Shown: positions 1 through 62,308 of the stretch, in pieces
Layout of the letters: each line of letters starts with the position of its first letter
How positions within the stretch are numbered: position 1 is the first letter of the stretch
NCBI GenBank assembly: GCA_050014835.1
Contig: JBEKCO010000004.1
Location: 1-62,308 of the forward strand
Direction: 5' to 3'
From: Acidimicrobiales bacterium
GTDB taxonomy: Bacteria; Actinomycetota; Acidimicrobiia; Acidimicrobiales; Bog-793
DNA: 62,308 nucleotides
Translations under genes and position numbers: made by a program
The notes under the pieces: generated by a model
What the model was told of the DNA's origin: nothing
Databases searched by the model: none
What the model saw: the letters and a program-made list of their open reading frames with translations, nothing else

Positions 1-54
1 GGGCGGCAGCAGGAACAGCTGGTCGCGATCGGCCTCACGAAGGTTGATCGGCAT
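1..54 (-). CDS. IS1182-family transposase, N-terminal 18 codons (partial)
   Basis: Translates MPINLREADRDQLFLLPP, matching the M-x-x-N-x4-DRDQxxLLPP start typical of actinobacterial IS1182 transposases; open to the window edge. Confidence 0.7.
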   Translation of the reverse strand, partial: MPINLREADRDQLFLLPP

Positions 55-117
55 GCACCAATTGTCCCGCCTGACCCAAATCGCGGGCAGGACAGTCAGG
101 ATTCGTGCGACAGCCTC
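1..117 (-). mobile_element. Left end of an IS1182-family-like insertion sequence, truncated by the window edge
   Basis: Minus strand begins GAGGCTGTCGCACGAATCC (IR-like, ~117-99), followed by an ATG at 54 encoding a transposase-like N-terminus. Confidence 0.7.
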
Positions 118-164
118 TGACCAGGGCTGTCGTGTCATCGCACACATCGCCGGAGAATCCACCA

Positions 165-189
165 TCGAACAGGTGTTCGCAACTACACT
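165..189 (+). promoter_or_regulatory. LexA (SOS) box and -10 element of recA
   Basis: TCGAAC-AGGT-GTTCGC at 165-180 (actinobacterial consensus TCGAAC-N4-GTTCGA); TACACT -10 at 184-189. Confidence 0.9.
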
Positions 190-314
190 GATGGAAGTTC
201 CCGTACGAGTGGATGGTCGATCGGGGGTGCGGCGCCGGCGATACAGCGGAGCCGTAGTGTGCAGGTCCGCTCGGTGCACGGCCCGGCGGCGTGAGCGGTG
301 GAAAGTGAGGGGTG

Positions 315-1358
315 ATGGAGCGGGACAAGGCACTCGACGCAGCACTCTGCCAGATCGAGAAGCAGTTCGGGAAGGGCTCTGTGATGCGGATGGGTGAGAG
401 CCTCACACTGGGCATCGAGGTCATCTCGACCGGTGCCATGTCACTCGACCTCGCGCTCGGCATCGGTGGTCTGCCGCGCGGTCGCATTGTCGAGGTCTTC
501 GGTCCTGAATCCTCCGGCAAGTCGACCCTCGCGCTCCATGTTGTCGCGGAGGCACAGCGCAACGGTGGTGTCTGCGCCTACATCGACGCGGAGCATGCCC
601 TCGATCCCGTGTACGCGAAGGCCATCGGCGTCGACATCGACGAGCTCCTCATCTCCCAGCCGGACAACGGCGAACAGGCGTTGGAGATCGCCGAGATGCT
701 CATCCGCTCGGGTGCGATCGACGTTCTCGTCATCGACTCGGTAGCCGCGTTGACCCCGCGCGCCGAGATCGAAGGAGAAATGGGCGATGCGCACGTCGGC
801 CTCCAAGCCCGCCTGATGTCCCAGGCGCTGCGCAAGCTCACCGCGACCTTGAACAAGTCGGACACGATTGCCCTGTTTATCAACCAGCTCCGCGAAAAGA
901 TCGGTGTGATCTACGGCTCACCGGAAGTGACTCCGGGGGGCCGGGCACTGAAGTTCTACGCGTCGGTTCGCCTGGACATCCGGAGGGTGGAGTCAATCAA
1001 GGATGGAGCCGAGATCGTCGGGAGCCGGACGCGGGTGAAGGTCGTGAAGAACAAGTGCGCGCCTCCCTTCCGTTCCGCAGAGTTCGACATCATGTACGGA
1101 CACGGGATCAGCCGGGAAGGCTCGATCCTCGACGTCGCAGTCGATTTCGACATCGTGAAGAAGTCGGGCGCCTGGTACACCTACGAGGGCGAGCAGCTCG
1201 GCCAGGGCCGGGAGAACGCCAAGCAGTTCCTGCGGGAAAGCCCGGAGCTCGTCGTTGAGATCGACGAGCGGATCCGGAAGATGGTGGCGCCGGTCGTCGC
1301 CGACGTCCCGCTTGGAGCGGGCGTCGGGGACGACGAACCGATCTCCCTGGAAAGCTGA
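315..1358 (+). CDS. recA: Recombinase RecA
   Basis: GPESSGKST Walker [27 protein letters not shown]; no intein; ATG 315 (alternative GTG 312). Confidence 0.99.
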
Positions 1359-1370
1359 GCTCCTCGACCC

Positions 1371-1982
1371 CTAACGGGGGATCGAGGTGTGCTTGAACTC
1401 GTTGAGTTCGGGGTGGTCGACGAGGAGATCGAGCACGCGATCGATCGTCGCCCGGGCGAGTTCGGGGTCGCCTTGGGGACGCTCCATCAGCCTGACGAAA
1501 ACGGCCCGGTCGTCGATGATGAACGTCGGGACGCCGAAGACGGCGTGATCGCGCACCGCGGTCTCGTGCTCACGACGGAACACGTCGAAAGGCCAGCTGG
1601 CGTCGAGCTCGGCGAAGACGGTGTCGTCGTCGACGCCAGCCGCCGCGAGGGCTGAGCGGATGACCTTCTCGTCGCGGAGATCGCCGCTGCGGTCGTGACG
1701 GGCAGCGAAGAGCGCGAGATGTGCCGCCGGGAACGCATCGGCGAAGCGGTCCCGCACGACGATGCCCGCGGCACCGGCGAGGAGTTCGTTGCGGGCCGAA
1801 GGGTTGTCCCAAACAGATTGCTCCCCCTCGGCGACGTGGGCCTGGCTGAGTGAGAACGGGACGAAGCGGATGTCGTAGTCCGCGCCTGCGGACAAGGCGG
1901 CGAGGACATGTTCGTGGGCGTTGCGGGCGAAAGGGCAGCGGTAGTCGAAGGTGATCGAGAACTGTCGAGGTGTCGGCGTCAT
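1371..1982 (-). CDS. DsbA/thioredoxin-fold protein with a single Cys (CPFA)
   Basis: N-terminal FDYRCPFA and C-terminal FGVPTF cis-Pro loop. Confidence 0.8.
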   Translation of the reverse strand: MTPTPRQFSITFDYRCPFARNAHEHVLAALSAGADYDIRFVPFSLSQAHVAEGEQSVWDNPSARNELLAGAAGIVVRDRFADAFPAAHLALFAARHDRSGDLRDEKVIRSALAAAGVDDDTVFAELDASWPFDVFRREHETAVRDHAVFGVPTFIIDDRAVFVRLMERPQGDPELARATIDRVLDLLVDHPELNEFKHTSIPR

Positions 1983-2073
1983 GGGGTCTCCCCGTACGGA
2001 TTGGCGATAGCGCGCCAGAGCCTATAGCGGGCACCCAGCCTGGCCCGGGCAGGGGCCGAGATACCATCGCATG

Positions 2074-2697
2074 GTGCCCGAAGTGCGCCGGGCGAACCCC
2101 CGGGACATGGCCATACTCACGCGTTCGCTCGCGTCGGCGTTCGTCGACGATCCGGTATCCGCCTTCATCTTCCCCGACGGGGACCGCCGGGAGACGATCC
2201 TTCAGGAGTTCTTCGCCGTGCAGTTGTCGCGGACCTACCTGCCCCGCGGCGAGGTCTACACGACCGGGGACGCGATCGGTGCGGCGATGTGGCTGCCGCC
2301 GGATTCGCGCCGGCCGACGATCGGCGACCAGCTCGCCTATCTGCGCGTCTCGCTGGCGTCGGGGAGCTACAGGTCGGCTCGTCGGCTGGCGGTCGCCCTC
2401 CAGCGTCACCGCCCACTCCTGGCGCACTACTACCTCGGCACGGTCGGCGTCGCCCCGGCCCATCAGCGAGGCGGGCTCGGAAGCGCGCTGATGCGGCCGG
2501 GACTCGCGCGCTGCGACGCCATGCGTCTCGGGGCCTACCTCGAATGCTCGACCGAGCCGAACACCCACTTCTACGAAGGGCTCGGATTCCGGGTCACAAG
2601 GGAGATCCGGGCGCCCCGTGGTGGCCCGCGGCTCTGGCTGATGTGGCGGGAGCCGGCGGGGGCGGGTCCGCCGGGGTCGGCAGAACTGCGTCCGTGA
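2074..2697 (+). CDS. GNAT family N-acetyltransferase
   Basis: YLGTVGVAPAHQRGGLGSAL acetyl-CoA motif, AYLECS, FYEGLGF; GTG 2074 lies 6 nt after TACCAT (alternative ATG 2071). Confidence 0.9.
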   Translation: MPEVRRANPRDMAILTRSLASAFVDDPVSAFIFPDGDRRETILQEFFAVQLSRTYLPRGEVYTTGDAIGAAMWLPPDSRRPTIGDQLAYLRVSLASGSYRSARRLAVALQRHRPLLAHYYLGTVGVAPAHQRGGLGSALMRPGLARCDAMRLGAYLECSTEPNTHFYEGLGFRVTREIRAPRGGPRLWLMWREPAGAGPPGSAELRP

Positions 2698-2700
2698 CGG

Positions 2701-3678
2701 TCAGGCGCGCCGAGGTTCGCGCTGCGACGGACCCGGCTCGGGCTTGTGCGCGGCCGCTGCGTGCTCCTGGGCGATCGGGTGCACGCCCTTCGGGAGCCGG
2801 CTCGGGTCGGCGAGGATCGTCGTGAGCACGTCGAGGACGGCGCGCACCGGCGCGCCGGGGAGGGCCCGACGACGTTGGGCGACGCCGATGACCCGGGGCG
2901 CGAGACCCTCGACCGGGATGATCGTCCAGGACCTTGCCCGGCGGACCGGCAGCGCGCTCGTCGGCAGGATGGCGAAGCCGCAGCCCTCGAACATGAGCGA
3001 GCGCATGAGCCGGAGGCTGTCCAGCTCGGCCCGGGGGTGGAGCGCGACCCCTGCTGCGGCGGCGAGGGCGTCGAGGGACCTCCGATAGTTGCTGCCCTCG
3101 AGCGGCAGAAATAGGGGGAGGTCCGCGATGTCGACGACCGTCACGGACTCGCGGGCAGCGAGCGGGTGGGATCGGGGGAGAAAAAGGCCGATGTCCTCCT
3201 CGAAAAGCGCCACCGTGTGGACCTCGGAACCGGAGGCGGGGAGGGCAAGCACGCCGAGGTCGATGTCCCCGGTCGCGAGCTGCGTGTCGAGTCCGAGCGT
3301 CGTCGCCTCCCGGAAGATGAGGCGCAGGTGGGGGTGGAGCGCCGGGACGAGGTCGAGGAGTTCAGGCACGATCCACAGCGCGGCGGTCCCGATGAGGCCG
3401 AGCTGGACCGTCCCGATGATCTCCCGGCTGAGCGCGGTGACGTCGGAGGTGAGGGCGTCGAGCTCACCGATCACGCGGCGGGCCCGCTCCACCGCGAGCT
3501 CGCCGGCGTCGGTCAGTCGCCCGGTGCCACGGTCGACGAGGACGGATCCGAGCTCCACCTCGAGCTTCTTCACGTGCGTCGAGACGTTCGACTGCACGGT
3601 GGCGAGCGCGTCGGCGGCCGCCGAGAACGAGCCGTGCTCGGCGATCGCGACCAGGGCGTTCAGTTGCCGCAGGTCCAT
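2701..3678 (-). CDS. LysR family transcriptional regulator
   Basis: MDLRQLNALVAIAEHGSFSAAADAL...QSNVS HTH plus a substrate-binding domain. Confidence 0.95.
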   Translation of the reverse strand: MDLRQLNALVAIAEHGSFSAAADALATVQSNVSTHVKKLEVELGSVLVDRGTGRLTDAGELAVERARRVIGELDALTSDVTALSREIIGTVQLGLIGTAALWIVPELLDLVPALHPHLRLIFREATTLGLDTQLATGDIDLGVLALPASGSEVHTVALFEEDIGLFLPRSHPLAARESVTVVDIADLPLFLPLEGSNYRRSLDALAAAAGVALHPRAELDSLRLMRSLMFEGCGFAILPTSALPVRRARSWTIIPVEGLAPRVIGVAQRRRALPGAPVRAVLDVLTTILADPSRLPKGVHPIAQEHAAAAHKPEPGPSQREPRRA

Positions 3679-3688
3679 CGGACTAAAT

Positions 3689-3742
3689 GATAGGCGCTAT
3701 CTATCGCAACTGTTTGACTGATGGTGCGAGCTTGGCAACAGT
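3689..3742 (+). promoter_or_regulatory. LysR operator and divergent promoter
   Basis: GATAG-N7-CTATC (3689-3705, contains T-N11-A); TTGACT (3714-3719)-17 bp-AACAGT (3737-3742). Confidence 0.65.
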
Positions 3743-3747
3743 AGGGG

Positions 3748-3832
3748 TCAACCACGGGAGTGACGGTCCCCCACCGGAGCCCTGTGGGTGTGAACTGAAC
3801 GAAGGGGCCGGTCCCCCCCCGGCCCCTTCTTC
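3748..3832 (+). ncRNA. Putative 6C-like small RNA with two C-rich loops
   Basis: Hairpin 1 CCACGGG..CGGT-CCCCC-ACCG..CCCTGTGG (3752-3787); hairpin 2 GAAGGGGCCGG-TCCCCCC-CCGGCCCCTTC (3801-3829); promoter directly upstream; no credible ORF. Confidence 0.6.
3801..3831. terminator. Perfect 11-bp hairpin, likely a bidirectional terminator
   Basis: GAAGGGGCCGG/CCGGCCCCTTC; lies 40 nt past the stop of the minus-strand acyltransferase. Confidence 0.7.
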
Positions 3833-3869
3833 GCGTCCGGGGGGCGGCGCCTTCCTTACGAAGCGGGCA

Positions 3870-4799
3870 TCACCAGGGCTTGGCGGAGGTTCTCGATCGC
3901 GAGCGCCTTGTGCGCCGGGCGCTCGCCGGGAGGACCCAGGCGCGGCGCCACGGCGAGGCGTCGGGCCCGCGGAACGCCGGTGTCTCGCCGGCGGCGGCGC
4001 GTCGGCGCGCCGACCACCAGTCCGACTCGGCTTCGTCGGCGAGGAGCGCCACGGACTCTTCGATACGGGCAGCGAAACGGCGGGCGTCCTCTTCCCGGCC
4101 GTCGTGACCTGTCGCCTCGCCGGGCCACAGGGGATCCCCGAAGCGGATCTCGACCTTGCCCCGGCGCAGCGAACTGCTGCCCTTCGGGAAGACCGGCCGG
4201 ACGCCGCGCAGGTGGACGGGGACGACGGGCACGTCGCAGCGTTTGGCGAGGTAGGCGGCTCCACCGCGGAACTCCTGGCCCCAGCCATCTGGGCTGCGAC
4301 CTCCCTCGGGGAAGATGACGAGGTTCCAGCGGTCGGTGAGGAGTTGCGCGGCGAGATCGGCGCTGCGCCGGTTCACCTTTGTCCGCTCCATCGGGATGGT
4401 GCCGAGGGCGAGCGACCACAGCGCCGCCTTCCAGGGGCGGTCGAAGAAGTAGTCCGCTGCCGCGGCGACGACCGTGCGGCGCCGGAAGCGTTCCGGCAGG
4501 CACGCCACGACGATCGAGGTGTCGAGGTGGCTCGAGTGGTTGGCGGCGAAGATCACCGGCCCGTCGAGCGCGTCGAGGTGCTCCCGGCCGAAGACCTTGG
4601 GCGCGGCGACGGCGGCGACGAAGGGACGGGTGACGTTGTCGACGAGCACGCGACGCACGGCCCGTGCCCAGGGCGCCCGCGTCCAGGCCGTGTCGTAGTC
4701 GACTCCGATGTTGCGCCGCTCGATCGGGCGCGGCAGGGTCCCGGGCCACGTCGGGCGGGAGACGACGTCCTCGACGATGCGGGGGAGTCGGACGCTCAC
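3870..4799 (-). CDS. Lysophospholipid (PlsC-type) acyltransferase
   Basis: NHSSHLD and FPEGGRS motifs; GTG 4799 overlaps the upstream stop (GTGA). Confidence 0.92.
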   Translation of the reverse strand: MSVRLPRIVEDVVSRPTWPGTLPRPIERRNIGVDYDTAWTRAPWARAVRRVLVDNVTRPFVAAVAAPKVFGREHLDALDGPVIFAANHSSHLDTSIVVACLPERFRRRTVVAAAADYFFDRPWKAALWSLALGTIPMERTKVNRRSADLAAQLLTDRWNLVIFPEGGRSPDGWGQEFRGGAAYLAKRCDVPVVPVHLRGVRPVFPKGSSSLRRGKVEIRFGDPLWPGEATGHDGREEDARRFAARIEESVALLADEAESDWWSARRRAAAGETPAFRGPDASPWRRAWVLPASARRTRRSRSRTSAKPW

Positions 4800-6385
4800 G
4801 AGACGTCGGCCACGAGCAGCGGCGGAGCGTGGAGGTGCGTGATCGTCGGGTTCCGGCCGACGACGTCCTCGGCCATCTCGAGGGCGTCGGCGAGGGTCGA
4901 GGCGGGTTTGAACCCCATGCGCCGCACGGCGGCCCGGTCGCCGCCGACGATGATCACGGCGCCGAGATGCTGGAGGGCGTGGGCGCACCAGTACCACATG
5001 TAGAACGGGTGGACGCCGTGGTAGGCGTACGAGGTCCGGTAGAGGTGGATGTACCAGGGATCGGTGGCGAACGACTCCTCGTAGCGCTTCTCGATCTCCA
5101 CGAGGTCGGTCGTCTCGGCGAGCACCTGCTCGAAAAAGTCGATGTAGCTCGGGTGGTGGACCGGGTTGAACGCCCACGGCGTGGGGTGGGACATGATGCA
5201 GACCCCGCCCTCGCGCACGAGCGGCCGGCCCCGGTAGAGGTTGAAGAAGTAGCCGAGCCCGAGGCAGGCGACGAGGATCGGGTTCATGATCGAGTTCACG
5301 TTGTACGGGCACAGGTACGGCAGGCCCATCGTCAGGATGTCGGTCTGGCCCTCGACGTAGACGAGCTGCTGGCGGTGGAGGTTCTCCAGCGTGACGTCGT
5401 GGACGGCCTCGACCTCGCCGGCCTGCACCGAGGTGACCGCGTAGGGCGAGAGCATCGACTGGAAGATCTGGCGCGCGAGCCGCGGCGGGGTGCGGTCGAG
5501 CGAGAGCCGGGTCGCGTGGAAGCCGGCGCGGTCGGCGAGCGACCACTCCCACTCCCGCTTCTGTAAGAAGTTGAACTGCGACGGGAACATGTCGAGGTTG
5601 AGCGTCGTCTCGATCTGGAAGATCTTCACGCCGGCAGCCTTGATCAGCCGGCCCATCCGCCAGTTCGAGGAGTGCATCTCGGAGTGGTGACGGTCCATGA
5701 GAGAGCGGCTGTGCTGCAGGACCTTCACGTTGTGGTGGTGACGGAGGCTTCGGTAGCTGGCGAGCCCGGTGGCGACGGATTTGTGGCCGCCGTCCATCGC
5801 CGACAGGTTGATGTTCACGTAGACGAGCAGGTCGCTCTCGGCGGCCCGCCGGTTGATCTCGACGTCCTCGCCCTTGTCGGTGAGGCCGAGGTGGACGAGC
5901 GCTCCGGGGTCCTCGGCATCGTGCTGCTGCAGAAGCCCGTGGGGCGCGAAGGCGTCGAAGACCCGGTCGCCGAGGGCGTGGCGCAACTCGTCGTCGGTCA
6001 TCCGTCGGTGGATGGCGAGCGCGGCGATGAGGACGACGTCGTCCACGCCTGCCGCGGCGGCCTTGTCGAGGACGGCTTCGATCACCCGTTGGCGGATGTC
6101 CGGCCGGCGCATCGGCGGCAGCGGCAGCGAGACGTCGTCGAAGGCGATCGTGAGCCGCATCCCGGGCTTCAAGAGCGCCGAAAGCGGCGCGGAGTCGCCC
6201 AGCGGGTGCTCGAGCGCGTGGCGGATCGACGCTTCGGGGTCGACCAGTCCGTCGAGGGGCTCGGGCGGGTAGACGACCCGGGAACCCTCGGGCAGCCGCT
6301 CGAACCGGAAGCCCTCCCCGTGCCAGAAAACGGTCGGGGGGGTCGACCGGTCGACCTCGAGTACGAATCCGGGTCTCGGGCTCAC
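4796..6385 (-). CDS. Lactate racemase (LarA/DUF2088) domain protein
   Basis: AFDDVSLP, ALAIHRRMT, HDAED and DGGHKS...HH motifs of the LarA N-terminal domain; 529 aa. Confidence 0.82.
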   Translation of the reverse strand: MSPRPGFVLEVDRSTPPTVFWHGEGFRFERLPEGSRVVYPPEPLDGLVDPEASIRHALEHPLGDSAPLSALLKPGMRLTIAFDDVSLPLPPMRRPDIRQRVIEAVLDKAAAAGVDDVVLIAALAIHRRMTDDELRHALGDRVFDAFAPHGLLQQHDAEDPGALVHLGLTDKGEDVEINRRAAESDLLVYVNINLSAMDGGHKSVATGLASYRSLRHHHNVKVLQHSRSLMDRHHSEMHSSNWRMGRLIKAAGVKIFQIETTLNLDMFPSQFNFLQKREWEWSLADRAGFHATRLSLDRTPPRLARQIFQSMLSPYAVTSVQAGEVEAVHDVTLENLHRQQLVYVEGQTDILTMGLPYLCPYNVNSIMNPILVACLGLGYFFNLYRGRPLVREGGVCIMSHPTPWAFNPVHHPSYIDFFEQVLAETTDLVEIEKRYEESFATDPWYIHLYRTSYAYHGVHPFYMWYWCAHALQHLGAVIIVGGDRAAVRRMGFKPASTLADALEMAEDVVGRNPTITHLHAPPLLVADVS

Positions 6386-7665
6386 GCGCTCGTCTCCAGT
6401 TTCTCGTCACGACGGGGGGTAGGTCGTTTCTTGGCCACCGGCTCGGCGGTACGCCGCCACGCGGGGTCCTCGCGGCGGAGGTCGAAGACGATCTTCACCG
6501 ACCCCCGCCTCCCGGCGTTCGCGGCATGGCGAACCGCCTCTTCGTAACGTTCCAGAGGGTAGTGGGCCGACACGAGCCGCTCGAGCCCCGCGGCGGCGAC
6601 GAGCTCGAAGGCGAGGGCGAACGTCCGGCGCGGCCCACCCGGGACGTCCTCCATCCCGTAGGCGTAGGCGCCAACGAGGGCGACCTCCCGCTGCCACAGT
6701 GGTGCGAGGTCGACCCGGACCGTGCCGGGCATCCCGACGAGAACGATCCGACCTCCGGGCCGAACGACTTCCAGAGACTCCGCGATCGAACGCGCCGAGC
6801 CGACGCAGTCGAAGACCACATCCGCCCCGCCCGCGAGCCGGTCGATCGCGCCCCCGCTGGACGCCAGCGCGAGGGTCCCGGTCATCCGGCGGACCGCCCG
6901 GCCGAGCTCGCTCGGCGCGACGACCTCGTCGGCACCGAGGTCCTCGGCGAATCGGCGCTGGACGCGGTACTTGGCGACGGACAGGAGCGCCGAGGGGAGC
7001 GTGTGGTGGCGCACCGCCGCCAGCGTGCAGAGACCGACGGTCCCGGCACCGAGCACGACGACGCGCTCGCCGGGCACCACCTGGCCGACCAGCGCGGCGT
7101 GGACCGCGCACGCCGCCGGTTCGACCATCACCGCGGCCTCGTCGGTCATCCCGGCGGGGACGAGGTGGAGCTGGGCGTCGTGGGCGACGAGTTCGTCAGA
7201 CCACCCTCCGCCGGTGTCCGCGCAGTAGCCGGTCTGCAGGCCCGGACGGATGTGACCAAACGCGATCCGCTCGCAGGATCCCGTGCGGCCCGCGGCGCAC
7301 GACGGGCAGAGCGGCTCGATGCCACGGACGACGCAGGAGAGCACCGGCTCGATGACGACGCGCTTGCCGGTGTGCCGGCCATCCTTCACGACGCCGACGA
7401 TCTCGTGACCGGGCACGAACGGGAACGTGACGATGTCCTCGAAAAACCGCGAGCTCGTCCCGTCGAGTGTCGCGAGATCCGATCCGCAGATTCCGGACAG
7501 GCGCGGCGCGACCCGGTGCCAGTTCGCACCGGGAAGGCTCGGCGGGTCGATTTCGCCGAGCCGTAGCGGGGCGACCCCGATGCCCGTCCCCGATCCCGCG
7601 ACGAGCGAGACGAGCCGGGCGGCGGCGAAGCGGTGGACGAGCCGTTCGAAAAGGAGGGCCTTCAT
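6382..7665 (-). CDS. Zinc-binding (MDR) alcohol dehydrogenase
   Basis: GICGSD, GHEIVG, four-Cys structural Zn site, GAGTVG; ATG 7665 in an ATGA overlap. Confidence 0.92.
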   Translation of the reverse strand: MKALLFERLVHRFAAARLVSLVAGSGTGIGVAPLRLGEIDPPSLPGANWHRVAPRLSGICGSDLATLDGTSSRFFEDIVTFPFVPGHEIVGVVKDGRHTGKRVVIEPVLSCVVRGIEPLCPSCAAGRTGSCERIAFGHIRPGLQTGYCADTGGGWSDELVAHDAQLHLVPAGMTDEAAVMVEPAACAVHAALVGQVVPGERVVVLGAGTVGLCTLAAVRHHTLPSALLSVAKYRVQRRFAEDLGADEVVAPSELGRAVRRMTGTLALASSGGAIDRLAGGADVVFDCVGSARSIAESLEVVRPGGRIVLVGMPGTVRVDLAPLWQREVALVGAYAYGMEDVPGGPRRTFALAFELVAAAGLERLVSAHYPLERYEEAVRHAANAGRRGSVKIVFDLRREDPAWRRTAEPVAKKRPTPRRDEKLETSA

Positions 7666-10067
7666 CCCGCCTGCCCCTTCTCGTCGGTCGGGTGCGGCGC
7701 GCTCAGCTCGTGGGGGGCCGGCGAGCGGGGACCGGTCCGGCGCATGGCGATGGCGAGGGGGACCCACGGGCCGCCGCGGGCCCGCTTCCACTCCTCGATC
7801 GGCCAGCCGCGCCGGCGGGCGATCGAGGCGAGCTTCGGTTCCGGGTTCACGACGACGGGGAGGCCGGCTGCGTCGAGCATCGGCAGGTCGCTCGTCGAGT
7901 CGGCGTAGGCGACGGTCCGTTCGAGGTCGAGCCCGTGGGAGGCGGCCCACTCGCCGAGCATGATCGCCCGCGCCTCGCCCGTCGGGGGCGTCGAGACGAG
8001 CTCGCCGGTGAACCGGCCGTTCTCCTCGCCGAGGGAGGCGCACACGATGTCGTCGAAAAGGGGCCGGAGGGGCGCGATGACGAAGTCGAGCGCCCCGGTG
8101 ATGAGGAGGGTCGGATGACCGAGGGCGCGGTGGGCCCTCACGCGCTCGATCGCACCGGGGAAGGCCCGCGTGAGCAGCAGGTCGCTGAACAGTTCCCAGG
8201 AGTCCTCCCGGACCCGGTCGACGGGCGCGCCCTCGTAGCGCCGGTAGAACGAGCGCAGGAAGTCGCTGCGATCACGACGGTCGATCGCCAGCAGTCGCGG
8301 CCCTTCGAGGATGAGCTCGGCGGCGAGCTGGGCCCTGCGGAGCGGGGCGAGGTGGCGGGTCGCGAGCCAGCCGTAGGACTCGACGACGTTCGAGTTGATG
8401 AGGGTCTGCTCGAGATCGAACGCCGCGCAGCGGGGCTCGGCCGTGAGGATCCGGCGCCGGGAGCGGTCGTCGCGCTTCTCGGTGACGCGCCTACCGGGCG
8501 AGGTGCGCACCCGGGCGTGGGTGACGATGGAGGGGAGGTGGATCTCGCGCACGTACTGCGACCACTCGAGCACCGCCGGGTCGAAGCAGAAGGCCTTCTG
8601 GTCGACGGGGTCGAGCGAGTGGTACAGCTCGAGGGTGCGGTCGATCCGGAAGCGGGCCTCGGTCTCGGCGTACGACCCGTAGAGCTCGACGTAGGCGAGG
8701 GCGCGTTCCGCGAGCTCACGACGTTCCTCGACGCCGAGAGCCCGCTCGGCGAGGTCCCCACGGATCGGGAGCCGCTTGACGAAGCGCTCCGCGAGGCGGA
8801 GCCCGGTCGACGCCCGGCGCAGGTCGGCCTGGACCTTGCCCCGGCCGGGGAAGGACCATTTCGGCACCACGATCGGTTGGCCGTGACTGTCGTAGATCGG
8901 GTGCTCGGTGAACCACCCCTCGCAAAGCGAGACGAGCTTCCCGTAGCGCAGCGGGTTCCGCACGCCGGACGCGATCTGGAACACGCTCTCTTGGGCCGGG
9001 CCCGGCCCGCGGGCCGCGACCGCGATGATCGCCGCCGCGACGAGGTCGACGGGAATCACGTCGACGATCCCTTCGGGCACGCCCGGGAACTGTCGCAGTA
9101 AGCCCCGCGCGTACGAGATGATCACCGGCTCGGCCATCCGGAAGCCGCGGATCCAGCCCGGTACGGGGTCGGCGAGCGAGGACTCGACGATCGAGGGTCG
9201 CACGACCGTCACGGGCAGGTCCCGCTTCGAGGCGGCGAGCGCCACCTCGCCGAGGGATTTCGTGAAGGCATAGGCGTCAGGCCAACCGAGAGCCTGGGCG
9301 CGCGCCCGCCCGAGCTCGACGAGACGGTCGGTCACCCAGTCCACACGCAAGCGCTCGGTCCTTTCGGCGAGGAGCGCCGTCCCCGCCGCGCCGATCTCGC
9401 CGCGGGCTGCCTTGCGAAACTTCTCGAGCTGGGCGGGGGTGCGGCTCGCGGCGTCGGCGTCCGAGCGGGCCCGGCGGGCGGCGTCGACCTCCAACCGCCA
9501 GTCCGGCAGCGCGATGTACGGGCTCTCCGAGATCGGTTCCTCGAGCGCATCACCTCGGTGGCCGCTGCTCACGTAGGCGGTCGAGACTGAGATGAGATGG
9601 GGGAGGGCTTGTCCCCGCGGCCGGTGTGAGGCGACGAGGTCGTTCATCGTTGCCGCGACGCGGGATGGTCCGAGGAGATTGACCTCGACGGCGCTGTCGA
9701 TGGGCGCGTCGAAACTCACGGACGCCGCAGCGTGGACGACGATGTCACAGGAGGCGAGGACCTCTCTGTCCTTGTCGCCGAGACCCAGCCCGTCGGTCGT
9801 CACGTCTCCGGCGACCGTCGTCACACGACGCGCCACGGTCGCTTCGAAGTCGTCACCGAGCTCATGGCGGAGCCGGTCGAAGCAGTCGTTGCGGATGATC
9901 TCGCGGGCCGTGCGGTCAGCGGCGTTCTGGCGCCGCCCGGGCCGCACGAGGACGACGATCTGGCATTCGGGCACGCAGCGCAGGAGACGCTCGACGAGCG
10001 CGGTGCCGAGGAACCCTGTTGCGCCGGTGATGGCGATGCGCTTGCCGGAAAGATCGTCGGCGATCAC
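7662..10067 (-). CDS. Fatty acyl-CoA reductase (male-sterility/NAD_binding_4) fused to a HAD-IB hydrolase
   Basis: ITGATGFLG, HAAASVSFD, YAFTK, RPSIVES, DVIPVD; C-terminal FDLEQTL, ITGALD, AYADSTSDLPML; start GTG 10067 inferred. Confidence 0.88.
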   Translation of the reverse strand: MIADDLSGKRIAITGATGFLGTALVERLLRCVPECQIVVLVRPGRRQNAADRTAREIIRNDCFDRLRHELGDDFEATVARRVTTVAGDVTTDGLGLGDKDREVLASCDIVVHAAASVSFDAPIDSAVEVNLLGPSRVAATMNDLVASHRPRGQALPHLISVSTAYVSSGHRGDALEEPISESPYIALPDWRLEVDAARRARSDADAASRTPAQLEKFRKAARGEIGAAGTALLAERTERLRVDWVTDRLVELGRARAQALGWPDAYAFTKSLGEVALAASKRDLPVTVVRPSIVESSLADPVPGWIRGFRMAEPVIISYARGLLRQFPGVPEGIVDVIPVDLVAAAIIAVAARGPGPAQESVFQIASGVRNPLRYGKLVSLCEGWFTEHPIYDSHGQPIVVPKWSFPGRGKVQADLRRASTGLRLAERFVKRLPIRGDLAERALGVEERRELAERALAYVELYGSYAETEARFRIDRTLELYHSLDPVDQKAFCFDPAVLEWSQYVREIHLPSIVTHARVRTSPGRRVTEKRDDRSRRRILTAEPRCAAFDLEQTLINSNVVESYGWLATRHLAPLRRAQLAAELILEGPRLLAIDRRDRSDFLRSFYRRYEGAPVDRVREDSWELFSDLLLTRAFPGAIERVRAHRALGHPTLLITGALDFVIAPLRPLFDDIVCASLGEENGRFTGELVSTPPTGEARAIMLGEWAASHGLDLERTVAYADSTSDLPMLDAAGLPVVVNPEPKLASIARRRGWPIEEWKRARGGPWVPLAIAMRRTGPRSPAPHELSAPHPTDEKGQAG

Positions 10068-10089
10068 GACGCCGGTACCGATCGCAAGG

Positions 10090-10734
10090 TCAACGCCGAC
10101 GCGCCGAAGCCCGGGAGCGACGGGGCGGCGTGTATCGCTTCGAAGGTTTGGGTGGTCCGGCGGCCCAGGGCGAGGTCGACTTCGGCGCGCGCGACGACCG
10201 CCCGCCAGCGGCGATCTCGGCACGTTGGCGGCGCACCATCCGGAGCAGGAGCCAACCCCCGAAAACAAGGAAGATGACGCCGAAGAGGTCGCCCCCGCTG
10301 AAGAGCTCGAAACCCATCATGAAGCTCGCGATGCCGACCAGCGAGGCGCGTCGGAAGATGATTCCGCCGAACATGATGGCGACGAGGATGAGTCCGGCGA
10401 TGAAAAGCTCAAGCGCGTCCGCACGGACCTTCGTGAGGGTGGAGTGGCGGTTGACGAAGTACGCCGCCGCCACCAGTCCGAGCGCGAGGACGGACGCGGC
10501 GACGCTGAACCGGTGTTCACGTTCATCGAGGATTCCTGCGGCGGGCCGATCCGTGGGCGCGGCCGGACCAGTCGCCCGTGCCGGCGCCCTTGGGAGCCAC
10601 GTACCCGGTGAGCGCCAGGAGACTGTCCGGCGGGGGGACGACGCGTCGTTCACGATGTCGTCGTTCGCGTTCGGCGAGGCCGGGGCGCGTCCGTCAAGAG
10701 GGCGGAGCTGACGGTCGGGCGGTTCCGCGGTCAC
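10090..10734 (-). CDS. Hypothetical membrane protein (about 4 TM) with a basic tail
   Basis: Hydrophobic segments followed by PPKPSKRYTPPR; start uncertain. Confidence 0.65.
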   Translation of the reverse strand: MTAEPPDRQLRPLDGRAPASPNANDDIVNDASSPRRTVSWRSPGTWLPRAPARATGPAAPTDRPAAGILDEREHRFSVAASVLALGLVAAAYFVNRHSTLTKVRADALELFIAGLILVAIMFGGIIFRRASLVGIASFMMGFELFSGGDLFGVIFLVFGGWLLLRMVRRQRAEIAAGGRSSRAPKSTSPWAAGPPKPSKRYTPPRRSRASARRR

Positions 10735-10881
10735 CTCACAAAGGGTAGTTGCGAAGGCGCCATGGCATGGAATGGGACGAGCGCGCGCCGGCAGCTGGAT
10801 TGTCGCGCAGGATCCCAGGGGCGACGGTCCGCGGGAGCACGGGGTCGTGGCGCCGGGGCATGGGGTTAGCATTCCGGAGTC

Positions 10882-10955
10882 GGGCGCTTGGCTCAGTTGG
10901 TTAGAGCGCAGCCTTCACACGGCTGAGGTCGGCGGTTCGAGTCCGCCAGCGCCCA
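10882..10955 (+). tRNA. tRNA-Val(CAC)
   Basis: Acceptor GGGCGCT/AGCGCCC, D-arm GCTCAGTTGGTTAGAGC, anticodon arm CAGCC-TTCACAC-GGCTG, T-loop GTTCGAGT; full CCA not encoded. Confidence 0.97.
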
Positions 10956-11195
10956 CCCGAGTCCGGCGGGAGAGAAGGACGGAAACCGCAACGGCGCCGG
11001 AATGGCCACGCCCACGGATCGGTGGATGGGTAGGTGCGAGGGATTGGCGTGGCCGATGGAGTGGCGGGTCCCGGTCGGCGAGGGTGGGGCTAGGGCCGGA
11101 GGCGACGGCGGCCCGTTGGGGCCGGCCGGCTGCTTACGGGTCGGGGCGGAATAGGCGGTTCCTGCGCAGGTCGCCGGCTCCGTCGGGATAGCCCT

Positions 11196-11630
11196 TCAAG
11201 CGGCCACTTCTGCCGCTAGCACCTCGGCCTGCTCGATGACGAGTGCCACGGCTGCCCCCTGCCTGTCCGGCGGATAGTGGTACTTGGTAAGGAGCCTCCG
11301 GATTCACGACCGAAGCAGTGCATGGACTTGCTCCTTCTTGTCCCACTCGACCGTCGCATTCGCACGGACGACCGTGACCAGCTCCTGAGCGATCTGCTTC
11401 AGCACGTCGTCGCCCAGTTCCATGACAGCCGAGTCGTTCTGGCACACGGCGTCGTAGAACACGAGCTCGTCGTCACGAAGACCGAGGGCGGCCCCTCGCT
11501 CGTGCTCGATCTTCATCTCCTTGGCGAGTTCCACCAGCTCCGCAATGACCTCGGCTGCGGTGAGCGAGCGGTTGTTGTAGGCCTTCATGGTCCGCTCCAG
11601 CATCTCTGAGAACCGCCGCTCGGCGACGAG
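11196..11630 (-). pseudogene. hsdR: C-terminal remnant (DUF3387-like) of a type I restriction subunit HsdR
   Basis: RFSEMLE..YNNRSLTAAEVIAELVELAK..ELVFYDA..ATVEW..LLRS*IRRLLTKYHYPPD..AVALVIEQAE; in-frame TGA at 11306-11304; rest of the gene absent. Confidence 0.85.
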
Positions 11631-12459
11631 AGCAAACCGAGAATACGAGGAGCTGCGCAACGTCCAAAAGCGCGAGCGCGAGCACGAAACGAAAGGCCCT
11701 GCGGCCGTCGCGAGCGTGTCCGGCGTGCACTGCAGCCCCGCCGAGGGCGAGCGATGCCGCGAAGCTGAGCGTGCCCATGATGTCTGGACGACGAGGCGCG
11801 AAGCTGACCAGCCCGGAAGACAGCACCAGGAGTCCTCCAGCAAGCGCAAGACTTTTCTCGAGGCTGAGACGCTGAGGCAGACCGAGGACCCCGAGAGAGC
11901 GGTCAAGCTCACGGTCAGGCAGGACGTTCAACAAGTGCGCGGCAACTCCGAGGGTTCCGGCCGCTACTGGCGCCCACGGCGGTGGGAAGGAAGCGTTTTC
12001 TCGGCTCAGCTGAACGAAGACCGGAAGCAGTGAGAAGGAGAGAGCGTAGGGGACAAAAGAGGCCGGCGTGGACTTTAGGCCGGCATTGTAAGAGGCAGCG
12101 CTGAGCACGGCTGCGAGGTGCGTCAGGCCGCCCGTTCGCCCGTTAGCAAGTGATGCCGGAACACAACAGATCCCTGCAAGCACCGAGGCAGCTCCGACGA
12201 GACTCTCGGTGACTTCGCCGTTCGCGATCGGCTTGTCCCGTCGTCCTGCGAGCTGGTCGCGTACCGCATCAGTCCAATCGTTTTGCCATCCAATCGCGAG
12301 CTGGCCCGAGGACACCGCGAGACCGACCCGAATCGCCTCCCGACGGGTGCACCCGATCGCGAGTGCATAGCCGACGGCAGCTGCACTCACCGCGACCACT
12401 GGTCCGGGATGAGAGGCGCGCGCGAGACCGACGACCGAACGCGTCGGGCCAGGAGCCAT
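11473..12459 (-). CDS. UbiA family prenyltransferase; 3' end runs into the hsdR remnant
   Basis: LARASHPGP, GWQNDWTDAVRD..RRDKPI, HLLNVLPD..D motifs; multiple TM helices. Confidence 0.85.
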   Translation of the reverse strand: MAPGPTRSVVGLARASHPGPVVAVSAAAVGYALAIGCTRREAIRVGLAVSSGQLAIGWQNDWTDAVRDQLAGRRDKPIANGEVTESLVGAASVLAGICCVPASLANGRTGGLTHLAAVLSAASYNAGLKSTPASFVPYALSFSLLPVFVQLSRENASFPPPWAPVAAGTLGVAAHLLNVLPDRELDRSLGVLGLPQRLSLEKSLALAGGLLVLSSGLVSFAPRRPDIMGTLSFAASLALGGAAVHAGHARDGRRAFRFVLALALLDVAQLLVFSVCSRRRAAVLRDAGADHEGLQQPLAHRSRGHCGAGGTRQGDEDRARARGRPRSS

Positions 12460-12588
12460 TGCGACGACTTTGTTGACTACGCGTTCACGTTTGGCTTGGA
12501 CTGAGGTTGTCACGGGTAGCGACGCTAGGTGGTGCGCAGCTGTGCAACATAGAGCGCGAGCCCCGGTCCGAAAGAAAGAGATAGTGGG

Positions 12589-13140
12589 TCAGTTTGAGAC
12601 GGAACCGTGATCGGGCTCCTTTCGCCATTCGACCGGTTGGCGGAGAATGTGGCCCGTGAGGGGGTCGGTCACTGACTCCGGCAGTTGACAGTCTTCGAAG
12701 TGCGAGCGCACCAGGTGGAACGAGGCCGAGGCGGCGTCGTTTAGCTCGTTGGACACGCGCTTGGGCGGGCACGCGATAATCACGCGTCGATTCGGATACC
12801 GGAAAGGGATCTCCTTTACGACGGGAACCTGATCGCTGTCACCCGAAATCAGGAGCGCCGCGTCGTACAGGCCGTCGTAGGCGTCCCCGAGCATGTGGAC
12901 GGCGATGCTTACGTCGGTCTGCTTCTCTTCTCGACGGTCCCACTCTTTTCCACACGACTCGCATTGCACTGGATTCCAGATGAAGTTGCCGTAGACGATT
13001 TCGATGTTTCCGCGAGCCACTAGGGCATCAAGATAGTCCGATTGCCTCTGCACGCTGCCCTCTGGCCATCCGACGCGGGACGTGAAGTATGTGACCGCAA
13101 CCAACTCTTGAGACGACTTGAGGATGTTTGCTGCGAGGGC
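12589..13140 (-). pseudogene. NYN (LabA/DUF88) domain ribonuclease, N-terminally truncated
   Basis: YFTSRV, EEKQTDVSIA, LISGDSD motifs present; the first catalytic (Y/F)xDGxN strand is missing and replaced by low-complexity sequence. Confidence 0.75.
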
Positions 13141-13517
13141 CGGGAGCGCCGCCGCAGGCGCTGACAGCGGCGGACGAGCTCGGGCACCTCGGGTGCCGGG
13201 GGAGCCCCGGACCACTCCCACTCGTTCACGGGCTCAGGGGGAGCCGCGCCTGGGCTCGCTCAGGCCGGCCCGTTCCGTTGGGTCGTCGACCGCACGCAGC
13301 CACTCACTGCGTTGGTCGCGCCTTCGATCTCCGCGCGCGGCCGGCTCAACCACACAGCGTGGTCATTCTGCCACCAAAAGTGAGCAACATGTGCTAGATC
13401 GAACTATCTGTGAGTCCGGTTACGCGGCTGTTGACTAGTGCCGCGGGTGCCGTTGTGCACCCGACATGGCTGCGTACGTGTCTGTCCGGGTGCCAGGTCT
13501 GAGGGGAGGATGCCTCC

Positions 13518-15470
13518 ATGCCCGCCCGCATTCCGAACACTGACCACAGAAAGTGGTGGCACGGAGAGTGGTCGTCTGTCGCGACCACGTCAGTGACCCA
13601 CCACACTGCGCCCCGTGCACGCCGCAACGGGGCGCATCGCCTCCTCGCCACCGGCATCGCGGCGACCGCAACCATCCTGGCCTGCCAGGCAGGCTTCGTG
13701 GGTGTCGCCCTCCCCGCTGCCGTGGTGCGGCCGAACCTGCGCACCGCGTTGGGACTTCCCCACAAAACGCGGCCGACTGCTACCGCGCCTCGGATCACGA
13801 TGCAGCCCGTCACGGTCGCCGTCGCCCTTGGAGCGCGGGCGCGTTTCGAGGCGAAAGCGTCGGGCTCACCGATGCCGCGAGCGCAGTGGCAGGTGTCAAA
13901 GAACAGCGGGAAGTCCTGGGCCCGCGTTCCCGGCGCGACGTCGGAGATGTACTCGGTCGTTGGCAGCACGTCCCGGGGTGGTGAGGAGTTCCGAGTCGTC
14001 TTCCACAACCCGTCCGGCTCTGCGATGACCAAGGCCGCCTCGCTCCGGCTGACAGGGGCAACGAAGGACCTCGCGGGCACGTCGGCAAACGCCCTCAGGA
14101 TCGTGTCGACCTCCTCCCCGCAGCACAGGTCGAGCTCCGGGGGAGGGTCCGGCTCAACGGGAGGGTCCGGCTCATCGGGAGGGTCCGGCTCAACGGGAGG
14201 GTCCGGTTCGACGGGCGCTGCAGACCAGGCTCCGGCTATCACCACGCAACCGCAGAGCTCGACCGTCACCGCTGGAGCGACGGTCAGCTTCGTCTCGTCG
14301 GCAACCGGGACTCCCGTTCCGACGGTCGCCTGGCAGGTGTCGACGAACAGCGGAGGGACCTGGACCGGAATCACGGGCGCGAATTCCGACACGTACTCCT
14401 TCGTTGCATCGGTCTCTCAGAGCGGAGACGCGTTCCGCGCCGTCTTCACGAATGTGGCGGGTTCGGCGACGTCTGACGCCGCAACCCTCGCGGTCACGTC
14501 GCAGGTCGTCTCGGGGGGTGGCACGATCATCGCTGGAAACTCCAAGGCGAACTGCATCTACCTCAACGCGGTCAACGGTATCCTCACCGCCGCCGAGCTG
14601 AGTCAGGTGGAGGCGACGACCGGGGTCACCTACAACTGCATCGAGGAGTTCGCAGACGACGATCCACAGTGGTCGAACTGGGTAAACCCGTGGCTGACTG
14701 CCACCGTGAGCGACGGTTGGGACTCGTGGCTCGCCGCCTCGCCGAACCATCAGCTGGTGCTCGGGCTGAATCTCGTCCCGAACAGCGTCTCGCCGTCCGG
14801 GGACCCGACGAACACGGCGTGGGAGGCGGTCTGTGCCTCCGGTGCCTACGACCAGTACGCCGTGACGCTCGCGCAGAACCTCGTCGCGGAGGGCGCGGGG
14901 AACTCGGTCATCCGGCTCGGCAAGGAATTCAATGGGGACTGGGAGAACGACTTCGTCGGCAATCCCACCGACTCCAACTACTCGACGGAGATTGCGAACT
15001 GGGACGCTTGCTATCAGAACGAAGTGACCGCGATGCGATCCGTCTCGGGCGAACACTTCCTGTTCGACTGGAACCCCAACACCTGCATCACGGACTTCCC
15101 GTTGGCGCAGGGATACCCCGGTAACGCGTACGTCGACATCATCGGCGCCGACCTCTACGACGCCGACTGCCTCTCGGGCGATTCCGCAGCGGTTGAAGGT
15201 TGGAACGCGTTGTACACCCTGGATGGAAACAGCCAGGTGAGTCTCTCGGAGATCGTCGCTTTCGCGGAGGAAGAGGGCAAACCGCTCAGCATTCCCGAGT
15301 GGGGCGAGGTCTCCGGAGACGACAGCGCGTACATGAGCGGTGTCATCAGCGTCGTCCAGGACAACGACGTCGCGTACCAGAGCTACTTCGACTGCGACTG
15401 TGACTCGATCCTTCCGCTCGGATCGACGATCCCGGTGTCGACGGCCTTGTTCAACAAGGCGTTCAGCTAA
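13518..15470 (+). CDS. Secreted Ig-like-domain (x2) + GH26 glycoside hydrolase (beta-mannanase-like)
   Basis: Two APxITxQP...WQVS Ig-like repeats; IRLGKEFNGDW, YPGNAYVDIIGADLYD, KPLSIPEWG; hydrophobic N-terminal segment; start uncertain. Confidence 0.85.
   Translation: MPARIPNTDHRKWWHGEWSSVATTSVTHHTAPRARRNGAHRLLATGIAATATILACQAGFVGVALPAAVVRPNLRTALGLPHKTRPTATAPRITMQPVTVAVALGARARFEAKASGSPMPRAQWQVSKNSGKSWARVPGATSEMYSVVGSTSRGGEEFRVVFHNPSGSAMTKAASLRLTGATKDLAGTSANALRIVSTSSPQHRSSSGGGSGSTGGSGSSGGSGSTGGSGSTGAADQAPAITTQPQSSTVTAGATVSFVSSATGTPVPTVAWQVSTNSGGTWTGITGANSDTYSFVASVSQSGDAFRAVFTNVAGSATSDAATLAVTSQVVSGGGTIIAGNSKANCIYLNAVNGILTAAELSQVEATTGVTYNCIEEFADDDPQWSNWVNPWLTATVSDGWDSWLAASPNHQLVLGLNLVPNSVSPSGDPTNTAWEAVCASGAYDQYAVTLAQNLVAEGAGNSVIRLGKEFNGDWENDFVGNPTDSNYSTEIANWDACYQNEVTAMRSVSGEHFLFDWNPNTCITDFPLAQGYPGNAYVDIIGADLYDADCLSGDSAAVEGWNALYTLDGNSQVSLSEIVAFAEEEGKPLSIPEWGEVSGDDSAYMSGVISVVQDNDVAYQSYFDCDCDSILPLGSTIPVSTALFNKAFS
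14142..14213 (+). repeat. 18-bp tandem repeat x4 encoding a Gly/Ser linker
   Basis: GGAGGGTCCGGCTCAACG unit, giving GGSGS(T/S) x4. Confidence 0.9.
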
Positions 15471-15544
15471 GGGGCCGTCGCCCGCGAACCGCTGACGGCT
15501 CGGAGCGTCGACCTGTTCGTCGGGGGACCGGCGCGAACTGCAGG

Positions 15545-16399
15545 TCAGGCCGCCTTCCCTGTGCGGAGCCGATCGACCAGGTCGAGCAGATCGGTTTGGT
15601 CGCTGGAGAACTTCCTGGCGAACGCGAAACGCCCGCTCCGGGCCTCACGGATCAGGTCCTCCGGGCTGAGAGGAGCCGGGTGCGCACTGCCAAGCCATTT
15701 CGCGTAGGTGGGCTCGCACCCGACCGATGAGGAATCGAGGAACTCCGCCACGACGGTGTGCCAGAACGCCTCGTCGGGGCAGTAGGTGTGGGAGAAATAG
15801 CGGGTGAGGGCGCGATCGTTCCGAGCGACCTCGGCGGCGTGCTCAGCCGTCCGGCGGGTGAACGACCACCACGCGGTGCCGGCGAAGAGACGCCTCCCGG
15901 CGAGCGGGGTCAGCGGGTCGAGCCGGCGGCCAAACCGCCTATTGAGCGCGCTCGAGACCACGACGGCAGGCGAGTGGGGATGGGGGTAGCCCGATCCGCT
16001 CCAGCGGCGTTCGTAGCGCCAGGCGTACTTGTGCGTCTCGGCGTTGGGTGCCGGCACGATCTCCAGGCGGTCGACGGGCGCCAGTTCCCAGCTCGCGAAC
16101 GCTGACGGCGCCAGTATCGGGTAACACTGGCCGCTGATCAAGGTGCAGCGGGAAACGGTCGCGTCGCCGAGCGCAGCTTCGAGCAAGCGTGCCGTCGCTT
16201 CGACCATCGTCCAGGAGCCCCAGTTCGGCTCGAGCGGGTCCGAAAGGAAGCGGATATCGCGGGGGCAGCTCGAGAACGGTGCAAGATCTGCTCGCGCGTC
16301 GATGTGGGCGTACACGAGCGCATCCGCGGGCAGCGAGCCGACGAGGCGGTGGAACATGGCGGGATCCCGGTGGGCGATGATCAGGTACGCAGCGGTCAC
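15545..16399 (-). CDS. GT14/core-2 branching-type glycosyltransferase
   Basis: AYLIIAH, HID, WGSWTMVEA, LISGQCYP, GTAWW, CPDEAFWHT, FARKF; GGAGG RBS before GTG 16399. Confidence 0.88.
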   Translation of the reverse strand: MTAAYLIIAHRDPAMFHRLVGSLPADALVYAHIDARADLAPFSSCPRDIRFLSDPLEPNWGSWTMVEATARLLEAALGDATVSRCTLISGQCYPILAPSAFASWELAPVDRLEIVPAPNAETHKYAWRYERRWSGSGYPHPHSPAVVVSSALNRRFGRRLDPLTPLAGRRLFAGTAWWSFTRRTAEHAAEVARNDRALTRYFSHTYCPDEAFWHTVVAEFLDSSSVGCEPTYAKWLGSAHPAPLSPEDLIREARSGRFAFARKFSSDQTDLLDLVDRLRTGKAA

Positions 16400-16613
16400 G
16401 AGGCCTCCGGCTGAGAGCGCGCCGACGGCGTACAAACTAGGGTCGCGCCGCCCGATCCCGTCCAGTCCGGTCGGCAATGGCACCGGCGACCAGGGATATC
16501 GGGGTGCTGGCCCCAGAATTGCCGCCGTTAGGATCGCCCCGAGTGGCGAATTGGCTCTCGCCGTCGCCGCGGGCGGGCCCCGCTGGGGCGAAGATCGTGA
16601 CGGGGGGCGGGCG

Positions 16614-17708
16614 ATGTCGGTCGGCTTGAGGGGGAGAGTCGCGGCACTTTGCGTTGCCGCGAGCGTGGCCATCGTTGTCGTCGCACCCGGCGAGAGCGCG
16701 ACGGCGGGCACCTCCGGACAGTCTTCGACGGAGCAGCTCGGAATAAGCACCTTCGTCCCGTACAACTGCGAGTCAGCCACGGATTGGTCCCTTTGGGCGA
16801 GTCGTCAGTTCCGGGCCTTCAAAAAGCTCGGCGCGAATTCCGTCGCGCTCGCTTTCCCGATGTACACGTACTCGCTCACATCGAATTCCTTCTTCGCCAA
16901 GGACGTCTGCGGCAGTCCGTACCAGACGCCACCGACGTCGGAGCTCACCCCGCTCATCGACATCGCGCACGCCGACGGTCTCCAGGTCTTCCTCCGCCCT
17001 CTTCTCTACGAGACGAACCTCGCGACGGAGGGCGGCTGGCGCGGCGTCATCGACCCGACGGACCCGAGCGTGTGGTTCGTCAACTACTGGCACGCGATGA
17101 AGCCGTATCTCGTCATGGCCCAGGCAGATCACGTTGAGCACTTCGCGATCGCCACGGAGCTCCAAAGCATGGCCCCGCTCAGTGGTTGGAAATCGATCAT
17201 CGCCCAGGCTCGGCGGATCTACACGGGCGATCTCGTGTTCACGACGACGTGGCTGCCCAAGGAGAACGCCGGGGTCCATTGGCCGAGTACGAGCGCCGGC
17301 TTCGACCTGTACTGGGGACTGCAGGGGCTGCCCGACACGGCGACGGCCGACCAGATCGTCGCCGGGTGGGACAACGCTCTGGCGACGGACAACCCGTTCC
17401 CGCTCATCTCCGTCGCGACGATCTCCGAGATCGGAATCCTTCCGCAGGACGGCGCCTACTCGCAGCCGTACCAGTGGACACTCCCGCTGAACACGAATCC
17501 TTTCAATCAGTCGATCCAGGCGACCTGGTTCACAGCGGCCTGCAGTTTTTTCAAGTCGCACGACATGGGCGGTATCTACTACTGGGGATCGACGATCTAT
17601 GACCAGAACGGAGCGCTCCTCACGAAGCCGAGCATGGGCGCCGCCGCCATAGCCGAGATTCAGCCGCTTTCCCAGAAGGCGATCGCGGAGTGCTTCACCG
17701 GAAAGTGA
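16614..17708 (+). CDS. Secreted GH113-like glycoside hydrolase
   Basis: Signal peptide; LGANSVAL, GLQVFLRP, WRGVIDP, FAIATEL (acid/base), SEIG (nucleophile), GIYYW. Confidence 0.78.
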   Translation: MSVGLRGRVAALCVAASVAIVVVAPGESATAGTSGQSSTEQLGISTFVPYNCESATDWSLWASRQFRAFKKLGANSVALAFPMYTYSLTSNSFFAKDVCGSPYQTPPTSELTPLIDIAHADGLQVFLRPLLYETNLATEGGWRGVIDPTDPSVWFVNYWHAMKPYLVMAQADHVEHFAIATELQSMAPLSGWKSIIAQARRIYTGDLVFTTTWLPKENAGVHWPSTSAGFDLYWGLQGLPDTATADQIVAGWDNALATDNPFPLISVATISEIGILPQDGAYSQPYQWTLPLNTNPFNQSIQATWFTAACSFFKSHDMGGIYYWGSTIYDQNGALLTKPSMGAAAIAEIQPLSQKAIAECFTGK

Positions 17709-17784
17709 TCCGACCTCCGAAGTGGCGCCGGGGTCGACGACGGCTCGCTCCCCTGGGCAGCGTGGTGTCTGAACAGGCCGTTTA

Positions 17785-18969
17785 GTGACCCAGCCGATTC
17801 TGACGATCAGGCAGCCGATGGCCGCCGCCACTGACGCGGCCCCGCGTCGTCGCCTCGCGGGCGCGAACATCGCCCTCGACGCCCGCTACGTGCAACGCCG
17901 CGGGATGGGGATACGCAGGTACCTCGCCGACGCGATCAGCGTGCTGACTGACGAGGGGGCGTCGGTCACGCTCCTCACGAACTTCCCGTCGGGACCGTAC
18001 GTGGGCTCGTTCCCCGGAGTCGAGTGGGCCTGCTTCGGCAGCCGTCGCAATATCGTCTGGGAACAGCTGCAACTTCCGCTGTTCCTCCGCCGTCACGCGT
18101 TCGACCTGTACTGGGCCCCGGCCAGCGTCGGGATGCCGCTACTTCCGGTTCCGAGGACGTGGAAGCTCTCCACGACCCACGATGTCATCCCGCTCCGCCT
18201 GCCGGCGATGTACCTGCTGCGCGACCCGGGATTCGCGATCCCGTATCTCGTGTGGACCGCCGCGGCGATGCTGCGCAGTGACGTGTTGATCACGGACTCG
18301 CATTCCGCGGCCGCCGACATCCGTCACTACTTCCGGCGGCACGCCGTCGTCGTCCCGCCGGTCTTCGGCGGCCGCGCCCGCCTATCCCGTGGGGGAAACC
18401 TGCCAAAGGGCCTCGCCGGGAGGTCCTACCTCGTTTACAACGGGGGCATCGACCCGAGGAAGAACGTCGGGAACCTTCTCGCTGGCTTCGCCATCGCGGC
18501 GCGACGGGAACCGAGCGTCTACCTCGCCTTGATGGGGGACGGTTATGAGCGTTATGCACCCCTGATCGCCGACCTCGGGATCAGCGAGAGAATCATCATG
18601 ACTGGGTACGTCGACGAGGACACGAAGAACGCGGTCCTCGCGTCGGCCCTCGCGCTCGTCTACCCCTCGCTGTACGAAGGCTTCGGTCTCCCGATCCTGG
18701 AAGCGTTTGCCGCCGAACTCCCGGTTCTGTCCTGCCGGAACAGCGCCCTGGAGGAGGTCGCGGGAGACGCGGCCGTGTACGTCGACCCACGCGACCCCGA
18801 GTCGATCGCCGCGGGCATCAGCGAAGTGTGCCGCGGAGAGACCGCCGCTCTGCTACGGGTGAAGGGAGCTGAGCGCCTGGCGAGGTATGCGCCGGAGCGG
18901 GCGCGAGAGGAACTTCTCGACGTCGTGGAGCACGGAATCGTCGCGGCTGGCTCGCGTCGGTCCCGCTAG
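17785..18969 (+). CDS. GT4 glycosyltransferase (MtfB/WbaZ-like)
   Basis: GIRRY, THDVIP, GGIDPRKN, YPSLYEGFGLPILEA. Confidence 0.92.
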   Translation: MTQPILTIRQPMAAATDAAPRRRLAGANIALDARYVQRRGMGIRRYLADAISVLTDEGASVTLLTNFPSGPYVGSFPGVEWACFGSRRNIVWEQLQLPLFLRRHAFDLYWAPASVGMPLLPVPRTWKLSTTHDVIPLRLPAMYLLRDPGFAIPYLVWTAAAMLRSDVLITDSHSAAADIRHYFRRHAVVVPPVFGGRARLSRGGNLPKGLAGRSYLVYNGGIDPRKNVGNLLAGFAIAARREPSVYLALMGDGYERYAPLIADLGISERIIMTGYVDEDTKNAVLASALALVYPSLYEGFGLPILEAFAAELPVLSCRNSALEEVAGDAAVYVDPRDPESIAAGISEVCRGETAALLRVKGAERLARYAPERAREELLDVVEHGIVAAGSRRSR

Positions 18970-18978
18970 GGTGCCGAA

Positions 18979-19527
18979 ATGATGGGCGGCGACATATCGG
19001 GGCAGGTACCGTCGGCACTGCGTGAGCGCGCAGGGGATGGCCTTGGCCCAGGTCGTGCAGAGGGGCTAGGCCGCGCGCAATCGGAGCCTCCCGAACGGGT
19101 CGCGCGGGTCCACAGTCGGTCGGCGACGAGGTGGAACGGACACCGCTTGAAGGCCGCCGGCGTCGTGCTCGTCTTCGTTGTCGTGCTCTTCACCGCCAGC
19201 GGCCCCCTCGTGCGTTGGGTGGGCAGGACTGCGGGCATTGATTCTCTTCCCTACCGGGAGACCGCGGCATTCGCGTATCCATCCGTCGCTGACGCGGGTG
19301 TCGTACGCGGCTCGCACGTGAGGATCGCGGTCACCGTCATCCGACGTTCGGTGATCCCGTGGTCGGCGACCGCCGGCGGGTTCCTCGATGCGCTGGGAGC
19401 GGTGGACGTGCGACCCGGTCGCGCGTCGTACGTGCTCGTCCCCGTCCCGGACGTGAGAACGCGAACGTGGCTGACGATCCATATCGGAGGGCTTCCCGCG
19501 CCCTTGCGCGTCGAGGTCAGACCGTGA
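18979..19527 (+). CDS. Hypothetical single-TM protein with an extracytoplasmic beta domain
   Basis: One hydrophobic segment; GTGA-coupled to the next gene. Confidence 0.6.
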   Translation: MMGGDISGQVPSALRERAGDGLGPGRAEGLGRAQSEPPERVARVHSRSATRWNGHRLKAAGVVLVFVVVLFTASGPLVRWVGRTAGIDSLPYRETAAFAYPSVADAGVVRGSHVRIAVTVIRRSVIPWSATAGGFLDALGAVDVRPGRASYVLVPVPDVRTRTWLTIHIGGLPAPLRVEVRP

Positions 19528-21764
19528 CAGAAGCCGCGGATCTGGGTCCCCAGCGCGCCGAGGGGCGGTTCGGAATCGCCACGACCTTCGCATTCATCAT
19601 CGTCGCGGTGTCGCTCGTCGCTCCGGCGAGCCCGGGCGCCCAACTCGTCTCCACGGTGGGCCTGATCCTTCTGCCGGGATTGCTCCTCACGTCCTTGATC
19701 GTTCCGTGGGGGATCACGGGACTCCGGAAGCTGCTCCTCGCGACTGGAATCGGGATCACCCTGTTCTGTTTCGTCGGCGCGGCCGCTGGTGCGATCGGAC
19801 CGTACCTCGGGGTCAGTCGGCCACTCAGTCGTGTGCCGCTCCTCGTGGTCTGGCTCGTGCTGCTCGCGATGCTCGCTGCGGTCGCGGTCGTCCGGCGTGC
19901 CGATCCCGTAGGAGACCTGCTGGCAGGCCATCCGCGTCGCAGCTTGTGGTGGATCGCCGCTCTCGCGGTACCTCCGTGCATCGCCCTCGTCGGGGCCACC
20001 GAGCTGAATGCGACCTCGAGCAACACGATCGCGACGGCCGCAACCGTACTCGGCCTGGGCCTCGTGTTCGCCAGCGTCGCGTTCAGCCGACGAATCGGCG
20101 AGGGACTCCAGGCCGGATTCGTCGGAAGCGCCGTGGTCACCCTGGTCTGGCAGATCCCAACCCGTGGGGGCTGGCTCTGGGGTTGGGACATCCAGCACGA
20201 GTTCTCGGTGGCGGCGGCCACGATCGCCGCCGGGAGATTCCCCATTCCGCACAGCCATGATCCGTACGCGGGGATGTTGTCGCTCACGGTCCTCCCTGCC
20301 CAGCTGCACTTCCTCAACGCGATCCAGCTGCGGACGATCCTCGTCCTGGTCCCCGGAGTCCTGCTGGCTGCCTGCGCGGTGACGACGTTGCTGACGATCC
20401 GGCGCATCCTCGGCCCGACCGGGTCCGCCTTGCTCGTCGCCCTCCTCATCGTCGGAACGACGTCGTTTCTCACCGAGCTTCCGGCTCTCATGCGCCAGTG
20501 CGTCGCCTTGTTCCTCTTCACCGTCGTCATCCAGCTCGTCTCCGATCCCACGGCCCCGATCCGCCGCGTGCGGGTGCTGGCCGCTGTGCTGGGACTGGGA
20601 CTGGCCGTTTCCCACTACTCGACGGCCTACATGTCGGCGGCCGCGGTCGTCGTGGCGTGGCTGTTCGGCCTAGTGCTGCGCGCCCATTGGTCACGGCGGG
20701 TCCTCACCGCACCCGTCGCGGCGAGCTTCGCCGGAGCCGCGCTCATCTGGGGGCTGGTCGTCGCCAACACGGGTTCCTACCTCGGCCAGGTCTTCGATGC
20801 GATCCGCACCTCCGGCCTGGAGCTGTTCCCCGGAACGGGGAACCTCCTGTCCCGCTGGATCGAGGGTGCCGCCTCAAGCGAGCGGCTGAGTGCGTCCCGC
20901 GTCCGCGCCCTTGATCTCGTCACGCGGACGACGCACTACACCTGGATGAACGTCGACCCAAGAGCGAACTCGACCGTCCTCGTGAACAAGTTCTTGCCGA
21001 CGTCGCGCGGCGTGCCGGTTTTCGGGTCGATCGTCGACGACGGGGCGACCGTGGCACGTGAGCTCCTCCTCGTTCTCATCGTCGTGGCGGTGCTCTGGAT
21101 CGTCTGGCGGGCTTTCCGCGGACACCAACATGTCGAGATCGCCGGACTCGCCGTTTTCGGCGGCATCGCGTCGGCTCTGTCCCGGTCGTCGGGAACGCTC
21201 GTCGTGCAGTTCAACGCTGACCGCGTCGAAGCCCAGATGTACCTCGTGTTCGTCGTCGCGGCCGCGTACCTCTTCCAGCGCGTGCGACCGCGCATCCCGC
21301 GAATGGCGCCATGGCTGCTCGGGCTCATCGCGACGCTTCAGGTCGCGAGCGCGTGCGGCGTGACGAGCTACGTCATCGCCAATTCGAACCTTCCCGTCTC
21401 CCTCGCTGCCACGGGATCCCAGGTGGAGGATCTCGCCGTAACACCGGCGGACAAGGCCGCAGCCCAGTGGCTGGTGGCCAACTCGGGAGCTCGCCTGATC
21501 CAAACGGACCCCTTCTCCGTGCTGGCCCTCGACGACTTCGACGGGGGCTACCGTCGGAGTCTCATCCAGGAGGTCGACCCGGTAATCGTCGACAACAGCG
21601 CCTGGATACTGGCGATCCGGGCGAACGTCGTCAACCATGTCGCGAGGGTGATCAGTGGCAGGTTCTCGGGGGAGTACGTGTTCGCCAGCGCATATTTCGG
21701 CAGCACCCGTTCGATCCTCTACATCTCGCGGTCCGACATCGTCTACGGATCGGATCCGTCGTGA
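19524..21764 (+). CDS. DUF2206-like polytopic membrane protein (probable GT-C fold)
   Basis: Many TMs; GWDIQHEF, YAGMLSLTVLP, RQCVAL, SHYSTAY motifs recalled for DUF2206. Confidence 0.7.
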   Translation: MTEAADLGPQRAEGRFGIATTFAFIIVAVSLVAPASPGAQLVSTVGLILLPGLLLTSLIVPWGITGLRKLLLATGIGITLFCFVGAAAGAIGPYLGVSRPLSRVPLLVVWLVLLAMLAAVAVVRRADPVGDLLAGHPRRSLWWIAALAVPPCIALVGATELNATSSNTIATAATVLGLGLVFASVAFSRRIGEGLQAGFVGSAVVTLVWQIPTRGGWLWGWDIQHEFSVAAATIAAGRFPIPHSHDPYAGMLSLTVLPAQLHFLNAIQLRTILVLVPGVLLAACAVTTLLTIRRILGPTGSALLVALLIVGTTSFLTELPALMRQCVALFLFTVVIQLVSDPTAPIRRVRVLAAVLGLGLAVSHYSTAYMSAAAVVVAWLFGLVLRAHWSRRVLTAPVAASFAGAALIWGLVVANTGSYLGQVFDAIRTSGLELFPGTGNLLSRWIEGAASSERLSASRVRALDLVTRTTHYTWMNVDPRANSTVLVNKFLPTSRGVPVFGSIVDDGATVARELLLVLIVVAVLWIVWRAFRGHQHVEIAGLAVFGGIASALSRSSGTLVVQFNADRVEAQMYLVFVVAAAYLFQRVRPRIPRMAPWLLGLIATLQVASACGVTSYVIANSNLPVSLAATGSQVEDLAVTPADKAAAQWLVANSGARLIQTDPFSVLALDDFDGGYRRSLIQEVDPVIVDNSAWILAIRANVVNHVARVISGRFSGEYVFASAYFGSTRSILYISRSDIVYGSDPS

Positions 21765-21828
21765 GCCGGCAGGTCGGCGGAAGGCCCGCGCCGGACCCCT
21801 CGTGCGCAGGGGAGAACCGAGGCACACG

Positions 21829-22896
21829 ATGACCGGGGCAGCTCCACCGTCGGGGACCGCCGCTCGTCGCGAAGCCACCCCCGGGCGCCCGAGGCTCAGC
21901 GTCGCGATCTGCTCGCACAACGGAGCGGCCAGCATCGGCGCGGCACTCGCCGCGATCGGCGCGCAGACCCACGACGTGCCGTTCGAGCTGATCGTCGTCG
22001 ACGACGGCTCCACGGACGACACGGCGGAGATCGCCGCGGCCTCGGGCGCGAGAGTAATTCGTCTGGGTACGAACCGGGGAAGGGGCGAGGCCCTCCAGGC
22101 GGCGATCGCCGCGGCCCGCGGTCCAATCCTCGCGATGACAGACGACGACTGTGTCCCCCCACCGCACTGGGTTCAGCAGCTGGCAGACGCGTGGGCCAGC
22201 GCTCCGAGCGACGTGACGGTGATCGGCGGGCCCGTGAAGCCGCTCGCCGTTGACACCTTCAACCGCCGGTTCGTCGACTTCCGCAATCCGCTCGCGGCGT
22301 TGGAACTCGACGCGGTGCAGCACCCCGGCGTCGGGGCGCGGCTGTGGCGCGCCCTCTTCCCCCCGCCACCGCGGGCCGACGAGCGCTCGGTCCTGTCGAT
22401 TCCCGGAGCGAACATGTCACTTCGACTCTCCGCGGTGCGGGAAGTCGGGGGCTTCGACACTTCGATCCGGTTCGGCGGCGAGGAGGAACTGCTCTGCCGG
22501 CGTCTCCAGGCGGTCTTCGGGCCGGACGCGGTGCAGTTCGTGCCGCACATCGAGATGTTCCACGACTTCCGCCCGAACCTGTCCGATTCCCTCCGGCGGG
22601 CCCGCGCCTACGGGCTCTCGCACGGTCGGTTGTGGCGACGGGACGGCGGCATCCCGACGATCAAGCCCCTGCCGTTCCTTTTTGCGTTGCTCGTGGTACC
22701 GCTGTTCGCCCGGCGGCCGAGGCTCGGTGTCGCGAGTCTCGCGCTCGCCCCGCCTCTCCTCTACCGAGGCTGGCTTGCTCGCTGCCGGGAGACGTCGGCG
22801 CTTGAGCCCGTGCTCTACCCGTACGTGTGCCTCCTCGAGGATCTCGCGGGGATGGAAGGCTTTCTCGCGGGCCTGCGCGATCCGCTCGCGAACTGA
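21829..22896 (+). CDS. GT2 glycosyltransferase with C-terminal TMs
   Basis: VVDDGSTDDT, MTDDDC, GANMS, GGFD..GGEE. Confidence 0.9.
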   Translation: MTGAAPPSGTAARREATPGRPRLSVAICSHNGAASIGAALAAIGAQTHDVPFELIVVDDGSTDDTAEIAAASGARVIRLGTNRGRGEALQAAIAAARGPILAMTDDDCVPPPHWVQQLADAWASAPSDVTVIGGPVKPLAVDTFNRRFVDFRNPLAALELDAVQHPGVGARLWRALFPPPPRADERSVLSIPGANMSLRLSAVREVGGFDTSIRFGGEEELLCRRLQAVFGPDAVQFVPHIEMFHDFRPNLSDSLRRARAYGLSHGRLWRRDGGIPTIKPLPFLFALLVVPLFARRPRLGVASLALAPPLLYRGWLARCRETSALEPVLYPYVCLLEDLAGMEGFLAGLRDPLAN

Positions 22897-22909
22897 GATC
22901 CCCCCGTCG

Positions 22910-24430
22910 TCACTGCTCGCGGTGGAGCGCCGTGTTCAGCATCCGCCGACCGACGGTCCGCAGCTCCGGCGGGAGGCCACCGAGGAGCGCGAGGACCGTG
23001 ACGAAGAGCACGATGACGCCGACGCCCACGAGGAGCGACAGCGCCGCTCCGGCGTGCGGGGACCACAACCAGAAGCGGAACACCCCGATGACGGTGCCTG
23101 CGGCGATCGCCGGTCGGATGAGCGCCCCGACGACCGCGGTGCGGATGCCGACGGCGTAGCGGAACACCGCGTAGGTGCCCGCCAACACGAATGCCTCCGA
23201 GACGACCGTCGCCCCCGCCGAGCCCCGCACGCCCCAACGGGGGATGGCGATCACGTTCAGCACGACGTTGAGGACGAGGCTCGAGATGCTCACGTAGATC
23301 AGCTTCTGGTGTCGGTTGCGCGCGAAGGCTGCGTATCCGAAGACATTCGTGAGGCCCGAGAAGACGACAGAGATTGCGAGGATCGACAGCGGGGCGACCG
23401 AGGAGGCGAACTTGCTCCCGGCGAGCATCCGGACGGCCTGCGATCCGAGACAGATGATCCCGGCCGCGATGAGACAGCCGATCGAGGCCATGTAGGCGAC
23501 AGACCATTCGACGACCGTATTCAGTTCGTCCTGGCGGCTACGGGTCAGCAGCGGCAACACGCTCGTCATGAAGGCGCTCGAGATGAAGAGGAAGAAGTTG
23601 ATGATCGCGTAGGCGACTCCGTAGATGGCGACCTGGTACACGCTCGTCATGACGCTGAGCAGGATGATGTCCGCCTTCAGGTACGCGTAGTTGACGATCC
23701 CGATGATCCCGATCGTGATCGACTGGCGGATGATGAGGCCCCATTCGGCGATGCTGAACCGCGGGCGGAACGGGACCTGGCGGTGGACCGCCAGGTACGC
23801 GACGGTCGCGAGGACGACCATCGAGGCGAGGTAGGCGCAGAAGCACCCCCGGACTCCCGCTCCCATCGCGAGCGCGAGCGCCAGGCCCCCAACCCAGAGC
23901 ACCTGCTGCAGCAGGTTGATCGCCGCGACCCAGTGGTTCGAGATGCTCGCCACGTAGTAGGCGAGCGAGACCGCCCGGATGGCGTCGAACGGAACGCTGA
24001 TCGCGACGATCAGCACGCCGAAGCGGACCTCGCCCGGCGAGCTCCGGTAGACGAGATCGCCGACGACCCAGACGATCGGGATGAGCACCGCGCTGAGCGA
24101 GAGGCGCAGACCGAGGTTGTGGCTGAGTATGCGTCCCGCGTCCTCGGGACTGCGCGCGATTTCGCGACCACCAAGGGCGTTGATCCCGAGATCGGTGAGG
24201 AGTTCCCATGTCGAGACGAAGGTCCCGGCGGCGACGAAGACGCCGTAGCTGCTCGGACCCAGGCGATGCGTCATCAGGCGCAGCGCGAGCGCGCCCAGCG
24301 CCGCAAGGGCGATGTTCGACGCGAACAACGACGAGGTGCTGATGAAGATGCGACGACGGGGGCGGACAAACCCTCCCGCAACGGGCTCGTCGCCCAGTTC
24401 GCCGACCGGAACGGACACGTCGTCTGACAT
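22910..24430 (-). CDS. Wzx-like oligosaccharide flippase
   Basis: About 14 TMs, LGPSSYG, DLGIN, KADIILL..VAIYGVAY, IPRWGVRGSA. Confidence 0.88.
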   Translation of the reverse strand: MSDDVSVPVGELGDEPVAGGFVRPRRRIFISTSSLFASNIALAALGALALRLMTHRLGPSSYGVFVAAGTFVSTWELLTDLGINALGGREIARSPEDAGRILSHNLGLRLSLSAVLIPIVWVVGDLVYRSSPGEVRFGVLIVAISVPFDAIRAVSLAYYVASISNHWVAAINLLQQVLWVGGLALALAMGAGVRGCFCAYLASMVVLATVAYLAVHRQVPFRPRFSIAEWGLIIRQSITIGIIGIVNYAYLKADIILLSVMTSVYQVAIYGVAYAIINFFLFISSAFMTSVLPLLTRSRQDELNTVVEWSVAYMASIGCLIAAGIICLGSQAVRMLAGSKFASSVAPLSILAISVVFSGLTNVFGYAAFARNRHQKLIYVSISSLVLNVVLNVIAIPRWGVRGSAGATVVSEAFVLAGTYAVFRYAVGIRTAVVGALIRPAIAAGTVIGVFRFWLWSPHAGAALSLLVGVGVIVLFVTVLALLGGLPPELRTVGRRMLNTALHREQ

Positions 24431-24727
24431 CGAGGTCCAGATCATCGCTCGTCTGCTCCCAGAGGGGAAGCCCGGACCCCACCTGTAATGACCGGAGGAC
24501 GCCCGGTGCCGGCCCCCCTGGTGGGGGCATTACGGCGCCGGATCGGGGGGATGCGTTCGCCGAGATGCGTCACGAGCGCGGCACCCGCAGTACGGCGACG
24601 CGCGGCGGTTACGCTCTTTGAGCGGGACTGGTGAGCCGCGAGGGGCAGTGCGCGCGCCTTGTGGGGGCGACGATTTGCCGGATGCCCTGGGCGGGGCCAG
24701 AGGTGACTGATCAGGAGTCGGCGCATA

Positions 24728-25960
24728 ATGGACCCATCCGAACTCGGCGCCCGTCCGTCGCGCCACAGACCGCGGCGCCGGATCCGCCGCACGGCGTCAC
24801 CGCGGGTGCTCCTCACCCCGCGGAACGAGGAGAACCCGTACCTCCCGCTCTTGAAGCGGTCCCTCGAGGATGTCGGCGTCCGTATCGAGTGGCTCCGCGT
24901 CGAGGTGACGGGGAGCCAGACGTGCAACGCGCTGCTCCTGCCCGTCGAGCTCGTCCGAGAGCGCCTGAGAGGTTTCAACATCATCCACCTGCAATGGGCG
25001 TACAACTTCGCCTGGCTCTGGACCCGGCGGCTGCCCGCCGTGCGTCGGCTGCCGAGATGGTGGTTCGCGTTCATACTGTGGTTCGCCGAGGCGATCGGCT
25101 ACCGGATCGTCTACACGTCACACGAACCGCTTCCATTGAGCCCTGTGTTTGACGACGACATTGCCGGCCGGCGACCGATTTTCGGGCGGGCGAGCGGGAT
25201 CATCACGATCACCGAAGCCGCGAAGCGTCAGCTCGCCGGGGAGTTCGGCGTGTCCCCAGAGCGCCTCCAGGTCATACCTGAAGGCGCGCCCACCGTCGTC
25301 GGGGGGATCGCGCGTGACGACGCCCGCGGCCGGCTCGGGATCGCCCGCGACACGCCGCTCGTCGTGATGTTCGGTCGCCTCGACCCCTACAAAGGCGTCG
25401 ACGTCCTGCTCAGGGCCGTTCTCGAGCTTCCTGGGGAGATTCGACTGGCCGTCCGCTTGCTCGGCTTGGCGGCGAATGAGGCATTCGCAGAGAGGATCGA
25501 GGAGCTTCTCGCCGCGGTATGCGCAACCGGTCGTGACGCCCGTTGGGACCGCGGTGCGTTCTCCGATGAGGATCTCGAGGTGCTCCTCGCCGCGGCGGAC
25601 CTCTTCGCGGCACCCTTCCAGTGGATCTCGAACTCCGGCTCCATGAGGGCCGCGATGGCACATGAAGTCCCGGTCGTCGTTCCCGACCTTCCCGAGCTCG
25701 CCGACGTCCCCGAGGACGGCGTTTACCGCTACGACCGCACGGCGCCGGATGGCCTGCGTGAGGTGTTGGCGCGCGCGTTGCGAGCGCGCCCGGAGGAGAG
25801 AGCGGCCCGAGTCTCGGCGGCGCGTGAGTGGGTGACCGGGTGGACGTGGCACGAGGTCGCGGTCGCGACGGCGAGCGTCTACGAGCGCGCCCTTCGCGGC
25901 GAGAGCATGACCGGCGAGGTCGGGGGCCGGGTCGGCGAGATTTCGAGCGTCCGATCATGA
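24728..25960 (+). CDS. GT4 glycosyltransferase
   Basis: NPYLPLL, FGRLDPYKGVD, PFQWISNSGS. Confidence 0.88.
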   Translation: MDPSELGARPSRHRPRRRIRRTASPRVLLTPRNEENPYLPLLKRSLEDVGVRIEWLRVEVTGSQTCNALLLPVELVRERLRGFNIIHLQWAYNFAWLWTRRLPAVRRLPRWWFAFILWFAEAIGYRIVYTSHEPLPLSPVFDDDIAGRRPIFGRASGIITITEAAKRQLAGEFGVSPERLQVIPEGAPTVVGGIARDDARGRLGIARDTPLVVMFGRLDPYKGVDVLLRAVLELPGEIRLAVRLLGLAANEAFAERIEELLAAVCATGRDARWDRGAFSDEDLEVLLAAADLFAAPFQWISNSGSMRAAMAHEVPVVVPDLPELADVPEDGVYRYDRTAPDGLREVLARALRARPEERAARVSAAREWVTGWTWHEVAVATASVYERALRGESMTGEVGGRVGEISSVRS

Positions 25961-27354
25961 CGGGGAGTCCGACGACCGCCGTCGTCATCGTGTCGAAGGA
26001 CGAGCTCCTCCTGGAGGACACGCTCAACGCCCTGCGCGAGCAACTGGAGGACAACGACGCCGAATGCGTCGTCGTCGACGCCTCGCGCCGCCGACTCGAC
26101 CGTATCCGCCAAACCCACCCGTGGGTCCGCTGGATCGATTTCGTGGGACCGCTCGGTGTCCCGATCACGATCGCGCACCAACGCAACGTCGGCGTGCGCG
26201 CGGCGAGCGCGCCGGTCATCGCGTTCTGCGATTGCGGGGGAGTCCCCGGCGAGAAATGGCTCGCGAGCCTGACGGCCCCGATCCTCGCCGGAACAGCCGA
26301 GGCCACGTGCGGGCCGATCTACAACCTGGACTCGCCGTTTATGGGCGCGATCAACGACCTCGCCGACGGGGCGCCCGTGCGTATGACAGTGACCGCCAAC
26401 ATGGCGGTCGCGCGCTCGGCCTTCGATTCGGTCGGCGGCTTCGATGAGCGCTTTGCCTGCGGCGAGGACACCGAGTTCGGTTGGCGCCTGCGGGACGCGC
26501 GACTGCGCGTCGTCTGCGCGGCGTCGGCGACGATGTCCATGCACTGGGGGGACGCCGACCGGGAGATCCTCCGTGGCCGCCGCTACGGGCAGGGGACGGC
26601 GATGCTGTTCCTCACCCATCCGGACCGGATTCCCGAGCACGTGGCGATGTGGCCGGATCTCCTCGCCTATCCGGTCTGGTTCGTCGGGCTTCCGATCTCG
26701 TTGGCCCTCATCCCGGTCTCCGGGTGGATCCCGGTGGGGTGGGCGGCCCTGCTTGCCGTCCCCGTCGTCCGTGCGCTCCTCAGCGGGAACTCGGTCGCCT
26801 TCCTTCGCGTGAAATGGGTCCGTACGATGGGCTTCTTCGCGGGCCTCGCCCATGCCATTGCCGATCAGGGCGTCCCTGTGCTGCTCGTCGGGGCTTCGGC
26901 ACCTTCCGACTCGCACACTCCGTCCGAGGACCAGCTCCGCGAGGTCCAAGTCTCGGCCGCGCGGGTCGATGCCTCCCGGCGTCGGTTGGTCGCCCGACTT
27001 TGCTGGCGTCGGCTCCGCGGAGCACGGATCATCGACCTGCGCGCGGGAGTCCCGAGCTCGAGACGGGCCCGGCGGCGCCTCGTCGCGGGGCTGTGGGTGG
27101 CCCGTCGCATCGGATATCGGATCGTCGTGTGGGATCCCGCCGAAGACGCCCTCATCGCCCGCCGCGCCGACGTCGTCGTCGCCTCCCCGGAACGCACGGC
27201 GGGGATCGCAACAGCCGGGCGCGCCCGAGTTGCGGTCGTGACAAGACACGACATCGCCGATCCGAACGGTGCCGCAACGGCACTTCTGGCCCGGCGGATC
27301 TACGAATCGCTCCTCACCGGCGCGGCAGTGGACCGAGAGCAGCCGGGGGACTGA
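25957..27354 (+). CDS. GT2 glycosyltransferase with TM region and a degenerate GT4-like C-terminal domain
   Basis: VVVDAS, QRNVGV, FCDCG, GGFDERFACGED; ATGA overlap. Confidence 0.85.
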   Translation: MTGSPTTAVVIVSKDELLLEDTLNALREQLEDNDAECVVVDASRRRLDRIRQTHPWVRWIDFVGPLGVPITIAHQRNVGVRAASAPVIAFCDCGGVPGEKWLASLTAPILAGTAEATCGPIYNLDSPFMGAINDLADGAPVRMTVTANMAVARSAFDSVGGFDERFACGEDTEFGWRLRDARLRVVCAASATMSMHWGDADREILRGRRYGQGTAMLFLTHPDRIPEHVAMWPDLLAYPVWFVGLPISLALIPVSGWIPVGWAALLAVPVVRALLSGNSVAFLRVKWVRTMGFFAGLAHAIADQGVPVLLVGASAPSDSHTPSEDQLREVQVSAARVDASRRRLVARLCWRRLRGARIIDLRAGVPSSRRARRRLVAGLWVARRIGYRIVVWDPAEDALIARRADVVVASPERTAGIATAGRARVAVVTRHDIADPNGAATALLARRIYESLLTGAAVDREQPGD

Positions 27355-27372
27355 ACTCCGCGCTCGTCCCGG

Positions 27373-28386
27373 TCATCTCGCCCGAGCGTCGAAACGCAGG
27401 CGGACGTGGCCCGCGAGTCGGCCGGCGAAGTACGACGACAAGAGGGCCGAGTCGGCGGCGGTCGCGCCGAGGAAGCGGACGGGGTGCGAGCGCGCCTCGA
27501 ACTTCCTCGCCACGTGCGCGACCGAGAGCAGTGCAAGGCACGCGACGGGCGCGGCGAGGCGTCTCGTCGAACGCCTCCCGGTCAGCCACGGGGCGACGAC
27601 CGCGAACAGCATCAGGGCGAGGGCGACATCGGGCTCGCGCACTTTGCCGTACCGCTCGAACTGTCGCGACGCCCCGAGCCCGCTCTCGAACAGCCACCGG
27701 AACTCGTCACGGAACGTCTTGTGTTCGCGGTGCTCCACCCGGAGGCCGGGGACGACCCCGCGGACGACTCCCGCGGCGTCCATCTGGTGGTCGAGCGCGA
27801 CGTCCTCCCCCTCGCGTAGCGCCTCCTCGTAGCTGACGTGCTCGAAGACGGTGCGTCGGAAGAGCGCGTTGTTACCCGTCGTGCGCGTCGCGCTGGCCAC
27901 GACCTTCGGCTGCAGACCGAACTGCCGCGCCAGGAACCCGACGTCACCGTCGGGAACCGCGGTGCCGCTGACCACATCACGACCCTCGAGATGCTCCCGG
28001 CAGCGGCTGAACCAGTCCGGCGGCAGCACGATGTCCGAGTCGACCATCGCGATGAGCTGGCCCTGGGCGGCCCCGACACCCGCGGCGCGGGCCGTGCCGC
28101 GTCCGAGATTGGTCGGCAACCGCACCGTCCGCAGTTCGGGAACCCCGGCGGCGACCTGGGCGATCACGAACGGTGTCGCGTCGTCGGAACAGTCGTCAAC
28201 GACCACGATCTCGAAGGCGGGAAGATCCGACTGGGCTGCGATCGCCTGCAGGCAGTGTTCGATTCCGACGGCCTCGTTGTGGGCGATCACGACGAACGTC
28301 ACCACGGGGGCGTCGCCGCGTACCGACTCGGCCGATGTCGCGCCCTTCGACGCGCCCGAGCGGGACCCGCCTGGCGGCGCGCTCAT
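27373..28386 (-). CDS. GT2 glycosyltransferase
   Basis: IAHNEA, VVDDCSDDAT, MVDSD, GED. Confidence 0.9.
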   Translation of the reverse strand: MSAPPGGSRSGASKGATSAESVRGDAPVVTFVVIAHNEAVGIEHCLQAIAAQSDLPAFEIVVVDDCSDDATPFVIAQVAAGVPELRTVRLPTNLGRGTARAAGVGAAQGQLIAMVDSDIVLPPDWFSRCREHLEGRDVVSGTAVPDGDVGFLARQFGLQPKVVASATRTTGNNALFRRTVFEHVSYEEALREGEDVALDHQMDAAGVVRGVVPGLRVEHREHKTFRDEFRWLFESGLGASRQFERYGKVREPDVALALMLFAVVAPWLTGRRSTRRLAAPVACLALLSVAHVARKFEARSHPVRFLGATAADSALLSSYFAGRLAGHVRLRFDARAR

Positions 28387-29621
28387 GAGGCGCCCTGACC
28401 CTGACCGGCCAGCACAGCGCCGTTCGTGCCCTCGCGAAAGCGGTGACGACCACGAGAGCGGGCCGCCACTGCGCCGGCGAGCACGCTAGCGAACTCCTCG
28501 GCGGCCGGTCCCCAGTCGTACTGGGTCAACCAGGCCTCGGTTGGCCTGTTCTGCCCGGCCTGGTCGGCGAGAGCCCGGCTGATCGCCGCGGCGAGCGCGT
28601 CGACCGTCGGCTCGGCGAGGTAGCCGCGCCTCGAGCGCGCCACGAGGTGAACGGCGTTGTTGTCCGGGTGCGATGTCGTGACGACGGCGGCGCCACAGGC
28701 GAGCGCCTCGAGCACGGCGATCCCGAAGCCCTCGCGCACGGACGGCAGGACGAAAACGTCCGCCGCCCTCATGAGGGCGAGAATCTCCCGGTGCTCCGCA
28801 ACGTCGGACCGGAAGCGCACGCGCCCGTCCAGCCCGGACGCCGCGACCTGGCTCATGAGGTTCTCCCGCTCGGGGCCGCTGCCCACCACGAGCAGCCGCA
28901 CCTCCCGGCCGGTTTCGAGCCTGGTGAGGGCGTCGATCAGCAGGTGGACGCCCTTGTGCTTGAGGAGCCGGCCGACGAAGAGGAGTTCGGCCGCCTCGCC
29001 GACGTCCGCGGGGGTCGTGTTGGCGATGAGCCCGAGGTCAATCGCCGGTTGGACGACGCGGATCGGAATGGAGTTTCCGACCTCGGCGCGCAATCGATCA
29101 GCGGTGCCGGCCGACACGACGAGGATCTCGTCGGGAAGCCGCATCGCGCGCCGCTCGATCCACCAGGCGATCCTCCCGGGGAGGCGCCCGAGGTAGCCCT
29201 CCCAGTAATCCCGCCCCCACACCTCGTACCAGGTGACGACGAGCGGCTTCCGCCGCAACCTGGTCACCAGGCGAAGGGTGAACAGCTGCAAGTGTGATAC
29301 GTGGTCCGCCTCGACGACGTCGAAGGGTCGGGTGATCATCCGCAGGCACGCCAGGGCGAAGACGATCGCCTCCCACAGCGACCGACGCCCCCCGCTGTAG
29401 AGAGGCACGAGCGGGCAGATGGCCCGGTGCTCGACGCCGTCGATCACCTTTGTGCGTTGGCGTTCCGGCCACCAGTGCATCGAGTACACCGTGATCGCGA
29501 GGTCGTGGTGGAGGCGCGTGGCGAGCTGGTGGTAGCGGGTCTCCTTGCCACCGCGGTGGTAGGGATAGACCGCGTCGCTGACGAGCGCGACCGAGATGGG
29601 CTTTGTCGGGTGCGTCTTCAA
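28383..29621 (-). CDS. GT4 glycosyltransferase
   Basis: YPYHRGGKE, GRLLKHKG, PSVREGFGIAVLEA; TTG start inferred. Confidence 0.9.
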   Translation of the reverse strand: MKTHPTKPISVALVSDAVYPYHRGGKETRYHQLATRLHHDLAITVYSMHWWPERQRTKVIDGVEHRAICPLVPLYSGGRRSLWEAIVFALACLRMITRPFDVVEADHVSHLQLFTLRLVTRLRRKPLVVTWYEVWGRDYWEGYLGRLPGRIAWWIERRAMRLPDEILVVSAGTADRLRAEVGNSIPIRVVQPAIDLGLIANTTPADVGEAAELLFVGRLLKHKGVHLLIDALTRLETGREVRLLVVGSGPERENLMSQVAASGLDGRVRFRSDVAEHREILALMRAADVFVLPSVREGFGIAVLEALACGAAVVTTSHPDNNAVHLVARSRRGYLAEPTVDALAAAISRALADQAGQNRPTEAWLTQYDWGPAAEEFASVLAGAVAARSRGRHRFREGTNGAVLAGQGQGAS

Positions 29622-29640
29622 ACCGGAAGGGGAGTCCTTC

Positions 29641-30441
29641 TCAGATTTCGGCCTGCATCCGCGAGGGCGACCAGAGGGCCGGAGCGACACGAGGCGCCAT
29701 CGAGCGATCACGCTCTCCGTGGCGGACACGGCCGCGTAGACGCACCTTCATGAGGACCACGAAGCAACGCACGGCGTCGGTCGTTCGGATCTTCTTGCCT
29801 TCCTCGCGGGAGCGCCCGACATAGGAAGCTGGAACCTCATAGGGCCGGAAGCCGAGCCGCAGCAATTCCGCGCTGATCTCCGTGTCGAGCCCGAAGCCGT
29901 TTTCCTTGAGTTTCATCTGACGCAGAAGCGGTAGGGGAACGAGCTTGAGGCAGGTGTGGAGGTCCGAGATCGCCGAGCCGTACATGACGTTGGCGGTCAT
30001 CGTCATGAGCCGATTGCCGACGGAGTGGAAGAGCGACGGGAACGTCGTCCCTGCGCCGCGCACCCGAACCCCGTAGACGACTTCGGCTCGCCCGGCGACG
30101 ATCGGCGCCACGAGATCCGGAATGTCGGCCGGGTCGTACTCCGAGTCGGCGTCGAAGACGAGCAGGTGGGTCCCTGTGGCCCGCTCGATGCCGCTCAGGA
30201 TCGCGGCGCCCTTACCGCGGCGGACGGCGTGCCGCACCGCGACGTGCGGCAACCCGTGAAGGGTTTCTACCGAGTGGTCCGTCGAGCCGTCGTCCACGAC
30301 GATGATCTCCAGCTCACCTGGAATCGGCTGCTCGACGAGTGCGTCCACGACGTCGCGCACGGTTGCAACTTCATTGAAGACCGGAACGACGATCGAGAGT
30401 TTGAGCCTGGTGTGAGTGTGATCCGCGATGTTTATCGCCAT
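29641..30441 (-). CDS. Polyprenol-phosphate glycosyltransferase (DPM1/Ppm1-like GT2)
   Basis: VPVFNE, DDGSTD, GKGAA, DADSEYDP, FGLDTE, SYVGRSREEGKK. Confidence 0.88.
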   Translation of the reverse strand: MAINIADHTHTRLKLSIVVPVFNEVATVRDVVDALVEQPIPGELEIIVVDDGSTDHSVETLHGLPHVAVRHAVRRGKGAAILSGIERATGTHLLVFDADSEYDPADIPDLVAPIVAGRAEVVYGVRVRGAGTTFPSLFHSVGNRLMTMTANVMYGSAISDLHTCLKLVPLPLLRQMKLKENGFGLDTEISAELLRLGFRPYEVPASYVGRSREEGKKIRTTDAVRCFVVLMKVRLRGRVRHGERDRSMAPRVAPALWSPSRMQAEI

Positions 30442-30826
30442 TTGCCGCAATCCCCCGAGGCGTCTCAAGAACCACTGAAGTGCCAATGCGTCAAAGGAGA
30501 TCCATCGCTCACGGCAGCTCGGCTGGACGAAGTGGAAATCACCCTCCGTGGCCAATTCCCCACGTCGGGGGGTCGATCCCATCCTCCCATCTCGTCCCAG
30601 CGTCCGTGCCGTAGAACTTCTATCGCTCCTTCTCGGGAAGACGATAACGGCGACGACCCGGCGTCCAGTCGGTAACCGGAAAAAATCTCGGCCCGTCACG
30701 GGCGCGTCAGGGATTCCTCCGGCCCGGCCGCCGTGTGTGGTGGTCGCACGACGCGTCGTCGAACACCGAATGCCCTCATGAGCGGCCGAGTTCAGCCTGC
30801 TCGAGCGCACAAAACCGGTCCAACAT

Positions 30827-31468
30827 TCATGCACGGCACCGCTCGCGCAGCTCCGCCGCGGCGCCTCGAGGGTCCTCGGCGGCACATATCGCCGCCACGA
30901 CGGCGATCCCCACCGCGCCGGCAGCGGTCAGATCTGCCACGCGTTCAGCCGTGATGCCACCGATCGCGACACACGGGACGGGGGAGAGCGCGCAGACCTC
31001 CCGCAACGCCTCGATGCCCATTGGCGGCGCGGCATCGGTCTTCGTGGGCGTCGCGAAGATCGGTCCGACCCCGAGGTAGTCGACCGTCCCGGCCGGGAGT
31101 CGCGCGGCAGCCTGCGCCTCTGAGACGTTCGTGACCGACCATCCGATGATGAGTTCTGGCCCGGCGACGGCGCGCGCCAGCTCAGCGGGGAGATCCGACT
31201 GACCGAGGTGCACCCCGTCGGCTCCCACCGCCAATGCAACGTCGAGCCGATCGTTCACGACAAAACACACGCCCGAGCCTGCGAGGATGTCGCGCAATCC
31301 CCACGCCGCGTCGACGAGCTCACGGGTCGTCGACGCGTGATCCCGGAGCTGCACCGCGGTGGCGCCGCCCGCCACGGCCGCCCGCACCGTCTCGGTGACG
31401 CCGCGGGTTCCGCAGGCTTCCGCATCCGTGACCAGGTAGAGCGTCAGGTCCAGCCCGGGACGGGTCAC
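30827..31468 (-). CDS. thiE: Thiamine phosphate synthase
   Basis: LYLVTD, QLRD, NDRLDVA, GVHLGQSD, TPTK, AIGGI. Confidence 0.96.
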   Translation of the reverse strand: MTRPGLDLTLYLVTDAEACGTRGVTETVRAAVAGGATAVQLRDHASTTRELVDAAWGLRDILAGSGVCFVVNDRLDVALAVGADGVHLGQSDLPAELARAVAGPELIIGWSVTNVSEAQAAARLPAGTVDYLGVGPIFATPTKTDAAPPMGIEALREVCALSPVPCVAIGGITAERVADLTAAGAVGIAVVAAICAAEDPRGAAAELRERCRA

Positions 31469-32265
31469 GCGGGAAGCGCCTTTGCCGAATCGGCGAGCGC
31501 GCCGAGCTCGTCGATCAGCGAGACGGCGAACGTGCCGGGCCCCGGATTGTTGCTCGCGGCGCGCTCGCCCGCGATCTTGAAGAGAGCGGACGCCGCGGCG
31601 GCCGCGAAGAGCACGTCATTGTCAACCGCCAGGAAGGCCGCGATGACCGCACCGAGTGCACATCCTGTCCCGGTAAGCCGAGTCATGAGCAGGCTCCCGC
31701 CGGGCACCGCGAGGACATCGGTCCCGTCGGTCACGTAATCCACCTTGCCGCTGACCGCAACGACGCAGTTCCGCGCGTGGGCGAGGACCGTCGCAGGCGC
31801 GATCGCCTCTTCGGAGTCCGCGAGGGTGTCGACGCCCCGGCCGGCGACTTCAGAACCCGCGAGACTCATCACCTCGGAGGCGTTCCCCCGCACCACGGTC
31901 GGGCGATGTTCCAGTAACTCGGCCGCAAGACGGGTGCGGTAAGGGAGCGCGCCCACTCCCACGGGGTCGAGCACCCACGGTCGGCCCCGTCCGTCCGCGG
32001 CGGCAGCCGCAGCGCGCATCGCAACCTCACGCTCTGCCGACAGCGTCCCAAGATTGATCAGAACGGCCGCGGCAGCCTCGGTGAACGGGCCTGATTCCTG
32101 GGCATTCTCGACCATCGCCGGCGACGCGCCGATGGCGAGCAACACGTTCGCCGAGGATTGGGCGACGACGATGTTCGTCAGGCAGTGGATCAGCGGCTTC
32201 TGCTCTCGGACCTCGCACAGAGCGGCCGACACGCGGGGATCGGCCCAGGTCAGCTTCGTGTGCAT
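31465..32265 (-). CDS. thiM: Hydroxyethylthiazole kinase
   Basis: LIHCLTNIV, ANVLLAIGASPAM, INLGTL, LDPVGVG, RGNASEV, TGTGC. Confidence 0.96.
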   Translation of the reverse strand: MHTKLTWADPRVSAALCEVREQKPLIHCLTNIVVAQSSANVLLAIGASPAMVENAQESGPFTEAAAAVLINLGTLSAEREVAMRAAAAAADGRGRPWVLDPVGVGALPYRTRLAAELLEHRPTVVRGNASEVMSLAGSEVAGRGVDTLADSEEAIAPATVLAHARNCVVAVSGKVDYVTDGTDVLAVPGGSLLMTRLTGTGCALGAVIAAFLAVDNDVLFAAAAASALFKIAGERAASNNPGPGTFAVSLIDELGALADSAKALPA

Positions 32266-32271
32266 CGATGA

Positions 32272-32348
32272 CGTCCCTCCGCTCGTACGAACGAGATCAG
32301 TTCCACAGGTGTCTCTCCGCCCGTTGGCGCCAGGCACGCTGGTCCGTG
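32272..32348 (-). promoter_or_regulatory. TPP riboswitch (divergent variant) upstream of thiM
   Basis: Minus strand: GTGCC..GGCGGAGAGACACCTGTGGAACTGATCTCGTTCGTACGAGCGGAGGGA; the 3' end contains the SD; TAGTGT -10 at 32358-32353. Confidence 0.8.
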
Positions 32349-32500
32349 ACCAACACTATCGACTCACTGGAAAAGGCCTAGCCACTTGCCATTCGTCTCC
32401 CTCGGCGTGTCCGGCGGACGCGGGCCCGCCGGGCGACCCGAGACGGTATGGGAACCGAGTGCTGCAGCCGGGTCGGCGCGTCACATCGGCGAGTGTTCAC

Positions 32501-32518
32501 TATTATGAGTATGGCTCA
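32501..32518 (+). promoter_or_regulatory. Putative -10 and MarR operator
   Basis: TATTAT overlapping the TGAG-N5-CTCA inverted repeat upstream of the marR gene. Confidence 0.4.
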
Positions 32519-32560
32519 GTGATATTGATGGCGGATTCCGGGCGCGATGAAAGAGGCCAC

Positions 32561-33070
32561 ATGGCGATTGAAGGACCGAGTGCCCGTCGAGACGAGGTCG
32601 CGTCACAGATCGGCGAGGCCGTGGCGCGAATCTCACGGCGCCTGCGGGCGAATTCGGGCCGCCGGTTGGCGCCCTTCGGCCTCACGGATGGCCAGGCGCG
32701 CGCCCTCCGGATGGTGGGCCGCGCGCGCTCGCTGCTGCGCATGTCTGAAATCGCCCACCGAATCCAGATCGTCCCCCGCTCGGCGACAACGATCATCGAA
32801 GGATTGGAGGCGAAGGGGCTCGTCGTCCGCGAGATCGACCCCGACGACCGGCGCTCGATCCTCGTCCGCATGACCGGCGCCGGCACCCGGCTCTACATCG
32901 AGATCGGGCGGGCTCGGGACAAGGCCGCGGTCGAGCTGTTCGGCAACCTGGAGCAGAAAGACCAGGAAGCCTTGCTGGCGCTGCTGGGCGCCGCCGAGCG
33001 GGCGGGCGAATCCGGGCGGGCCGCGGACGCCGGGGCAACCGTCCCGGGCACGCCGGAGCGCCGGCGATGA
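32561..33070 (+). CDS. MarR family transcriptional regulator
   Basis: GLTDGQARAL..MSEIA..LEAKGLVVR..DPDDRRS. Confidence 0.92.
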   Translation: MAIEGPSARRDEVASQIGEAVARISRRLRANSGRRLAPFGLTDGQARALRMVGRARSLLRMSEIAHRIQIVPRSATTIIEGLEAKGLVVREIDPDDRRSILVRMTGAGTRLYIEIGRARDKAAVELFGNLEQKDQEALLALLGAAERAGESGRAADAGATVPGTPERRR

Positions 33071-35043
33071 TGCGACTCGGCGGGGGGGTCGGCCTCGGAG
33101 GCGGGCGCGGCCTGGGCGGCTCGATGCGCTCGCTCATCCAGGATCGCTCGGTGGTGGGGAGCAAGGTTCCCAAGGGGACCGTGCGCCGCATCCTCCGGTG
33201 CCTTGCGCCCTACAAAGGGAAACTCACACTCTTTTTCGTGCTCGTCTTCGTGGACTCCTCGATCGGCGTGGCGGTCCCGCTCATCTACCGGGCGATCATC
33301 GACACCGGGATCGGGCACCGCGACACACGACTCATCGTCGTCCTCGCGCTCGTCATCGCCGGCCTCGCCGTCTTCGACGCCGGCCTGTCGCTCGGCGAGC
33401 AATTCTGTTCCGCCCAGGTCGGCCAGGGACTCATCTACGACCTGCGTACGCGGGTGTACGCGCACATCCAGAAGATGTCGCTCGCCTTCTTCACCCGCAC
33501 CCAGACCGGGGCCCTCGTCAGCCGGCTGAACAACGACGTCCTCGGCGCACAGCAGGCGACAACGGACATCTTGTCCTCGGTCGTCGGCAATCTGCTCAGC
33601 GTCGTCATGGTCCTGACCACGATGCTCATCCTGTCCTGGCAGATCACCCTCGTCGCGCTCGCCCTCCTGCCCGCGTTCGCGATCCCGGCCCGCTACATGG
33701 GGCGCCGCCTCGGGGCAATCACCCGCGAGGGCTACGTGCTCGCCGCCGACATGAACTCGACAATGGCGGAGCGGTTCAACGTCGCCGGAGCCCTCCTCGT
33801 CAAGCTGTTCGGCCGCCCGGGGGAGGAGGAGCAACTCTTCTCGGGCCGGGCAGGTCGGGTGCGCGACATCGCGATCCTCCAATCGCTCTATGCCCGGGTC
33901 TTTTTCATCTCGCTCACCGTCACAGCCGCGCTGGCCACCGCGCTCGTGTACGGATGGGGCGGCTCGATGGTGGTCCACGGGGTCCTCGAACTCGGCACGC
34001 TCGTCGCCATGACCGCGTACCTCAGCCGCCTCTACGGACCGCTCACCCAGCTGTCGAACGTGAACGTCGACGTGATGACGGCCCTCGTCTCGTTCGACCG
34101 TGTCTTCGAGGTACTTGACCTCGCGCCGATGATCACGGAACGAAAAGACGCGCGCCCGCTGGCGCACGGTTCGGCGACGATCGAGTTTGAGCACGTCGAT
34201 TTCAGCTACCCGACCGCGAGCGAGGTCTCCCTGGCGTCACTCGAGTCGGTCGCCGTCCTGGAGACGACCGGGGCCCACCAGGTGCTCCACGACGTCACGT
34301 TCCGCGCCGAGCCCGGCGAGCTCGTCGCGCTCATCGGGCCGTCCGGTGCCGGCAAGACAACGATCACGCACCTCGTCGCGCGCCTGTACGACGTGACCGG
34401 CGGCGCGGTGCGGATAAATGGCCTCGACGTGCGCGACGTGACGCTCGATTCCCTTCGGGCGACGGTCGGCATGGTGACCCAGGACGCCCACATGTTCCAC
34501 GACACGATCCGCGCGAACCTGCTTTACGCGAAACCGGACGCAACGGACGCCGAGCTGCGCGAGGCCCTCGACCGGGCGCAGATCCTCACGCTCCTGGACG
34601 ACCTGCCCGAGGGGCTCGACACCCTCGTCGGCGACCGGGGCTACCGACTCTCGGGTGGCGAGAAACAGCGCATGGCGATCGCCCGGCTGCTCCTCAAGGC
34701 GCCGGACGTCGTCGTCCTCGACGAAGCGACAGCGCACCTCGACTCGGAGTCCGAGGCCGCGGTCCAACAGGCCCTGCGAACGGCGTTGACCGGACGGACG
34801 TCCCTCGTCATCGCGCACCGTCTCTCGACAGTGCGCGACGCCGATCTCGTGCTCGTCATCGACGAAGGACGGATCGTGGAGCGCGGAACGCACGACGCCC
34901 TGCTCGCCGGGGGCGGTCTCTACGCCGAGCTCTACCGGACCCAGTTCCGGCAGCAGATCTCCCCGACGGACACCCCCGATGACGACGGCGAGTTCCCGGT
35001 CCTGCCCTGGGACCCGGGAGTGCCGTCGGACGGTCCCGACTGA
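33067..35043 (+). CDS. ABC exporter, fused permease/ATP-binding protein
   Basis: 6 TM domain, GPSGAGKT, LSGGEKQR, LDEATAHLD. Confidence 0.95.
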   Translation: MMRLGGGVGLGGGRGLGGSMRSLIQDRSVVGSKVPKGTVRRILRCLAPYKGKLTLFFVLVFVDSSIGVAVPLIYRAIIDTGIGHRDTRLIVVLALVIAGLAVFDAGLSLGEQFCSAQVGQGLIYDLRTRVYAHIQKMSLAFFTRTQTGALVSRLNNDVLGAQQATTDILSSVVGNLLSVVMVLTTMLILSWQITLVALALLPAFAIPARYMGRRLGAITREGYVLAADMNSTMAERFNVAGALLVKLFGRPGEEEQLFSGRAGRVRDIAILQSLYARVFFISLTVTAALATALVYGWGGSMVVHGVLELGTLVAMTAYLSRLYGPLTQLSNVNVDVMTALVSFDRVFEVLDLAPMITERKDARPLAHGSATIEFEHVDFSYPTASEVSLASLESVAVLETTGAHQVLHDVTFRAEPGELVALIGPSGAGKTTITHLVARLYDVTGGAVRINGLDVRDVTLDSLRATVGMVTQDAHMFHDTIRANLLYAKPDATDAELREALDRAQILTLLDDLPEGLDTLVGDRGYRLSGGEKQRMAIARLLLKAPDVVVLDEATAHLDSESEAAVQQALRTALTGRTSLVIAHRLSTVRDADLVLVIDEGRIVERGTHDALLAGGGLYAELYRTQFRQQISPTDTPDDDGEFPVLPWDPGVPSDGPD

Positions 35044-35207
35044 CCCTTTCGAGCTATCGCTCGTCAACCGCCTCGGTCCGGAGTGCACCGCTCCACCGTG
35101 CGTTGTACTGGTCCGGCCGGGCGGTGCGAGATGTGGGTTCGGACCGACGCTTCCCCGGTCGCAACGGGGAGCACCCGTGATCTCAAGGGGGAGAGACGAC
35201 ATCTCGG

Positions 35208-35811
35208 ATGAAGCTTTGGTTGGGGATTTCCGGTCTCGTGTTCGTAGCCCTCGTCGTCGTGGCGGTCTTTTTGGTTCCGAACAGCCCGGACCTGAACGCG
35301 ACGACCGCGAAGGTGATCGCCTACTGCCACAACTACAAGACGAAGTTGCAGATCACGAGCTACCTCACCGAAGTGGCGATCTTCGTCAGCCTCTTCTTTT
35401 CTCGTATCTGCGTGATTTCGTCGCCACAGCGGCCGGGAAGGCCCTCGCGACCGTCGGATTCGCGGGCGCGGTGGTCTTCGCCGTGTCCGGCGCGCTGAGC
35501 GCCGGGCTCACCTGGGCGGCAACCAACGCCGTCGGGCACGTGACCGGCTCGGTCATGCAGGGACTCAACGTGCCAGAGAACGACCTCGTGTTCCCCCTCA
35601 CGGGCGCGGGCACCGCCGTGTTCCTCTTCGCGCCCGGTCTGGGGATCCTGCGGTGCTGCCGGTGTGGCTCGGTTGGCTCGCGGTCGTGGCTGGCGTCGCC
35701 GCACTCGTCGTCTCCTGGATCGGGTTCATCGAGATTGGCGTCTGGACCATTCTCGCCAGCATCGCCATCCTCGTGCGCGCCAACCGGACGGTCACGACGG
35801 CGACGACGTAG
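35208..35811 (+). pseudogene. Multi-pass membrane protein gene with two frameshifts
   Basis: Hydrophobic reading continues across three frames (MKLWLG..SLFF / YLRDFVA..GLGILR / VLPVWLGWLA..TATT*); shifts near 35400 (T-run) and 35650. Confidence 0.7.
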
Positions 35812-35924
35812 GAGCACGGCCCCTTCGCCGGTCCCGGCCGCGGGACGGCGATCGAGCCAACCGGACGCGAGAACGCCACCGGCTCCAGGGGGGCCTGATG
35901 CCGGTGGCACCTCGTCGGCTGGGA

Positions 35925-37079
35925 CTACTCCTCTTTTTTTTTCAGTTCGCGGTCGATGTGGGCGAGCTGACGCTTGGCCCGTTCGATGGGCGCCGACAGG
36001 TGCGACGCCGTCTCGTCGAGCGCCTTGCGGAAGTGCTGGTAGGCCTCGGCGAACGCCCCTTCGAGCTCGTTCGCGTCCTCGAGCATCGACACGATGAAGC
36101 GACGCCGCACCTCAAGATCGGCCAGGAGGGCGTCACGACGCTCCGCCGCCTGTTGAACGAGGGTCTCCGCCTCCTCGTGCGCCTTGGCGAGCTTGGCGGC
36201 CGACTGCGCCTCGGCCTCCTTGCGAACCGCCTCGGCGGCGGCGGCGGCTTCCTCGCGCAGCCGCGTCGTCTCCCTCGCCGCCGTACGGCGGAGGTTCTCC
36301 GCCTCCTTCACCTTGGCGGCGGCCTCTTTCTCAGCTACCTCGGCGGCGGCATTCGCCTCCGCGATCCTGGCGGCGGCCTGCGCCTCCGCCTCCTTGCGCA
36401 CGGTCTCCGCGGCGGCGGCGGCCTCATCGTTGGACCGCGCGGCCTCCTTGACGGCCGCCGTCCGGATGTGCTCGGCCTCCTTCACCTTGGCGGCGGCCTG
36501 CGCCTCCGCGTCCTTGCGCACGGCCTCCGCGTCGGTCGCGGCGGCCTCGCGCAGGCGGGTGGAGTCCTGGGCCGCGGCGTGCCGGAGCACGTCCGCGTCC
36601 CGCCCCGCGGAGGCGCGCATCGTCTTCACCTCAGCCGCCGCAGCCTCGGCCAACGCGCGGGCCTTCTCGCCAGCCTGCTCGACGGCGCGCATCGCCGTGC
36701 GCAGGATGGTCGCCGCCGCCTCGCTCGCCATCGCGGCGAGCTCGGTCTCGCCGAACCTGCTGAGGTCCGGGGGGGACTCCCGTAATTCGGTCAGCTCCGC
36801 CTCGAGTTTCGAGATGCGGGCGCGCAGGTGGTGCTGCCGCCCGTTCCCGTTGCCCTCCCGGTCGTCGACGTCGCCGTTCATCGGGACCGTCGCGACCCGC
36901 GTCGGCTCCGCGGCGCTCATCGTGCCCTGGACTCCATCGCCGGGCGCGGCGGCGCGGCCGCGCAGGCGAAACCGTTTCCGAGCCGCTTGCGTCGGACTCG
37001 CCGCGGGCGGGACGGCCTCCTTCTTCTCGACGGCGGGCGCTCCGCCCGCAGGAGGGTCCTTACCTTGCGCGACCGTCAT
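35925..37079 (-). CDS. Ala/Glu/Lys-rich coiled-coil protein (DivIVA/FilP/Scy-like composition)
   Basis: Internal repeats AEAVRKEAEAQAAA and AAKVKEAE; GAAGGAAGG RBS. Confidence 0.75.
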   Translation of the reverse strand: MTVAQGKDPPAGGAPAVEKKEAVPPAASPTQAARKRFRLRGRAAAPGDGVQGTMSAAEPTRVATVPMNGDVDDREGNGNGRQHHLRARISKLEAELTELRESPPDLSRFGETELAAMASEAAATILRTAMRAVEQAGEKARALAEAAAAEVKTMRASAGRDADVLRHAAAQDSTRLREAAATDAEAVRKDAEAQAAAKVKEAEHIRTAAVKEAARSNDEAAAAAETVRKEAEAQAAARIAEANAAAEVAEKEAAAKVKEAENLRRTAARETTRLREEAAAAAEAVRKEAEAQSAAKLAKAHEEAETLVQQAAERRDALLADLEVRRRFIVSMLEDANELEGAFAEAYQHFRKALDETASHLSAPIERAKRQLAHIDRELKKKEE

Positions 37080-37660
37080 GGGACCTTCCTTCTCGCCGCG
37101 AGCCACGCGTGACGCGGACGCGGCCTAAGAACCTCTCGGTAAAAGATTGAGGGTTCGAGCGCGGAGATTCCCGGGGGAACCGGCGTCGACCGGTCCAGCT
37201 GCTCCCGGCGCGAGTCTCGCCGGGAACGACATCGGACCTACCTCTCCGCCGCCACGGACACGATCCGTGCGAACGACACTGCTCGCTCCGATTGTATAGA
37301 GCGGCCGGGCGCAGTTCCAACTACTTGCGCTATCTGCGGGCAAACATGGCCCGGCGACAGGTGCATACGGACCACGTCGAACGAACTGTTGTGCACAAAC
37401 GGACGATCCGGCTCTCCCGGAGGCAATCGCGTCGAAGTGCCCAACACCCCGACGAGGGCGACTGCCAGGAACGCGCGTCACCTGGCGCGGGTCGCGTCCC
37501 GGCGCGCCGCGCCCGGCCCGGGGCGGCTGACCGGGGGCGGATAGTCTTCGACTGCCTGCGATGCTCGCGCGCTGCGGAACCGGGGACGCTTGGCGCGAAC
37601 CACGGTCCTCGTGCCGGGCGCAACCGTCGCGGCGCAGACGGTGTGCCCGCTGGGAGGGGC

Positions 37661-38239
37661 ATGTTCTCAGGGATCGTCGAGGAGCAGGGAAGGCTCGAGC
37701 GCGTCGAAGACGGCCGCTATCGGGTCGCGGCCTCGCGCGTCGTGAGCGACGTCGAGATCGGTGACTCGATCGCGGTGGACGGCGCGTGCCTCACGATCGT
37801 CGGACACGGCACGGACTGGTTCGAAGCCGACGTCTCGCCGGAGACGCGACGACGGACCACCCTGGGGAACCGGCGTGTCGGCGACGCTGTCAACCTCGAG
37901 CGTCCCGTCCGGCTCCAGGACCGTCTCTCCGGACACGTCGTTCAGGGTCATGTCGACGGCGTCGGCGAGGTGCTCCGTGCTGCCCCCGAACTCCGGGTCC
38001 GGATCCCCGATGGCCTCATGCGCTACTGCGTGGAGAAGGGATCGATCGCCATCGACGGCGTCAGTCTCACGATCTTCGACCTCGACGGGGAGAGCTTCTC
38101 GGTCGCCGTGATCCCGTACACGGCGGAGCACACGACCCTCGGCGCGAGGTCGCCGGGCGACCCCGTCAACGTCGAGGTTGACCTGACGGCGAAACAGATC
38201 GAGAAGCTGCTCGCACCGTACCTGTCCGGGCGACCATGA
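37661..38239 (+). CDS. ribE: Riboflavin synthase (alpha chain)
   Basis: MFSGIVEE, GDSIAVDGACLT, VNLER, GHVVQGHVDG, KGSIAIDGVSLT, VNVEVD. Confidence 0.96.
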   Translation: MFSGIVEEQGRLERVEDGRYRVAASRVVSDVEIGDSIAVDGACLTIVGHGTDWFEADVSPETRRRTTLGNRRVGDAVNLERPVRLQDRLSGHVVQGHVDGVGEVLRAAPELRVRIPDGLMRYCVEKGSIAIDGVSLTIFDLDGESFSVAVIPYTAEHTTLGARSPGDPVNVEVDLTAKQIEKLLAPYLSGRP

Positions 38240-39120
38240 CCCGAGGGCCACGGGCACAGGACCCGTCGACCGCCTCCGGGGCCACCACCGCGGTCGCGGG
38301 AGGTCCGACCGGCGCGCGGATCGTCGTCGACGGCGTTCACAAGCACTTCTTCCACAATGAACAAGCGGTCGTCGCCTTGCACGACGTGAGCCTGTCGGTC
38401 GCGGCCGGCGAGTTCGTGAGCGTCATCGGTCCGAGCGGCTGCGGCAAGTCGACGCTGCTGCGCGTCATCGGCGGCCTTGTCACGCCCGACGGGGGCAGCG
38501 TCCGGGTCGACGGCGCCACGCCCGATGAAGCGCGCGCGAGGAAGCGCTTTGGTTTCGTGCCCCAGACCCCGGCGCTCCTTCCGTGGCGCTCGGTCCTCGG
38601 AAACGTGACGTTGCTGCGCGACGTCGGCCGGCGCCGCCGGCGAACCCACGGCCGCGCGACACCGGTCCCGCCAGAGGACCGGGCCCGTGACCCAATGGCG
38701 CTCCTCGAACAGGTCGGGCTCGCGCGCTTTGCCGGGTCGTTGCCGCGCGAGCTCTCCGGCGGCATGCGGCAACGGGTGAGTCTCGTGCGCGCCTTCGCCC
38801 TAGGGCCGCCGATCCTGCTCATGGACGAGCCCTTCGCCGCCCTCGACGAGTTCACGCGCGACGCGATGCGTTATCAGCTGCTCGACATCTGGAGCCAGAC
38901 CAACACGACGGTCGTCTTCGTCACTCACTCGATTCCGGAGGCGGTCATCCTGTCCGACCGGGTGATCACGATGGCCGCCCGACCCGGCCGCGTCGCCTCG
39001 GTCGAGGCGATCACGCTGGCGCGACCCCGCACCGAGGACATGGAGGACTCCGACGTCTTCGCGACGCACGCTCGCCGCGTCCGCGCGGCGCTGAGGGCGA
39101 GCTGGGAGGCGCGGACGTGA
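38236..39120 (+). CDS. NitT/TauT-type ABC transporter ATP-binding protein
   Basis: GPSGCGKST, LSGGMRQR, MDEPFAALD. Confidence 0.93.
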   Translation: MTRGPRAQDPSTASGATTAVAGGPTGARIVVDGVHKHFFHNEQAVVALHDVSLSVAAGEFVSVIGPSGCGKSTLLRVIGGLVTPDGGSVRVDGATPDEARARKRFGFVPQTPALLPWRSVLGNVTLLRDVGRRRRRTHGRATPVPPEDRARDPMALLEQVGLARFAGSLPRELSGGMRQRVSLVRAFALGPPILLMDEPFAALDEFTRDAMRYQLLDIWSQTNTTVVFVTHSIPEAVILSDRVITMAARPGRVASVEAITLARPRTEDMEDSDVFATHARRVRAALRASWEART

Positions 39121-39956
39121 GCGTCGGGGGCGGACCCCCGTCACCGGGGCTCGACCCGGACGGGCTCGCCCCGCCGACGGCCGGCTGGGCGCGGCGGGCG
39201 ACGCGCACCGTCTTGCCGGGGGTTGTCGCTTTCATCGTCGTCTTCGGTGGCTGGGAGTTCGGCGTGCGCTTCACGCACATTTCGGCGACCGAGCTCGTGG
39301 CGCCCTCGGCCATCTTCCGCGAGCTCTGGCGGGCACCGGGCTTTTTCGCGAGCAATGCCTGGGTCACGATCCAGGAAGCTTTCTGGGGCTTCCTCGTGGC
39401 CTTCGGCGTCGCGCTCACGGCTGCCGTCGTCGTCGTGCATTCGCGAGTGATGGATCGCGCCCTAACCCCGATCGTCGTCATGCTGCAGGTCACCCCCATC
39501 CTCGCCCTCGCCCCGCCGCTCGTCGTCTGGCTCGGGTTCGGGCCGCAGCCGAAGATCGTCATGGCCGCGCTCATCACCTTCGTCCCGTTGTTCACGAACG
39601 CGACGGTCGGGTTCCGAGCCGTCGACCCCGCCACCTACGAGGTCATGCGCTCGGTCGACGCCAGCAGGTCGGAGATCTTTTTCCGGTTGCGGGTTCCGCA
39701 CAGCCTGCCGTACCTGCTCGCCGCCACGCGGGTCTGCGTCGGCCTGGCCCTCATCGGAGCCGTCGTCGCCGAGTTCTTCGACTCCTCGGCCGGTCTCGGC
39801 TACATCATGGCGGGAGCTCAGGCGAACTACGAGGCGGCCGTCGTATGGGCCGCGATCTTCGCTCTCGTTTTCATCGGCGTCGTGCTCGTCGGCCTCGTCA
39901 CCGTCGTGCAGCACCGGCTCCTGCGCTGGTCGGGGGTCGACGTGGCCCAGACCTAG
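39117..39956 (+). CDS. NitT/TauT-type ABC permease (RibX/ThiX-like)
   Basis: QVTPILALAP, LRVPHSLPY, IGAVVAEF. Confidence 0.92.
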   Translation: MSVGGGPPSPGLDPDGLAPPTAGWARRATRTVLPGVVAFIVVFGGWEFGVRFTHISATELVAPSAIFRELWRAPGFFASNAWVTIQEAFWGFLVAFGVALTAAVVVVHSRVMDRALTPIVVMLQVTPILALAPPLVVWLGFGPQPKIVMAALITFVPLFTNATVGFRAVDPATYEVMRSVDASRSEIFFRLRVPHSLPYLLAATRVCVGLALIGAVVAEFFDSSAGLGYIMAGAQANYEAAVVWAAIFALVFIGVVLVGLVTVVQHRLLRWSGVDVAQT

Positions 39957-40019
39957 CCGGCTTGTGCACGACGATCGTTCCTGGGACTGTTGGATGGAAC
40001 CGAGCTAAGGGGCAACTCC

Positions 40020-41159
40020 GTGTCCAGGGCCAATCGTCGCCGCGCGCTCGCGGGTGTCGCGCTCAGCTGGGGCGCGCTAGTAATGGTGACCGGCGCGACC
40101 GGCCCGTCCGCGGCGGCAACCAGTCCGGGACAGCTGGTGCCGCTGTCGGCGGCGACCGGCGTGACCGCCAAGGGGATCTCGCCCGCCGAGTGCGCGGCGA
40201 ACCGCCGCGCCGGGACGATCATCTTCGTCACGAGCTACAGCTACGCGCCGGCGGCGTCGATCGCCGACGTCGTCGTCGCGGCCCGTCGCGGCTACTTCAA
40301 GGACATGTGCCTGCACGTGACGCTGCAGCCGGGCTTCAGCACGGACAACGTCGCGCTCGTGAGCGCCGATCGCGTCCAGATCAGCTCGCTCGGCTCGGAC
40401 AGCGAGGTGCTCGCGGCCCGGGCCGACGGTGCCCACCTGGAAGGCGTGCTCACCTACGGACGCACCGCGATCTCCGAGCTCATCACGCCGGGAAGCGTGA
40501 AGGTCACGAACCTCCGACAGCTCGACGGCACGACCGTCGGCATCAAAGGGGCGCTGCCCTACGAGGTCGAGGCGATGCTCGCCAGGGCCGGCGTCGACAT
40601 CGCCTCGCTGCGCAAGGTCCAGGTCGGCTATAACCCCGTCATCATCGACCAGGGACGCATCATGGCCCTGCCGGTCTACAAGTCGAACGAGATCCGCGAG
40701 CTGAACGTCCTCGGCTACAAGTACAAGGTCTGGGACCCCTCGAACTACGGGGTCGCGGCCTCCTTCGCCGCGCTCGTCGTGAACACCGGTTTCGCCGACG
40801 CCCACCCGACCGCGGTCGCGGACTTCTTGCGCGCCGATCTCGCCGGGTTCTGGTGGGGGTACCGCCACCAGAACCAGGCCGTCGCCTACTGCGAGGACCT
40901 CGTCCCGCCGGAGCTCGGCATCACCCGCCCGGTCGGGAGGTTCCGTTGGCGGGTCGAGTCGGGTCTCGTCGTCCGCGACACCCAGGCCGGCGACGAGCTC
41001 GGTGCCCCGGACTTCTCGCTCATCGCAAACGAGTACGCGCAGGACGTCCGACTCCATCTCATCCCGGCGGGCGTCGACATCCACCGGGCCTTCGACCCGA
41101 ACTTCGTCGCCGCGATCTACCACGGCACGCGGCTCGTCTGGCCGACGAAGTTCCACTGA
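40020..41159 (+). CDS. NMT1/THI5-like ABC substrate-binding protein (RibY/ThiY-like)
   Basis: Signal peptide, A..RGYFKD..L, YKSNE; operon context. Confidence 0.82.
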   Translation: MSRANRRRALAGVALSWGALVMVTGATGPSAAATSPGQLVPLSAATGVTAKGISPAECAANRRAGTIIFVTSYSYAPAASIADVVVAARRGYFKDMCLHVTLQPGFSTDNVALVSADRVQISSLGSDSEVLAARADGAHLEGVLTYGRTAISELITPGSVKVTNLRQLDGTTVGIKGALPYEVEAMLARAGVDIASLRKVQVGYNPVIIDQGRIMALPVYKSNEIRELNVLGYKYKVWDPSNYGVAASFAALVVNTGFADAHPTAVADFLRADLAGFWWGYRHQNQAVAYCEDLVPPELGITRPVGRFRWRVESGLVVRDTQAGDELGAPDFSLIANEYAQDVRLHLIPAGVDIHRAFDPNFVAAIYHGTRLVWPTKFH

Positions 41160-41204
41160 CCGCGCTCTGACCGGGCCCGGCCCGCGCGGACGAAGGGCGC
41201 GGCT

Positions 41205-43259
41205 CTAGGAGGTCGTCACCTTGCGTTTCTCGAGCCTGTCGGCAAGGTGTGCCGGCAGCTCGGCGTAGTGGTCGAACGTCACGCTGAACCGTCCCCGGCC
41301 GCCCGTCAGCGAGCGGAGGTCGGCCGCGTAATGGCCGAGCTCGCTCGCCGGGCAGAGCGCGGCAATCGTCTGCGCCCCGTCGGCGTCGCTCGCGCTCGAC
41401 AACACCCGCCCGCGGCGGCTGTTGAGATCCCCGAGGACGTCACCCTGGTAGCGGGCGGGGCAGTAGACCTCGACCCGGTCGATCGGCTCGAGCACGACGG
41501 GCCCCGCCTGCTCGAAGGCGAGCGCGAAACCGAGCGCCCCCGCCATCTCAAAACTCGCCTCCGACGAGTCGACGGTGTGGAACTTGCCGTCGTCGCAGAT
41601 GACCCGGGTGTCGACGACGGGGTAGCCGAAGATCCCGCCCTGGTTCATCGCCCGGCGCACGCCCTTCTCGACGGCCGGGATGAACTGGCGGGGGATAGCA
41701 CCCCCGACGATCTTGTCGACGAACTCGAAGCCGGAGCCCCGCTCCAGGGGCTCGACCCGGAGGTGCACGACACCGAACTGGCCGTGACCCCCGCTCTGCT
41801 TCTTGTGCCGTCCCTCCGCCTCCGCGGTCTTGCTGATGGCCTCCCGGTACGGGATCCGCAGGTCCTCGGTTTCGAGGTCGACGGAGAACTTGCGGTGGAG
41901 GCGTTCGCAGATGACCTGGAGGTGCGTCTCGCCCATTCCCGACAGCACGGTCTGATGGGTCTCGTCGTCCCGGCGCACCGCGAACGAGGGGTCCTCCTCC
42001 TGGAGGCGATGCAGGCCCGTCATCATCCGGTCCTCGTCGCCGGCGGTGCGCGGCTTCACGGCGATCGAGAAGGCCGGCGGCGTCACCGACCCGAACTCGA
42101 CGGTGACCGGGGACGACTTCGGGGCCAGCGTGTCACCAGTGCGCGTCTCGGCGAGTTTCGGGATCGCGACGATGTCGCCGGCCACGGCCTCCGACACCGG
42201 GGCCGCCTCCTTGCCCCGCATCTGCTCGAGCACGTGCAGACGCTCGTCCGAGCGGGTCCGCGTGTTCACGAGCACGACGTCGGGGCGCAGCGTCCCGGAG
42301 ACGATCTGGAGCAACGAGATCCGGCCGACGAAGGGGTCGACGATCGTCTTGAAGACCCGGGCGAGCGGCTCGGCGGCCGCGTCGTCAGGAACCTCAATCG
42401 ACTGATCGCCCGCCCGGCCGTGCACCCGTCGTTGCGGCGGGATGGCGCAGACGAGGTCGAGCAGCCGGTCGAGACCGACATCCTGTAGAGCCGAGCCACA
42501 CACGACGGGGAACACCGTCCCGGCGACGACGCCGACCGCCAGCGCCCGGGCGAGCTCGGCCGGCGCGGGGATGTCGCCTTCGAGGTAGCGCTCCATCAGA
42601 CCGTCGTCGGCGACGACGATGCCCTCGACGAGGTCGTCCCGCAGGCCGCCGGCGCGGTCGACGAGGTCGGCGGGCACGGGGCCCGTCGCGGGCTTGCCAC
42701 CGGAGTAGCTGATCGCCTCGTCGGCGAGGAGGTCGACGAGGCCGTGGAAGTCCGCCTCCGCCCCCACCGGGAGCTGGAGGGGCGCGATGCCCGCCCCGAA
42801 GGTCTGCCGGAGCCCCTCGAGGGTGCGGGCGTAGTCGGCGCGCTCACGGTCGAGCTTGTTGACGAAGACGATCCGCGGCACGCCGCGGTCCGCGGCAAGC
42901 CGCCACACCGCCTCGGTCTGGACCTCGACCCCCTCGACCGCACTCACGACGACGACCGCCAGATCGGCGACGTCGAGGGCGAGCTCGACCTCGCCGATGA
43001 AGTCGACGAATCCGGGGGTGTCGACCAAGTTCACCTTGTGGTCGTCCCAGGTGATCGGCGCGATCGCCATCGAGACCGAGATGTGCCGCTTCACCTCCTC
43101 GGGTTCGAAATCCGAGACGGTCGTCCCGTCCTCGACGCGGCCCTTGCGTGCGATCACCCCCGTGAGGAGCAACAAGGACTCGGTTAGCGTCGTCTTTCCG
43201 GTTCCACCGTGCCCGATGAGGACGACGTTCCGGATCTGGCCGGGCGACAGGTTGCTCAA
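41205..43259 (-). CDS. Elongation factor G paralogue (EF-G2-like)
   Basis: GHGGTGKT, DTPG, NKLD, KKQSGGHGQF; effector loop RHISV instead of RGITI; AAGGAGG before TTG 43259. Confidence 0.92.
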   Translation of the reverse strand: MSNLSPGQIRNVVLIGHGGTGKTTLTESLLLLTGVIARKGRVEDGTTVSDFEPEEVKRHISVSMAIAPITWDDHKVNLVDTPGFVDFIGEVELALDVADLAVVVVSAVEGVEVQTEAVWRLAADRGVPRIVFVNKLDRERADYARTLEGLRQTFGAGIAPLQLPVGAEADFHGLVDLLADEAISYSGGKPATGPVPADLVDRAGGLRDDLVEGIVVADDGLMERYLEGDIPAPAELARALAVGVVAGTVFPVVCGSALQDVGLDRLLDLVCAIPPQRRVHGRAGDQSIEVPDDAAAEPLARVFKTIVDPFVGRISLLQIVSGTLRPDVVLVNTRTRSDERLHVLEQMRGKEAAPVSEAVAGDIVAIPKLAETRTGDTLAPKSSPVTVEFGSVTPPAFSIAVKPRTAGDEDRMMTGLHRLQEEDPSFAVRRDDETHQTVLSGMGETHLQVICERLHRKFSVDLETEDLRIPYREAISKTAEAEGRHKKQSGGHGQFGVVHLRVEPLERGSGFEFVDKIVGGAIPRQFIPAVEKGVRRAMNQGGIFGYPVVDTRVICDDGKFHTVDSSEASFEMAGALGFALAFEQAGPVVLEPIDRVEVYCPARYQGDVLGDLNSRRGRVLSSASDADGAQTIAALCPASELGHYAADLRSLTGGRGRFSVTFDHYAELPAHLADRLEKRKVTTS

Positions 43260-43363
43260 CGACCGAACCTCCTTGCGCAGCGGTTGGCGGGGTTCCCGCA
43301 TCGTAGGCGGAGGGTCGGGCCACAGCGAGGCCGCGTCGCGGGCAGGGCCGTTAGTCTCACCTC

Positions 43364-43822
43364 ATGGGTCCCGGTGACGTCGCGCCCGACTTCTCCCTGC
43401 CCGACGAGAACGGGGTCGAGCGCTCGCTCGCCGAGTTCCTCGCCACGGGCCCCGTCGTCCTCTACTTCTACCCCGCGGCGATGACCCCCGGCTGCACCGC
43501 CGAGAGCTGCCACTTCCGCGACCTCTCCGCCGAGTTCACCGCGCTGGGCGCCTCCCGGGTCGGCGTCAGCCACGACGACGCGGCGACCCAGAAGCGCTTC
43601 TCGGTTCGCCACGGATTCGACTTTCCCCTCCTCGCCGACGTCGACGGCACCGTCGCCCGCTGCTACGGGGTCCATCGGTCCGTCCGGGCGCTCCCCACCC
43701 GGCGCTGGACCTTCGTCATCGACCGCGAGGGGCGCATCGCCGAGGTGATCAAGAGCGAGACCCGCATGGCGGCGCACGCCGACCGCGCGCTCGCCGCGCT
43801 CCGGGTGATCGCCGCGGGCTGA
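43364..43822 (+). CDS. bcp: Peroxiredoxin Bcp/PrxQ
   Basis: FYPAAMTPGCTAESC. Confidence 0.92.
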   Translation: MGPGDVAPDFSLPDENGVERSLAEFLATGPVVLYFYPAAMTPGCTAESCHFRDLSAEFTALGASRVGVSHDDAATQKRFSVRHGFDFPLLADVDGTVARCYGVHRSVRALPTRRWTFVIDREGRIAEVIKSETRMAAHADRALAALRVIAAG

Positions 43823-43878
43823 CCCGCCCGCGGGGCCGACGGAGGAGCGTCGCGCGGTCGCCTCGGTAGCCTGCCAGC

Positions 43879-45153
43879 GTGCGCGGGCGGCGGCTGCTCA
43901 TCGACACCGGGCCGCTGAGGACGAATCCCCCGTACCGCCGGCTGTGGTCCGGCTACCTCGTCAGCACCTTCGGCAGCGAGATCACGCTCGTCGCGGTGCC
44001 GTTCCAGGTCTACCGGATGACCCACTCGACACTCGACGTCGGGCTCGTCAGCCTGGCCCAGCTCGGCCCGTTGCTCGTCGGCTCCTTCGGCGGCGGGGCG
44101 ATCGCCGACGCTTTCAACCGCCGGCGGCTCCTCGTTGTCACCCAGCTCCTGCTCGCCGCCACGAGCCTCGGCCTCGCGCTGAACGCCCATGCCGCCCGGC
44201 CGGCGCTCTGGGCGGTGTTCGTCGCCAGCGCGGCCGCTGCCGGGATCTCCGGCGTCGACGGGCCGACGCGGACCGCCCTCGTCGCCGACCTCGTCGAGCG
44301 CGACTCACTCACCCAGGCGATGGCGTTGTGGCAGCTCATGTTCAGCCTGAACATCGTCGTCGGCCCGGCGCTCGCCGGTGTGCTCATCGGCCGGTTCGGC
44401 CTGGCGGCCGCCTACTGGGTCGACGTCGCGACCTTCGCCGCCTCGCTCGTCAGCATCCTGCGCCTCTCGTTCCCGGCGACGACCGTCGGGCGCCAGCTCC
44501 TCACCCCGGCCGCCTTCCTCGGGGGTCTGCGGTACCTCGCGCGCCACCAGGTCCTCCAGGCCGTCTATCTCGTCGACCTGAACGCGATGGTCTTCGGGAT
44601 GCCCCGCGCCCTTTTCCCGGCGCTCGCCGTCCTGCGCTTCCACGGCGGCGCCGAGACCGTCGGGCTGCTCTACGCCGCGCCGGGGGCGGGGGCGCTCCTC
44701 GGGGCGGCGTCCGCCGGCTGGGTAACGACGGTCCGCCGTCAGGGGCTCGCCGTGCTGGTCGCCGTGGCGGCCTGGGGACTCGCCATCACCGCCTTCGGAT
44801 TCGCGACGGCCCTCGGCCTCGCCCTCGTGCTCCTCGTCGCCGCCGGCGCGGCCGACGTCATCTCGGCGGTCTTCCGCTCGACGATCCTCCAGCTCGAGGC
44901 CCCCGACGAGCTGCGCGGGCGCCTCCAGGCCGTCCAGACCGCGGTCGTGACGGGGGGACCGCGCCTCGGCGACCTCGAGTCCGGGGCGGTCGCCGCGGCG
45001 ATCGGGGTCGCGAACTCGGTGATCGCCGGCGGCGCCATGTGCCTCGTCGGCGTCGCGGTTCTCGCCCAACGCCTGCCGCATTTCGCATCGTTCGTCGCGC
45101 ACCGGCGGGCTCCGGGTGGAGGCGCACCCGGCGGGAGCGATGTGGAAGGGTAG
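43879..45153 (+). CDS. MFS transporter (EntS-like)
   Basis: 12 TMs, GGAIADAFNRR, AMVFGMPRALFP, PDELRGR. Confidence 0.9.
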   Translation: MRGRRLLIDTGPLRTNPPYRRLWSGYLVSTFGSEITLVAVPFQVYRMTHSTLDVGLVSLAQLGPLLVGSFGGGAIADAFNRRRLLVVTQLLLAATSLGLALNAHAARPALWAVFVASAAAAGISGVDGPTRTALVADLVERDSLTQAMALWQLMFSLNIVVGPALAGVLIGRFGLAAAYWVDVATFAASLVSILRLSFPATTVGRQLLTPAAFLGGLRYLARHQVLQAVYLVDLNAMVFGMPRALFPALAVLRFHGGAETVGLLYAAPGAGALLGAASAGWVTTVRRQGLAVLVAVAAWGLAITAFGFATALGLALVLLVAAGAADVISAVFRSTILQLEAPDELRGRLQAVQTAVVTGGPRLGDLESGAVAAAIGVANSVIAGGAMCLVGVAVLAQRLPHFASFVAHRRAPGGGAPGGSDVEG

Positions 45154-45157
45154 GGCC

Positions 45158-45835
45158 ATGAAAGTCGGCATCGTCGGAGGGACCGGACCCGCGGGGCGCG
45201 CCCTCGGGGCGCGGTTGGCAGCCGCGGGCTCGACGGTCGTGCTCGGCTCGCGGGATGCGGCCCGAGCCGCGGAGGCGGCTCGGGAGATCACCGCGCGCTG
45301 GCGGGGCCACGCCCTCGAGCTCGCGGGCGCACCGAACGCGGAGGCGGCGACAGCGGACATCGTCGTGCTCGCCACCGTGTGGGACGCCACCGTGGCGACG
45401 GCGGTCCAGCTCGCGCCCCAGCTCACCGGTCGCGTCGTCGTGTCGATGGCGAACGCCATCACCCGGGTCGGTCCCGAGTTCGAGGCGCTCGTGCCGGTGC
45501 GCGGCTCCATCGCCGCGACGGTCCAGGCCGCCGTGCCCGGCGCCCGGGTGACGGCCGCCTTCCAGCACCTCCCGGCGGGGCGCCTCGGCGAGCTCGACCT
45601 CCCGATCGAGGCAGACGTCCTCGTCTGCGCCGACGACGACGAGGCCGGTCTGGCGACGGTCCGCCTCGTCGAGACGGTCCCGGGGCTCCGGGGAGTGCGC
45701 GCCGGGTCGCTCGCGGCCGCAGCCGCCGTCGAGTCGCTCACCGCCGTGCTGGTCAACGTCAACGTCCGCTACCGGACGCACACGACGCTTCGCCTCGCGG
45801 GCCTGCCGCCACGAGAGGGGGGCGCTTCGCGGTGA
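45158..45835 (+). CDS. npdG: NADPH-dependent F420 reductase
   Basis: IVGGTGPAG, GSRDAARA, AAFQHLPA, ESLTAVLVNVN.RY. Confidence 0.85.
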   Translation: MKVGIVGGTGPAGRALGARLAAAGSTVVLGSRDAARAAEAAREITARWRGHALELAGAPNAEAATADIVVLATVWDATVATAVQLAPQLTGRVVVSMANAITRVGPEFEALVPVRGSIAATVQAAVPGARVTAAFQHLPAGRLGELDLPIEADVLVCADDDEAGLATVRLVETVPGLRGVRAGSLAAAAAVESLTAVLVNVNVRYRTHTTLRLAGLPPREGGASR

Positions 45836-46950
45836 CGATGCAGCTCTACGAGACGGCACGCCGCGAGATCGTGCCGTTCGAGCCGGGCCACGTCGTCACC
45901 ATGTACACCTGCGGGATCACGCCTTACGACGCGGCGCACCTCGGGCACGCCGCGACCTACCTCACCTACGACGTGCTGCAACGGCGGTTGCGCGATCTCG
46001 GCCACGAGACGCGCTGCGTGCGCAACGTGACCGATGTCGATGACGACATCCTGGCCAAGGCGCGCAGCCTCGGCGTGCACTACCTCGACCTCGCCGCCGA
46101 GGAAACCGCCCGTTTCGACTCAGAGATGCGCGCGCTCGGGATCCTGCCGAGTTACTCCGAGCCACGCGCGACGTCGGCGATACCGGACATCCTCGGCTTC
46201 ATCGGGATGGTGCTCGAGTCGGGACACGCCTACCAGGCCGGTGGCGGCGTGTACTTCGACGTGTCGTCGTTCCCCCGCTTCGGCCGTCTGAGCGGTCTCG
46301 ACCGCGCGGCGATGCTCGCGATCGCCGCCGAACGCGGCGGCAACGTCGATGATCCGCTCAAGCGGGATCCCCTCGATTTCGTTCTCTGGCAGCCGTCGCT
46401 CACCGGCGAGCCGGCCTGGGACTCGCTGTGGGGACCAGGACGCCCGGGTTGGCACATCGAGTGCTCGGCGCTCGCGATGCGCGAGCTCGGTCTCACGATC
46501 GACCTCCACGGCGGGGGCACCGATCTCATCTTCCCGCACCACGAGTGCGAGGCCGCCCAGTCGGAAGCGGCGACGGGGGAAACCTTCGTACGCCACTGGA
46601 TGCACGTCGGCATGGTCCGCCTGGGCGGGGAGAAGATGGCGAAATCCCTGGGGAACCTCGTCTTCGTCGGCGAACTCCTGGCCGATCACGAACCCGGCGT
46701 GCTCCGGCTCGCGCTCCTGTCCCACCACTACCGCACCGAGCTCGACTGGGAGAAAGGGCTCCTCGACGAGGCGACCGCGCGCCTCGACGCCTGGCGCCGT
46801 GGCGGCGTGGGTTCGGCCGCGCTCGACGAGGTGCGCGCCCGGCTGGACGACGACCTCGACACCCCGGGCGCGCTGGTCGCGATCGACGACGCGGCGCGGT
46901 CCGGTCACGGCGTCTCAGAGGCCGCCGCGCTCCTCGGCGTCGCGTGGTGA
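45832..46950 (+). CDS. mshC: MshC-like cysteine:GlcN-Ins ligase (CysRS-like, no anticodon domain)
   Basis: CGITPYDAAHLGHAATY, GRPGWHIEC, DLIFPHHE, KMAKSLGN; ~372 aa. Confidence 0.78.
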   Translation: MTMQLYETARREIVPFEPGHVVTMYTCGITPYDAAHLGHAATYLTYDVLQRRLRDLGHETRCVRNVTDVDDDILAKARSLGVHYLDLAAEETARFDSEMRALGILPSYSEPRATSAIPDILGFIGMVLESGHAYQAGGGVYFDVSSFPRFGRLSGLDRAAMLAIAAERGGNVDDPLKRDPLDFVLWQPSLTGEPAWDSLWGPGRPGWHIECSALAMRELGLTIDLHGGGTDLIFPHHECEAAQSEAATGETFVRHWMHVGMVRLGGEKMAKSLGNLVFVGELLADHEPGVLRLALLSHHYRTELDWEKGLLDEATARLDAWRRGGVGSAALDEVRARLDDDLDTPGALVAIDDAARSGHGVSEAAALLGVAW

Positions 46951-47057
46951 GCCTCCAAAGTCACCTCGGGTCGACCCATTAGGCTGTGCCGGAACGCGCA
47001 ACGACGTCGCACAGCGCCGCGGCTGGCATTGCATCACCTGGAATCGAGGGTCACCGC

Positions 47058-49064
47058 GTGGGAGCCGAACCGCCGAAGATCACCGTCGCCCTGCCCGATG
47101 GTTCGACTCGGGAGCTGCCGCCCGGCTCGACGGCGGGGGACCTCGCCGCGGCTGTCGGCAAGCGGCTCGCCGCGGACGCCGTCGCCGCCGAGGTCGGCGG
47201 GGTCCTTGTCGATCTCGGCACGGAGCTGCACGACGGCGACCCGGTGCGCATCGTGACCGGGGGAGTCGACGAGGGCCGCACCGTCCTGCGGCACTCGACC
47301 GCGCACGTGATGGCGCAGGCCGTCCTCGCGCTGTACCCGGGGGCGCGCTTCGCGATCGGGCCGGCGATCGAGGACGGCTTCTACTACGACTTCGAACTGC
47401 CCGGGAACAAGCGTTTCTCCGACGAGGACCTGCCGGCGATCGACGACGCGATGCGCGCGATCGTCGCGGAGGACCAACCCTTCGTCCGTGAGGTCCGATC
47501 GATCGAGGACGGGCTCGCGCTCTTCGCCGACCAGCCGTTCAAACGCGAGATCATCGAAGGCGTCGCCGCGCCCCGGGGCGGGCTCGACCCGGAGTTCACG
47601 ACCGAGGCCGCCGCGGGCGCCGCCGTCGTGACGACCTACCGCAACAGCCCGAGCTTCATCGACCTGTGCCGCGGGCCGCACGTTCCGCGCACGGGCCGGC
47701 TCGGCCACTTCAAGCTGACCCGCGTCGCCGGCTCGTACTGGCGGGGGGACGAGAAACGCCAACAGCTCCAGCGGATCTACGGCACCGCCTGGGAGTCGGC
47801 GGCGGCACTCGCCGACCACCTCCACCGTCTCGCCGAAGCCGAACGGCGCGACCACCGCAAGCTCGGGCTCGAGCTCGACCTGTTCCACTTCCCGCCGGAG
47901 ATCGGGAGTGGGCTGCCCGTGTTCCATCCGAAGGGCGCGCTCGTTCGCCAGCTGATGGAGGACTTCGCCCTCGCCATGCACCGAGCCCACGGCTACGAGC
48001 AGGTCTGGACGCCCCACATCGCAAAGTCGACGCTCTTCGAGACCTCGGGGCACCTCGGCTGGTACGCCGCGGGCATGTACCCGCCGATGGAGATGGAGGG
48101 CGCGACCTACTACCCCAAGCCGATGAACTGCCCGATGCACATCCTCATCTACAAGGACCGGGCGCGGTCGTACCGCGAGCTCCCGCTGCGGTTCTTCGAA
48201 TTCGGGACCGTCTACCGCTTCGAGCGCTCCGGGGTGCTCCACGGACTCACCCGGGTGCGCTGCATCACCCAGGACGACGCGCACATCTTCTGCGCGCCCG
48301 ACCAGCTCGCCGAGGAGCTCCGCTCGTTGCTCGAATTCGTCCTCGAGGTGCTCCGAGCCTTCGGGCTCACCGAGTTCGAGGCCGAGCTCTCGACCCGCCC
48401 GGAGAAATTCGTCGGCGAGATCGCCGAGTGGGACCAGGCCACCGACGCCCTCCGCAGCGCCCTCGAGTCTTCCGGCATCCCGTACCGCGTAGCCGAGGGG
48501 GAGGGGGCGTTCTACGCGCCCAAGATCGACGTGCACATTCGGGACGCCATCGGCCGGCGCTGGCAGCTGTCGACGCTGCAGGTCGACTTCCAGCTGCCGA
48601 ACCTGTTCGACCTCGGGTTCGTCGGCGCCGACAACGAGCGGCACCGCCCGCGGATGATCCACCGGGCGCTTTTCGGGTCGGTGGAACGATTCTTCGCCAT
48701 TCTCCTCGAGCACTACGCCGGGGCGCTGCCGACGTGGCTCATGCCCGTCCAGGCCCGCGTCCTGCCGGTGCGCGACGCCAACGCCGGTTACGCCGCGTCG
48801 GTCATCGCCCGGCTGCGCGAGTCCGGCTTCCGGGTCGACACCGACGAGGCCACCGAGCCGCTCGGGGCGCGGGTGCGGCGCGCCAAGCTCGAGAAGCTCC
48901 CCTACGTCCTCGTCGTTGGCGACGAGGACGAGGCCGCCGGCTCGGTCGGCGTGAATGCCCGCGGCACCGACCCGGTCGAGCGAGGGATCGGCTTCGAGGC
49001 GTTCCTGGCCCGCCTCGCCGGCGAGGTCGCCCGACGCGGCCGGCCCGAAGACGGCGCGCCGTGA
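47058..49064 (+). CDS. thrS: Threonine--tRNA ligase
   Basis: TGS domain, RHSTAH, DLCRGPH, KPMNCP, IHRALFGS. Confidence 0.98.
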   Translation: MGAEPPKITVALPDGSTRELPPGSTAGDLAAAVGKRLAADAVAAEVGGVLVDLGTELHDGDPVRIVTGGVDEGRTVLRHSTAHVMAQAVLALYPGARFAIGPAIEDGFYYDFELPGNKRFSDEDLPAIDDAMRAIVAEDQPFVREVRSIEDGLALFADQPFKREIIEGVAAPRGGLDPEFTTEAAAGAAVVTTYRNSPSFIDLCRGPHVPRTGRLGHFKLTRVAGSYWRGDEKRQQLQRIYGTAWESAAALADHLHRLAEAERRDHRKLGLELDLFHFPPEIGSGLPVFHPKGALVRQLMEDFALAMHRAHGYEQVWTPHIAKSTLFETSGHLGWYAAGMYPPMEMEGATYYPKPMNCPMHILIYKDRARSYRELPLRFFEFGTVYRFERSGVLHGLTRVRCITQDDAHIFCAPDQLAEELRSLLEFVLEVLRAFGLTEFEAELSTRPEKFVGEIAEWDQATDALRSALESSGIPYRVAEGEGAFYAPKIDVHIRDAIGRRWQLSTLQVDFQLPNLFDLGFVGADNERHRPRMIHRALFGSVERFFAILLEHYAGALPTWLMPVQARVLPVRDANAGYAASVIARLRESGFRVDTDEATEPLGARVRRAKLEKLPYVLVVGDEDEAAGSVGVNARGTDPVERGIGFEAFLARLAGEVARRGRPEDGAP

Positions 49065-49597
49065 CCTTCGACCACCTCTGGGCCGGATGGCGCTCGGCCT
49101 ACGTGACGTCGGTCTCGGGCGCTTTCGGCGAGCCCGAGGACCTCGACGCGCCGCACGAACCGACGACTCCGGAGAACTGCGTGTTCTGCCGGCTCCTCGC
49201 CGCGAAGGCGACCGACGAGCCCTACGTCGTCTACCGCGGGCCGCGCACCGCGGCCATCTTGAACGCCTACCCGTACACGAGCGGCCATCTCCTCGTCCTG
49301 CCGGCACGCCACCTCCACCACCTCGATGAGCTCGACGACGCCGAAGGCGCCGAGTTGTGGGCGACGACGCTCGACGCCACGACGGCGCTGCGGCGCGCCT
49401 ATGAGCCCGACGGCCTCAACCTCGGCGCCAACCTCGGACGCGCCGCGGGGGCGGGACTGCCCGACCACCTGCACCTCCACGTCGTCCCGCGCTGGGTCGG
49501 AGACACGAGCTTCATGACCGCGGTCGCTGCGGTCCGGGTGCTGCCCGAGACGCTCTCCGACAGCTGGAGCCGGATCACCGCGGCATGGCCCCGCTGA
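49061..49597 (+). CDS. HIT family protein (Ap4A phosphorylase-like)
   Basis: LWAGWR, CVFC, NAYPYTSGH, HLHLHVVPRW; conserved position after thrS. Confidence 0.92.
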   Translation: MTFDHLWAGWRSAYVTSVSGAFGEPEDLDAPHEPTTPENCVFCRLLAAKATDEPYVVYRGPRTAAILNAYPYTSGHLLVLPARHLHHLDELDDAEGAELWATTLDATTALRRAYEPDGLNLGANLGRAAGAGLPDHLHLHVVPRWVGDTSFMTAVAAVRVLPETLSDSWSRITAAWPR

Positions 49598-49678
49598 GGC
49601 ACCGCGGTCCCGAACTGAACTCCATCGGCGGATCCGGACCGTGCTGGTAGCGTTGGGAGCGCCGGGGCAGGAGGGGAA

Positions 49679-50527
49679 TTGATCGACGGCCGGCGAGGCA
49701 AGAAGACCGAGGACGGCACCGTCGCGCCCGCCCCCTGGGGGCACCGTTCGATCGGCCAGCACCTCGTCGACGTGGGCGTCGGAGCCGACGCCGTCACGAC
49801 GATCGGAGTCATCCTCGCCGCGGCGACCGCGGTCCTCATCGCCTGTCACTGGTTCATCGTCTCGGTCGCGCTCATCATCGTCGGCGGGCTGATGGATACC
49901 CTCGACGGCCATGTCGCCAAGGTCGCTGGCACCGCCTCGCCCCGCGGGGCGTTCCTCGACTCGGTTGCGGACCGGGTCGGGGATTCGCTGATCTTCGGCG
50001 GCTTGGCCTGGTACTTCATCCGCGCCCACGACGCCAACGCCGCCCTCGTCCCGCTCGCGATCCTCGCGGTGAGCAACCTCGTCTCCTATCAGCGTGCGAA
50101 GGCCGAGTCGCTGGGGTTCTCCGCCCACGGCGGGATGATGGAACGCGCCGAACGCCTCATCTTCCTCGGCGTCACGTTGTTCATCGCCTTCTTCGCTCCC
50201 GCCGCGCTCGTCCCGCTGCTGCTCGCGCTGCTCGCGCTCACCGGCGTCACCTGCATCGGGCGCTTCGTGCGCGTCTGGGGCCAGGCGACGGCGACGGTGC
50301 CGGTCGACCGCGCGCCCCGGGCGCCACGAGCCGCGGGCGCCGGCAGCTGGCGTTCGGCCCGGCGCGCCGATCAATCCCGGCGGGCTCGCCGAGAGCTCGT
50401 GCCGCTTTCGACCCGCCTGCGGGGCGTGTTCGGCGCGAGCGGCGAGCGCGCGACTCACCGGCGCGAACGCGCCGGCCGGCACCGCAGCGAGCGCGCCTTC
50501 GGTCGCCGGCTCGACCGCGACCGCTGA
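49679..50527 (+). CDS. pgsA: Phosphatidylinositol phosphate synthase (CDP-alcohol phosphatidyltransferase)
   Basis: DTLDGHVA..G.FLDSVADR, MERAER; PIM operon context. Confidence 0.9.
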   Translation: MIDGRRGKKTEDGTVAPAPWGHRSIGQHLVDVGVGADAVTTIGVILAAATAVLIACHWFIVSVALIIVGGLMDTLDGHVAKVAGTASPRGAFLDSVADRVGDSLIFGGLAWYFIRAHDANAALVPLAILAVSNLVSYQRAKAESLGFSAHGGMMERAERLIFLGVTLFIAFFAPAALVPLLLALLALTGVTCIGRFVRVWGQATATVPVDRAPRAPRAAGAGSWRSARRADQSRRARRELVPLSTRLRGVFGASGERATHRRERAGRHRSERAFGRRLDRDR

Positions 50528-50558
50528 CAGCCCCGCGGGGCGTCGGGCGCCACCACCC

Positions 50559-51461
50559 ATGAGCCGGGCGCGGACCCGGCTCATCTACCTCGGTTACCGC
50601 GGCGCCGCCGCGTTCCTCCGGGCGATGCCGGGCCCGATCGGACGGGCATGCGTCGGAGGCGTCGCCCTCGTCGCCTGGACGGCCGGACCAGCCCGCCGGG
50701 CCGTCGTCGCGTCGAACCTCCGCCGGGTTCTCGGGCCGGACGCGTCGCCGACGACGCTCCGCCGGACCGTCCGGCGGGCGTACGCCAGCTACGCCGCCTA
50801 CTGGTTCTACGCGTCGCGTCTCGACGCCAGGGATCCCGCCGTCCTCGGTCGGCGCGTCGCCGTGCGTCACCCGGAGCGGCTCATCGGCGCCCTCGCCCGG
50901 GGACACGGGCTGATCATCGTGCTGCCCCACGTCGGCTGCTGGGAGGCGGGGGCGGTGTGGACCGCCTCGCTGGGCTACCCGCTCATGACCGTCGGCGAAG
51001 CGCTCGAACCGCCCGAACTGTTCGACTGGTTCGTCGAGTCTCGCAAACGGGCCGAGCTCACCGTGCTGCCCCCCGGGCCGGCGACGACCGCGCAACTCCT
51101 CCACCACCTGAGGGCCGGCAAGGCGCTCGCCCTCGTCGCCGATCGCGACGTGGTCGGCAGCGGCCTGCGCACGGAGTTCTTCGGCGCCGCGACGAGCGTC
51201 CCCGCGGGCCCGGCGGTGCTCGCTCTGCGCTCCGGCGCGCCGGTGCTTCCCGCCGCCATCTACCTCGAGCCCCGAGGGCGGTTTACGGTCGACTTCTCCC
51301 CGGAGCTCGACACGACACGGACCGGCCAGTTCCGGACCGACGTCGCCCGGCTGACCCGGGACATGGTCGCCGCCTTCGAGCAGCTGATCGCCTCCCGGCC
51401 CGAGCAGTGGCACGTCTTCCAACCGGCCTGGCCGGCGGGAGACGCAGAGGGGGGCGGATGA
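50559..51461 (+). CDS. patA: Phosphatidylinositol mannoside acyltransferase
   Basis: LPHVGCWE, LVADRD, PEQWHVFQ; lies between pgsA and pimA. Confidence 0.88.
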   Translation: MSRARTRLIYLGYRGAAAFLRAMPGPIGRACVGGVALVAWTAGPARRAVVASNLRRVLGPDASPTTLRRTVRRAYASYAAYWFYASRLDARDPAVLGRRVAVRHPERLIGALARGHGLIIVLPHVGCWEAGAVWTASLGYPLMTVGEALEPPELFDWFVESRKRAELTVLPPGPATTAQLLHHLRAGKALALVADRDVVGSGLRTEFFGAATSVPAGPAVLALRSGAPVLPAAIYLEPRGRFTVDFSPELDTTRTGQFRTDVARLTRDMVAAFEQLIASRPEQWHVFQPAWPAGDAEGGG

Positions 51462-52573
51462 GGATCGCGCTCGTCAGTCCTTACGACCTCGCCGTCCCCG
51501 GCGGTGTCCAGGCCCAGGTGCTCGGGCTTGGACGCGCCCTCGTCGCCGCGGGCCACGGGGTCGTCGTCTTGGCGCCCGGGCCGAAAGGGGCCGCCCAACT
51601 CGGCGGCCTCGATGTGGTCGGAGTTGGGCGGTCCTTCGCCGTCCGGGCCAACGGCTCGCTCGCCCCGGTCGCGCCGACTCCCGCAGCGATGCTCCGCACG
51701 CGACTCGCGCTGCGGGACGCCGCGGCCGACGTCGTCCACGTCCACGAACCCCTCGTCCCCGGACCGGCTCTCGCCGCCGCGACAGCGGGCGGCGCCCCGG
51801 TCATCGGGACCTTCCACCGCGCCCGGGCGAGTCGGACGTACGTCGTCTACGGACACGCGCTCCGCCGGGTGGTCCGCGGGCTCGACGACCGCGTCGCCGT
51901 CTCCGCGGTGGCCCGGGCGACGCTGTGGGCCGCCGCCGGGCCGTGCGAGTGCGCGATCCTCGCCAACGCGATCGACCTCGAGCGCTTCGCCGGCGCGGCT
52001 CCCGTCCCGCCGGAGGCGCCGACGGTGCTCTTCGTCGGGCGCCTCGAACCCCGCAAGGGCCTCGCGGTCCTTCTCGAGGCGTACGGCGGGCTCGGCTGCG
52101 ATTCCCGGCTGCGCATCATCGGCGCCGGCCCCGAGGCCGCGACGCTCCGGCGCCGTTACGACCACGATCGGCGGATCTCGTGGCTCGGGCCGGTCTCCGA
52201 CCAGGAGCTCGACCGCGAGCTCTCCGCCGCCCAGGTCCTCGCCGCACCCTCGTTGGGCGGCGAGTCCTTCGGCGTCGTGCTCCTCGAGGCGATGGCGGCG
52301 GGTACCGCGGTCGTCGCCTCGGACATCCCCGGCTACCGGCTCGCCGCCGCCGGAGCGGCGGCCCTCGTCCCGCCGGGTGACGCGGCGGCCCTGCGCCGCG
52401 CACTCGAATCCCTGCTCAGCGACGCCGTCGAGCGCGATCGGCTCGTGGCGGCCGGACGACTCGTCGCGGCCCGGCATTCGTTCGGCGATCTCGCCACGGC
52501 GTACGAGGCCCGCTACGCGGCGTTGCTCGCGACGCCGTCGCGGGGGAGCGCCCGGCGCGGCGCGACCCACTGA
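51458..52573 (+). CDS. pimA: Phosphatidylinositol alpha-mannosyltransferase
   Basis: SPYDLAVPGGVQ, HVHEP, EPRKG, GGESFGVVLLEAM. Confidence 0.88.
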   Translation: MRIALVSPYDLAVPGGVQAQVLGLGRALVAAGHGVVVLAPGPKGAAQLGGLDVVGVGRSFAVRANGSLAPVAPTPAAMLRTRLALRDAAADVVHVHEPLVPGPALAAATAGGAPVIGTFHRARASRTYVVYGHALRRVVRGLDDRVAVSAVARATLWAAAGPCECAILANAIDLERFAGAAPVPPEAPTVLFVGRLEPRKGLAVLLEAYGGLGCDSRLRIIGAGPEAATLRRRYDHDRRISWLGPVSDQELDRELSAAQVLAAPSLGGESFGVVLLEAMAAGTAVVASDIPGYRLAAAGAAALVPPGDAAALRRALESLLSDAVERDRLVAAGRLVAARHSFGDLATAYEARYAALLATPSRGSARRGATH

Positions 52574-52607
52574 TCGGCCCGCCGGGAGCCCGTACAGTGG
52601 GGATGCG

Positions 52608-53516
52608 ATGACCCCCGCCAAGGTGAACTCGACGAGCCGCACCCGCACCCCACGCCCGGCTCCCGAACCGGCCCCGCGGCGCCGGCCCACGCGGGTGGCC
52701 GCGAGCGCGCCTCAGCCGGCTCGCCCCGCCTTCGGGCGGGCGGGGATCGGGATCCTCGCCCGACTCGCGGGCGCCACGCCGCTCGTCCTCGTCGCCGCCG
52801 GCGCGGCGCTCGCCGCCTCGGGCGCGCTCTCCGTCGTCGGCATCGCGCTCGGGGTCGTTCTCGCCGCGTGCGGTGTCGCGCTCCTCCTCGGCGACCTGCA
52901 CTACGCCTCGACGGCGCGTTTGCTCGCCGGCCTGAACGGCCGGCCGGCCGACCCGACCCGGGAGGCGCGACTCGTCAACCTCACGGAGAGCCTCTGTTTC
53001 GGCTTCGGGCTTCCGGCCCCCAACGTCGTCGTCGTCGACGATCCGGCGCCCAACGCCCTCGCGCTCGGCCGTTCCACACGGTCGGCGACGCTCGTCATCA
53101 CGACGGGGGCGCTCGCGATGCTCGACCGCATGCAGCTCGAGGCGATCCTCGCCCACGAGCTCGCCCACGTGAAAAGGGGCGACACGACGGCCGCGGCGGT
53201 CGTGACTCGCGCTTTCGGACTGGTCGCCGCGCACTCCGCGTTTGGCACGCGCTTCGCCCAGCGCGGCGTCGCCGGGGACCGCGAGGCGCTCGCGGATCTC
53301 GCCGCGACCAGCGTGACGCGTTACCCGCCCGCGCTCGCCGACGCGCTCGAAGCCCTCGCCTCGGCGTCGGCGGTGCGCCCGGAGGCGGTGTCCCCGGTCG
53401 TCGCGCGTCTCACGTCATGGCAGTGGTGCGCACCCTTCGACCGTCGATCCACCACGCGCCCGCGACCCGGCGAGCTCGACCTGGCGCTGCGGATCGCCGC
53501 GCTTCGAGAACTGTGA
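52608..53516 (+). CDS. M48 (HtpX-like) membrane zinc metallopeptidase
   Basis: PNALA, ITTG, AHELAH, REALAD, YPPALADAL. Confidence 0.85.
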   Translation: MTPAKVNSTSRTRTPRPAPEPAPRRRPTRVAASAPQPARPAFGRAGIGILARLAGATPLVLVAAGAALAASGALSVVGIALGVVLAACGVALLLGDLHYASTARLLAGLNGRPADPTREARLVNLTESLCFGFGLPAPNVVVVDDPAPNALALGRSTRSATLVITTGALAMLDRMQLEAILAHELAHVKRGDTTAAAVVTRAFGLVAAHSAFGTRFAQRGVAGDREALADLAATSVTRYPPALADALEALASASAVRPEAVSPVVARLTSWQWCAPFDRRSTTRPRPGELDLALRIAALREL

Positions 53517-53575
53517 CGACGACGCCCCGACACCGGGGGCGCGGCGCGCGCTTCGTCCCGGGAAGGGAGTGACCG

Positions 53576-54328
53576 GTGTCAGGCCATTCGAAGTGGGCGA
53601 CGACGAAGCACCAAAAGGGCGCCAAGGACAAGGCGCGCGGCAAGCTGTTCGCCAAGCTCATCCGTCAGGTCGAGGTCGCCGCCCGCGAGGGTGGGAGTGA
53701 CCTCGCCGCGAACGCCAACCTGCGGACGATGTACCAGAAGGCCCGCGATGCGTCGGTGCCGGCCGACACGATCGACCGAGCGATCAAGCGGGGGACCGGC
53801 GAGCTCGAAGGCGTCCACTACGAGTCGGTCTCCTACGAGGGTTACGCGCCCTCGGGCGTCGCGGTGATCGTCGAGTGCCTGACGGACAACCGCAACCGGA
53901 CCGGAGCGGAGATACGTGCCGTCTTCTCCCGCAACGGGGGCTCGATGGCGGAGCCCGGCGCGGTCGCCTGGCAGTTCGAGCGCAAGGGCCTCGTCGCGAT
54001 CCCCCGGGCGACCGACGAGGACACGATCATGGCCGTGGCCCTCGATGCCGGCGCCCAGGATCTGCGCGACGACGGGACCGAGTGGACCGTCGTGTGCGAA
54101 CCGACCGACCTCCACGTCGTCCAGGCCGCGCTGGAAGCCGCCGCGATCCCGATCGACTCGGCCGAGTCGCAGTGGCTGCCGACGACGACGGTCGAGGTGC
54201 CGGAGGCGTCGGGCGCACGCAAGGTCCTCCATCTCCTCGAGCTCCTCGAAGACCACGACGACGTCCAGCTCGTCGCCGCCAACTTCGACATCCCGGACGA
54301 GATCCTCGAGTCGATCGAGGAGTCCTGA
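53576..54328 (+). CDS. yebC: YebC/PmpR family protein
   Basis: MSGHSKWAT, YEGYAP, LTDNRNRT. Confidence 0.96.
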   Translation: MSGHSKWATTKHQKGAKDKARGKLFAKLIRQVEVAAREGGSDLAANANLRTMYQKARDASVPADTIDRAIKRGTGELEGVHYESVSYEGYAPSGVAVIVECLTDNRNRTGAEIRAVFSRNGGSMAEPGAVAWQFERKGLVAIPRATDEDTIMAVALDAGAQDLRDDGTEWTVVCEPTDLHVVQAALEAAAIPIDSAESQWLPTTTVEVPEASGARKVLHLLELLEDHDDVQLVAANFDIPDEILESIEES

Positions 54329-54365
54329 GCCGGCGCACATCCCCCGCGCTCCGAGGGCCGCTCGA

Positions 54366-54386
54366 TAGAATCGAACGCATGTTTGT
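54366..54386 (+). promoter_or_regulatory. -10 element and LexA box over the ruvC start codon
   Basis: TAGAAT (54366-54371) then TCGAAC-GCAT-GTTTGT (54371-54386) containing ATG 54379. Confidence 0.78.
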
Positions 54387-54903
54387 CCTCGGGATCGACC
54401 CCGGACTGTCGCGCTGCGGCTTCGGAGGGGTCGTCAGCGAGCACGGCGATGAGCGCGCCGCCGCCGCCGGCGTCATTACGAGCGACCCGGCCCTACCGGT
54501 TCCGGAACGGCTTGCCGCGCTCCACCGTGAGCTCGACGCCCTTCTGACCGAACTCGCGCCCGACACCGTCGCCGTCGAACGCGTCTTTTTCCAGACCAAC
54601 GTGAAAACGGCGATGGCCGTCGGACAGGCGAGCGGCGTCGCTCTGCTCGTCGCCGCCGAACACGGCTGCCGGGTCGTCGAGTACACCTCGAACGAGGTGA
54701 AGCTGGCGGTCGCGGGCTACGGCGGAGCGGACAAGGCCCAGGTGCAGAGGATGGTGGCGCGCCTTCTCCGGTTGTCGAGCGTGCCCGACCCCCCCGACGT
54801 CGCCGACGCGCTCGCCCTCGCGCTCTGTCACCTCGCGGCGCGCCGGGTCGAGGAACGCGTCGAACCCGCCGCAGACCTCGGGGACCGGATGGCGCGGCGA
54901 TGA
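54379..54903 (+). CDS. ruvC: Holliday junction resolvase
   Basis: LGIDPGL, AVERVFF, EVKLAV.GYG.ADK, DVADALA. Confidence 0.97.
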   Translation: MFVLGIDPGLSRCGFGGVVSEHGDERAAAAGVITSDPALPVPERLAALHRELDALLTELAPDTVAVERVFFQTNVKTAMAVGQASGVALLVAAEHGCRVVEYTSNEVKLAVAGYGGADKAQVQRMVARLLRLSSVPDPPDVADALALALCHLAARRVEERVEPAADLGDRMARR

Positions 54904-55508
54904 TCGGCTCGCTCTCCGGAACGCTCGCCGAGATCGACGCCGGCTCAGAATCTCTCACCTCGATCGTCGTCGACGTGTCCGGCGTCGGCTACGAGGTCGT
55001 CGTCTCGGCCCGCCAGGCCGCCCGGCTCGGACCGGTCGGCTCGGATGTCGGGCTTTCGATCTACACCCACGTGCGTGAGGGCGCGATCACGCTCTTCGGT
55101 TTCGCGGACCGGGCGGAGCGGCGCATGTTCGAGCTCCTCATCGCCGCCCACGGCATCGGCCCCGCGCTCGCGTTGGCGATCCTCGGCGTGCACCCGCCAG
55201 AGCACCTCGCCCAGGCCGTCGCGAGCGGCGACGTCGACGCGCTCGTCCTCGTGCCCGGGGTCGGTCGCAAGACGGCCCAGCGCCTCATCGTCGAGCTCGC
55301 CGGGCGTCTCGGCAGCCTCGAAGCGCTGCCGGGCTCGGCGCCGGCGACGGACGGCACCCGTTCGCCCCGCTCCGAAGTACGCGACGCCCTCGCCGCGCTC
55401 GGCTACGCCCCAGACGAGGTGCGCGCCGCGCTCGGCCACCTGCCACGCGAGGGCACCGTCGAGGAGCTGCTGCGCGCCGCCCTCTTGAGCCTCGCGCCGC
55501 ACCGATGA
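54900..55508 (+). CDS. ruvA: Holliday junction branch migration protein A
   Basis: [23 protein letters not shown]. Confidence 0.97.
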
Positions 55509-56602
55509 GCCCGCGGCGCGACATCGCCGTCGACCGCGACGAGCCGTCGCGGCCCGTCGCCCGCTTCACCGACGAACCGGAGGAGGCGCTCGAGGCCGGA
55601 CTGCGCCCCCGGCGGCTCGCCGATTTCGTCGGACAGGTCCGCGTGAAGGAACACCTCGCGATCGTCCTCGAGGCGGCCCGGCGCCGGGGTCAGCCGGTCG
55701 ACCACCTCCTTTTCGCCGGACCGCCGGGACTCGGCAAGACGACTCTCGCCGGCATCGTCGCCGCCGAGATGGGAGCGGGGCTGCGCGTCACCTCCGGCGC
55801 GGCGCTCGTGCGCGGTGGCGACCTCGCCGCGATCCTCACCGGCCTGCAGACCGGCGACGTGCTGTTCATCGACGAGATCCACCGGCTCGCCCCGCCGGTC
55901 GAGGAGATTCTCTATCCGGCGATGGAGGACTTCCAGATCGACATCGTCATCGGCAAGGGGCCGACGGCGCGCTCGGTCCGCCTCGACGTGCCGCGATTCA
56001 CCCTCATCGGGGCGACGACCCGCACCGGCCTCGTCACCGGGCCGTTGCGCGACCGCTTCGGCTTCGTCACCCGGCTCGAGCATTACGCGCCGAGCGAGCT
56101 CGAGGAGATCGTGCGCCGGACCGGGAGGCTCCTCGCGGTGGAGTGCTCGCCCGACGGTGCCGCCGAGATCGCCCGTCGTGCCCGCGGTACGCCGCGGCTC
56201 GCGATCCGGCTTCTGCGCCGCGTGCGCGACTTCGTGGAGGTGCGCGGCAAAGGGGTCATCACCCTCGAGGCGGCCCGGATGGGCTGCGACGTGTTCGGCG
56301 TCGACGAGCAGGGGCTCGATCGTCTCGACCGCCAGATCCTCGAGGTGCTCTGCGTGCGCTTCGCTGGCCGGCCGGTCGGCCTGGCGACGCTCGCCGTGAG
56401 CGTCGGCGAGGAGCCGGAGACGATCGAGGACGTCTACGAGCCGTACCTTTTGCAGGCGGGTTTCGTCGTGCGCACGCCGCGCGGGCGGGTCCCGGCCCCG
56501 GCGGCCTGGTCGCACCTCGGGCTGCCGACGCCGCCGGACGCGACGGATGCCGCGGCAGCGGACGCGCGCGACGAGGAGGACCGGACGCTGTTCGACGCCT
56601 GA
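55505..56602 (+). CDS. ruvB: Holliday junction helicase B
   Basis: [27 protein letters not shown]. Confidence 0.98.
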
Positions 56603-56691
56603 GCGATCACGTGGCCAAGAGCCCGTAGCTTCCGGCCCCAGGTCCGCGACTACAGTTCGAGGCGCCCTTTCTCCTAGACGCCGGGTGTCCC

Positions 56692-57129
56692 ATGCCGATG
56701 CAAATGGTTCGTGCCCTGCCCGTGCTGCACTCGCTCGTCTTCGCCGCGACGAAGAAGACGAACGGCTCGAGCATCTTCATCTTCCTCCTCCTCATCCTCG
56801 CGGCCGGGGCGTTCTTCTTCATCCGCCCGCAGCGCCGCCGCCAGAAGGACCTGCTGGCCCAGCAGAGCGCCATCTCGGTCGGCGACGAGGTGATCACCGC
56901 CGCGGGCATCGTCGGCCGCGTCCGATCGATGACCGACGACCGGGTGCAAATCGAGGTCGCCCCCGGCACGACGATCGAGATCGTCCGCCGGGCGATCGGC
57001 CAACGCGTCATCCCGCCCGTGGCCCCGTCGTGGGGGGGTCCGACCGGTGGGCAGTGGAACTTCCCGGCGAGCGACGACCCCAACCACCACGACGAGCCTC
57101 CGACCGAGAACACGGGGGGTCACGACTAG
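56692..57129 (+). CDS. yajC: Preprotein translocase subunit YajC
   Basis: TM + IRPQRRRQK, GDEVIT..GIVG; start uncertain. Confidence 0.92.
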   Translation: MPMQMVRALPVLHSLVFAATKKTNGSSIFIFLLLILAAGAFFFIRPQRRRQKDLLAQQSAISVGDEVITAAGIVGRVRSMTDDRVQIEVAPGTTIEIVRRAIGQRVIPPVAPSWGGPTGGQWNFPASDDPNHHDEPPTENTGGHD

Positions 57130-58647
57130 GTGGGTCGTCGTCGTCTGCTCGCAAGCGTCGGGCTGACGAGCCTCCTGTGCTTCGGGATGCTCGGCCTCGC
57201 CGTCGGCTTAAGCTGGTCGCCACACCTCGGGCTCGACCTCGAGGGCGGGCTCTCCGTCGTCTTCAAGCCGAACCACACGGTTTCCGACGCGACGTTGCAG
57301 ACCGCGGCGAACATCATGGTCGACCGCTCGAACGGCCTCGGCGTCTCCGGGTCTGACATCACGACCCAGGGCGGCGACATCATCGTCCAGATGCCCGGCG
57401 TGAAGGACCCCCAGCGGGTCCTCAACATCCTCGGCACGACCGCCCAGCTCTACTTCCGTCCGGTGCTCTGCGGCGCGCCGGCCTACAGCGGGCCGACGGC
57501 GAAGAAGAGCGGGACGAAGGCGAAGTCCGCCGGCGCCTACAAGGTCCCACCCTCGTGCCCGGCCCCCTACCGCTACACGACGGCGTACTACGTCTCGTCG
57601 GGCGGCGGCGGCTACGACCCCGGCAGCTACGCCATCGACCCCGTCTACGCGAGCTACCCGTCGACCTCGATCGCAAACGACGCGAAGTACAAGCACGACA
57701 ACGTCATTTTCAACTCGGGCGTCCCGGGTACGCCCCGTTACGTCCTCGGGCCCGCCCTCGCCACCGGCACGATCATCTCGAACGCCTACTCGCAACTGAG
57801 CGCGACCGGGCAGTGGGAGGTCGTCTTCGACCTGACGGGCAGCGGCACGACGACTTTCAACAAGATCGCCGCCACCTACTACCACGAGCTCGTCGCCAAC
57901 GACCTCGACGGTGACATCGTCTCGGCGCCGCTCATCGAGGCGACGAGTTTCCCGGGCAGCGGTCAGATCACCGGGAACTTCAACTCCTCGAGTGCCGGGG
58001 CACTCGCCCTCGACCTCAAGTACGGCTCACTGCCGGTCCAGCTCACCGCCGAGACCTCGCAGACGGTCTCGCCGAGCCTCGGCAAGTCCTCGCTCGACGC
58101 CGGACTGCTCGCCGGCATGCTCGGTCTGCTGCTCGTCATGTGCTACACGATCTTTTACTACCGGGCGCTCGGCATCGTCGTCGTCTCCGGTCTCGTCACC
58201 ACGGCGGCCTTCCTCTACGGGTTCATCTCGCTGCTCAGCGCCTCCTCGTTCGGGCTCACGCTCGACCTGTCCGGCGTGACCGGCCTCATCGTCTCGGTCG
58301 GCATCACCGTCGACTCCTACGTCGTGTACTTCGAACGGTTAAAAGATGAGGTGCGGGCCGGGCGCTCCATCCGGGCGTCGGTCGACAAGGGCTTTCGCAG
58401 CGCCTACCGCACGATCATTTCCGCCGACGCGGTCTCGTTCCTCGGCGCGCTCGTGCTGTGGTGGCTCTCGGTCGGCGCGGTACGCGGATTCGCGTTCATG
58501 CTCGGCCTGTCGACGCTCGTCGACGTCGCCACGGCGTACTTCTTCACCCGGCCGCTCGTCATCCTGCTCGGCCGCAACCACGTCATCGCCAGCGCCCGCC
58601 ACCTCGGGATCGCCCGCGGCCTCGCCGCCGCCGAGCAGACCCAGTGA
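57130..58647 (+). CDS. secD: Protein translocase subunit SecD
   Basis: LGLDLEGG, LKYGSLP, GITVDSYVVYFER, VRGFA. Confidence 0.96.
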   Translation: MGRRRLLASVGLTSLLCFGMLGLAVGLSWSPHLGLDLEGGLSVVFKPNHTVSDATLQTAANIMVDRSNGLGVSGSDITTQGGDIIVQMPGVKDPQRVLNILGTTAQLYFRPVLCGAPAYSGPTAKKSGTKAKSAGAYKVPPSCPAPYRYTTAYYVSSGGGGYDPGSYAIDPVYASYPSTSIANDAKYKHDNVIFNSGVPGTPRYVLGPALATGTIISNAYSQLSATGQWEVVFDLTGSGTTTFNKIAATYYHELVANDLDGDIVSAPLIEATSFPGSGQITGNFNSSSAGALALDLKYGSLPVQLTAETSQTVSPSLGKSSLDAGLLAGMLGLLLVMCYTIFYYRALGIVVVSGLVTTAAFLYGFISLLSASSFGLTLDLSGVTGLIVSVGITVDSYVVYFERLKDEVRAGRSIRASVDKGFRSAYRTIISADAVSFLGALVLWWLSVGAVRGFAFMLGLSTLVDVATAYFFTRPLVILLGRNHVIASARHLGIARGLAAAEQTQ

Positions 58648-60122
58648 GCCCCGATCGCATCCTCCCGGGCTCGGCCGGGCCGCAGCCGCCCGAGCCGGAA
58701 GGCGCGTCCCGCCCCTTCCCGCCGCCGTTCGCCCCGCCGACCGAAGAGCCACCCGAGGCGGCCGGAGCTCTTCGGACCGGGGCCGACGGGGAGCCGGTCG
58801 CGCCGCCCGAGCCACCGGTGAGAGAACCGACCGCCGAGGTGCCGGCACGGGGGACACCCCGAGGGCGTAGCCGGCAGCTCGGGCCGCTCCGCCGCCTCTA
58901 CTTCGGCCAGACCCGCTTCGACTTCGTCCGCCGCAAGCACTGGTGGTTCGCGCTGTCCTCGACGATCATCTTGGCGGGCGCCATCTCGCTGGCGACGAGG
59001 GGACTCAACCTCGACATCGAGTTCGCCGGCGGCAACGCCTGGACCCTGCAGACCTCGTCGGTCTCCGTCGCCCAGGCGCGCACCGCCCTCGCGCCCCTCG
59101 GGCTCGGCGGCGCGACGATCACCACGCTCGGCACCCCGCCGAAGACGACCCTCGAGGTCGAGGCGAAGCTGCCCAAGGCCCAGACGGCGGCGCAGTCGAA
59201 CAAACTGCTCGCCCAGGTGAGCCAGACCCTCGCGCGGCTCGCCCACCAACCGGTCACGGCCGTGAACGTCGAGCACGTCGGGCCCTCGTGGGGACACCAG
59301 ATCACCGACAAGGCGCTCGAAGCGCTCATCGTGTTCATCATCCTCGTCAGCGTGTACATCTCCATCTTTTTCGAATGGCGCATGGCGTTCGCGGCGATCG
59401 TCGCGATGTTCCACGACATCCTCGTGACGGTGGGCGTGTACTCGTTGGTCGGCTTCGACGTGACGCCGGACACGGTCGTCGCCTTCTTGACGATCCTCGG
59501 CTACTCGCTCTACGACACCATCGTCGTGTTCGACCGCGTGCGCGACAACGCGAAGAACCTCGCCCAGCGCGACCGGATCGTGTTCTCGGACCTCATCAAC
59601 CTCTCGATGAACCAGACGCTCGCCCGCTCGATCAACACGTCGCTCGTCGCCATCCTGCCGATCCTGTCGGTGCTCGTGCTCGGCGCGCAGATCCTCGGCG
59701 CGACGACGCTCGAGTACTTCGGCCTCGCGCTTTTCATCGGCCTCACGACCGGGGCCTACTCGTCGATCTTCATCGCCTCCCCGCTCGTCGCCGTGATGAA
59801 AGAACGCGAGCCGCACTACCGCCAGCTCGCCGAGCGCCTCCGCAAGCGGGGCATCGGCGCCGTGCTCCTCAGCCCGGCCGCCGTCGCCGCCGGCGCCCTC
59901 GGGCTCGAGCTCCCGACGTCTGGCCGGTCACTACCCGCCGTCGTCCCGGGCACCGCCCGCCGCCCGCCCGCCACTCGCCCCACGCCGTCGCGCCCCCCGG
60001 GCGCCCAGCCCGCCACCACAGCCACCGGCCCGGCCCCGCGGGCCACCGGGCCCGCGGGAAGCGCCCGTCCGAGCAAGTCCCGACCGGCCGCAAGGCGGCG
60101 ACGTAAGGGGGGCCGGCACTGA
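58644..60122 (+). CDS. secF: Protein translocase subunit SecF
   Basis: IEFAGG, VGPSWG, HDILVT, GYSLYDTIVVFDR, RSINTS, YSSIFIA. Confidence 0.96.
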   Translation: MSPDRILPGSAGPQPPEPEGASRPFPPPFAPPTEEPPEAAGALRTGADGEPVAPPEPPVREPTAEVPARGTPRGRSRQLGPLRRLYFGQTRFDFVRRKHWWFALSSTIILAGAISLATRGLNLDIEFAGGNAWTLQTSSVSVAQARTALAPLGLGGATITTLGTPPKTTLEVEAKLPKAQTAAQSNKLLAQVSQTLARLAHQPVTAVNVEHVGPSWGHQITDKALEALIVFIILVSVYISIFFEWRMAFAAIVAMFHDILVTVGVYSLVGFDVTPDTVVAFLTILGYSLYDTIVVFDRVRDNAKNLAQRDRIVFSDLINLSMNQTLARSINTSLVAILPILSVLVLGAQILGATTLEYFGLALFIGLTTGAYSSIFIASPLVAVMKEREPHYRQLAERLRKRGIGAVLLSPAAVAAGALGLELPTSGRSLPAVVPGTARRPPATRPTPSRPPGAQPATTATGPAPRATGPAGSARPSKSRPAARRRRKGGRH

Positions 60123-61345
60123 TCGACGTCCATCTGGCCCGCGTGGAGCCCGAACGATTCCGGACCGCGCTCGCCCGGAAGGGCGCCGCCGCGATCTTCG
60201 ACGAGTTCCTCGCCCTCGACCAGGCCTGGCGCCTCGAGGCCGCCCGGGTCGAGCAACTGCGGGCCGCCACGAAGCCGAAGGGCCGCCCCGACGACGCCGT
60301 CCGCCAGGCGCTCGCCGCAGCCAAGGCCGAGCTGAGACTCGCCGAGGAGTCCTTCGCCGGGACGACGGCGCGGCGCGACGCCCTCCTCGCCCAGATCCCG
60401 AACCCGCCCGACCCGAGCGCTCCCGACGGCACAACCGACGAGGACGCCGTCGAGCTGCGCCGCGTCGGCGAGCCGCCGGAGTTCTCGTTCGAGCCCAAGG
60501 ACCACCTCGCGCTCGGCGCCTTCGCCGTCGAGAAGGCGGCCCAGCTCTCGGGGGCGCGCTTCGCCTACCGGATCGGGGACGTCGCCCTCGTCGAGCTCGC
60601 CCTGTATCGCTACGCGCTCGGGCGGGCGATCGCCCACGGCTTCACGCCGGTGCTGCCGCCGGTGCTCGTCCGGGAGTCCGCGATGTTCGGGACCGGGTTC
60701 CTGCCGACCGACGAGGCGAACCTGTACCGGGTCGAGCCCGACGGTCTGTACCTCACGGGCACCTCGGAGGTGGCCCTCGCCGGCCTGCACGCCGGGGAGA
60801 TCCTCGAGGCGTCGGCGCTCCCGCGCCGCTACGCCGGCTACTCGACGTGTTTCCGCCGCGAGGCCGGTGCGGCGGGCAAGGACACCCGGGGGATCTTCCG
60901 CGTCCACCAGTTCGACAAGGTCGAGATGTTCGTCTTCGCGACCCCGGAGCAGTCCGCCGCGGAGCACGAGGCGATCCTTTCGGTCGAGGAGGAGATCATC
61001 GGCGGCCTCGGGCTCGCCTACCGCGTCGTGAACATCGCGGCAGGGGACCTCGGCCCGTCGGCAGTGAAGAAGTACGACATCGAGGGCTGGATCCCGAGCC
61101 AGGCCCGCTACCGCGAGCTCACCTCGTGCTCGAACACGACCGACTACCAGGCCCGCCGCCTCAACATCCGGGTACGCGGCCCCGAGGGGATCCGGGCCCT
61201 CCACACCCTCAACGGCACGGCGATCACGGCGCGCTCGCTCATCGCGCTCCTCGAGACCTTCCAGCGGGCCGACGGCTCCGTCGACACGCCCGAGGTCCTC
61301 GTCGCCCTCGGCGCGCCGGCGCGCCTCGCCCCGGCGGGCGCCTAG
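60119..61345 (+). CDS. serS: Serine--tRNA ligase (probable CTG start)
   Basis: GTSEV, FRREAG, RVHQFDK, ELTSCSN, HTLNGT; the N-terminal IDVHLAR..P extends back to CTG 60119. Confidence 0.96.
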   Translation: MIDVHLARVEPERFRTALARKGAAAIFDEFLALDQAWRLEAARVEQLRAATKPKGRPDDAVRQALAAAKAELRLAEESFAGTTARRDALLAQIPNPPDPSAPDGTTDEDAVELRRVGEPPEFSFEPKDHLALGAFAVEKAAQLSGARFAYRIGDVALVELALYRYALGRAIAHGFTPVLPPVLVRESAMFGTGFLPTDEANLYRVEPDGLYLTGTSEVALAGLHAGEILEASALPRRYAGYSTCFRREAGAAGKDTRGIFRVHQFDKVEMFVFATPEQSAAEHEAILSVEEEIIGGLGLAYRVVNIAAGDLGPSAVKKYDIEGWIPSQARYRELTSCSNTTDYQARRLNIRVRGPEGIRALHTLNGTAITARSLIALLETFQRADGSVDTPEVLVALGAPARLAPAGA

Positions 61346-62178
61346 TCCACGTCCGGCGCGAGCCGGTGGAGCGGCCCGGCGCCGTGCCCGAACCCGCCCT
61401 CGGCGGACCGCTCGAGCGAGGCGGTGACGAAGCGCTTCGCCGCGCCGGTCGCCTCGCGCACCCCGAGACCGCGGGCGAGGAAGGCGGCCAGCGCCGCCGA
61501 GAGCGTGCAACCGGTCCCGTGGACGTTGCGGGTCGTCACCCACGGGGCGCGGAACCAGGTGAGCTCGCCGTCGAGACAGAGGACGTCGGCCGCGTCGACG
61601 GCCTTGCGGTGACCGCCTTTCACGAGGGCCGCGCGCGCCCCCATGCGGCACAGCTTCATCGCCGCCTCCGCCATCGCCTCCTCGTCCCGGACCCGGCGGC
61701 CGACCAGCACCTCGGCCTCGGCGAGGTTCGGGGTGACGACCGTGGCGTAGGGGAGGAGCCGGCGGTAGGCGGCGGAGGCGTCGCCGGCGATGAGGGGCGA
61801 GCCCGAGGAGGCGACCATCACCGGGTCGACGACGAGGATGCCGAAAGCGCCGGAGCCCGCCCGCTGGGCGATCGTCTCGACGATCGCCGTCGTCGCCAGC
61901 ATGCCGGTCTTGGCGGCGTCGATCGTGAAGTCGGCGAGCACGGCGTCGAGCTGGGCGTCGACGAAGGTGGGGGAGAGGATCTCGACGCCGCACACGGCCT
62001 GGGTGTTCTGGGCCGTCACCGCCGTGACGACGAGGGTCCCGAAGACACCGAGCGCGTAGAAAGTGCGCAGGTCCGCGGCGATGCCCGCCCCGCCACCCGA
62101 GTCGGTGCCGGCGATCGTGAGGGCGACGCGGGGCGGCGGTTCGCCGTGCGCGCGCATCCCCTCCTTGGCCGCTGTCAT
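61342..62178 (-). CDS. thiD: Hydroxymethylpyrimidine/phosphomethylpyrimidine kinase
   Basis: IAGTDSGGGAGI.AD, TAQNT, DPVM, TPNLAEA, KGGH, HGTGCT. Confidence 0.96.
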   Translation of the reverse strand: MTAAKEGMRAHGEPPPRVALTIAGTDSGGGAGIAADLRTFYALGVFGTLVVTAVTAQNTQAVCGVEILSPTFVDAQLDAVLADFTIDAAKTGMLATTAIVETIAQRAGSGAFGILVVDPVMVASSGSPLIAGDASAAYRRLLPYATVVTPNLAEAEVLVGRRVRDEEAMAEAAMKLCRMGARAALVKGGHRKAVDAADVLCLDGELTWFRAPWVTTRNVHGTGCTLSAALAAFLARGLGVREATGAAKRFVTASLERSAEGGFGHGAGPLHRLAPDVD

Positions 62179-62308
62179 CGGATCATCCTAGTTGGCTGGT
62201 CGGAAATTCCTCTGTTTGAGCAGGTAGAAGCTGTGAACGGTGCTCGCGATTCGTCGCGGCGTGAGCTTCAATCTGTTCATGAGAGGAACCGCTGAGAGCC
62301 AAAGCTCT

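Follow-up and report, generated by a model that had tools for sequence, protein, structure and literature searches.

A predicted small RNA with two C-rich loops, divergent from a LysR-type regulator gene and conserved in the class Acidimicrobiia

What does a LysR-type regulator control when no protein-coding gene diverges from its own? The question is raised by a lysR gene (2701-3678, minus strand, start ATG at 3676-3678) in the window, by which we mean the whole 62,308-nucleotide stretch of Acidimicrobiales DNA that was analysed. Its 325-aa product has the domain composition that defines a LysR-type transcriptional regulator (LTTR), an N-terminal HTH_1 domain (PF00126, 8.1e-18) and a C-terminal substrate-binding domain (PF03466, LysR_substrate, 1.5e-34; both Pfam). 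An earlier note on this DNA had stated that the gene lacks a divergent protein-coding partner, and this is borne out, as no credible divergent gene is present: the sole plus-strand open reading frame next to lysR (3687-5003) has no Pfam match and overlaps a true minus-strand gene, that of a PlsC-type acyltransferase (3870-4799, the start being approximate; Pfam Acyltransferase, 1.5e-20). The latter closes a minus-strand lipid operon, whose genes upstream of it encode Lar_N and Zn-ADH domains (Pfam), and with its stop codon TGA at 3870-3872 it converges on the element described below. Is the regulator OxyR, the peroxide-sensing LTTR? OxyR is its top NCBIfam match, at 123.7 bits and thus below the equivalog cut-off of 329 bits, and OxyR 4x6g is its nearest solved structure (E 2.9e-25). 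The redox cysteines of OxyR are C199 and C208 in E. coli numbering, and at the two positions of the 4x6g alignment which we take to be these cysteines the regulator has N and A. OxyR is ruled out by the score below the cut-off and by these two residues, and for the same reasons the signal of LysR would not be peroxide sensing of the OxyR type.

The answer seems to lie in the spacer beside the gene. There, an element has gene-like conservation, a covarying structure, a strand of its own and a constant association with the lysR gene and with a dyad. We think it fairly probable that positions 3689-3841 make up one unit, in which LysR activates a plus-strand C-loop RNA of about 85-90 nt that silences mRNAs with G-rich ribosome-binding sites (RBSs), and that this RNA is separate from the 6C RNA (Rfam RF01066).

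The dyad GATAG-GCG-CTATC (13 bp, 3689-3701) is a putative LysR operator. It lies 11-23 nt ahead of the lysR start codon, and its centre precedes the predicted RNA start by about 55 nt. The LysR-type palindrome GATAG-N7-CTATC described earlier is present, but the element conserved in relatives is this tighter one. Its GAT-N7-ATC frame is invariant at constant spacing in 29 of 29 loci, and the site is unique in its own genome when up to one mismatch is allowed. LysR would bind here; the dyad could also be read by another factor, because the same dyad and -35 precede a WhiB-like gene in other families. The proposed promoter, TTGACT-17-AACAGT with an imperfect -10, can be read directly on the plus strand. 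Its -35 hexamer TTGACT (3714-3719) is contained in an invariant GTTKGAC-N-GAT and keeps an offset of 33 from the LysR start (29/29 loci); after a 17-nt spacer follows the -10-like hexamer AACAGT (3737-3742), which matches TATAAT at three of six positions, presumably functions as a -10, and is represented in relatives by CATACT, CAGACT, CACAAT and the like. Consensus promoter and terminator scans of the module region called no sites, which agrees with the imperfect -10 and with the missing U-tract mentioned below. An RNA gene that diverges from an LTTR gene, with a dyad in the common spacer, is the layout of a divergent small RNA of the OxyR/OxyS type.

The predicted small RNA (3750-3838, plus strand) has a conserved fold and lies within a covariance-model match at 3744-3841; it would start near 3750 and end near 3832-3838. 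Hairpin 1 (3752-3787) consists of an outer stem (3752-3758/3781-3787), an inner stem (3764-3767/3773-3776) and an apical CCCCC (3768-3772). The terminator-like hairpin 2 (3801-3829) has a perfect 11-bp G+C stem (3801-3811/3819-3829), a palindrome foldable on either strand, around the loop UCCCCCC (TCCCCCC in DNA, 3812-3818). Two hairpins with near-identical 14-mer loops had been claimed, and the 14-mers are found as CGGTCCCCCACCGG (3764-3777) and CGGTCCCCCCCCGG (3809-3822), and with up to one mismatch allowed the 62-kb window contains no others. Their count by itself is not significant (1.18 expected; two or more in 36 of 100 shuffles), and their weight comes from the 45-nt separation within one spacer and from conservation. 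As single strands the window loops read UCCCCCA in loop 1 and UCCCCCCCC in loop 2; most relatives have AUCCCCCCU, which contains the anti-Shine-Dalgarno core CCUCC, and the C-runs of both loops are the most conserved single-stranded features of the element. When 3750-3836 is folded, the two hairpins appear with the C-runs in their apical loops (-48 kcal/mol, z = -4.0), while the fold with longer flanks is not better than that of shuffles (z -1.7 on the plus strand, -0.15 on the minus strand). The 3' side ends in a conserved tail, TTCGCGTCCGGG (3830-3841, plus strand; consensus uuCGCGUCyggg). Following the perfect stem of hairpin 2 the window has UUCUUCGCGU, where the terminator scan calls none, and a U-tract after hairpin 2 is absent in the window's genus. 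At the equivalent place distant members carry AUUUUUGG or GUUUUCG, or a separate U-tract terminator, and their hairpins number from one to three with the C-loops retained throughout. Hairpin 2 probably also terminates the convergent lipid operon in the window's genus. A second copy was found in the own genome neither by exact pattern nor by R1, a covariance model made without the window's genus (150 of 916 first-look candidates scored).

How constant is this arrangement among relatives? Thirty loci were taken from 41 related genomes of the same genus, family and order, and the LysR N-terminus is encoded in all 30. The lysR start codon is followed at constant spacing by GAT-N7-ATC, N10, GTTKGAC-N-GAT and two C-loop hairpins in 29 of them; in the 30th genome (G013) the dyad, the promoter and the RNA (81.8 bits) are kept 2.4 kb from lysR. 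The earlier note had proposed to judge its own claim by whether C-loops are conserved beside LysR orthologues, and the intergenic alignment gives them in these 29 loci. Covariation of the hairpins, another check proposed, is seen as compensatory changes in both alignments made. When the structure was written by hand on 14 sequences from other genera aligned with MAFFT, 85.2% of cells were paired and 10 of 27 pairs changed on both sides, a result equalled by none of 500 shuffles. Among 56 distinct model-aligned sequences the paired cells amount to 91.1% (33-53% in slid controls), and two-sided changes are found in 27/27 pairs (245 cells; 0/500 shuffles equal), a large count which leans towards the structure because this alignment was fitted to the model. 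These changes concern 14 of 14 pairs in helices 1-3 of hairpin 1 and 13 of 13 in hairpin 2, where 97.5% of cells are paired. RNAalifold on a raw MAFFT alignment of 26 sequences recovered hairpin 2 alone, as hairpin 1 was misaligned there. R1 finds the element in the window at 3744-3841 on the plus strand (41.9 bits, E 3.1e-7), with a single further match at E<=1, which covers hairpin 2 on the opposite strand (14.5 bits, E 0.42); of the 150 of 916 candidates scored in the own genome, the RNA alone reaches E<=0.1. As to the strand, all 56 distinct sequences have the C-runs in their loops on the plus strand, and in this orientation G-U pairs outnumber A-C pairs by 55 to 21. The U-tracts or separate canonical terminators of distant members belong to the plus strand as well.

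The unit of LysR, dyad and RNA is conserved in the class Acidimicrobiia. A 47-nt pattern matches 62 of 401 class genomes and its reversed control matches none, and a shorter pattern is present in 9 of 33 genomes from within the class and in 1 of 368 from outside it. Named records with the module are mostly labelled Acidimicrobiia, and R1 has a match in 48 of 80 such loci. The class-wide R1 search gave matches in at least 15 of 151 genomes, which is a lower bound and not a frequency since 27 candidates were scored per genome. No known family was recognised when the element and its relatives were scanned against Rfam. In the literature on 6C RNA, C-rich loops and LysR/sRNA pairs, no Acidimicrobiia small RNA is among the matches listed.

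How might such a unit work? LysR would bind the GATAG-N3-CTATC dyad between its own start codon and the divergent promoter, where a dyad centre near -55 would be well placed for activating a promoter with a weak -10; as the dyad stands on the lysR leader at the same time, the regulator may also control itself. The promoter would drive the plus-strand RNA of about 85-90 nt, whose two hairpins would display the C-rich loops and the second of which would end the transcript. The loops would then pair with the G-rich RBSs of a number of mRNAs and, with no need of a chaperone, stop their translation, in analogy with mycobacterial 6C/B11. According to excerpts of PMC6486639, 6C uses its C-rich loops to bind G-rich RBSs, for example AGGGGGG of panD, and a chaperone is not needed. 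By this analogy the RNA probably silences mRNAs by covering their RBSs once the regulator switches it on; we infer its transcription, its control by LysR, the ligand sensing or signal of LysR and the targets of the RNA. The earlier note had seen G-runs in several RBS regions of the window, and a run of six G indeed stands before the start of three window genes, a CysS-family gene (45832), a GT4 glycosyltransferase gene (51458) and SecD (57130), which are candidates and not evidence. In the own genome at least six G within -22 to -3 are found at 25 of 1563 crude gene calls, that is 1.6% versus 0.47% inside genes. This pool, obtained with a crude gene caller and RNAduplex, consists of G-run start sites alone with no named target, and it is not specific because Shine-Dalgarno G-runs are expected in a G+C-rich genome. 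One metatranscriptome run, assembled into contigs and covering 52% of sampled words, has error-free contigs on 2767-2859, 3418-3519, 3547-3716 and 3974-4406 and no contig on 3717-3973; since contigs cannot show strand, ends or absence, it is neutral on the RNA.

Is the RNA simply 6C, as a divergent true orthologue which RF01066 is too narrow to detect in Acidimicrobiia? We regard this as unlikely, although the two have the same architecture of two hairpins with C-runs in both loops and a short 3' tail. By the definition in excerpts of PMC6486639, 6C has two hairpins whose loops each contain six or more consecutive C; loop 1 of the window, CCCCC-A-CC, has five consecutive C and loop 2 has eight, and in most relatives each of the two loops has six or seven. 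Also, when R1 is run with filters off on four canonical 6C loci, its best match is the exact 6C site and strand in 4/4, but the scores are just 11-15 bits (E 0.02-0.14). The Rfam 6C model, which had been named as a check, has a gathering score of 47 bits and reaches 70-92 bits as a control in four genomes of another family, and it gives no match on the element, either in 3000-4600 at E<=10 or in the whole window at the gathering score, nor in the loci of 20 relatives (E<=1) or 20 named loci (E<=0.1); 6C is apt as an analogy, by the common architecture, and not as a family assignment. For an orthologue it speaks that the RNA could fill the niche of 6C: no canonical 6C was found in the own genome (150 of 1318 candidates scored), none over the cut-off in 41 relatives, nine of which have weak scattered matches at other places, and none over the cut-off in 121 class genomes, one of which has a 43.1-bit match beside a PucR-type regulator; in 151 phylum genomes four are over the cut-off, all in one family. 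Because the runs on relatives, class and phylum scored 29-88 candidates in each genome, from a first-look list that typically exceeds 1000, absence of 6C is weak evidence and is not claimed here. The linker between the hairpins is 10-15 nt here versus two inserted nt in the 6C model consensus, in one alignment.

The chromosomal position tells the two RNAs apart further. A PF12710 HAD gene adjoins both, and at the canonical 6C locus L196 it is a HAD-IB hydrolase gene; Rv3661/cg0360 are the named neighbour genes of 6C. The orthologue of this 6C-adjacent gene (49-52% identity), however, is on other contigs in four of four genomes tested (G000, G017, G012 and G024), with no 6C or R1 match beside it in any of the four, and the HAD domain adjoining the LysR-linked RNA is a paralogue of 33-34% identity fused to an acyltransferase. 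Shared HAD synteny is therefore rejected, and the RNA is not at the position of 6C. The promoters also differ, and neither the dyad nor GTTKGAC was seen at L196, the one locus read. Because the RNA is undetected by the 6C model and not at the 6C chromosomal position, I read it as 6C-like in design yet a separate family with its own LysR regulator.

It might also be that the LysR-linked small RNA is real and acts otherwise, as a protein-binding decoy or on transcripts of lysR or its neighbours alone. The 3' tail CGCGUCyGGG and the outer stems (AGACCnCAGG ... GAGUCU) are conserved beyond pairing needs, which hints at further contacts, and in the window's genus the 3' end of the RNA would overlap that of the convergent acyltransferase mRNA. 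We nevertheless find such action improbable, because it is the C-runs of the loops that are conserved most among single-stranded features and persist in distant members whatever their number of hairpins, and such runs are shown to bind mRNAs in 6C (excerpts of PMC6486639).

Nor do we give much credence to a cis-acting 5' leader or attenuator of the downstream gene, of which the element in the window's genus would be a relic. In other genera a co-directional HAD+acyltransferase gene comes after the RNA, 55-60 nt further on at L022 and L026, and in other Acidimicrobiia families the same dyad and promoter lead to a WhiB-like gene with one C-loop hairpin in its leader, so that C-loop hairpins are indeed found in leaders within the class. 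Against a leader, no co-directional gene lies downstream in 9/9 loci of the window's genus (nine genomes), where the RNA is near-invariant and the DNA right after it is fully diverged; distant members have a full terminator with U-tract ahead of the next gene; and no alternative antiterminator pairing is conserved. Moreover, a conserved -10-like TAnnnT, with GTG 7 nt further on, belongs to the HAD+acyltransferase gene itself, which suggests a separate, leaderless transcript.

Least credible by far is that there is no RNA gene but terminators alone, hairpin 2 serving the lipid operon, beside the promoter and operator of lysR: hairpin 2 does sit 39 nt past the acyltransferase stop codon with a stem that folds on both strands, and an alternative terminator role has been suggested for C-rich stem-loops of high-G+C bacteria (excerpts of PMC6486639), but the covarying module stays beside lysR in 29/30 loci and in other genera the lysR/RNA match and the acyltransferase match share a contig with about 8-9 kb between them, the three helices of hairpin 1 covary, the outward-facing -35 and -10 are conserved at constant spacing, and the C-runs in 56/56 sequences and the excess of G-U over A-C pairs fit the plus strand, so that this reading is untenable, the earlier claim of more than a lipid-operon terminator holds, and the acyltransferase, about 8 kb distant elsewhere, is context outside the module.

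We return to the proposed LysR-controlled C-loop RNA and ask where it came from. In some families the same operator and -35 stand before a WhiB-like regulator gene, whose leader has one long C-loop hairpin. It may be imagined, tentatively and as something rather doubtful, that an old Acidimicrobiia cassette passed from a WhiB-like mRNA leader with one C-loop to a free twin-loop, anti-Shine-Dalgarno-like small RNA, its coding part being lost or exchanged, and that this RNA replaces 6C in a class in which the canonical 6C model has next to no matches. If this were true, one could trace how an mRNA leader gave rise to a small RNA acting in trans while the dedicated sensor was retained; the WhiB-like sister arrangement offers a natural comparison for the origin of small RNAs. 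Among the chaperone-independent riboregulators of high-G+C Gram-positives, C-loop small RNAs such as 6C are understood best, and to our knowledge the signals that control them are poorly known. A 6C-like RNA with an adjacent dedicated regulator of ligand type and a sharp operator, present across a class, would give an experimental handle: one regulator, one site and one RNA are an entry to when C-loop RNAs are made and what they silence. For Acidimicrobiia, an abundant group in soils, peat, fresh water and activated sludge, it is a well-supported candidate family to be added to the RNA databases.

How does it compare with known systems? In OxyR-OxyS and GcvA-GcvB of enterobacteria a small RNA diverges from the gene of a LysR-type regulator with the operator in the common spacer, and the present RNA is likewise divergent from such a gene, whose product has OxyR as its nearest structure. 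A LysR-type regulator with small RNA output is reportedly also found in VtlR/LsrB with the AbcR RNAs of Alphaproteobacteria (PMC7486931). The RNA has no Rfam match to OxyS, GcvB or AbcR, belongs to another phylum and shows a C-loop design without Hfq-type features. Another system to compare is AbmR-Mcr11 of Mycobacterium tuberculosis, of which AbmR is presumably not an LTTR. AbmR is an ATP-binding transcription factor whose promoter overlaps the small RNA gene, and Mcr11 is likewise terminated non-canonically (excerpts of PMC7064933). Unlike here, the twin C-loop design is absent from Mcr11, and no sequence relation was seen. The nearest comparison is 6C, which was reportedly first described by Weinberg and colleagues in 2007 and is called B11/ncRv13660c in mycobacteria, scr3558 in Streptomyces and cgb_03605 in Corynebacterium. 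For 6C of C. glutamicum, sites of GlxR, RamA, RipA and LexA are named in excerpts of PMC5014011. Our RNA differs from 6C in stem sequences, promoter and inter-hairpin linker, and in a linkage to a LysR gene and a dyad that is absent at L196. It resembles 6C as an actinobacterial RNA of about 75-100 nt, in the C-runs that the loops of its two hairpins display and in a short 3' tail, and probably also in the pairing of these loops with G-rich RBSs without Hfq, as excerpts of PMC6486639 describe it for 6C.

Between the start codon of lysR (2701-3678, minus strand; Pfam HTH_1 and LysR_substrate) and the stop codon of the next minus-strand gene, a PlsC-type acyltransferase (Pfam Acyltransferase; TGA at 3870), lie 191 bases of this G+C-rich window in which ORF and Pfam checks found no credible protein gene; lysR indeed has no divergent protein-coding partner, as had been claimed for it. 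In this spacer are found a dyad, GATAG-GCG-CTATC (3689-3701), as a putative LysR operator and then, on the plus strand, a predicted -35 hexamer TTGACT (3714-3719), a 17-nt spacer, a -10-like AACAGT (3737-3742), hairpin 1 with the apical loop CCCCC (3752-3787, by folding), a 13-nt linker, hairpin 2, whose perfect 11-bp stem (3801-3811/3819-3829, by stem search and folding) closes the loop TCCCCCC, and the tail TTCGCGTCCGGG (within 3830-3844). The matching C-rich 14-mer reported for the two hairpins, CGGTCCCCCNCCGG, is common to both apices and has no further copy anywhere in the window. An 87-nt RNA folded from the predicted start forms exactly the two hairpins (-48 kcal/mol, z = -4.0). Because the spacer folded with longer flanks does no better than shuffled sequence, the window on its own is unconvincing.

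Covariation, which the earlier note had proposed to look for, was examined in aligned relatives. MAFFT misaligned hairpin 1 when all 26 sequences were aligned, and therefore a 27-pair structure was written by hand on a 14-sequence alignment of members from other genera only, none from the window's genus. There, 85.2% of the cells pair and 10 of the 27 pairs change on both sides, values that no shuffle out of 500 attains; slid controls lie at 38-59%. A covariance model, R1, built from these 14 sequences and nothing from the window's genus, recovers window 3744-3841 (+) with 41.9 bits (E 3e-7), which is the sole match at E<=0.1 in its own genome among the 150 of 916 candidates scored. With R1 as the guide, 64 matches were aligned, 56 of them distinct, drawn from relatives, named records and class-level genomes; pairing then reaches 91.1%, and each of the 27 pairs shows two-sided changes (245 cells; 0/500 shuffles; slid controls 33-53%), but this alignment leans towards the structure because it is fitted to the model, and the unbiased count is the MAFFT-based one with 14 sequences. 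As to the strand, the plus orientation gives 55 G-U against 21 A-C pairs, every distinct sequence (n=56) has a C-run in both loops, and in distant members U-tracts, or else a distinct canonical terminator, are present on the plus strand; taken together, these indicate that the plus strand is sense and that a short transcript ends at hairpin 2. The tail (consensus CGCGUCyGGG) is conserved across families though it lies beyond the stem of hairpin 2, and in the window CCGGGGGG (3837-3844) is able to pair with CCCCCCGG (3815-3822) as an alternative to hairpin 2.

How is this RNA related to actinobacterial 6C RNA, with which it had been compared? The likeness in design stands: the Rfam consensus of 6C also has two hairpins with CCCCCC in each loop, and the sequence of a canonical 6C locus shows the same design. 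A match to the 6C model RF01066 does not: the element went unmatched in the window at E<=10, and so it did at E<=1 in 20 loci of relatives and at E<=0.1 in 20 named loci. Four genomes from another family do yield RF01066 scores of 70-92 bits, and R1, run with filters off, has its best match at the 6C site in four of four canonical loci, with only 11-15 bits. The two RNAs may share ancestry. That the C-loop RNA occupies the chromosomal position of 6C is rejected: at L196, the single canonical locus looked at, 6C is divergent from a HAD-IB gene, to which the HAD domain adjoining the Acidimicrobiia C-loop RNA is 34% identical, while the true orthologue (49-52%) is located elsewhere in all four genomes tested, with no 6C or R1 match beside it in those four. 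On paper, the C-loop RNA is like 6C in design, fails its model and synteny, and would follow a different promoter logic; no Rfam 15 model matches it. Too few candidates are scored in the genome-wide searches for 6C to support its absence from the class. Of 121 class genomes, one alone has a 6C-like match near the threshold (locus L041 541-615 of genome G055; 43.1 bits, cut-off 47); its neighbour is a gene for a PucR-type regulator (HTH_30 + GGDEF_2) rather than a LysR or HAD gene, and R1 fits this match out of register with 26.8 bits.

By DNA search, window 3400-4150 was matched in 38 of 41 related genomes, and each of the 30 loci fetched codes for the LysR N-terminus. In 29 of them the spacing from the lysR start is invariant: first GAT-N7-ATC, then after ten bases GTTKGAC-N-GAT, and beyond it a -10-like hexamer and two hairpins whose loops are C-rich; the C-loops are thus conserved beside LysR orthologues, a point on which the earlier note had staked its reading. 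Since the acyltransferase match lies about 8-9 kb farther along the same contig in other genera of the family, it is lysR, not the lipid operon, that the hairpins accompany, and a mere terminator of that operon is untenable. The exception, genome G013 (L162 = G013:C7 1501-1599; L016), has dyad, promoter and RNA (81.8 bits) directly 3' of another gene, 2.4 kb from its lysR orthologue; therefore the module is separable from the regulator gene yet retained. The minus-strand neighbour genes in the window carry Acyltransferase, Lar_N and Zn-ADH domains. In other genera a co-directional HAD+acyltransferase fusion gene comes after the RNA, and its conserved CGCCTA(C/A)(A/G)TTC, with GTG seven bases past TAnnnT (loci L017, L020, L022, L024), suggests that it makes its own leaderless mRNA from its own promoter. 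Genomes of the window's genus are small (1.9-2.5 Mb) and are missing the ~8 kb, fusion gene included, that separates the RNA from the acyltransferase in G024, G017, G013, G020 and G022 (compared at window 3842-3870); therefore the RNA and the end of the lipid operon are convergent and abutting there, and hairpin 2 probably serves the transcripts of both. A GNAT acetyltransferase gene (2071-2697, plus strand) is convergent to the lysR 3' end, likewise in another genus (L022 2504-3217), as a second conserved neighbour of lysR.

A 47-nt operator/promoter pattern, scanned in one genome per species, occurs in at least 120 stretches. Among the matches listed, record titles are mostly Acidimicrobiia, Acidimicrobiales, Microthrixaceae, Iamiaceae or Acidimicrobiaceae MAGs, in the few others (Kitasatospora, Aeromicrobium, proteobacteria) no LysR-RNA module follows the pattern, and R1 matches 48 of 80 fetched loci. 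The pattern is found in 62 of 401 genomes of a class sample and its reversed control in none of them; in a phylum sample, a shorter pattern is found in 9/33 in-class versus 1/368 out-of-class genomes. When 110 pattern loci were classified (one from genome G311), LysR started directly at the pattern in 63, with two or more C-loop hairpins inside 190 nt in 54 of these, a WhiB-like gene stood behind the pattern in 30, and 17 were of neither type. Among more distant RNA-type members the number of C-loop hairpins ranges from one to three. In the distant LysR-linked set L043, L058, L067, L096, L110 and L063, most of which R1 misses, some have three C-loops, some two and a separate canonical U-tract terminator, and one a single C-loop and a terminator.

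In other Acidimicrobiia families, the same dyad and -35 recur, as GATGG-N3-CCATC ... CTGTTGGACAGAT, between a LysR gene and a WhiB-family gene (L194 1380-2003; also L049, L056, L071, L086, L088, L091, L094, L098, L106, L112, L117 and L118). The LysR of such a locus is 34% identical to the window LysR overall, with a near-identical HTH, and the WhiB gene (PF02467) has a ~90-nt leader with one long C-rich-loop hairpin, whose apex resembles hairpin 2. Five WhiB-type genomes gave no convincing R1 match, and in five RNA-type genomes the only WhiB genes are generic paralogues (38-47% identity).

For the window LysR, OxyR is both the closest NCBIfam model (123.7 bits against a cut-off of 329) and the closest solved structure (4x6g, E 2.9e-25). 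At what we take to be the positions of the OxyR redox cysteines in the 4x6g alignment it has N and A, and therefore it seems to combine an OxyR-like fold with a signal other than that of OxyR. With respect to the predicted RNA start the dyad is ~55 nt upstream, where activators usually sit; its distance upstream of the lysR start codon is 11-23 nt. This geometry fits the classical LysR scheme of self-repression and divergent activation, with LysR presumably bound at the dyad. An error-free RNA-library contig, 3547-3716, runs from inside lysR across the start codon and ends inside the divergent -35; if it represents RNA, the lysR leader would be at least 38 nt long and contain the dyad.

What the comparisons show is a predicted plus-strand RNA gene, conserved and structured, whose place beside a LysR gene and a putative LysR operator is fixed. 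Ligand-bound LysR would activate the promoter with its weak -10, the RNA would end at hairpin 2, and its loops might, with no chaperone involved, block translation by pairing with G-rich ribosome-binding sites. In most relatives the loops read AUCCCCCCU, containing CCUCC, which is the anti-Shine-Dalgarno core. According to PMC6486639, such chaperone-free silencing by loop pairing is demonstrated for mycobacterial 6C on panD and dnaB. In a crude gene call of the window's own genome, 25 of 1563 starts have at least six G in -22..-3 (1.6%, against 0.47% inside genes), those in the window being of a CysS-family gene (45832), a GT4 glycosyltransferase (51458) and SecD (57130). These sites are a candidate pool, not a target prediction.

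Thus the earlier observation is confirmed, and its interpretation is supported as far as sequence comparison goes: this is a predicted new, class-wide, 6C-like small-RNA family with a dedicated putative LysR regulator. Among the papers listed by literature searches, none treats Acidimicrobiia together with 6C or a small RNA linked to LysR. Enterobacteria offer established pairs of a LysR regulator and a divergent small RNA, OxyR-OxyS and GcvA-GcvB, and in Alphaproteobacteria the LysR regulator VtlR is reportedly linked to a small RNA. In actinobacteria the regulator to consider is AbmR, which to our knowledge is not a LysR. Judging from PMC7064933, AbmR-Mcr11, a regulator with a divergent small RNA, is the nearest actinobacterial case.

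Follow-up and report, generated by a model that had tools for sequence, protein, structure and literature searches.

A conserved four-gene FAR-HAD, dehydrogenase, LarA-homologue and acyltransferase operon of Acidimicrobiales as a candidate AGPS-free ether-lipid cassette

The four genes of the locus

The window, meaning the whole 62,308-nucleotide stretch of DNA analysed here, carries four stop/start-joined genes on its minus strand between positions 10067 and 3870, delimited from their open reading frame translations and referred to as genes A to D. The junctions A/B, B/C and C/D read ATGA, GTGA and GTGA, respectively, so that every start overlaps the preceding stop by 4 bp. These overlaps, described in the original prediction, are seen at all three junctions, and the four genes are one translationally coupled operon. 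The domain assignments first made for the four proteins were upheld by Pfam and NCBIfam, as was the claim that a synthetase and an ACP are missing, with AMP-binding (ligase) and PP-binding (ACP) domains absent from all four proteins in the Pfam search. Membrane helices are predicted in none of them. Contigs from one peat metatranscriptome library, in which DNA may be present, match all four genes with at least 99% identity. Directly downstream of the cassette, on the same strand, lies a LysR-family gene (2701..3678; Pfam HTH_1 and LysR_substrate), a possible local regulator outside the conserved cassette, relatives of which occur at 37 of the 80 nearest loci in public genomes and at none of 30 phylum-wide loci.

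Gene A (7662..10067, minus strand) encodes, from a GTG start, an 801-residue fusion of a fatty acyl-CoA reductase (FAR) with a HAD-IB domain, matching Pfam NAD_binding_4 (1.2e-57), Sterile and HAD (3.5e-28). The FAR part (residues 1-525; 8493..10067; Pfam stretches 13-347 and 452-511) combines NAD_binding_4 and Sterile with the TGxxGxxG nucleotide motif and the YxxxK catalytic motif expected of FAR enzymes, and the protein matches PDB 7EOZ, 'fatty acyl-CoA reductase' (E 3.4e-65). In an alignment of 21 rows (20 relatives, one of them cut by a contig end, and the gene's own copy), TGxxGFxG and YxxTK are kept in the relatives that cover those stretches. The HAD-IB part (residues ca. 546-757; 7797..8432) matches Pfam HAD over residues 548-731 and reaches 100.3 bits against the NCBIfam model TIGR01490 (HAD-IB; cut-off 98.3). 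The family carries FD[LMVI][ED]G[TV] and DSxSD motifs, with Q in place of G in the copy studied here, whose motifs I-IV are FDLEQT, ITGA, GEARA and DSTSD. The nucleophile Asp is present in 21/21 rows, while the Asp+2 position is Glu in gene A and Asp or Glu in its relatives. By motifs I-IV, the C-terminal part fits a predicted HAD-IB phosphatase.

Gene B (6382..7665, minus strand; 427 residues) encodes a Zn-dependent medium-chain dehydrogenase (MDR) of the polyol-dehydrogenase type, with ADH_N and ADH_zinc_N domains. Its nearest solved relatives are xylitol, L-idonate 5-, sorbitol and galactitol-1-phosphate 5-dehydrogenases, placing it nearest to 2-ketose/polyol reductases, and this MDR type is equally fitting for a sugar or a hydroxy-acid substrate. 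Gene D (3870..4799, minus strand; 309 residues) encodes a PlsC-type (lysophospholipid) acyltransferase, matching Pfam PF01553 (Acyltransferase; 2.8e-21, 76 bits). The HX4D and FPEGxR motifs of PlsC proteins are found in its translation as NHSSHLD and FPEGGRS.

The LarA homologue

Gene C (4796..6385, minus strand; 529 residues) encodes a LarA homologue of the LarAH14/15/16 family, the sole Lar_N protein of the source genome. It matches Pfam Lar_N (2.2e-38) and scores 895.4 bits against the corresponding NCBIfam model NF052592 (cut-off 740). Its best PDB match, 9Q2U (E 3.7e-39), covers both domains, and a family-specific insert of about 45 residues (ca. 265-312) harbors a REWEW motif. In the numbering of L. 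plantarum LarA, the equivalents of His108, Lys184 and His200 are present, and the HRRMT and GG[HW]K motifs are kept in all 21 aligned cassette members. The His174 equivalent is Asn192, with Asn in 21/21 aligned rows, so that a single catalytic His remains of the two that a racemase/epimerase mechanism uses. The equivalent of Arg75, which we take to be the carboxylate-binding residue of LarA, is Leu in gene C, and the relatives read carry Leu, Ile or Val there, all of them non-basic. Lacking both the carboxylate-binding Arg and a second catalytic His, gene C is unlikely to be a hydroxyacid racemase, and the epimerisation originally assigned to the LarA-like protein is unlikely for the same reason.

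Comparable proteins are LarAH14 of Frankia and the single-His LarAHs of Blautia wexlerae and Streptococcus plurextorum, the latter two with solved structures (PDB 9Q2U/9Q3K/9Q3J; PMC12611868). Gene C shares with them a two-domain LarA architecture of ca. 500 residues, the cofactor Lys and His, one catalytic His with the second replaced by Asn, and the status of an orphan without an assigned substrate. It differs from the single-His LarAHs in its subfamily (NF052592), in the REWEW insert and in its context, which is lipid-related where theirs is glycolytic or carbohydrate. A literature search, with Tables S1 and S3 of Desguin et al. 2020 outside its range, found nothing that links LarA/DUF2088 with ether lipids or with a FAR/acyltransferase setting; these tables, giving contexts and residues for each LarAH group, may already list such neighbours.

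The LarA-like protein could alternatively be an ordinary NPN-dependent hydroxyacid or sugar-acid isomerase which, with the MDR and HAD, prepares a head group or backbone, for example a glycerate or sugar-acid derivative, that is then acylated. This would agree with the name of NF052592 ('NPN-dependent hydroxyacid isomerase'), with the idonate, xylitol, sorbitol and galactitol-1-phosphate substrates of the MDR relatives, with the source genome having adjacent larB and larC genes together with larE, and with the tentative link of the nearest solved single-His LarAHs to carbohydrate metabolism (PMC12611868). It is nevertheless improbable given the absent His174 and Arg75 equivalents, the lack of any conserved sugar kinase, transporter or aldolase near the cassette, and the inactivity of Frankia LarAH14 in assays with seven hydroxyacids, namely lactate, 2-hydroxyisovalerate, 2-hydroxyisocaproate, malate, 2-hydroxyglutarate, gluconate and phenyllactate (PMC7583248).

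Conservation of the cassette

The synteny survey proposed for the Acidimicrobiia found the cassette at each of the 80 nearest loci in public genomes. The gene order is the same in all 80 as far as the contigs reach, with the acyltransferase present in 80, the MDR in 78 and the FAR-HAD in 73, every miss falling at a contig end. This gene arrangement is far beyond chance. All but two of these loci, one labelled Acidobacteriota and one only 'bacterium', bear the labels of Acidimicrobiales, Acidimicrobiaceae or Actinomycetota MAGs, bearing out the suspected actinobacterial origin, here within the Acidimicrobiales. The genes flanking the cassette show no conservation.

More widely, 98 of the 401 sampled Actinomycetota genomes have an NF052592 match above its cut-off, and FAR-HAD fusions occur in 100 of 371 genomes, nearly all the same ones as the LarA homologue. 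At 25 of 25 loci from diverse Actinomycetota families, FAR-HAD (in one case cut by a contig end) and MDR adjoin the LarA homologue. The acyltransferase comes next in 21, the four loci without it all belonging to one family (f25). The loci of LarA paralogues scoring below the cut-off lack the FAR-HAD, MDR and acyltransferase partners in 10 of 10 cases. Fused forms also occur in the protein collection (MDR-LarAH, five; LarAH-acyltransferase, three; FAR-HAD-MDR-LarAH; FAR-HAD-LarAH), as single-member clusters that may be gene-calling artefacts.

The genes for the NPN cofactor do not follow the cassette everywhere. Eleven of the 98 LarAH-positive genomes are without a LarC match, and in the five near-complete ones checked among these eleven, LarB and LarE likewise have nothing over the cut-off. 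These five retain an intact cassette with the cofactor-binding motifs HRRMT and GG[HW]K. Such carriers set the gene C family apart from the Frankia, Blautia and Streptococcus LarAHs.

Their existence bears on two readings, both of which are very unlikely. The LarA-like protein might have no catalytic role and serve a FAR-MDR-acyltransferase complex as its scaffold or substrate-binding subunit, as the retention of the cassette in these five genomes and the MDR-LarAH and LarAH-acyltransferase fusions would allow; moreover, 17 of 42 representatives of the wider family have lost the His108 equivalent, most of them together with the Lys and His ligands. The intact motifs in the 21 aligned members and in the five genomes themselves argue against such a role, as does gene C being the best-conserved protein of the cassette (56-71% identity across the phylum; FAR-HAD, 36-58%). 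The cassette might otherwise remodel or salvage lipids, such as lyso-, ether- or alcohol-containing lipids from peat or soil, a reading compatible with the small source genome (1.93 Mb) and with the carriers lacking NPN synthesis genes. However, the conserved cassette includes no lipase, transporter or oxidase, and FAR enzymes of the gene A architecture work in the reductive, biosynthetic direction.

AGPS-linked relatives, the elb operon and a proposed route

Close counterparts of the FAR-HAD fusion accompany a different set of partners in other actinobacteria. On the plasmid NZ_CP109358.1 of Streptomyces sp. NBC_01562, a FAR::HAD-IB fusion that shares 36% identity with gene A along 777 residues (E 1e-143) adjoins an SDR, an acyltransferase of the PlsC type (39% identity to gene D), and a homologue of the alkyl-DHAP synthase AGPS that matches solved AGPS structures over its full length (2UUU, E 1.5e-114; 4BBY, E 9e-85). 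A second genome (G125; 100% complete) holds a FAR-HAD plus an SDR-acyltransferase-AGPS operon and has no NF052592 match. These are the only two independent cases of the swap, a second Streptomyces plasmid carrying an identical element. The presence of FAR::HAD-IB and acyltransferase alongside a true AGPS homologue is a new observation. AGPS is specific to ether-bond formation, and the pairing of the fusion with it elsewhere is an independent pointer to ether lipids.

In a quick maximum-likelihood tree, the FAR-HAD fusions all fall into a single clade (SH-aLRT 96), separate from the ElbD-type FAR domains, and the two AGPS-linked fusions nest within the LarA-linked ones. This nesting suggests that the LarA-like protein and MDR stand in for AGPS and its reductase. 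The AGPS-type routes compared were the eukaryotic one (GNPAT, AGPS, FAR and alkyl-DHAP reductase), the Myxococcus xanthus operon MXAN_1676-1674, as given in a review (PMC9131029), and the actinobacterial sets. The latter share with the cassette the same fusion (36-41% identity, one clade), the same acyltransferase type (39% identity) and the possession of one reductase. They have the FAD enzyme AGPS and an SDR where the cassette has the LarA homologue and the Zn-MDR. The source genome gave no AGPS match at E<=1e-60. Against the swap, none of 40 AGPS-like loci from Actinomycetota genomes has a FAR-HAD within ca. 9 kb, and AGPS-like matches turn up in 6 of the 98 genomes that are LarAH-positive.

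The original prediction had likened the cassette to the myxobacterial ether-lipid operon elbA-E of M. xanthus (Lorenzen et al. 2014, via the review PMC9131029). In the review's account, ElbD is a FAR-ACS-ACP-acyltransferase protein and ElbB a HAD protein, which agrees with the original prediction, while ElbC is called 'a protein of unknown function' (PMC9131029). The likeness holds in part. Both systems have a FAR domain, a PlsC-type acyltransferase domain, NAD(P)-dependent reductases and, going by family name, a HAD protein, but the acyl-AMP ligase and ACP of the elb operon are absent here, the FAR is fused to HAD instead of to the acyltransferase, and the reductase is a Zn-MDR instead of an SDR of the epimerase/dehydratase type. 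Genuine ElbD-architecture proteins carry AMP-binding and PP-binding domains, setting their four-domain composition apart from the cassette. Kinship with elb homologues is borne out by the FAR part, which is 33-37% identical to ElbD-architecture FAR domains over 98% of its 525 residues (E down to 3e-85); in the quick, midpoint-rooted tree, ElbD-type FARs are sister to the whole clade of FAR-HAD fusions. It is not borne out by the acyltransferase, since gene D is 37% identical to the ElbD acyltransferase domain (162 residues, E 9e-26) and the housekeeping Cmk-PlsC of the source genome, at 39%, is no farther from it. A search at E<=1e-120, with a tightened initial pass, found no ElbD-type protein in the 401 Actinomycetota genomes. 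A DUF2088 protein in the elb cluster, as put forward in the original prediction, is a tentative element, and ElbC may be the counterpart of gene C; leads in this direction are a 536-residue NF052592 member named from a Myxococcales MAG and an Atlas cluster of Lar_N proteins that occurs most often in Myxococcota.

The plant GPAT4/6 acyltransferase/phosphatases and M. tuberculosis Rv2483c are bifunctional enzymes pairing a HAD phosphatase with a PlsC-type acyltransferase for acylation followed by dephosphorylation. By description the cassette resembles them, except that its HAD is fused to the reductase and theirs to the acyltransferase. Another, rather unlikely possibility is that the operon converts fatty alcohols into a neutral or polar lipid other than an ether lipid, with the LarA-like protein and MDR tailoring the acceptor. 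The product might be a wax-type ester, an alkane-1,2-diol that is made from 2-hydroxy fatty acids and carries an acyl chain, or a monoacylglycerol formed by acylation and then dephosphorylation. A FAR, a PlsC-type acyltransferase and a HAD phosphatase would suffice for such routes, 2-hydroxy centres are where LarA enzymes act, and the lack of predicted membrane helices would also be in keeping. Against this, a true AGPS homologue accompanies this pair of FAR-HAD and acyltransferase elsewhere, and a 2-hydroxy fatty acid substrate is not favoured because the Arg75 equivalent is absent.

The preferred reading, to which we give a probability of about one in two, is that the operon makes a glycerolipid with a fatty-alcohol-derived chain, probably a 1-O-alkyl (ether) lipid, by an AGPS-free route. 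From the genes, their families, coupling and conservation and the partner swap, we infer five steps. The FAR domain would reduce acyl-CoA or acyl-ACP to a fatty aldehyde or alcohol, and the PlsC-type acyltransferase would acylate a three-carbon phosphate backbone (DHAP or glycerol-3-phosphate). The LarA-like protein, with a predicted hydride-accepting cofactor, would then act at the C2-hydroxy/keto centre in place of AGPS, by ether formation or by a transient oxidation that enables it, and thus may perform the alkyl-DHAP synthase step. The Zn-MDR would reduce the 2-keto group, as an alkyl/acyl-DHAP reductase would, and the HAD-IB domain would take off the phosphate. More tentatively, and at well below even odds, the LarA-like protein might be the AGPS-independent ether-bond-forming enzyme of bacterial alkyl-glycerolipids. 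Its nickel-pincer cofactor or binding pocket would in that case serve chemistry at C2 of a substrate of the acyl-DHAP or lysophosphatidate type, not the racemisation of a hydroxy acid.

Work on soils, peats and sediments makes wide use of non-isoprenoid alkyl glycerol ethers as biomarkers. The bacteria that produce these ethers are known only in part, and so is the ether-bond enzyme of the AGPS-independent (elb) route. The source organism is a peat or soil Acidimicrobiales bacterium, and its cassette probably yields fatty-alcohol lipids, most likely ether lipids. With four soluble proteins the cassette is compact, and it is widespread, as the share of sampled Actinomycetota genomes with its LarA family indicates. 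It provides a first concrete gene context for an orphan, nickel-pincer branch of the LarA superfamily whose members were negative in all hydroxyacid assays tried, and so bears on new chemistry open to the NPN cofactor. If the ether-bond reading is true, ElbC's step in myxobacteria and acidobacteria would fall to this same family, and non-isoprenoid ether lipids would have unrecognised producers in a quarter of the Actinomycetota, abundant Acidimicrobiales of peat and soil among them.

The four-gene cassette and its conservation

The cassette occupies the minus strand of the window as four genes. Gene A (10067..7662, 801 aa) carries NAD_binding_4 and Sterile domains, the architecture of a fatty acyl-CoA reductase (FAR), ahead of a HAD-IB domain. 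Gene B (7665..6382, 427 aa) encodes a Zn-dependent medium-chain dehydrogenase (MDR), gene C (6385..4796, 529 aa) a LarA homologue with a Pfam Lar_N domain, and gene D (4799..3870, 309 aa) a PlsC-type acyltransferase. The A/B, B/C and C/D junctions are 4-base start/stop overlaps (ATGA, GTGA and GTGA, respectively), and the overlapping operon of the original prediction, with the claimed domains and with neither ligase nor ACP, is fully borne out by the open reading frames, junctions and Pfam and NCBIfam matches. The HAD part of gene A scores 100.3 bits against TIGR01490 (HAD-IB; cut-off 98.3), with the nucleophile Asp and motif IV both intact, and gene C scores 895 bits (cut-off 740) against NF052592, the “NPN-dependent hydroxyacid isomerase, LarAH14/15/16 family”, NPN being the nickel-pincer cofactor made via larB, larC and larE. 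Among solved structures, gene A matches the fatty acyl-CoA reductase 7EOZ (E 3.4e-65), gene B xylitol, L-idonate 5-, sorbitol and galactitol-1-phosphate dehydrogenases, and gene D a 1-acylglycerol-3-phosphate acyltransferase. Proteins A to D contain no membrane-helix-like stretches; a single 19-residue window exceeds 1.6, and it falls within the NAD-binding domain of A.

In public genomes, the 80 best-matching loci come from MAGs of Acidimicrobiales, Acidimicrobiaceae or Actinomycetota, except one labelled Acidobacteriota and one labelled just “bacterium”, in agreement with the Acidimicrobiia origin first guessed. Synteny among them is retained, the A-B-C-D order being maintained as far as the contigs extend, with D present in 80, B in 78 and A in 73 of the 80 loci and every miss at a contig end. 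A protein search with gene C for near-length relatives returned close Acidimicrobiales relatives only, and tblastn against plasmids gave two weak matches. Across the phylum, 98 of 401 sampled Actinomycetota genomes match NF052592 above cut-off, and the FAR-HAD fusion occurs in 100 of 371 genomes, a set that nearly coincides with the LarA-positive one (the tallies for NF052592, LarC, AGPS-like and FAR-HAD genes include a few genomes flagged unpublished). In a phylum-wide sample of 25 NF052592-positive loci from many families, A (full length including HAD; one cut by a contig end) and B adjoin C in the same order in all 25, and D follows C in 21. The four loci without D all belong to genome family f25, with no acyltransferase within ~9 kb, and at the f25 loci L111 and L112 an insertion of 2–2.5 kb with protoglobin, MarR-type regulator and MOSC genes lies between the MDR and the LarA homologue.

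FAR-HAD, MDR and acyltransferase partners were found at 0 of 10 loci of lower-scoring LarA paralogues from the same phylum. Conservation of the window’s flanks (RecA, DsbA-like, GNAT, LysR, membrane protein, UbiA and NYN genes) stops at close relatives, the LysR regulator being present at 37 of the 80 near loci and at 0 of 30 distant ones. As the partners are kept with C, are missing from paralogue loci and have variable flanks, the conserved unit is the four-gene cassette, which is real and ancient within Actinomycetota. Chance adjacency of the four genes is ruled out by their conservation in the 80 near and 25 phylum-wide loci.

Several neighbouring features were recorded. A UbiA-family prenyltransferase (346 aa) and an NYN-domain protein (11473-13221, minus strand), upstream of the cassette, and a 260-aa ORF without Pfam match (10090-10872) are not conserved with it. 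Further away, a 650-aa protein with an Ig-like domain and a partial GH26 match (13518-15470, plus strand) adjoins a Core-2/I-branching-type glycosyltransferase (15545-16780, minus strand). The operon scan gave no promoter-like sites, and the sole terminator-like hairpin with T-run (6331-6349, minus strand, within gene C; one against 2.1 expected by chance) is probably meaningless. In one peat metatranscriptome library, 28% of the words sampled from the operon are present and contigs map to each of its four genes, 10 of 13 records having ≥99% identity, which does not demonstrate transcription since such libraries may contain DNA; parts of the operon are uncovered in RNA run X1, a run kept as contigs, so that the gaps carry no meaning. 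Fused forms also occur in the protein collection (MDR-LarAH five times, LarAH-acyltransferase three times, FAR-HAD-MDR-LarAH and FAR-HAD-LarAH), and lend weak support, as all are single-member clusters and one indel at a 4-bp overlap could create them.

The LarA homologue and its putative cofactor

Gene C was aligned to Lactiplantibacillus plantarum LarA (5HUQ), whose numbering is followed here, and to the single-histidine LarAH structures 9Q2U and 9Q3J. In this alignment it keeps equivalents of the first catalytic His, His108, of Lys184, which tethers the cofactor, and of the nickel ligand His200, and has Asn at the His174 and Leu at the Arg75 position. Across 21 cassette members 140 of the 529 positions are invariant, including DD, HRRMT, the Asn, the Lys and HH, and the family’s 45-residue insert, absent from shorter relatives, bears a conserved REWEW motif. 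LarAH groups 14 and 15 are described as lacking His174 (PMC12611868), and a Frankia LarAH14 had no activity in seven hydroxyacid assays (PMC7583248). The family name would suit a true isomerase of hydroxy or sugar acids that supplies a head group; set against the Asn at position 174 and the inactive Frankia relative, this role is quite unlikely.

The contexts of LarA paralogues are mixed (SDR, AMP-binding, thiolase, CoA-transferase and epimerase-family SDR genes) and indicate no clear substrate. At paralogue loci L119 and L125 the paralogue adjoins an NAD-dependent epimerase/3-beta-HSD-family SDR, with a HAD-IB-like gene ~5 kb away at L119, and the L123 paralogue has a family III CoA-transferase and an AMP-binding enzyme as neighbours. 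A metagenome scan with ~470-aa relatives as queries (alignment A2) covered 80 loci, none of them with a FAR, HAD or acyltransferase gene nearby; these queries score 355–494 bits against NF052592, under the 740 cut-off, so the scan bears on paralogues and not on orthologues outside Actinomycetota. Two proteins above the NF052592 cut-off, one of 536 aa whose name points to a Myxococcales MAG and one whose name points to Chloroflexota MAGs, and an Atlas cluster of Lar_N proteins commonest in Myxococcota are leads only for the original prediction of a DUF2088 protein in the elb cluster, a putative LarA-like ElbC. No link between DUF2088 and ether lipids was found in the literature searched; Desguin et al. 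(2020), whose supplement lists gene contexts and residues for each LarAH group, may already record the neighbours.

In the genome that holds the window (1.93 Mb, 94.8% complete) larB and larC are adjacent on contig C11 (6822-8656) and larE lies on contig C38 (7904-8665), far from the cassette; as gene C is the only Lar_N protein there, this argues that NPN is made for it. However, 11 of the 98 NF052592-positive genomes have no LarC match, nine of them in family f28, where the five near-complete genomes checked (G387, G014, G321, G183 and G116; loci L208-L212) retain an intact cassette and its binding motifs even though LarC is unmatched there and neither LarB nor LarE scores above cut-off. That some cassette carriers lack larB, larC and larE is new here. 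The His108 equivalent is also missing in 17 of 42 wider-family representatives (alignment A4), and together these findings disfavour a strict cofactor requirement. Most of the His108-less representatives have lost the Lys and His that hold the cofactor as well, many retain the REWEW insert, and from their residues they look like degenerate or non-catalytic forms. A non-catalytic subunit in the cassette itself would fit carriers without the cofactor genes, but the binding motifs persist even in those genomes and such a role is very improbable.

Relation to elb and partner exchange with AGPS

In the ether-lipid operon elbA-E of Myxococcus xanthus, as reviewed in PMC9131029, ElbA and ElbE are NAD-dependent epimerase/dehydratase-family proteins, ElbB is a HAD protein, ElbC has unknown function and ElbD is a FAR-ligase-ACP-acyltransferase. 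Compared with elb, the cassette is without ligase, ACP and ElbD megaenzyme, and it has the FAR::HAD fusion, the Zn-MDR and an orphan single-His LarA homologue. The protein collection contains proteins of exact ElbD architecture, to whose FAR domains residues 1-525 of gene A are 33–37% identical over 98% of the length. Gene D is 37% identical to their acyltransferase domain, but a housekeeping Cmk-PlsC of the same genome matches equally well; the likeness is therefore non-specific, which is also new here. The predicted grouping with elb homologues is supported for the FAR part, and gene D shows no specific affinity to them. ElbD-type proteins at E<=1e-120 were found in 0 of 401 Actinomycetota genomes, in a search with a stricter first look, and no ElbD-type locus emerged when viral contigs were scanned with ElbD-like proteins.

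A tblastn search of plasmids with an ElbD-like query found a 771-aa FAR::HAD-IB fusion, annotated “HAD-IB family hydrolase”, on plasmid NZ_CP109358.1 of Streptomyces sp. NBC_01562, which aligns with gene A across 777 residues at 36% identity (E 1e-143). Three genes adjoin it divergently, encoding an SDR, a PlsC-type acyltransferase (39% identity to gene D) and a 556-aa FAD-binding oxidoreductase whose full length matches solved structures of alkyl-dihydroxyacetonephosphate synthase (AGPS; 2UUU, E 1.5e-114; 4BBY, E 9e-85). By homology, this set comprises the canonical ether-lipid enzymes: fatty alcohol supply, DHAP acyltransferase, AGPS, alkyl-DHAP reductase and phosphatase. Within positions 7117-11050 of locus L221 the fusion is flanked on both sides by paralogous proteins of 32% mutual identity, one annotated ferritin-like and neither with a Pfam match. 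A second Streptomyces plasmid bears an identical AGPS-type element and is thus not an independent case. Genome G125 (100% complete) is a second, independent one; its SDR-acyltransferase-AGPS operon and its lone FAR::HAD-IB lie on different contigs, and it has no NF052592 match.

A quick maximum-likelihood tree of 29 rows, rooted at the midpoint, with SH-aLRT as its sole support measure and one truncated row excluded, groups all FAR-HAD fusions in a single clade (support 96) next to ElbD-type FAR domains. Both AGPS-linked fusions are nested among LarA-linked ones, and the sister of the G125 fusion (support 100) is the fused FAR-HAD-LarAH protein P0343. AGPS-like genes, present in 79 of 401 genomes, are rare in cassette-rich families (f2 0/5, f3 0/12, f22 0/10, f24 1/21, f25 3/31, f28 0/22), and the window’s own genome has none. 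This evidence for an AGPS partner swap is new here. Against it count the absence of FAR-HAD within ~9 kb at all 40 fetched AGPS-like loci and an AGPS-like match in 6 of 98 cassette genomes, and the argument is limited to two independent cases. Three of the 40 AGPS-like loci (L227 2776-8484, L231 127-5968 and L232 8051-13836, in genomes G185, G198 and G250) share a different conserved set, namely an MDR (33% to gene B, full length), a ThDP enzyme of acetolactate-synthase type and an AGPS-like FAD oxidase with 34–37% identity to the Streptomyces AGPS; L231 and L232 also have a metallo-beta-lactamase-fold protein. This set is the second case in which gene B’s MDR subfamily is associated with AGPS-like enzymes.

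Read most simply, the partner swap points to a single FAR-HAD/acyltransferase lineage that works either with AGPS and SDR or with the LarA-like protein and MDR, whose roles would then be ether-bond formation and 2-keto reduction. A non-ether, alcohol-derived lipid as product would equally employ a FAR and an acyltransferase; beside the AGPS-linked fusions nested in the tree it is unlikely. Lipid salvage is highly unlikely.

Proposed route

We give about an even chance (probability roughly 0.5) to ether or alkyl-glycerolipid synthesis as the function of the cassette. FAR would provide a fatty aldehyde or alcohol, and the acyltransferase would acylate DHAP or glycerol-3-phosphate. The LarA-like protein, acting at the C2 hydroxy/keto centre, would then permit exchange of acyl for alkyl or an equivalent hydride-mediated step, after which the polyol-type MDR would reduce the 2-keto group and the HAD-IB domain would remove the phosphate. 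That the LarA-like protein is itself the ether-forming enzyme is a tentative proposal, and a rather unlikely one. As judged from its sequence, the cassette is a clear variant of known bacterial FAR-based ether-lipid gene sets, one with neither the ElbD megaenzyme nor AGPS.
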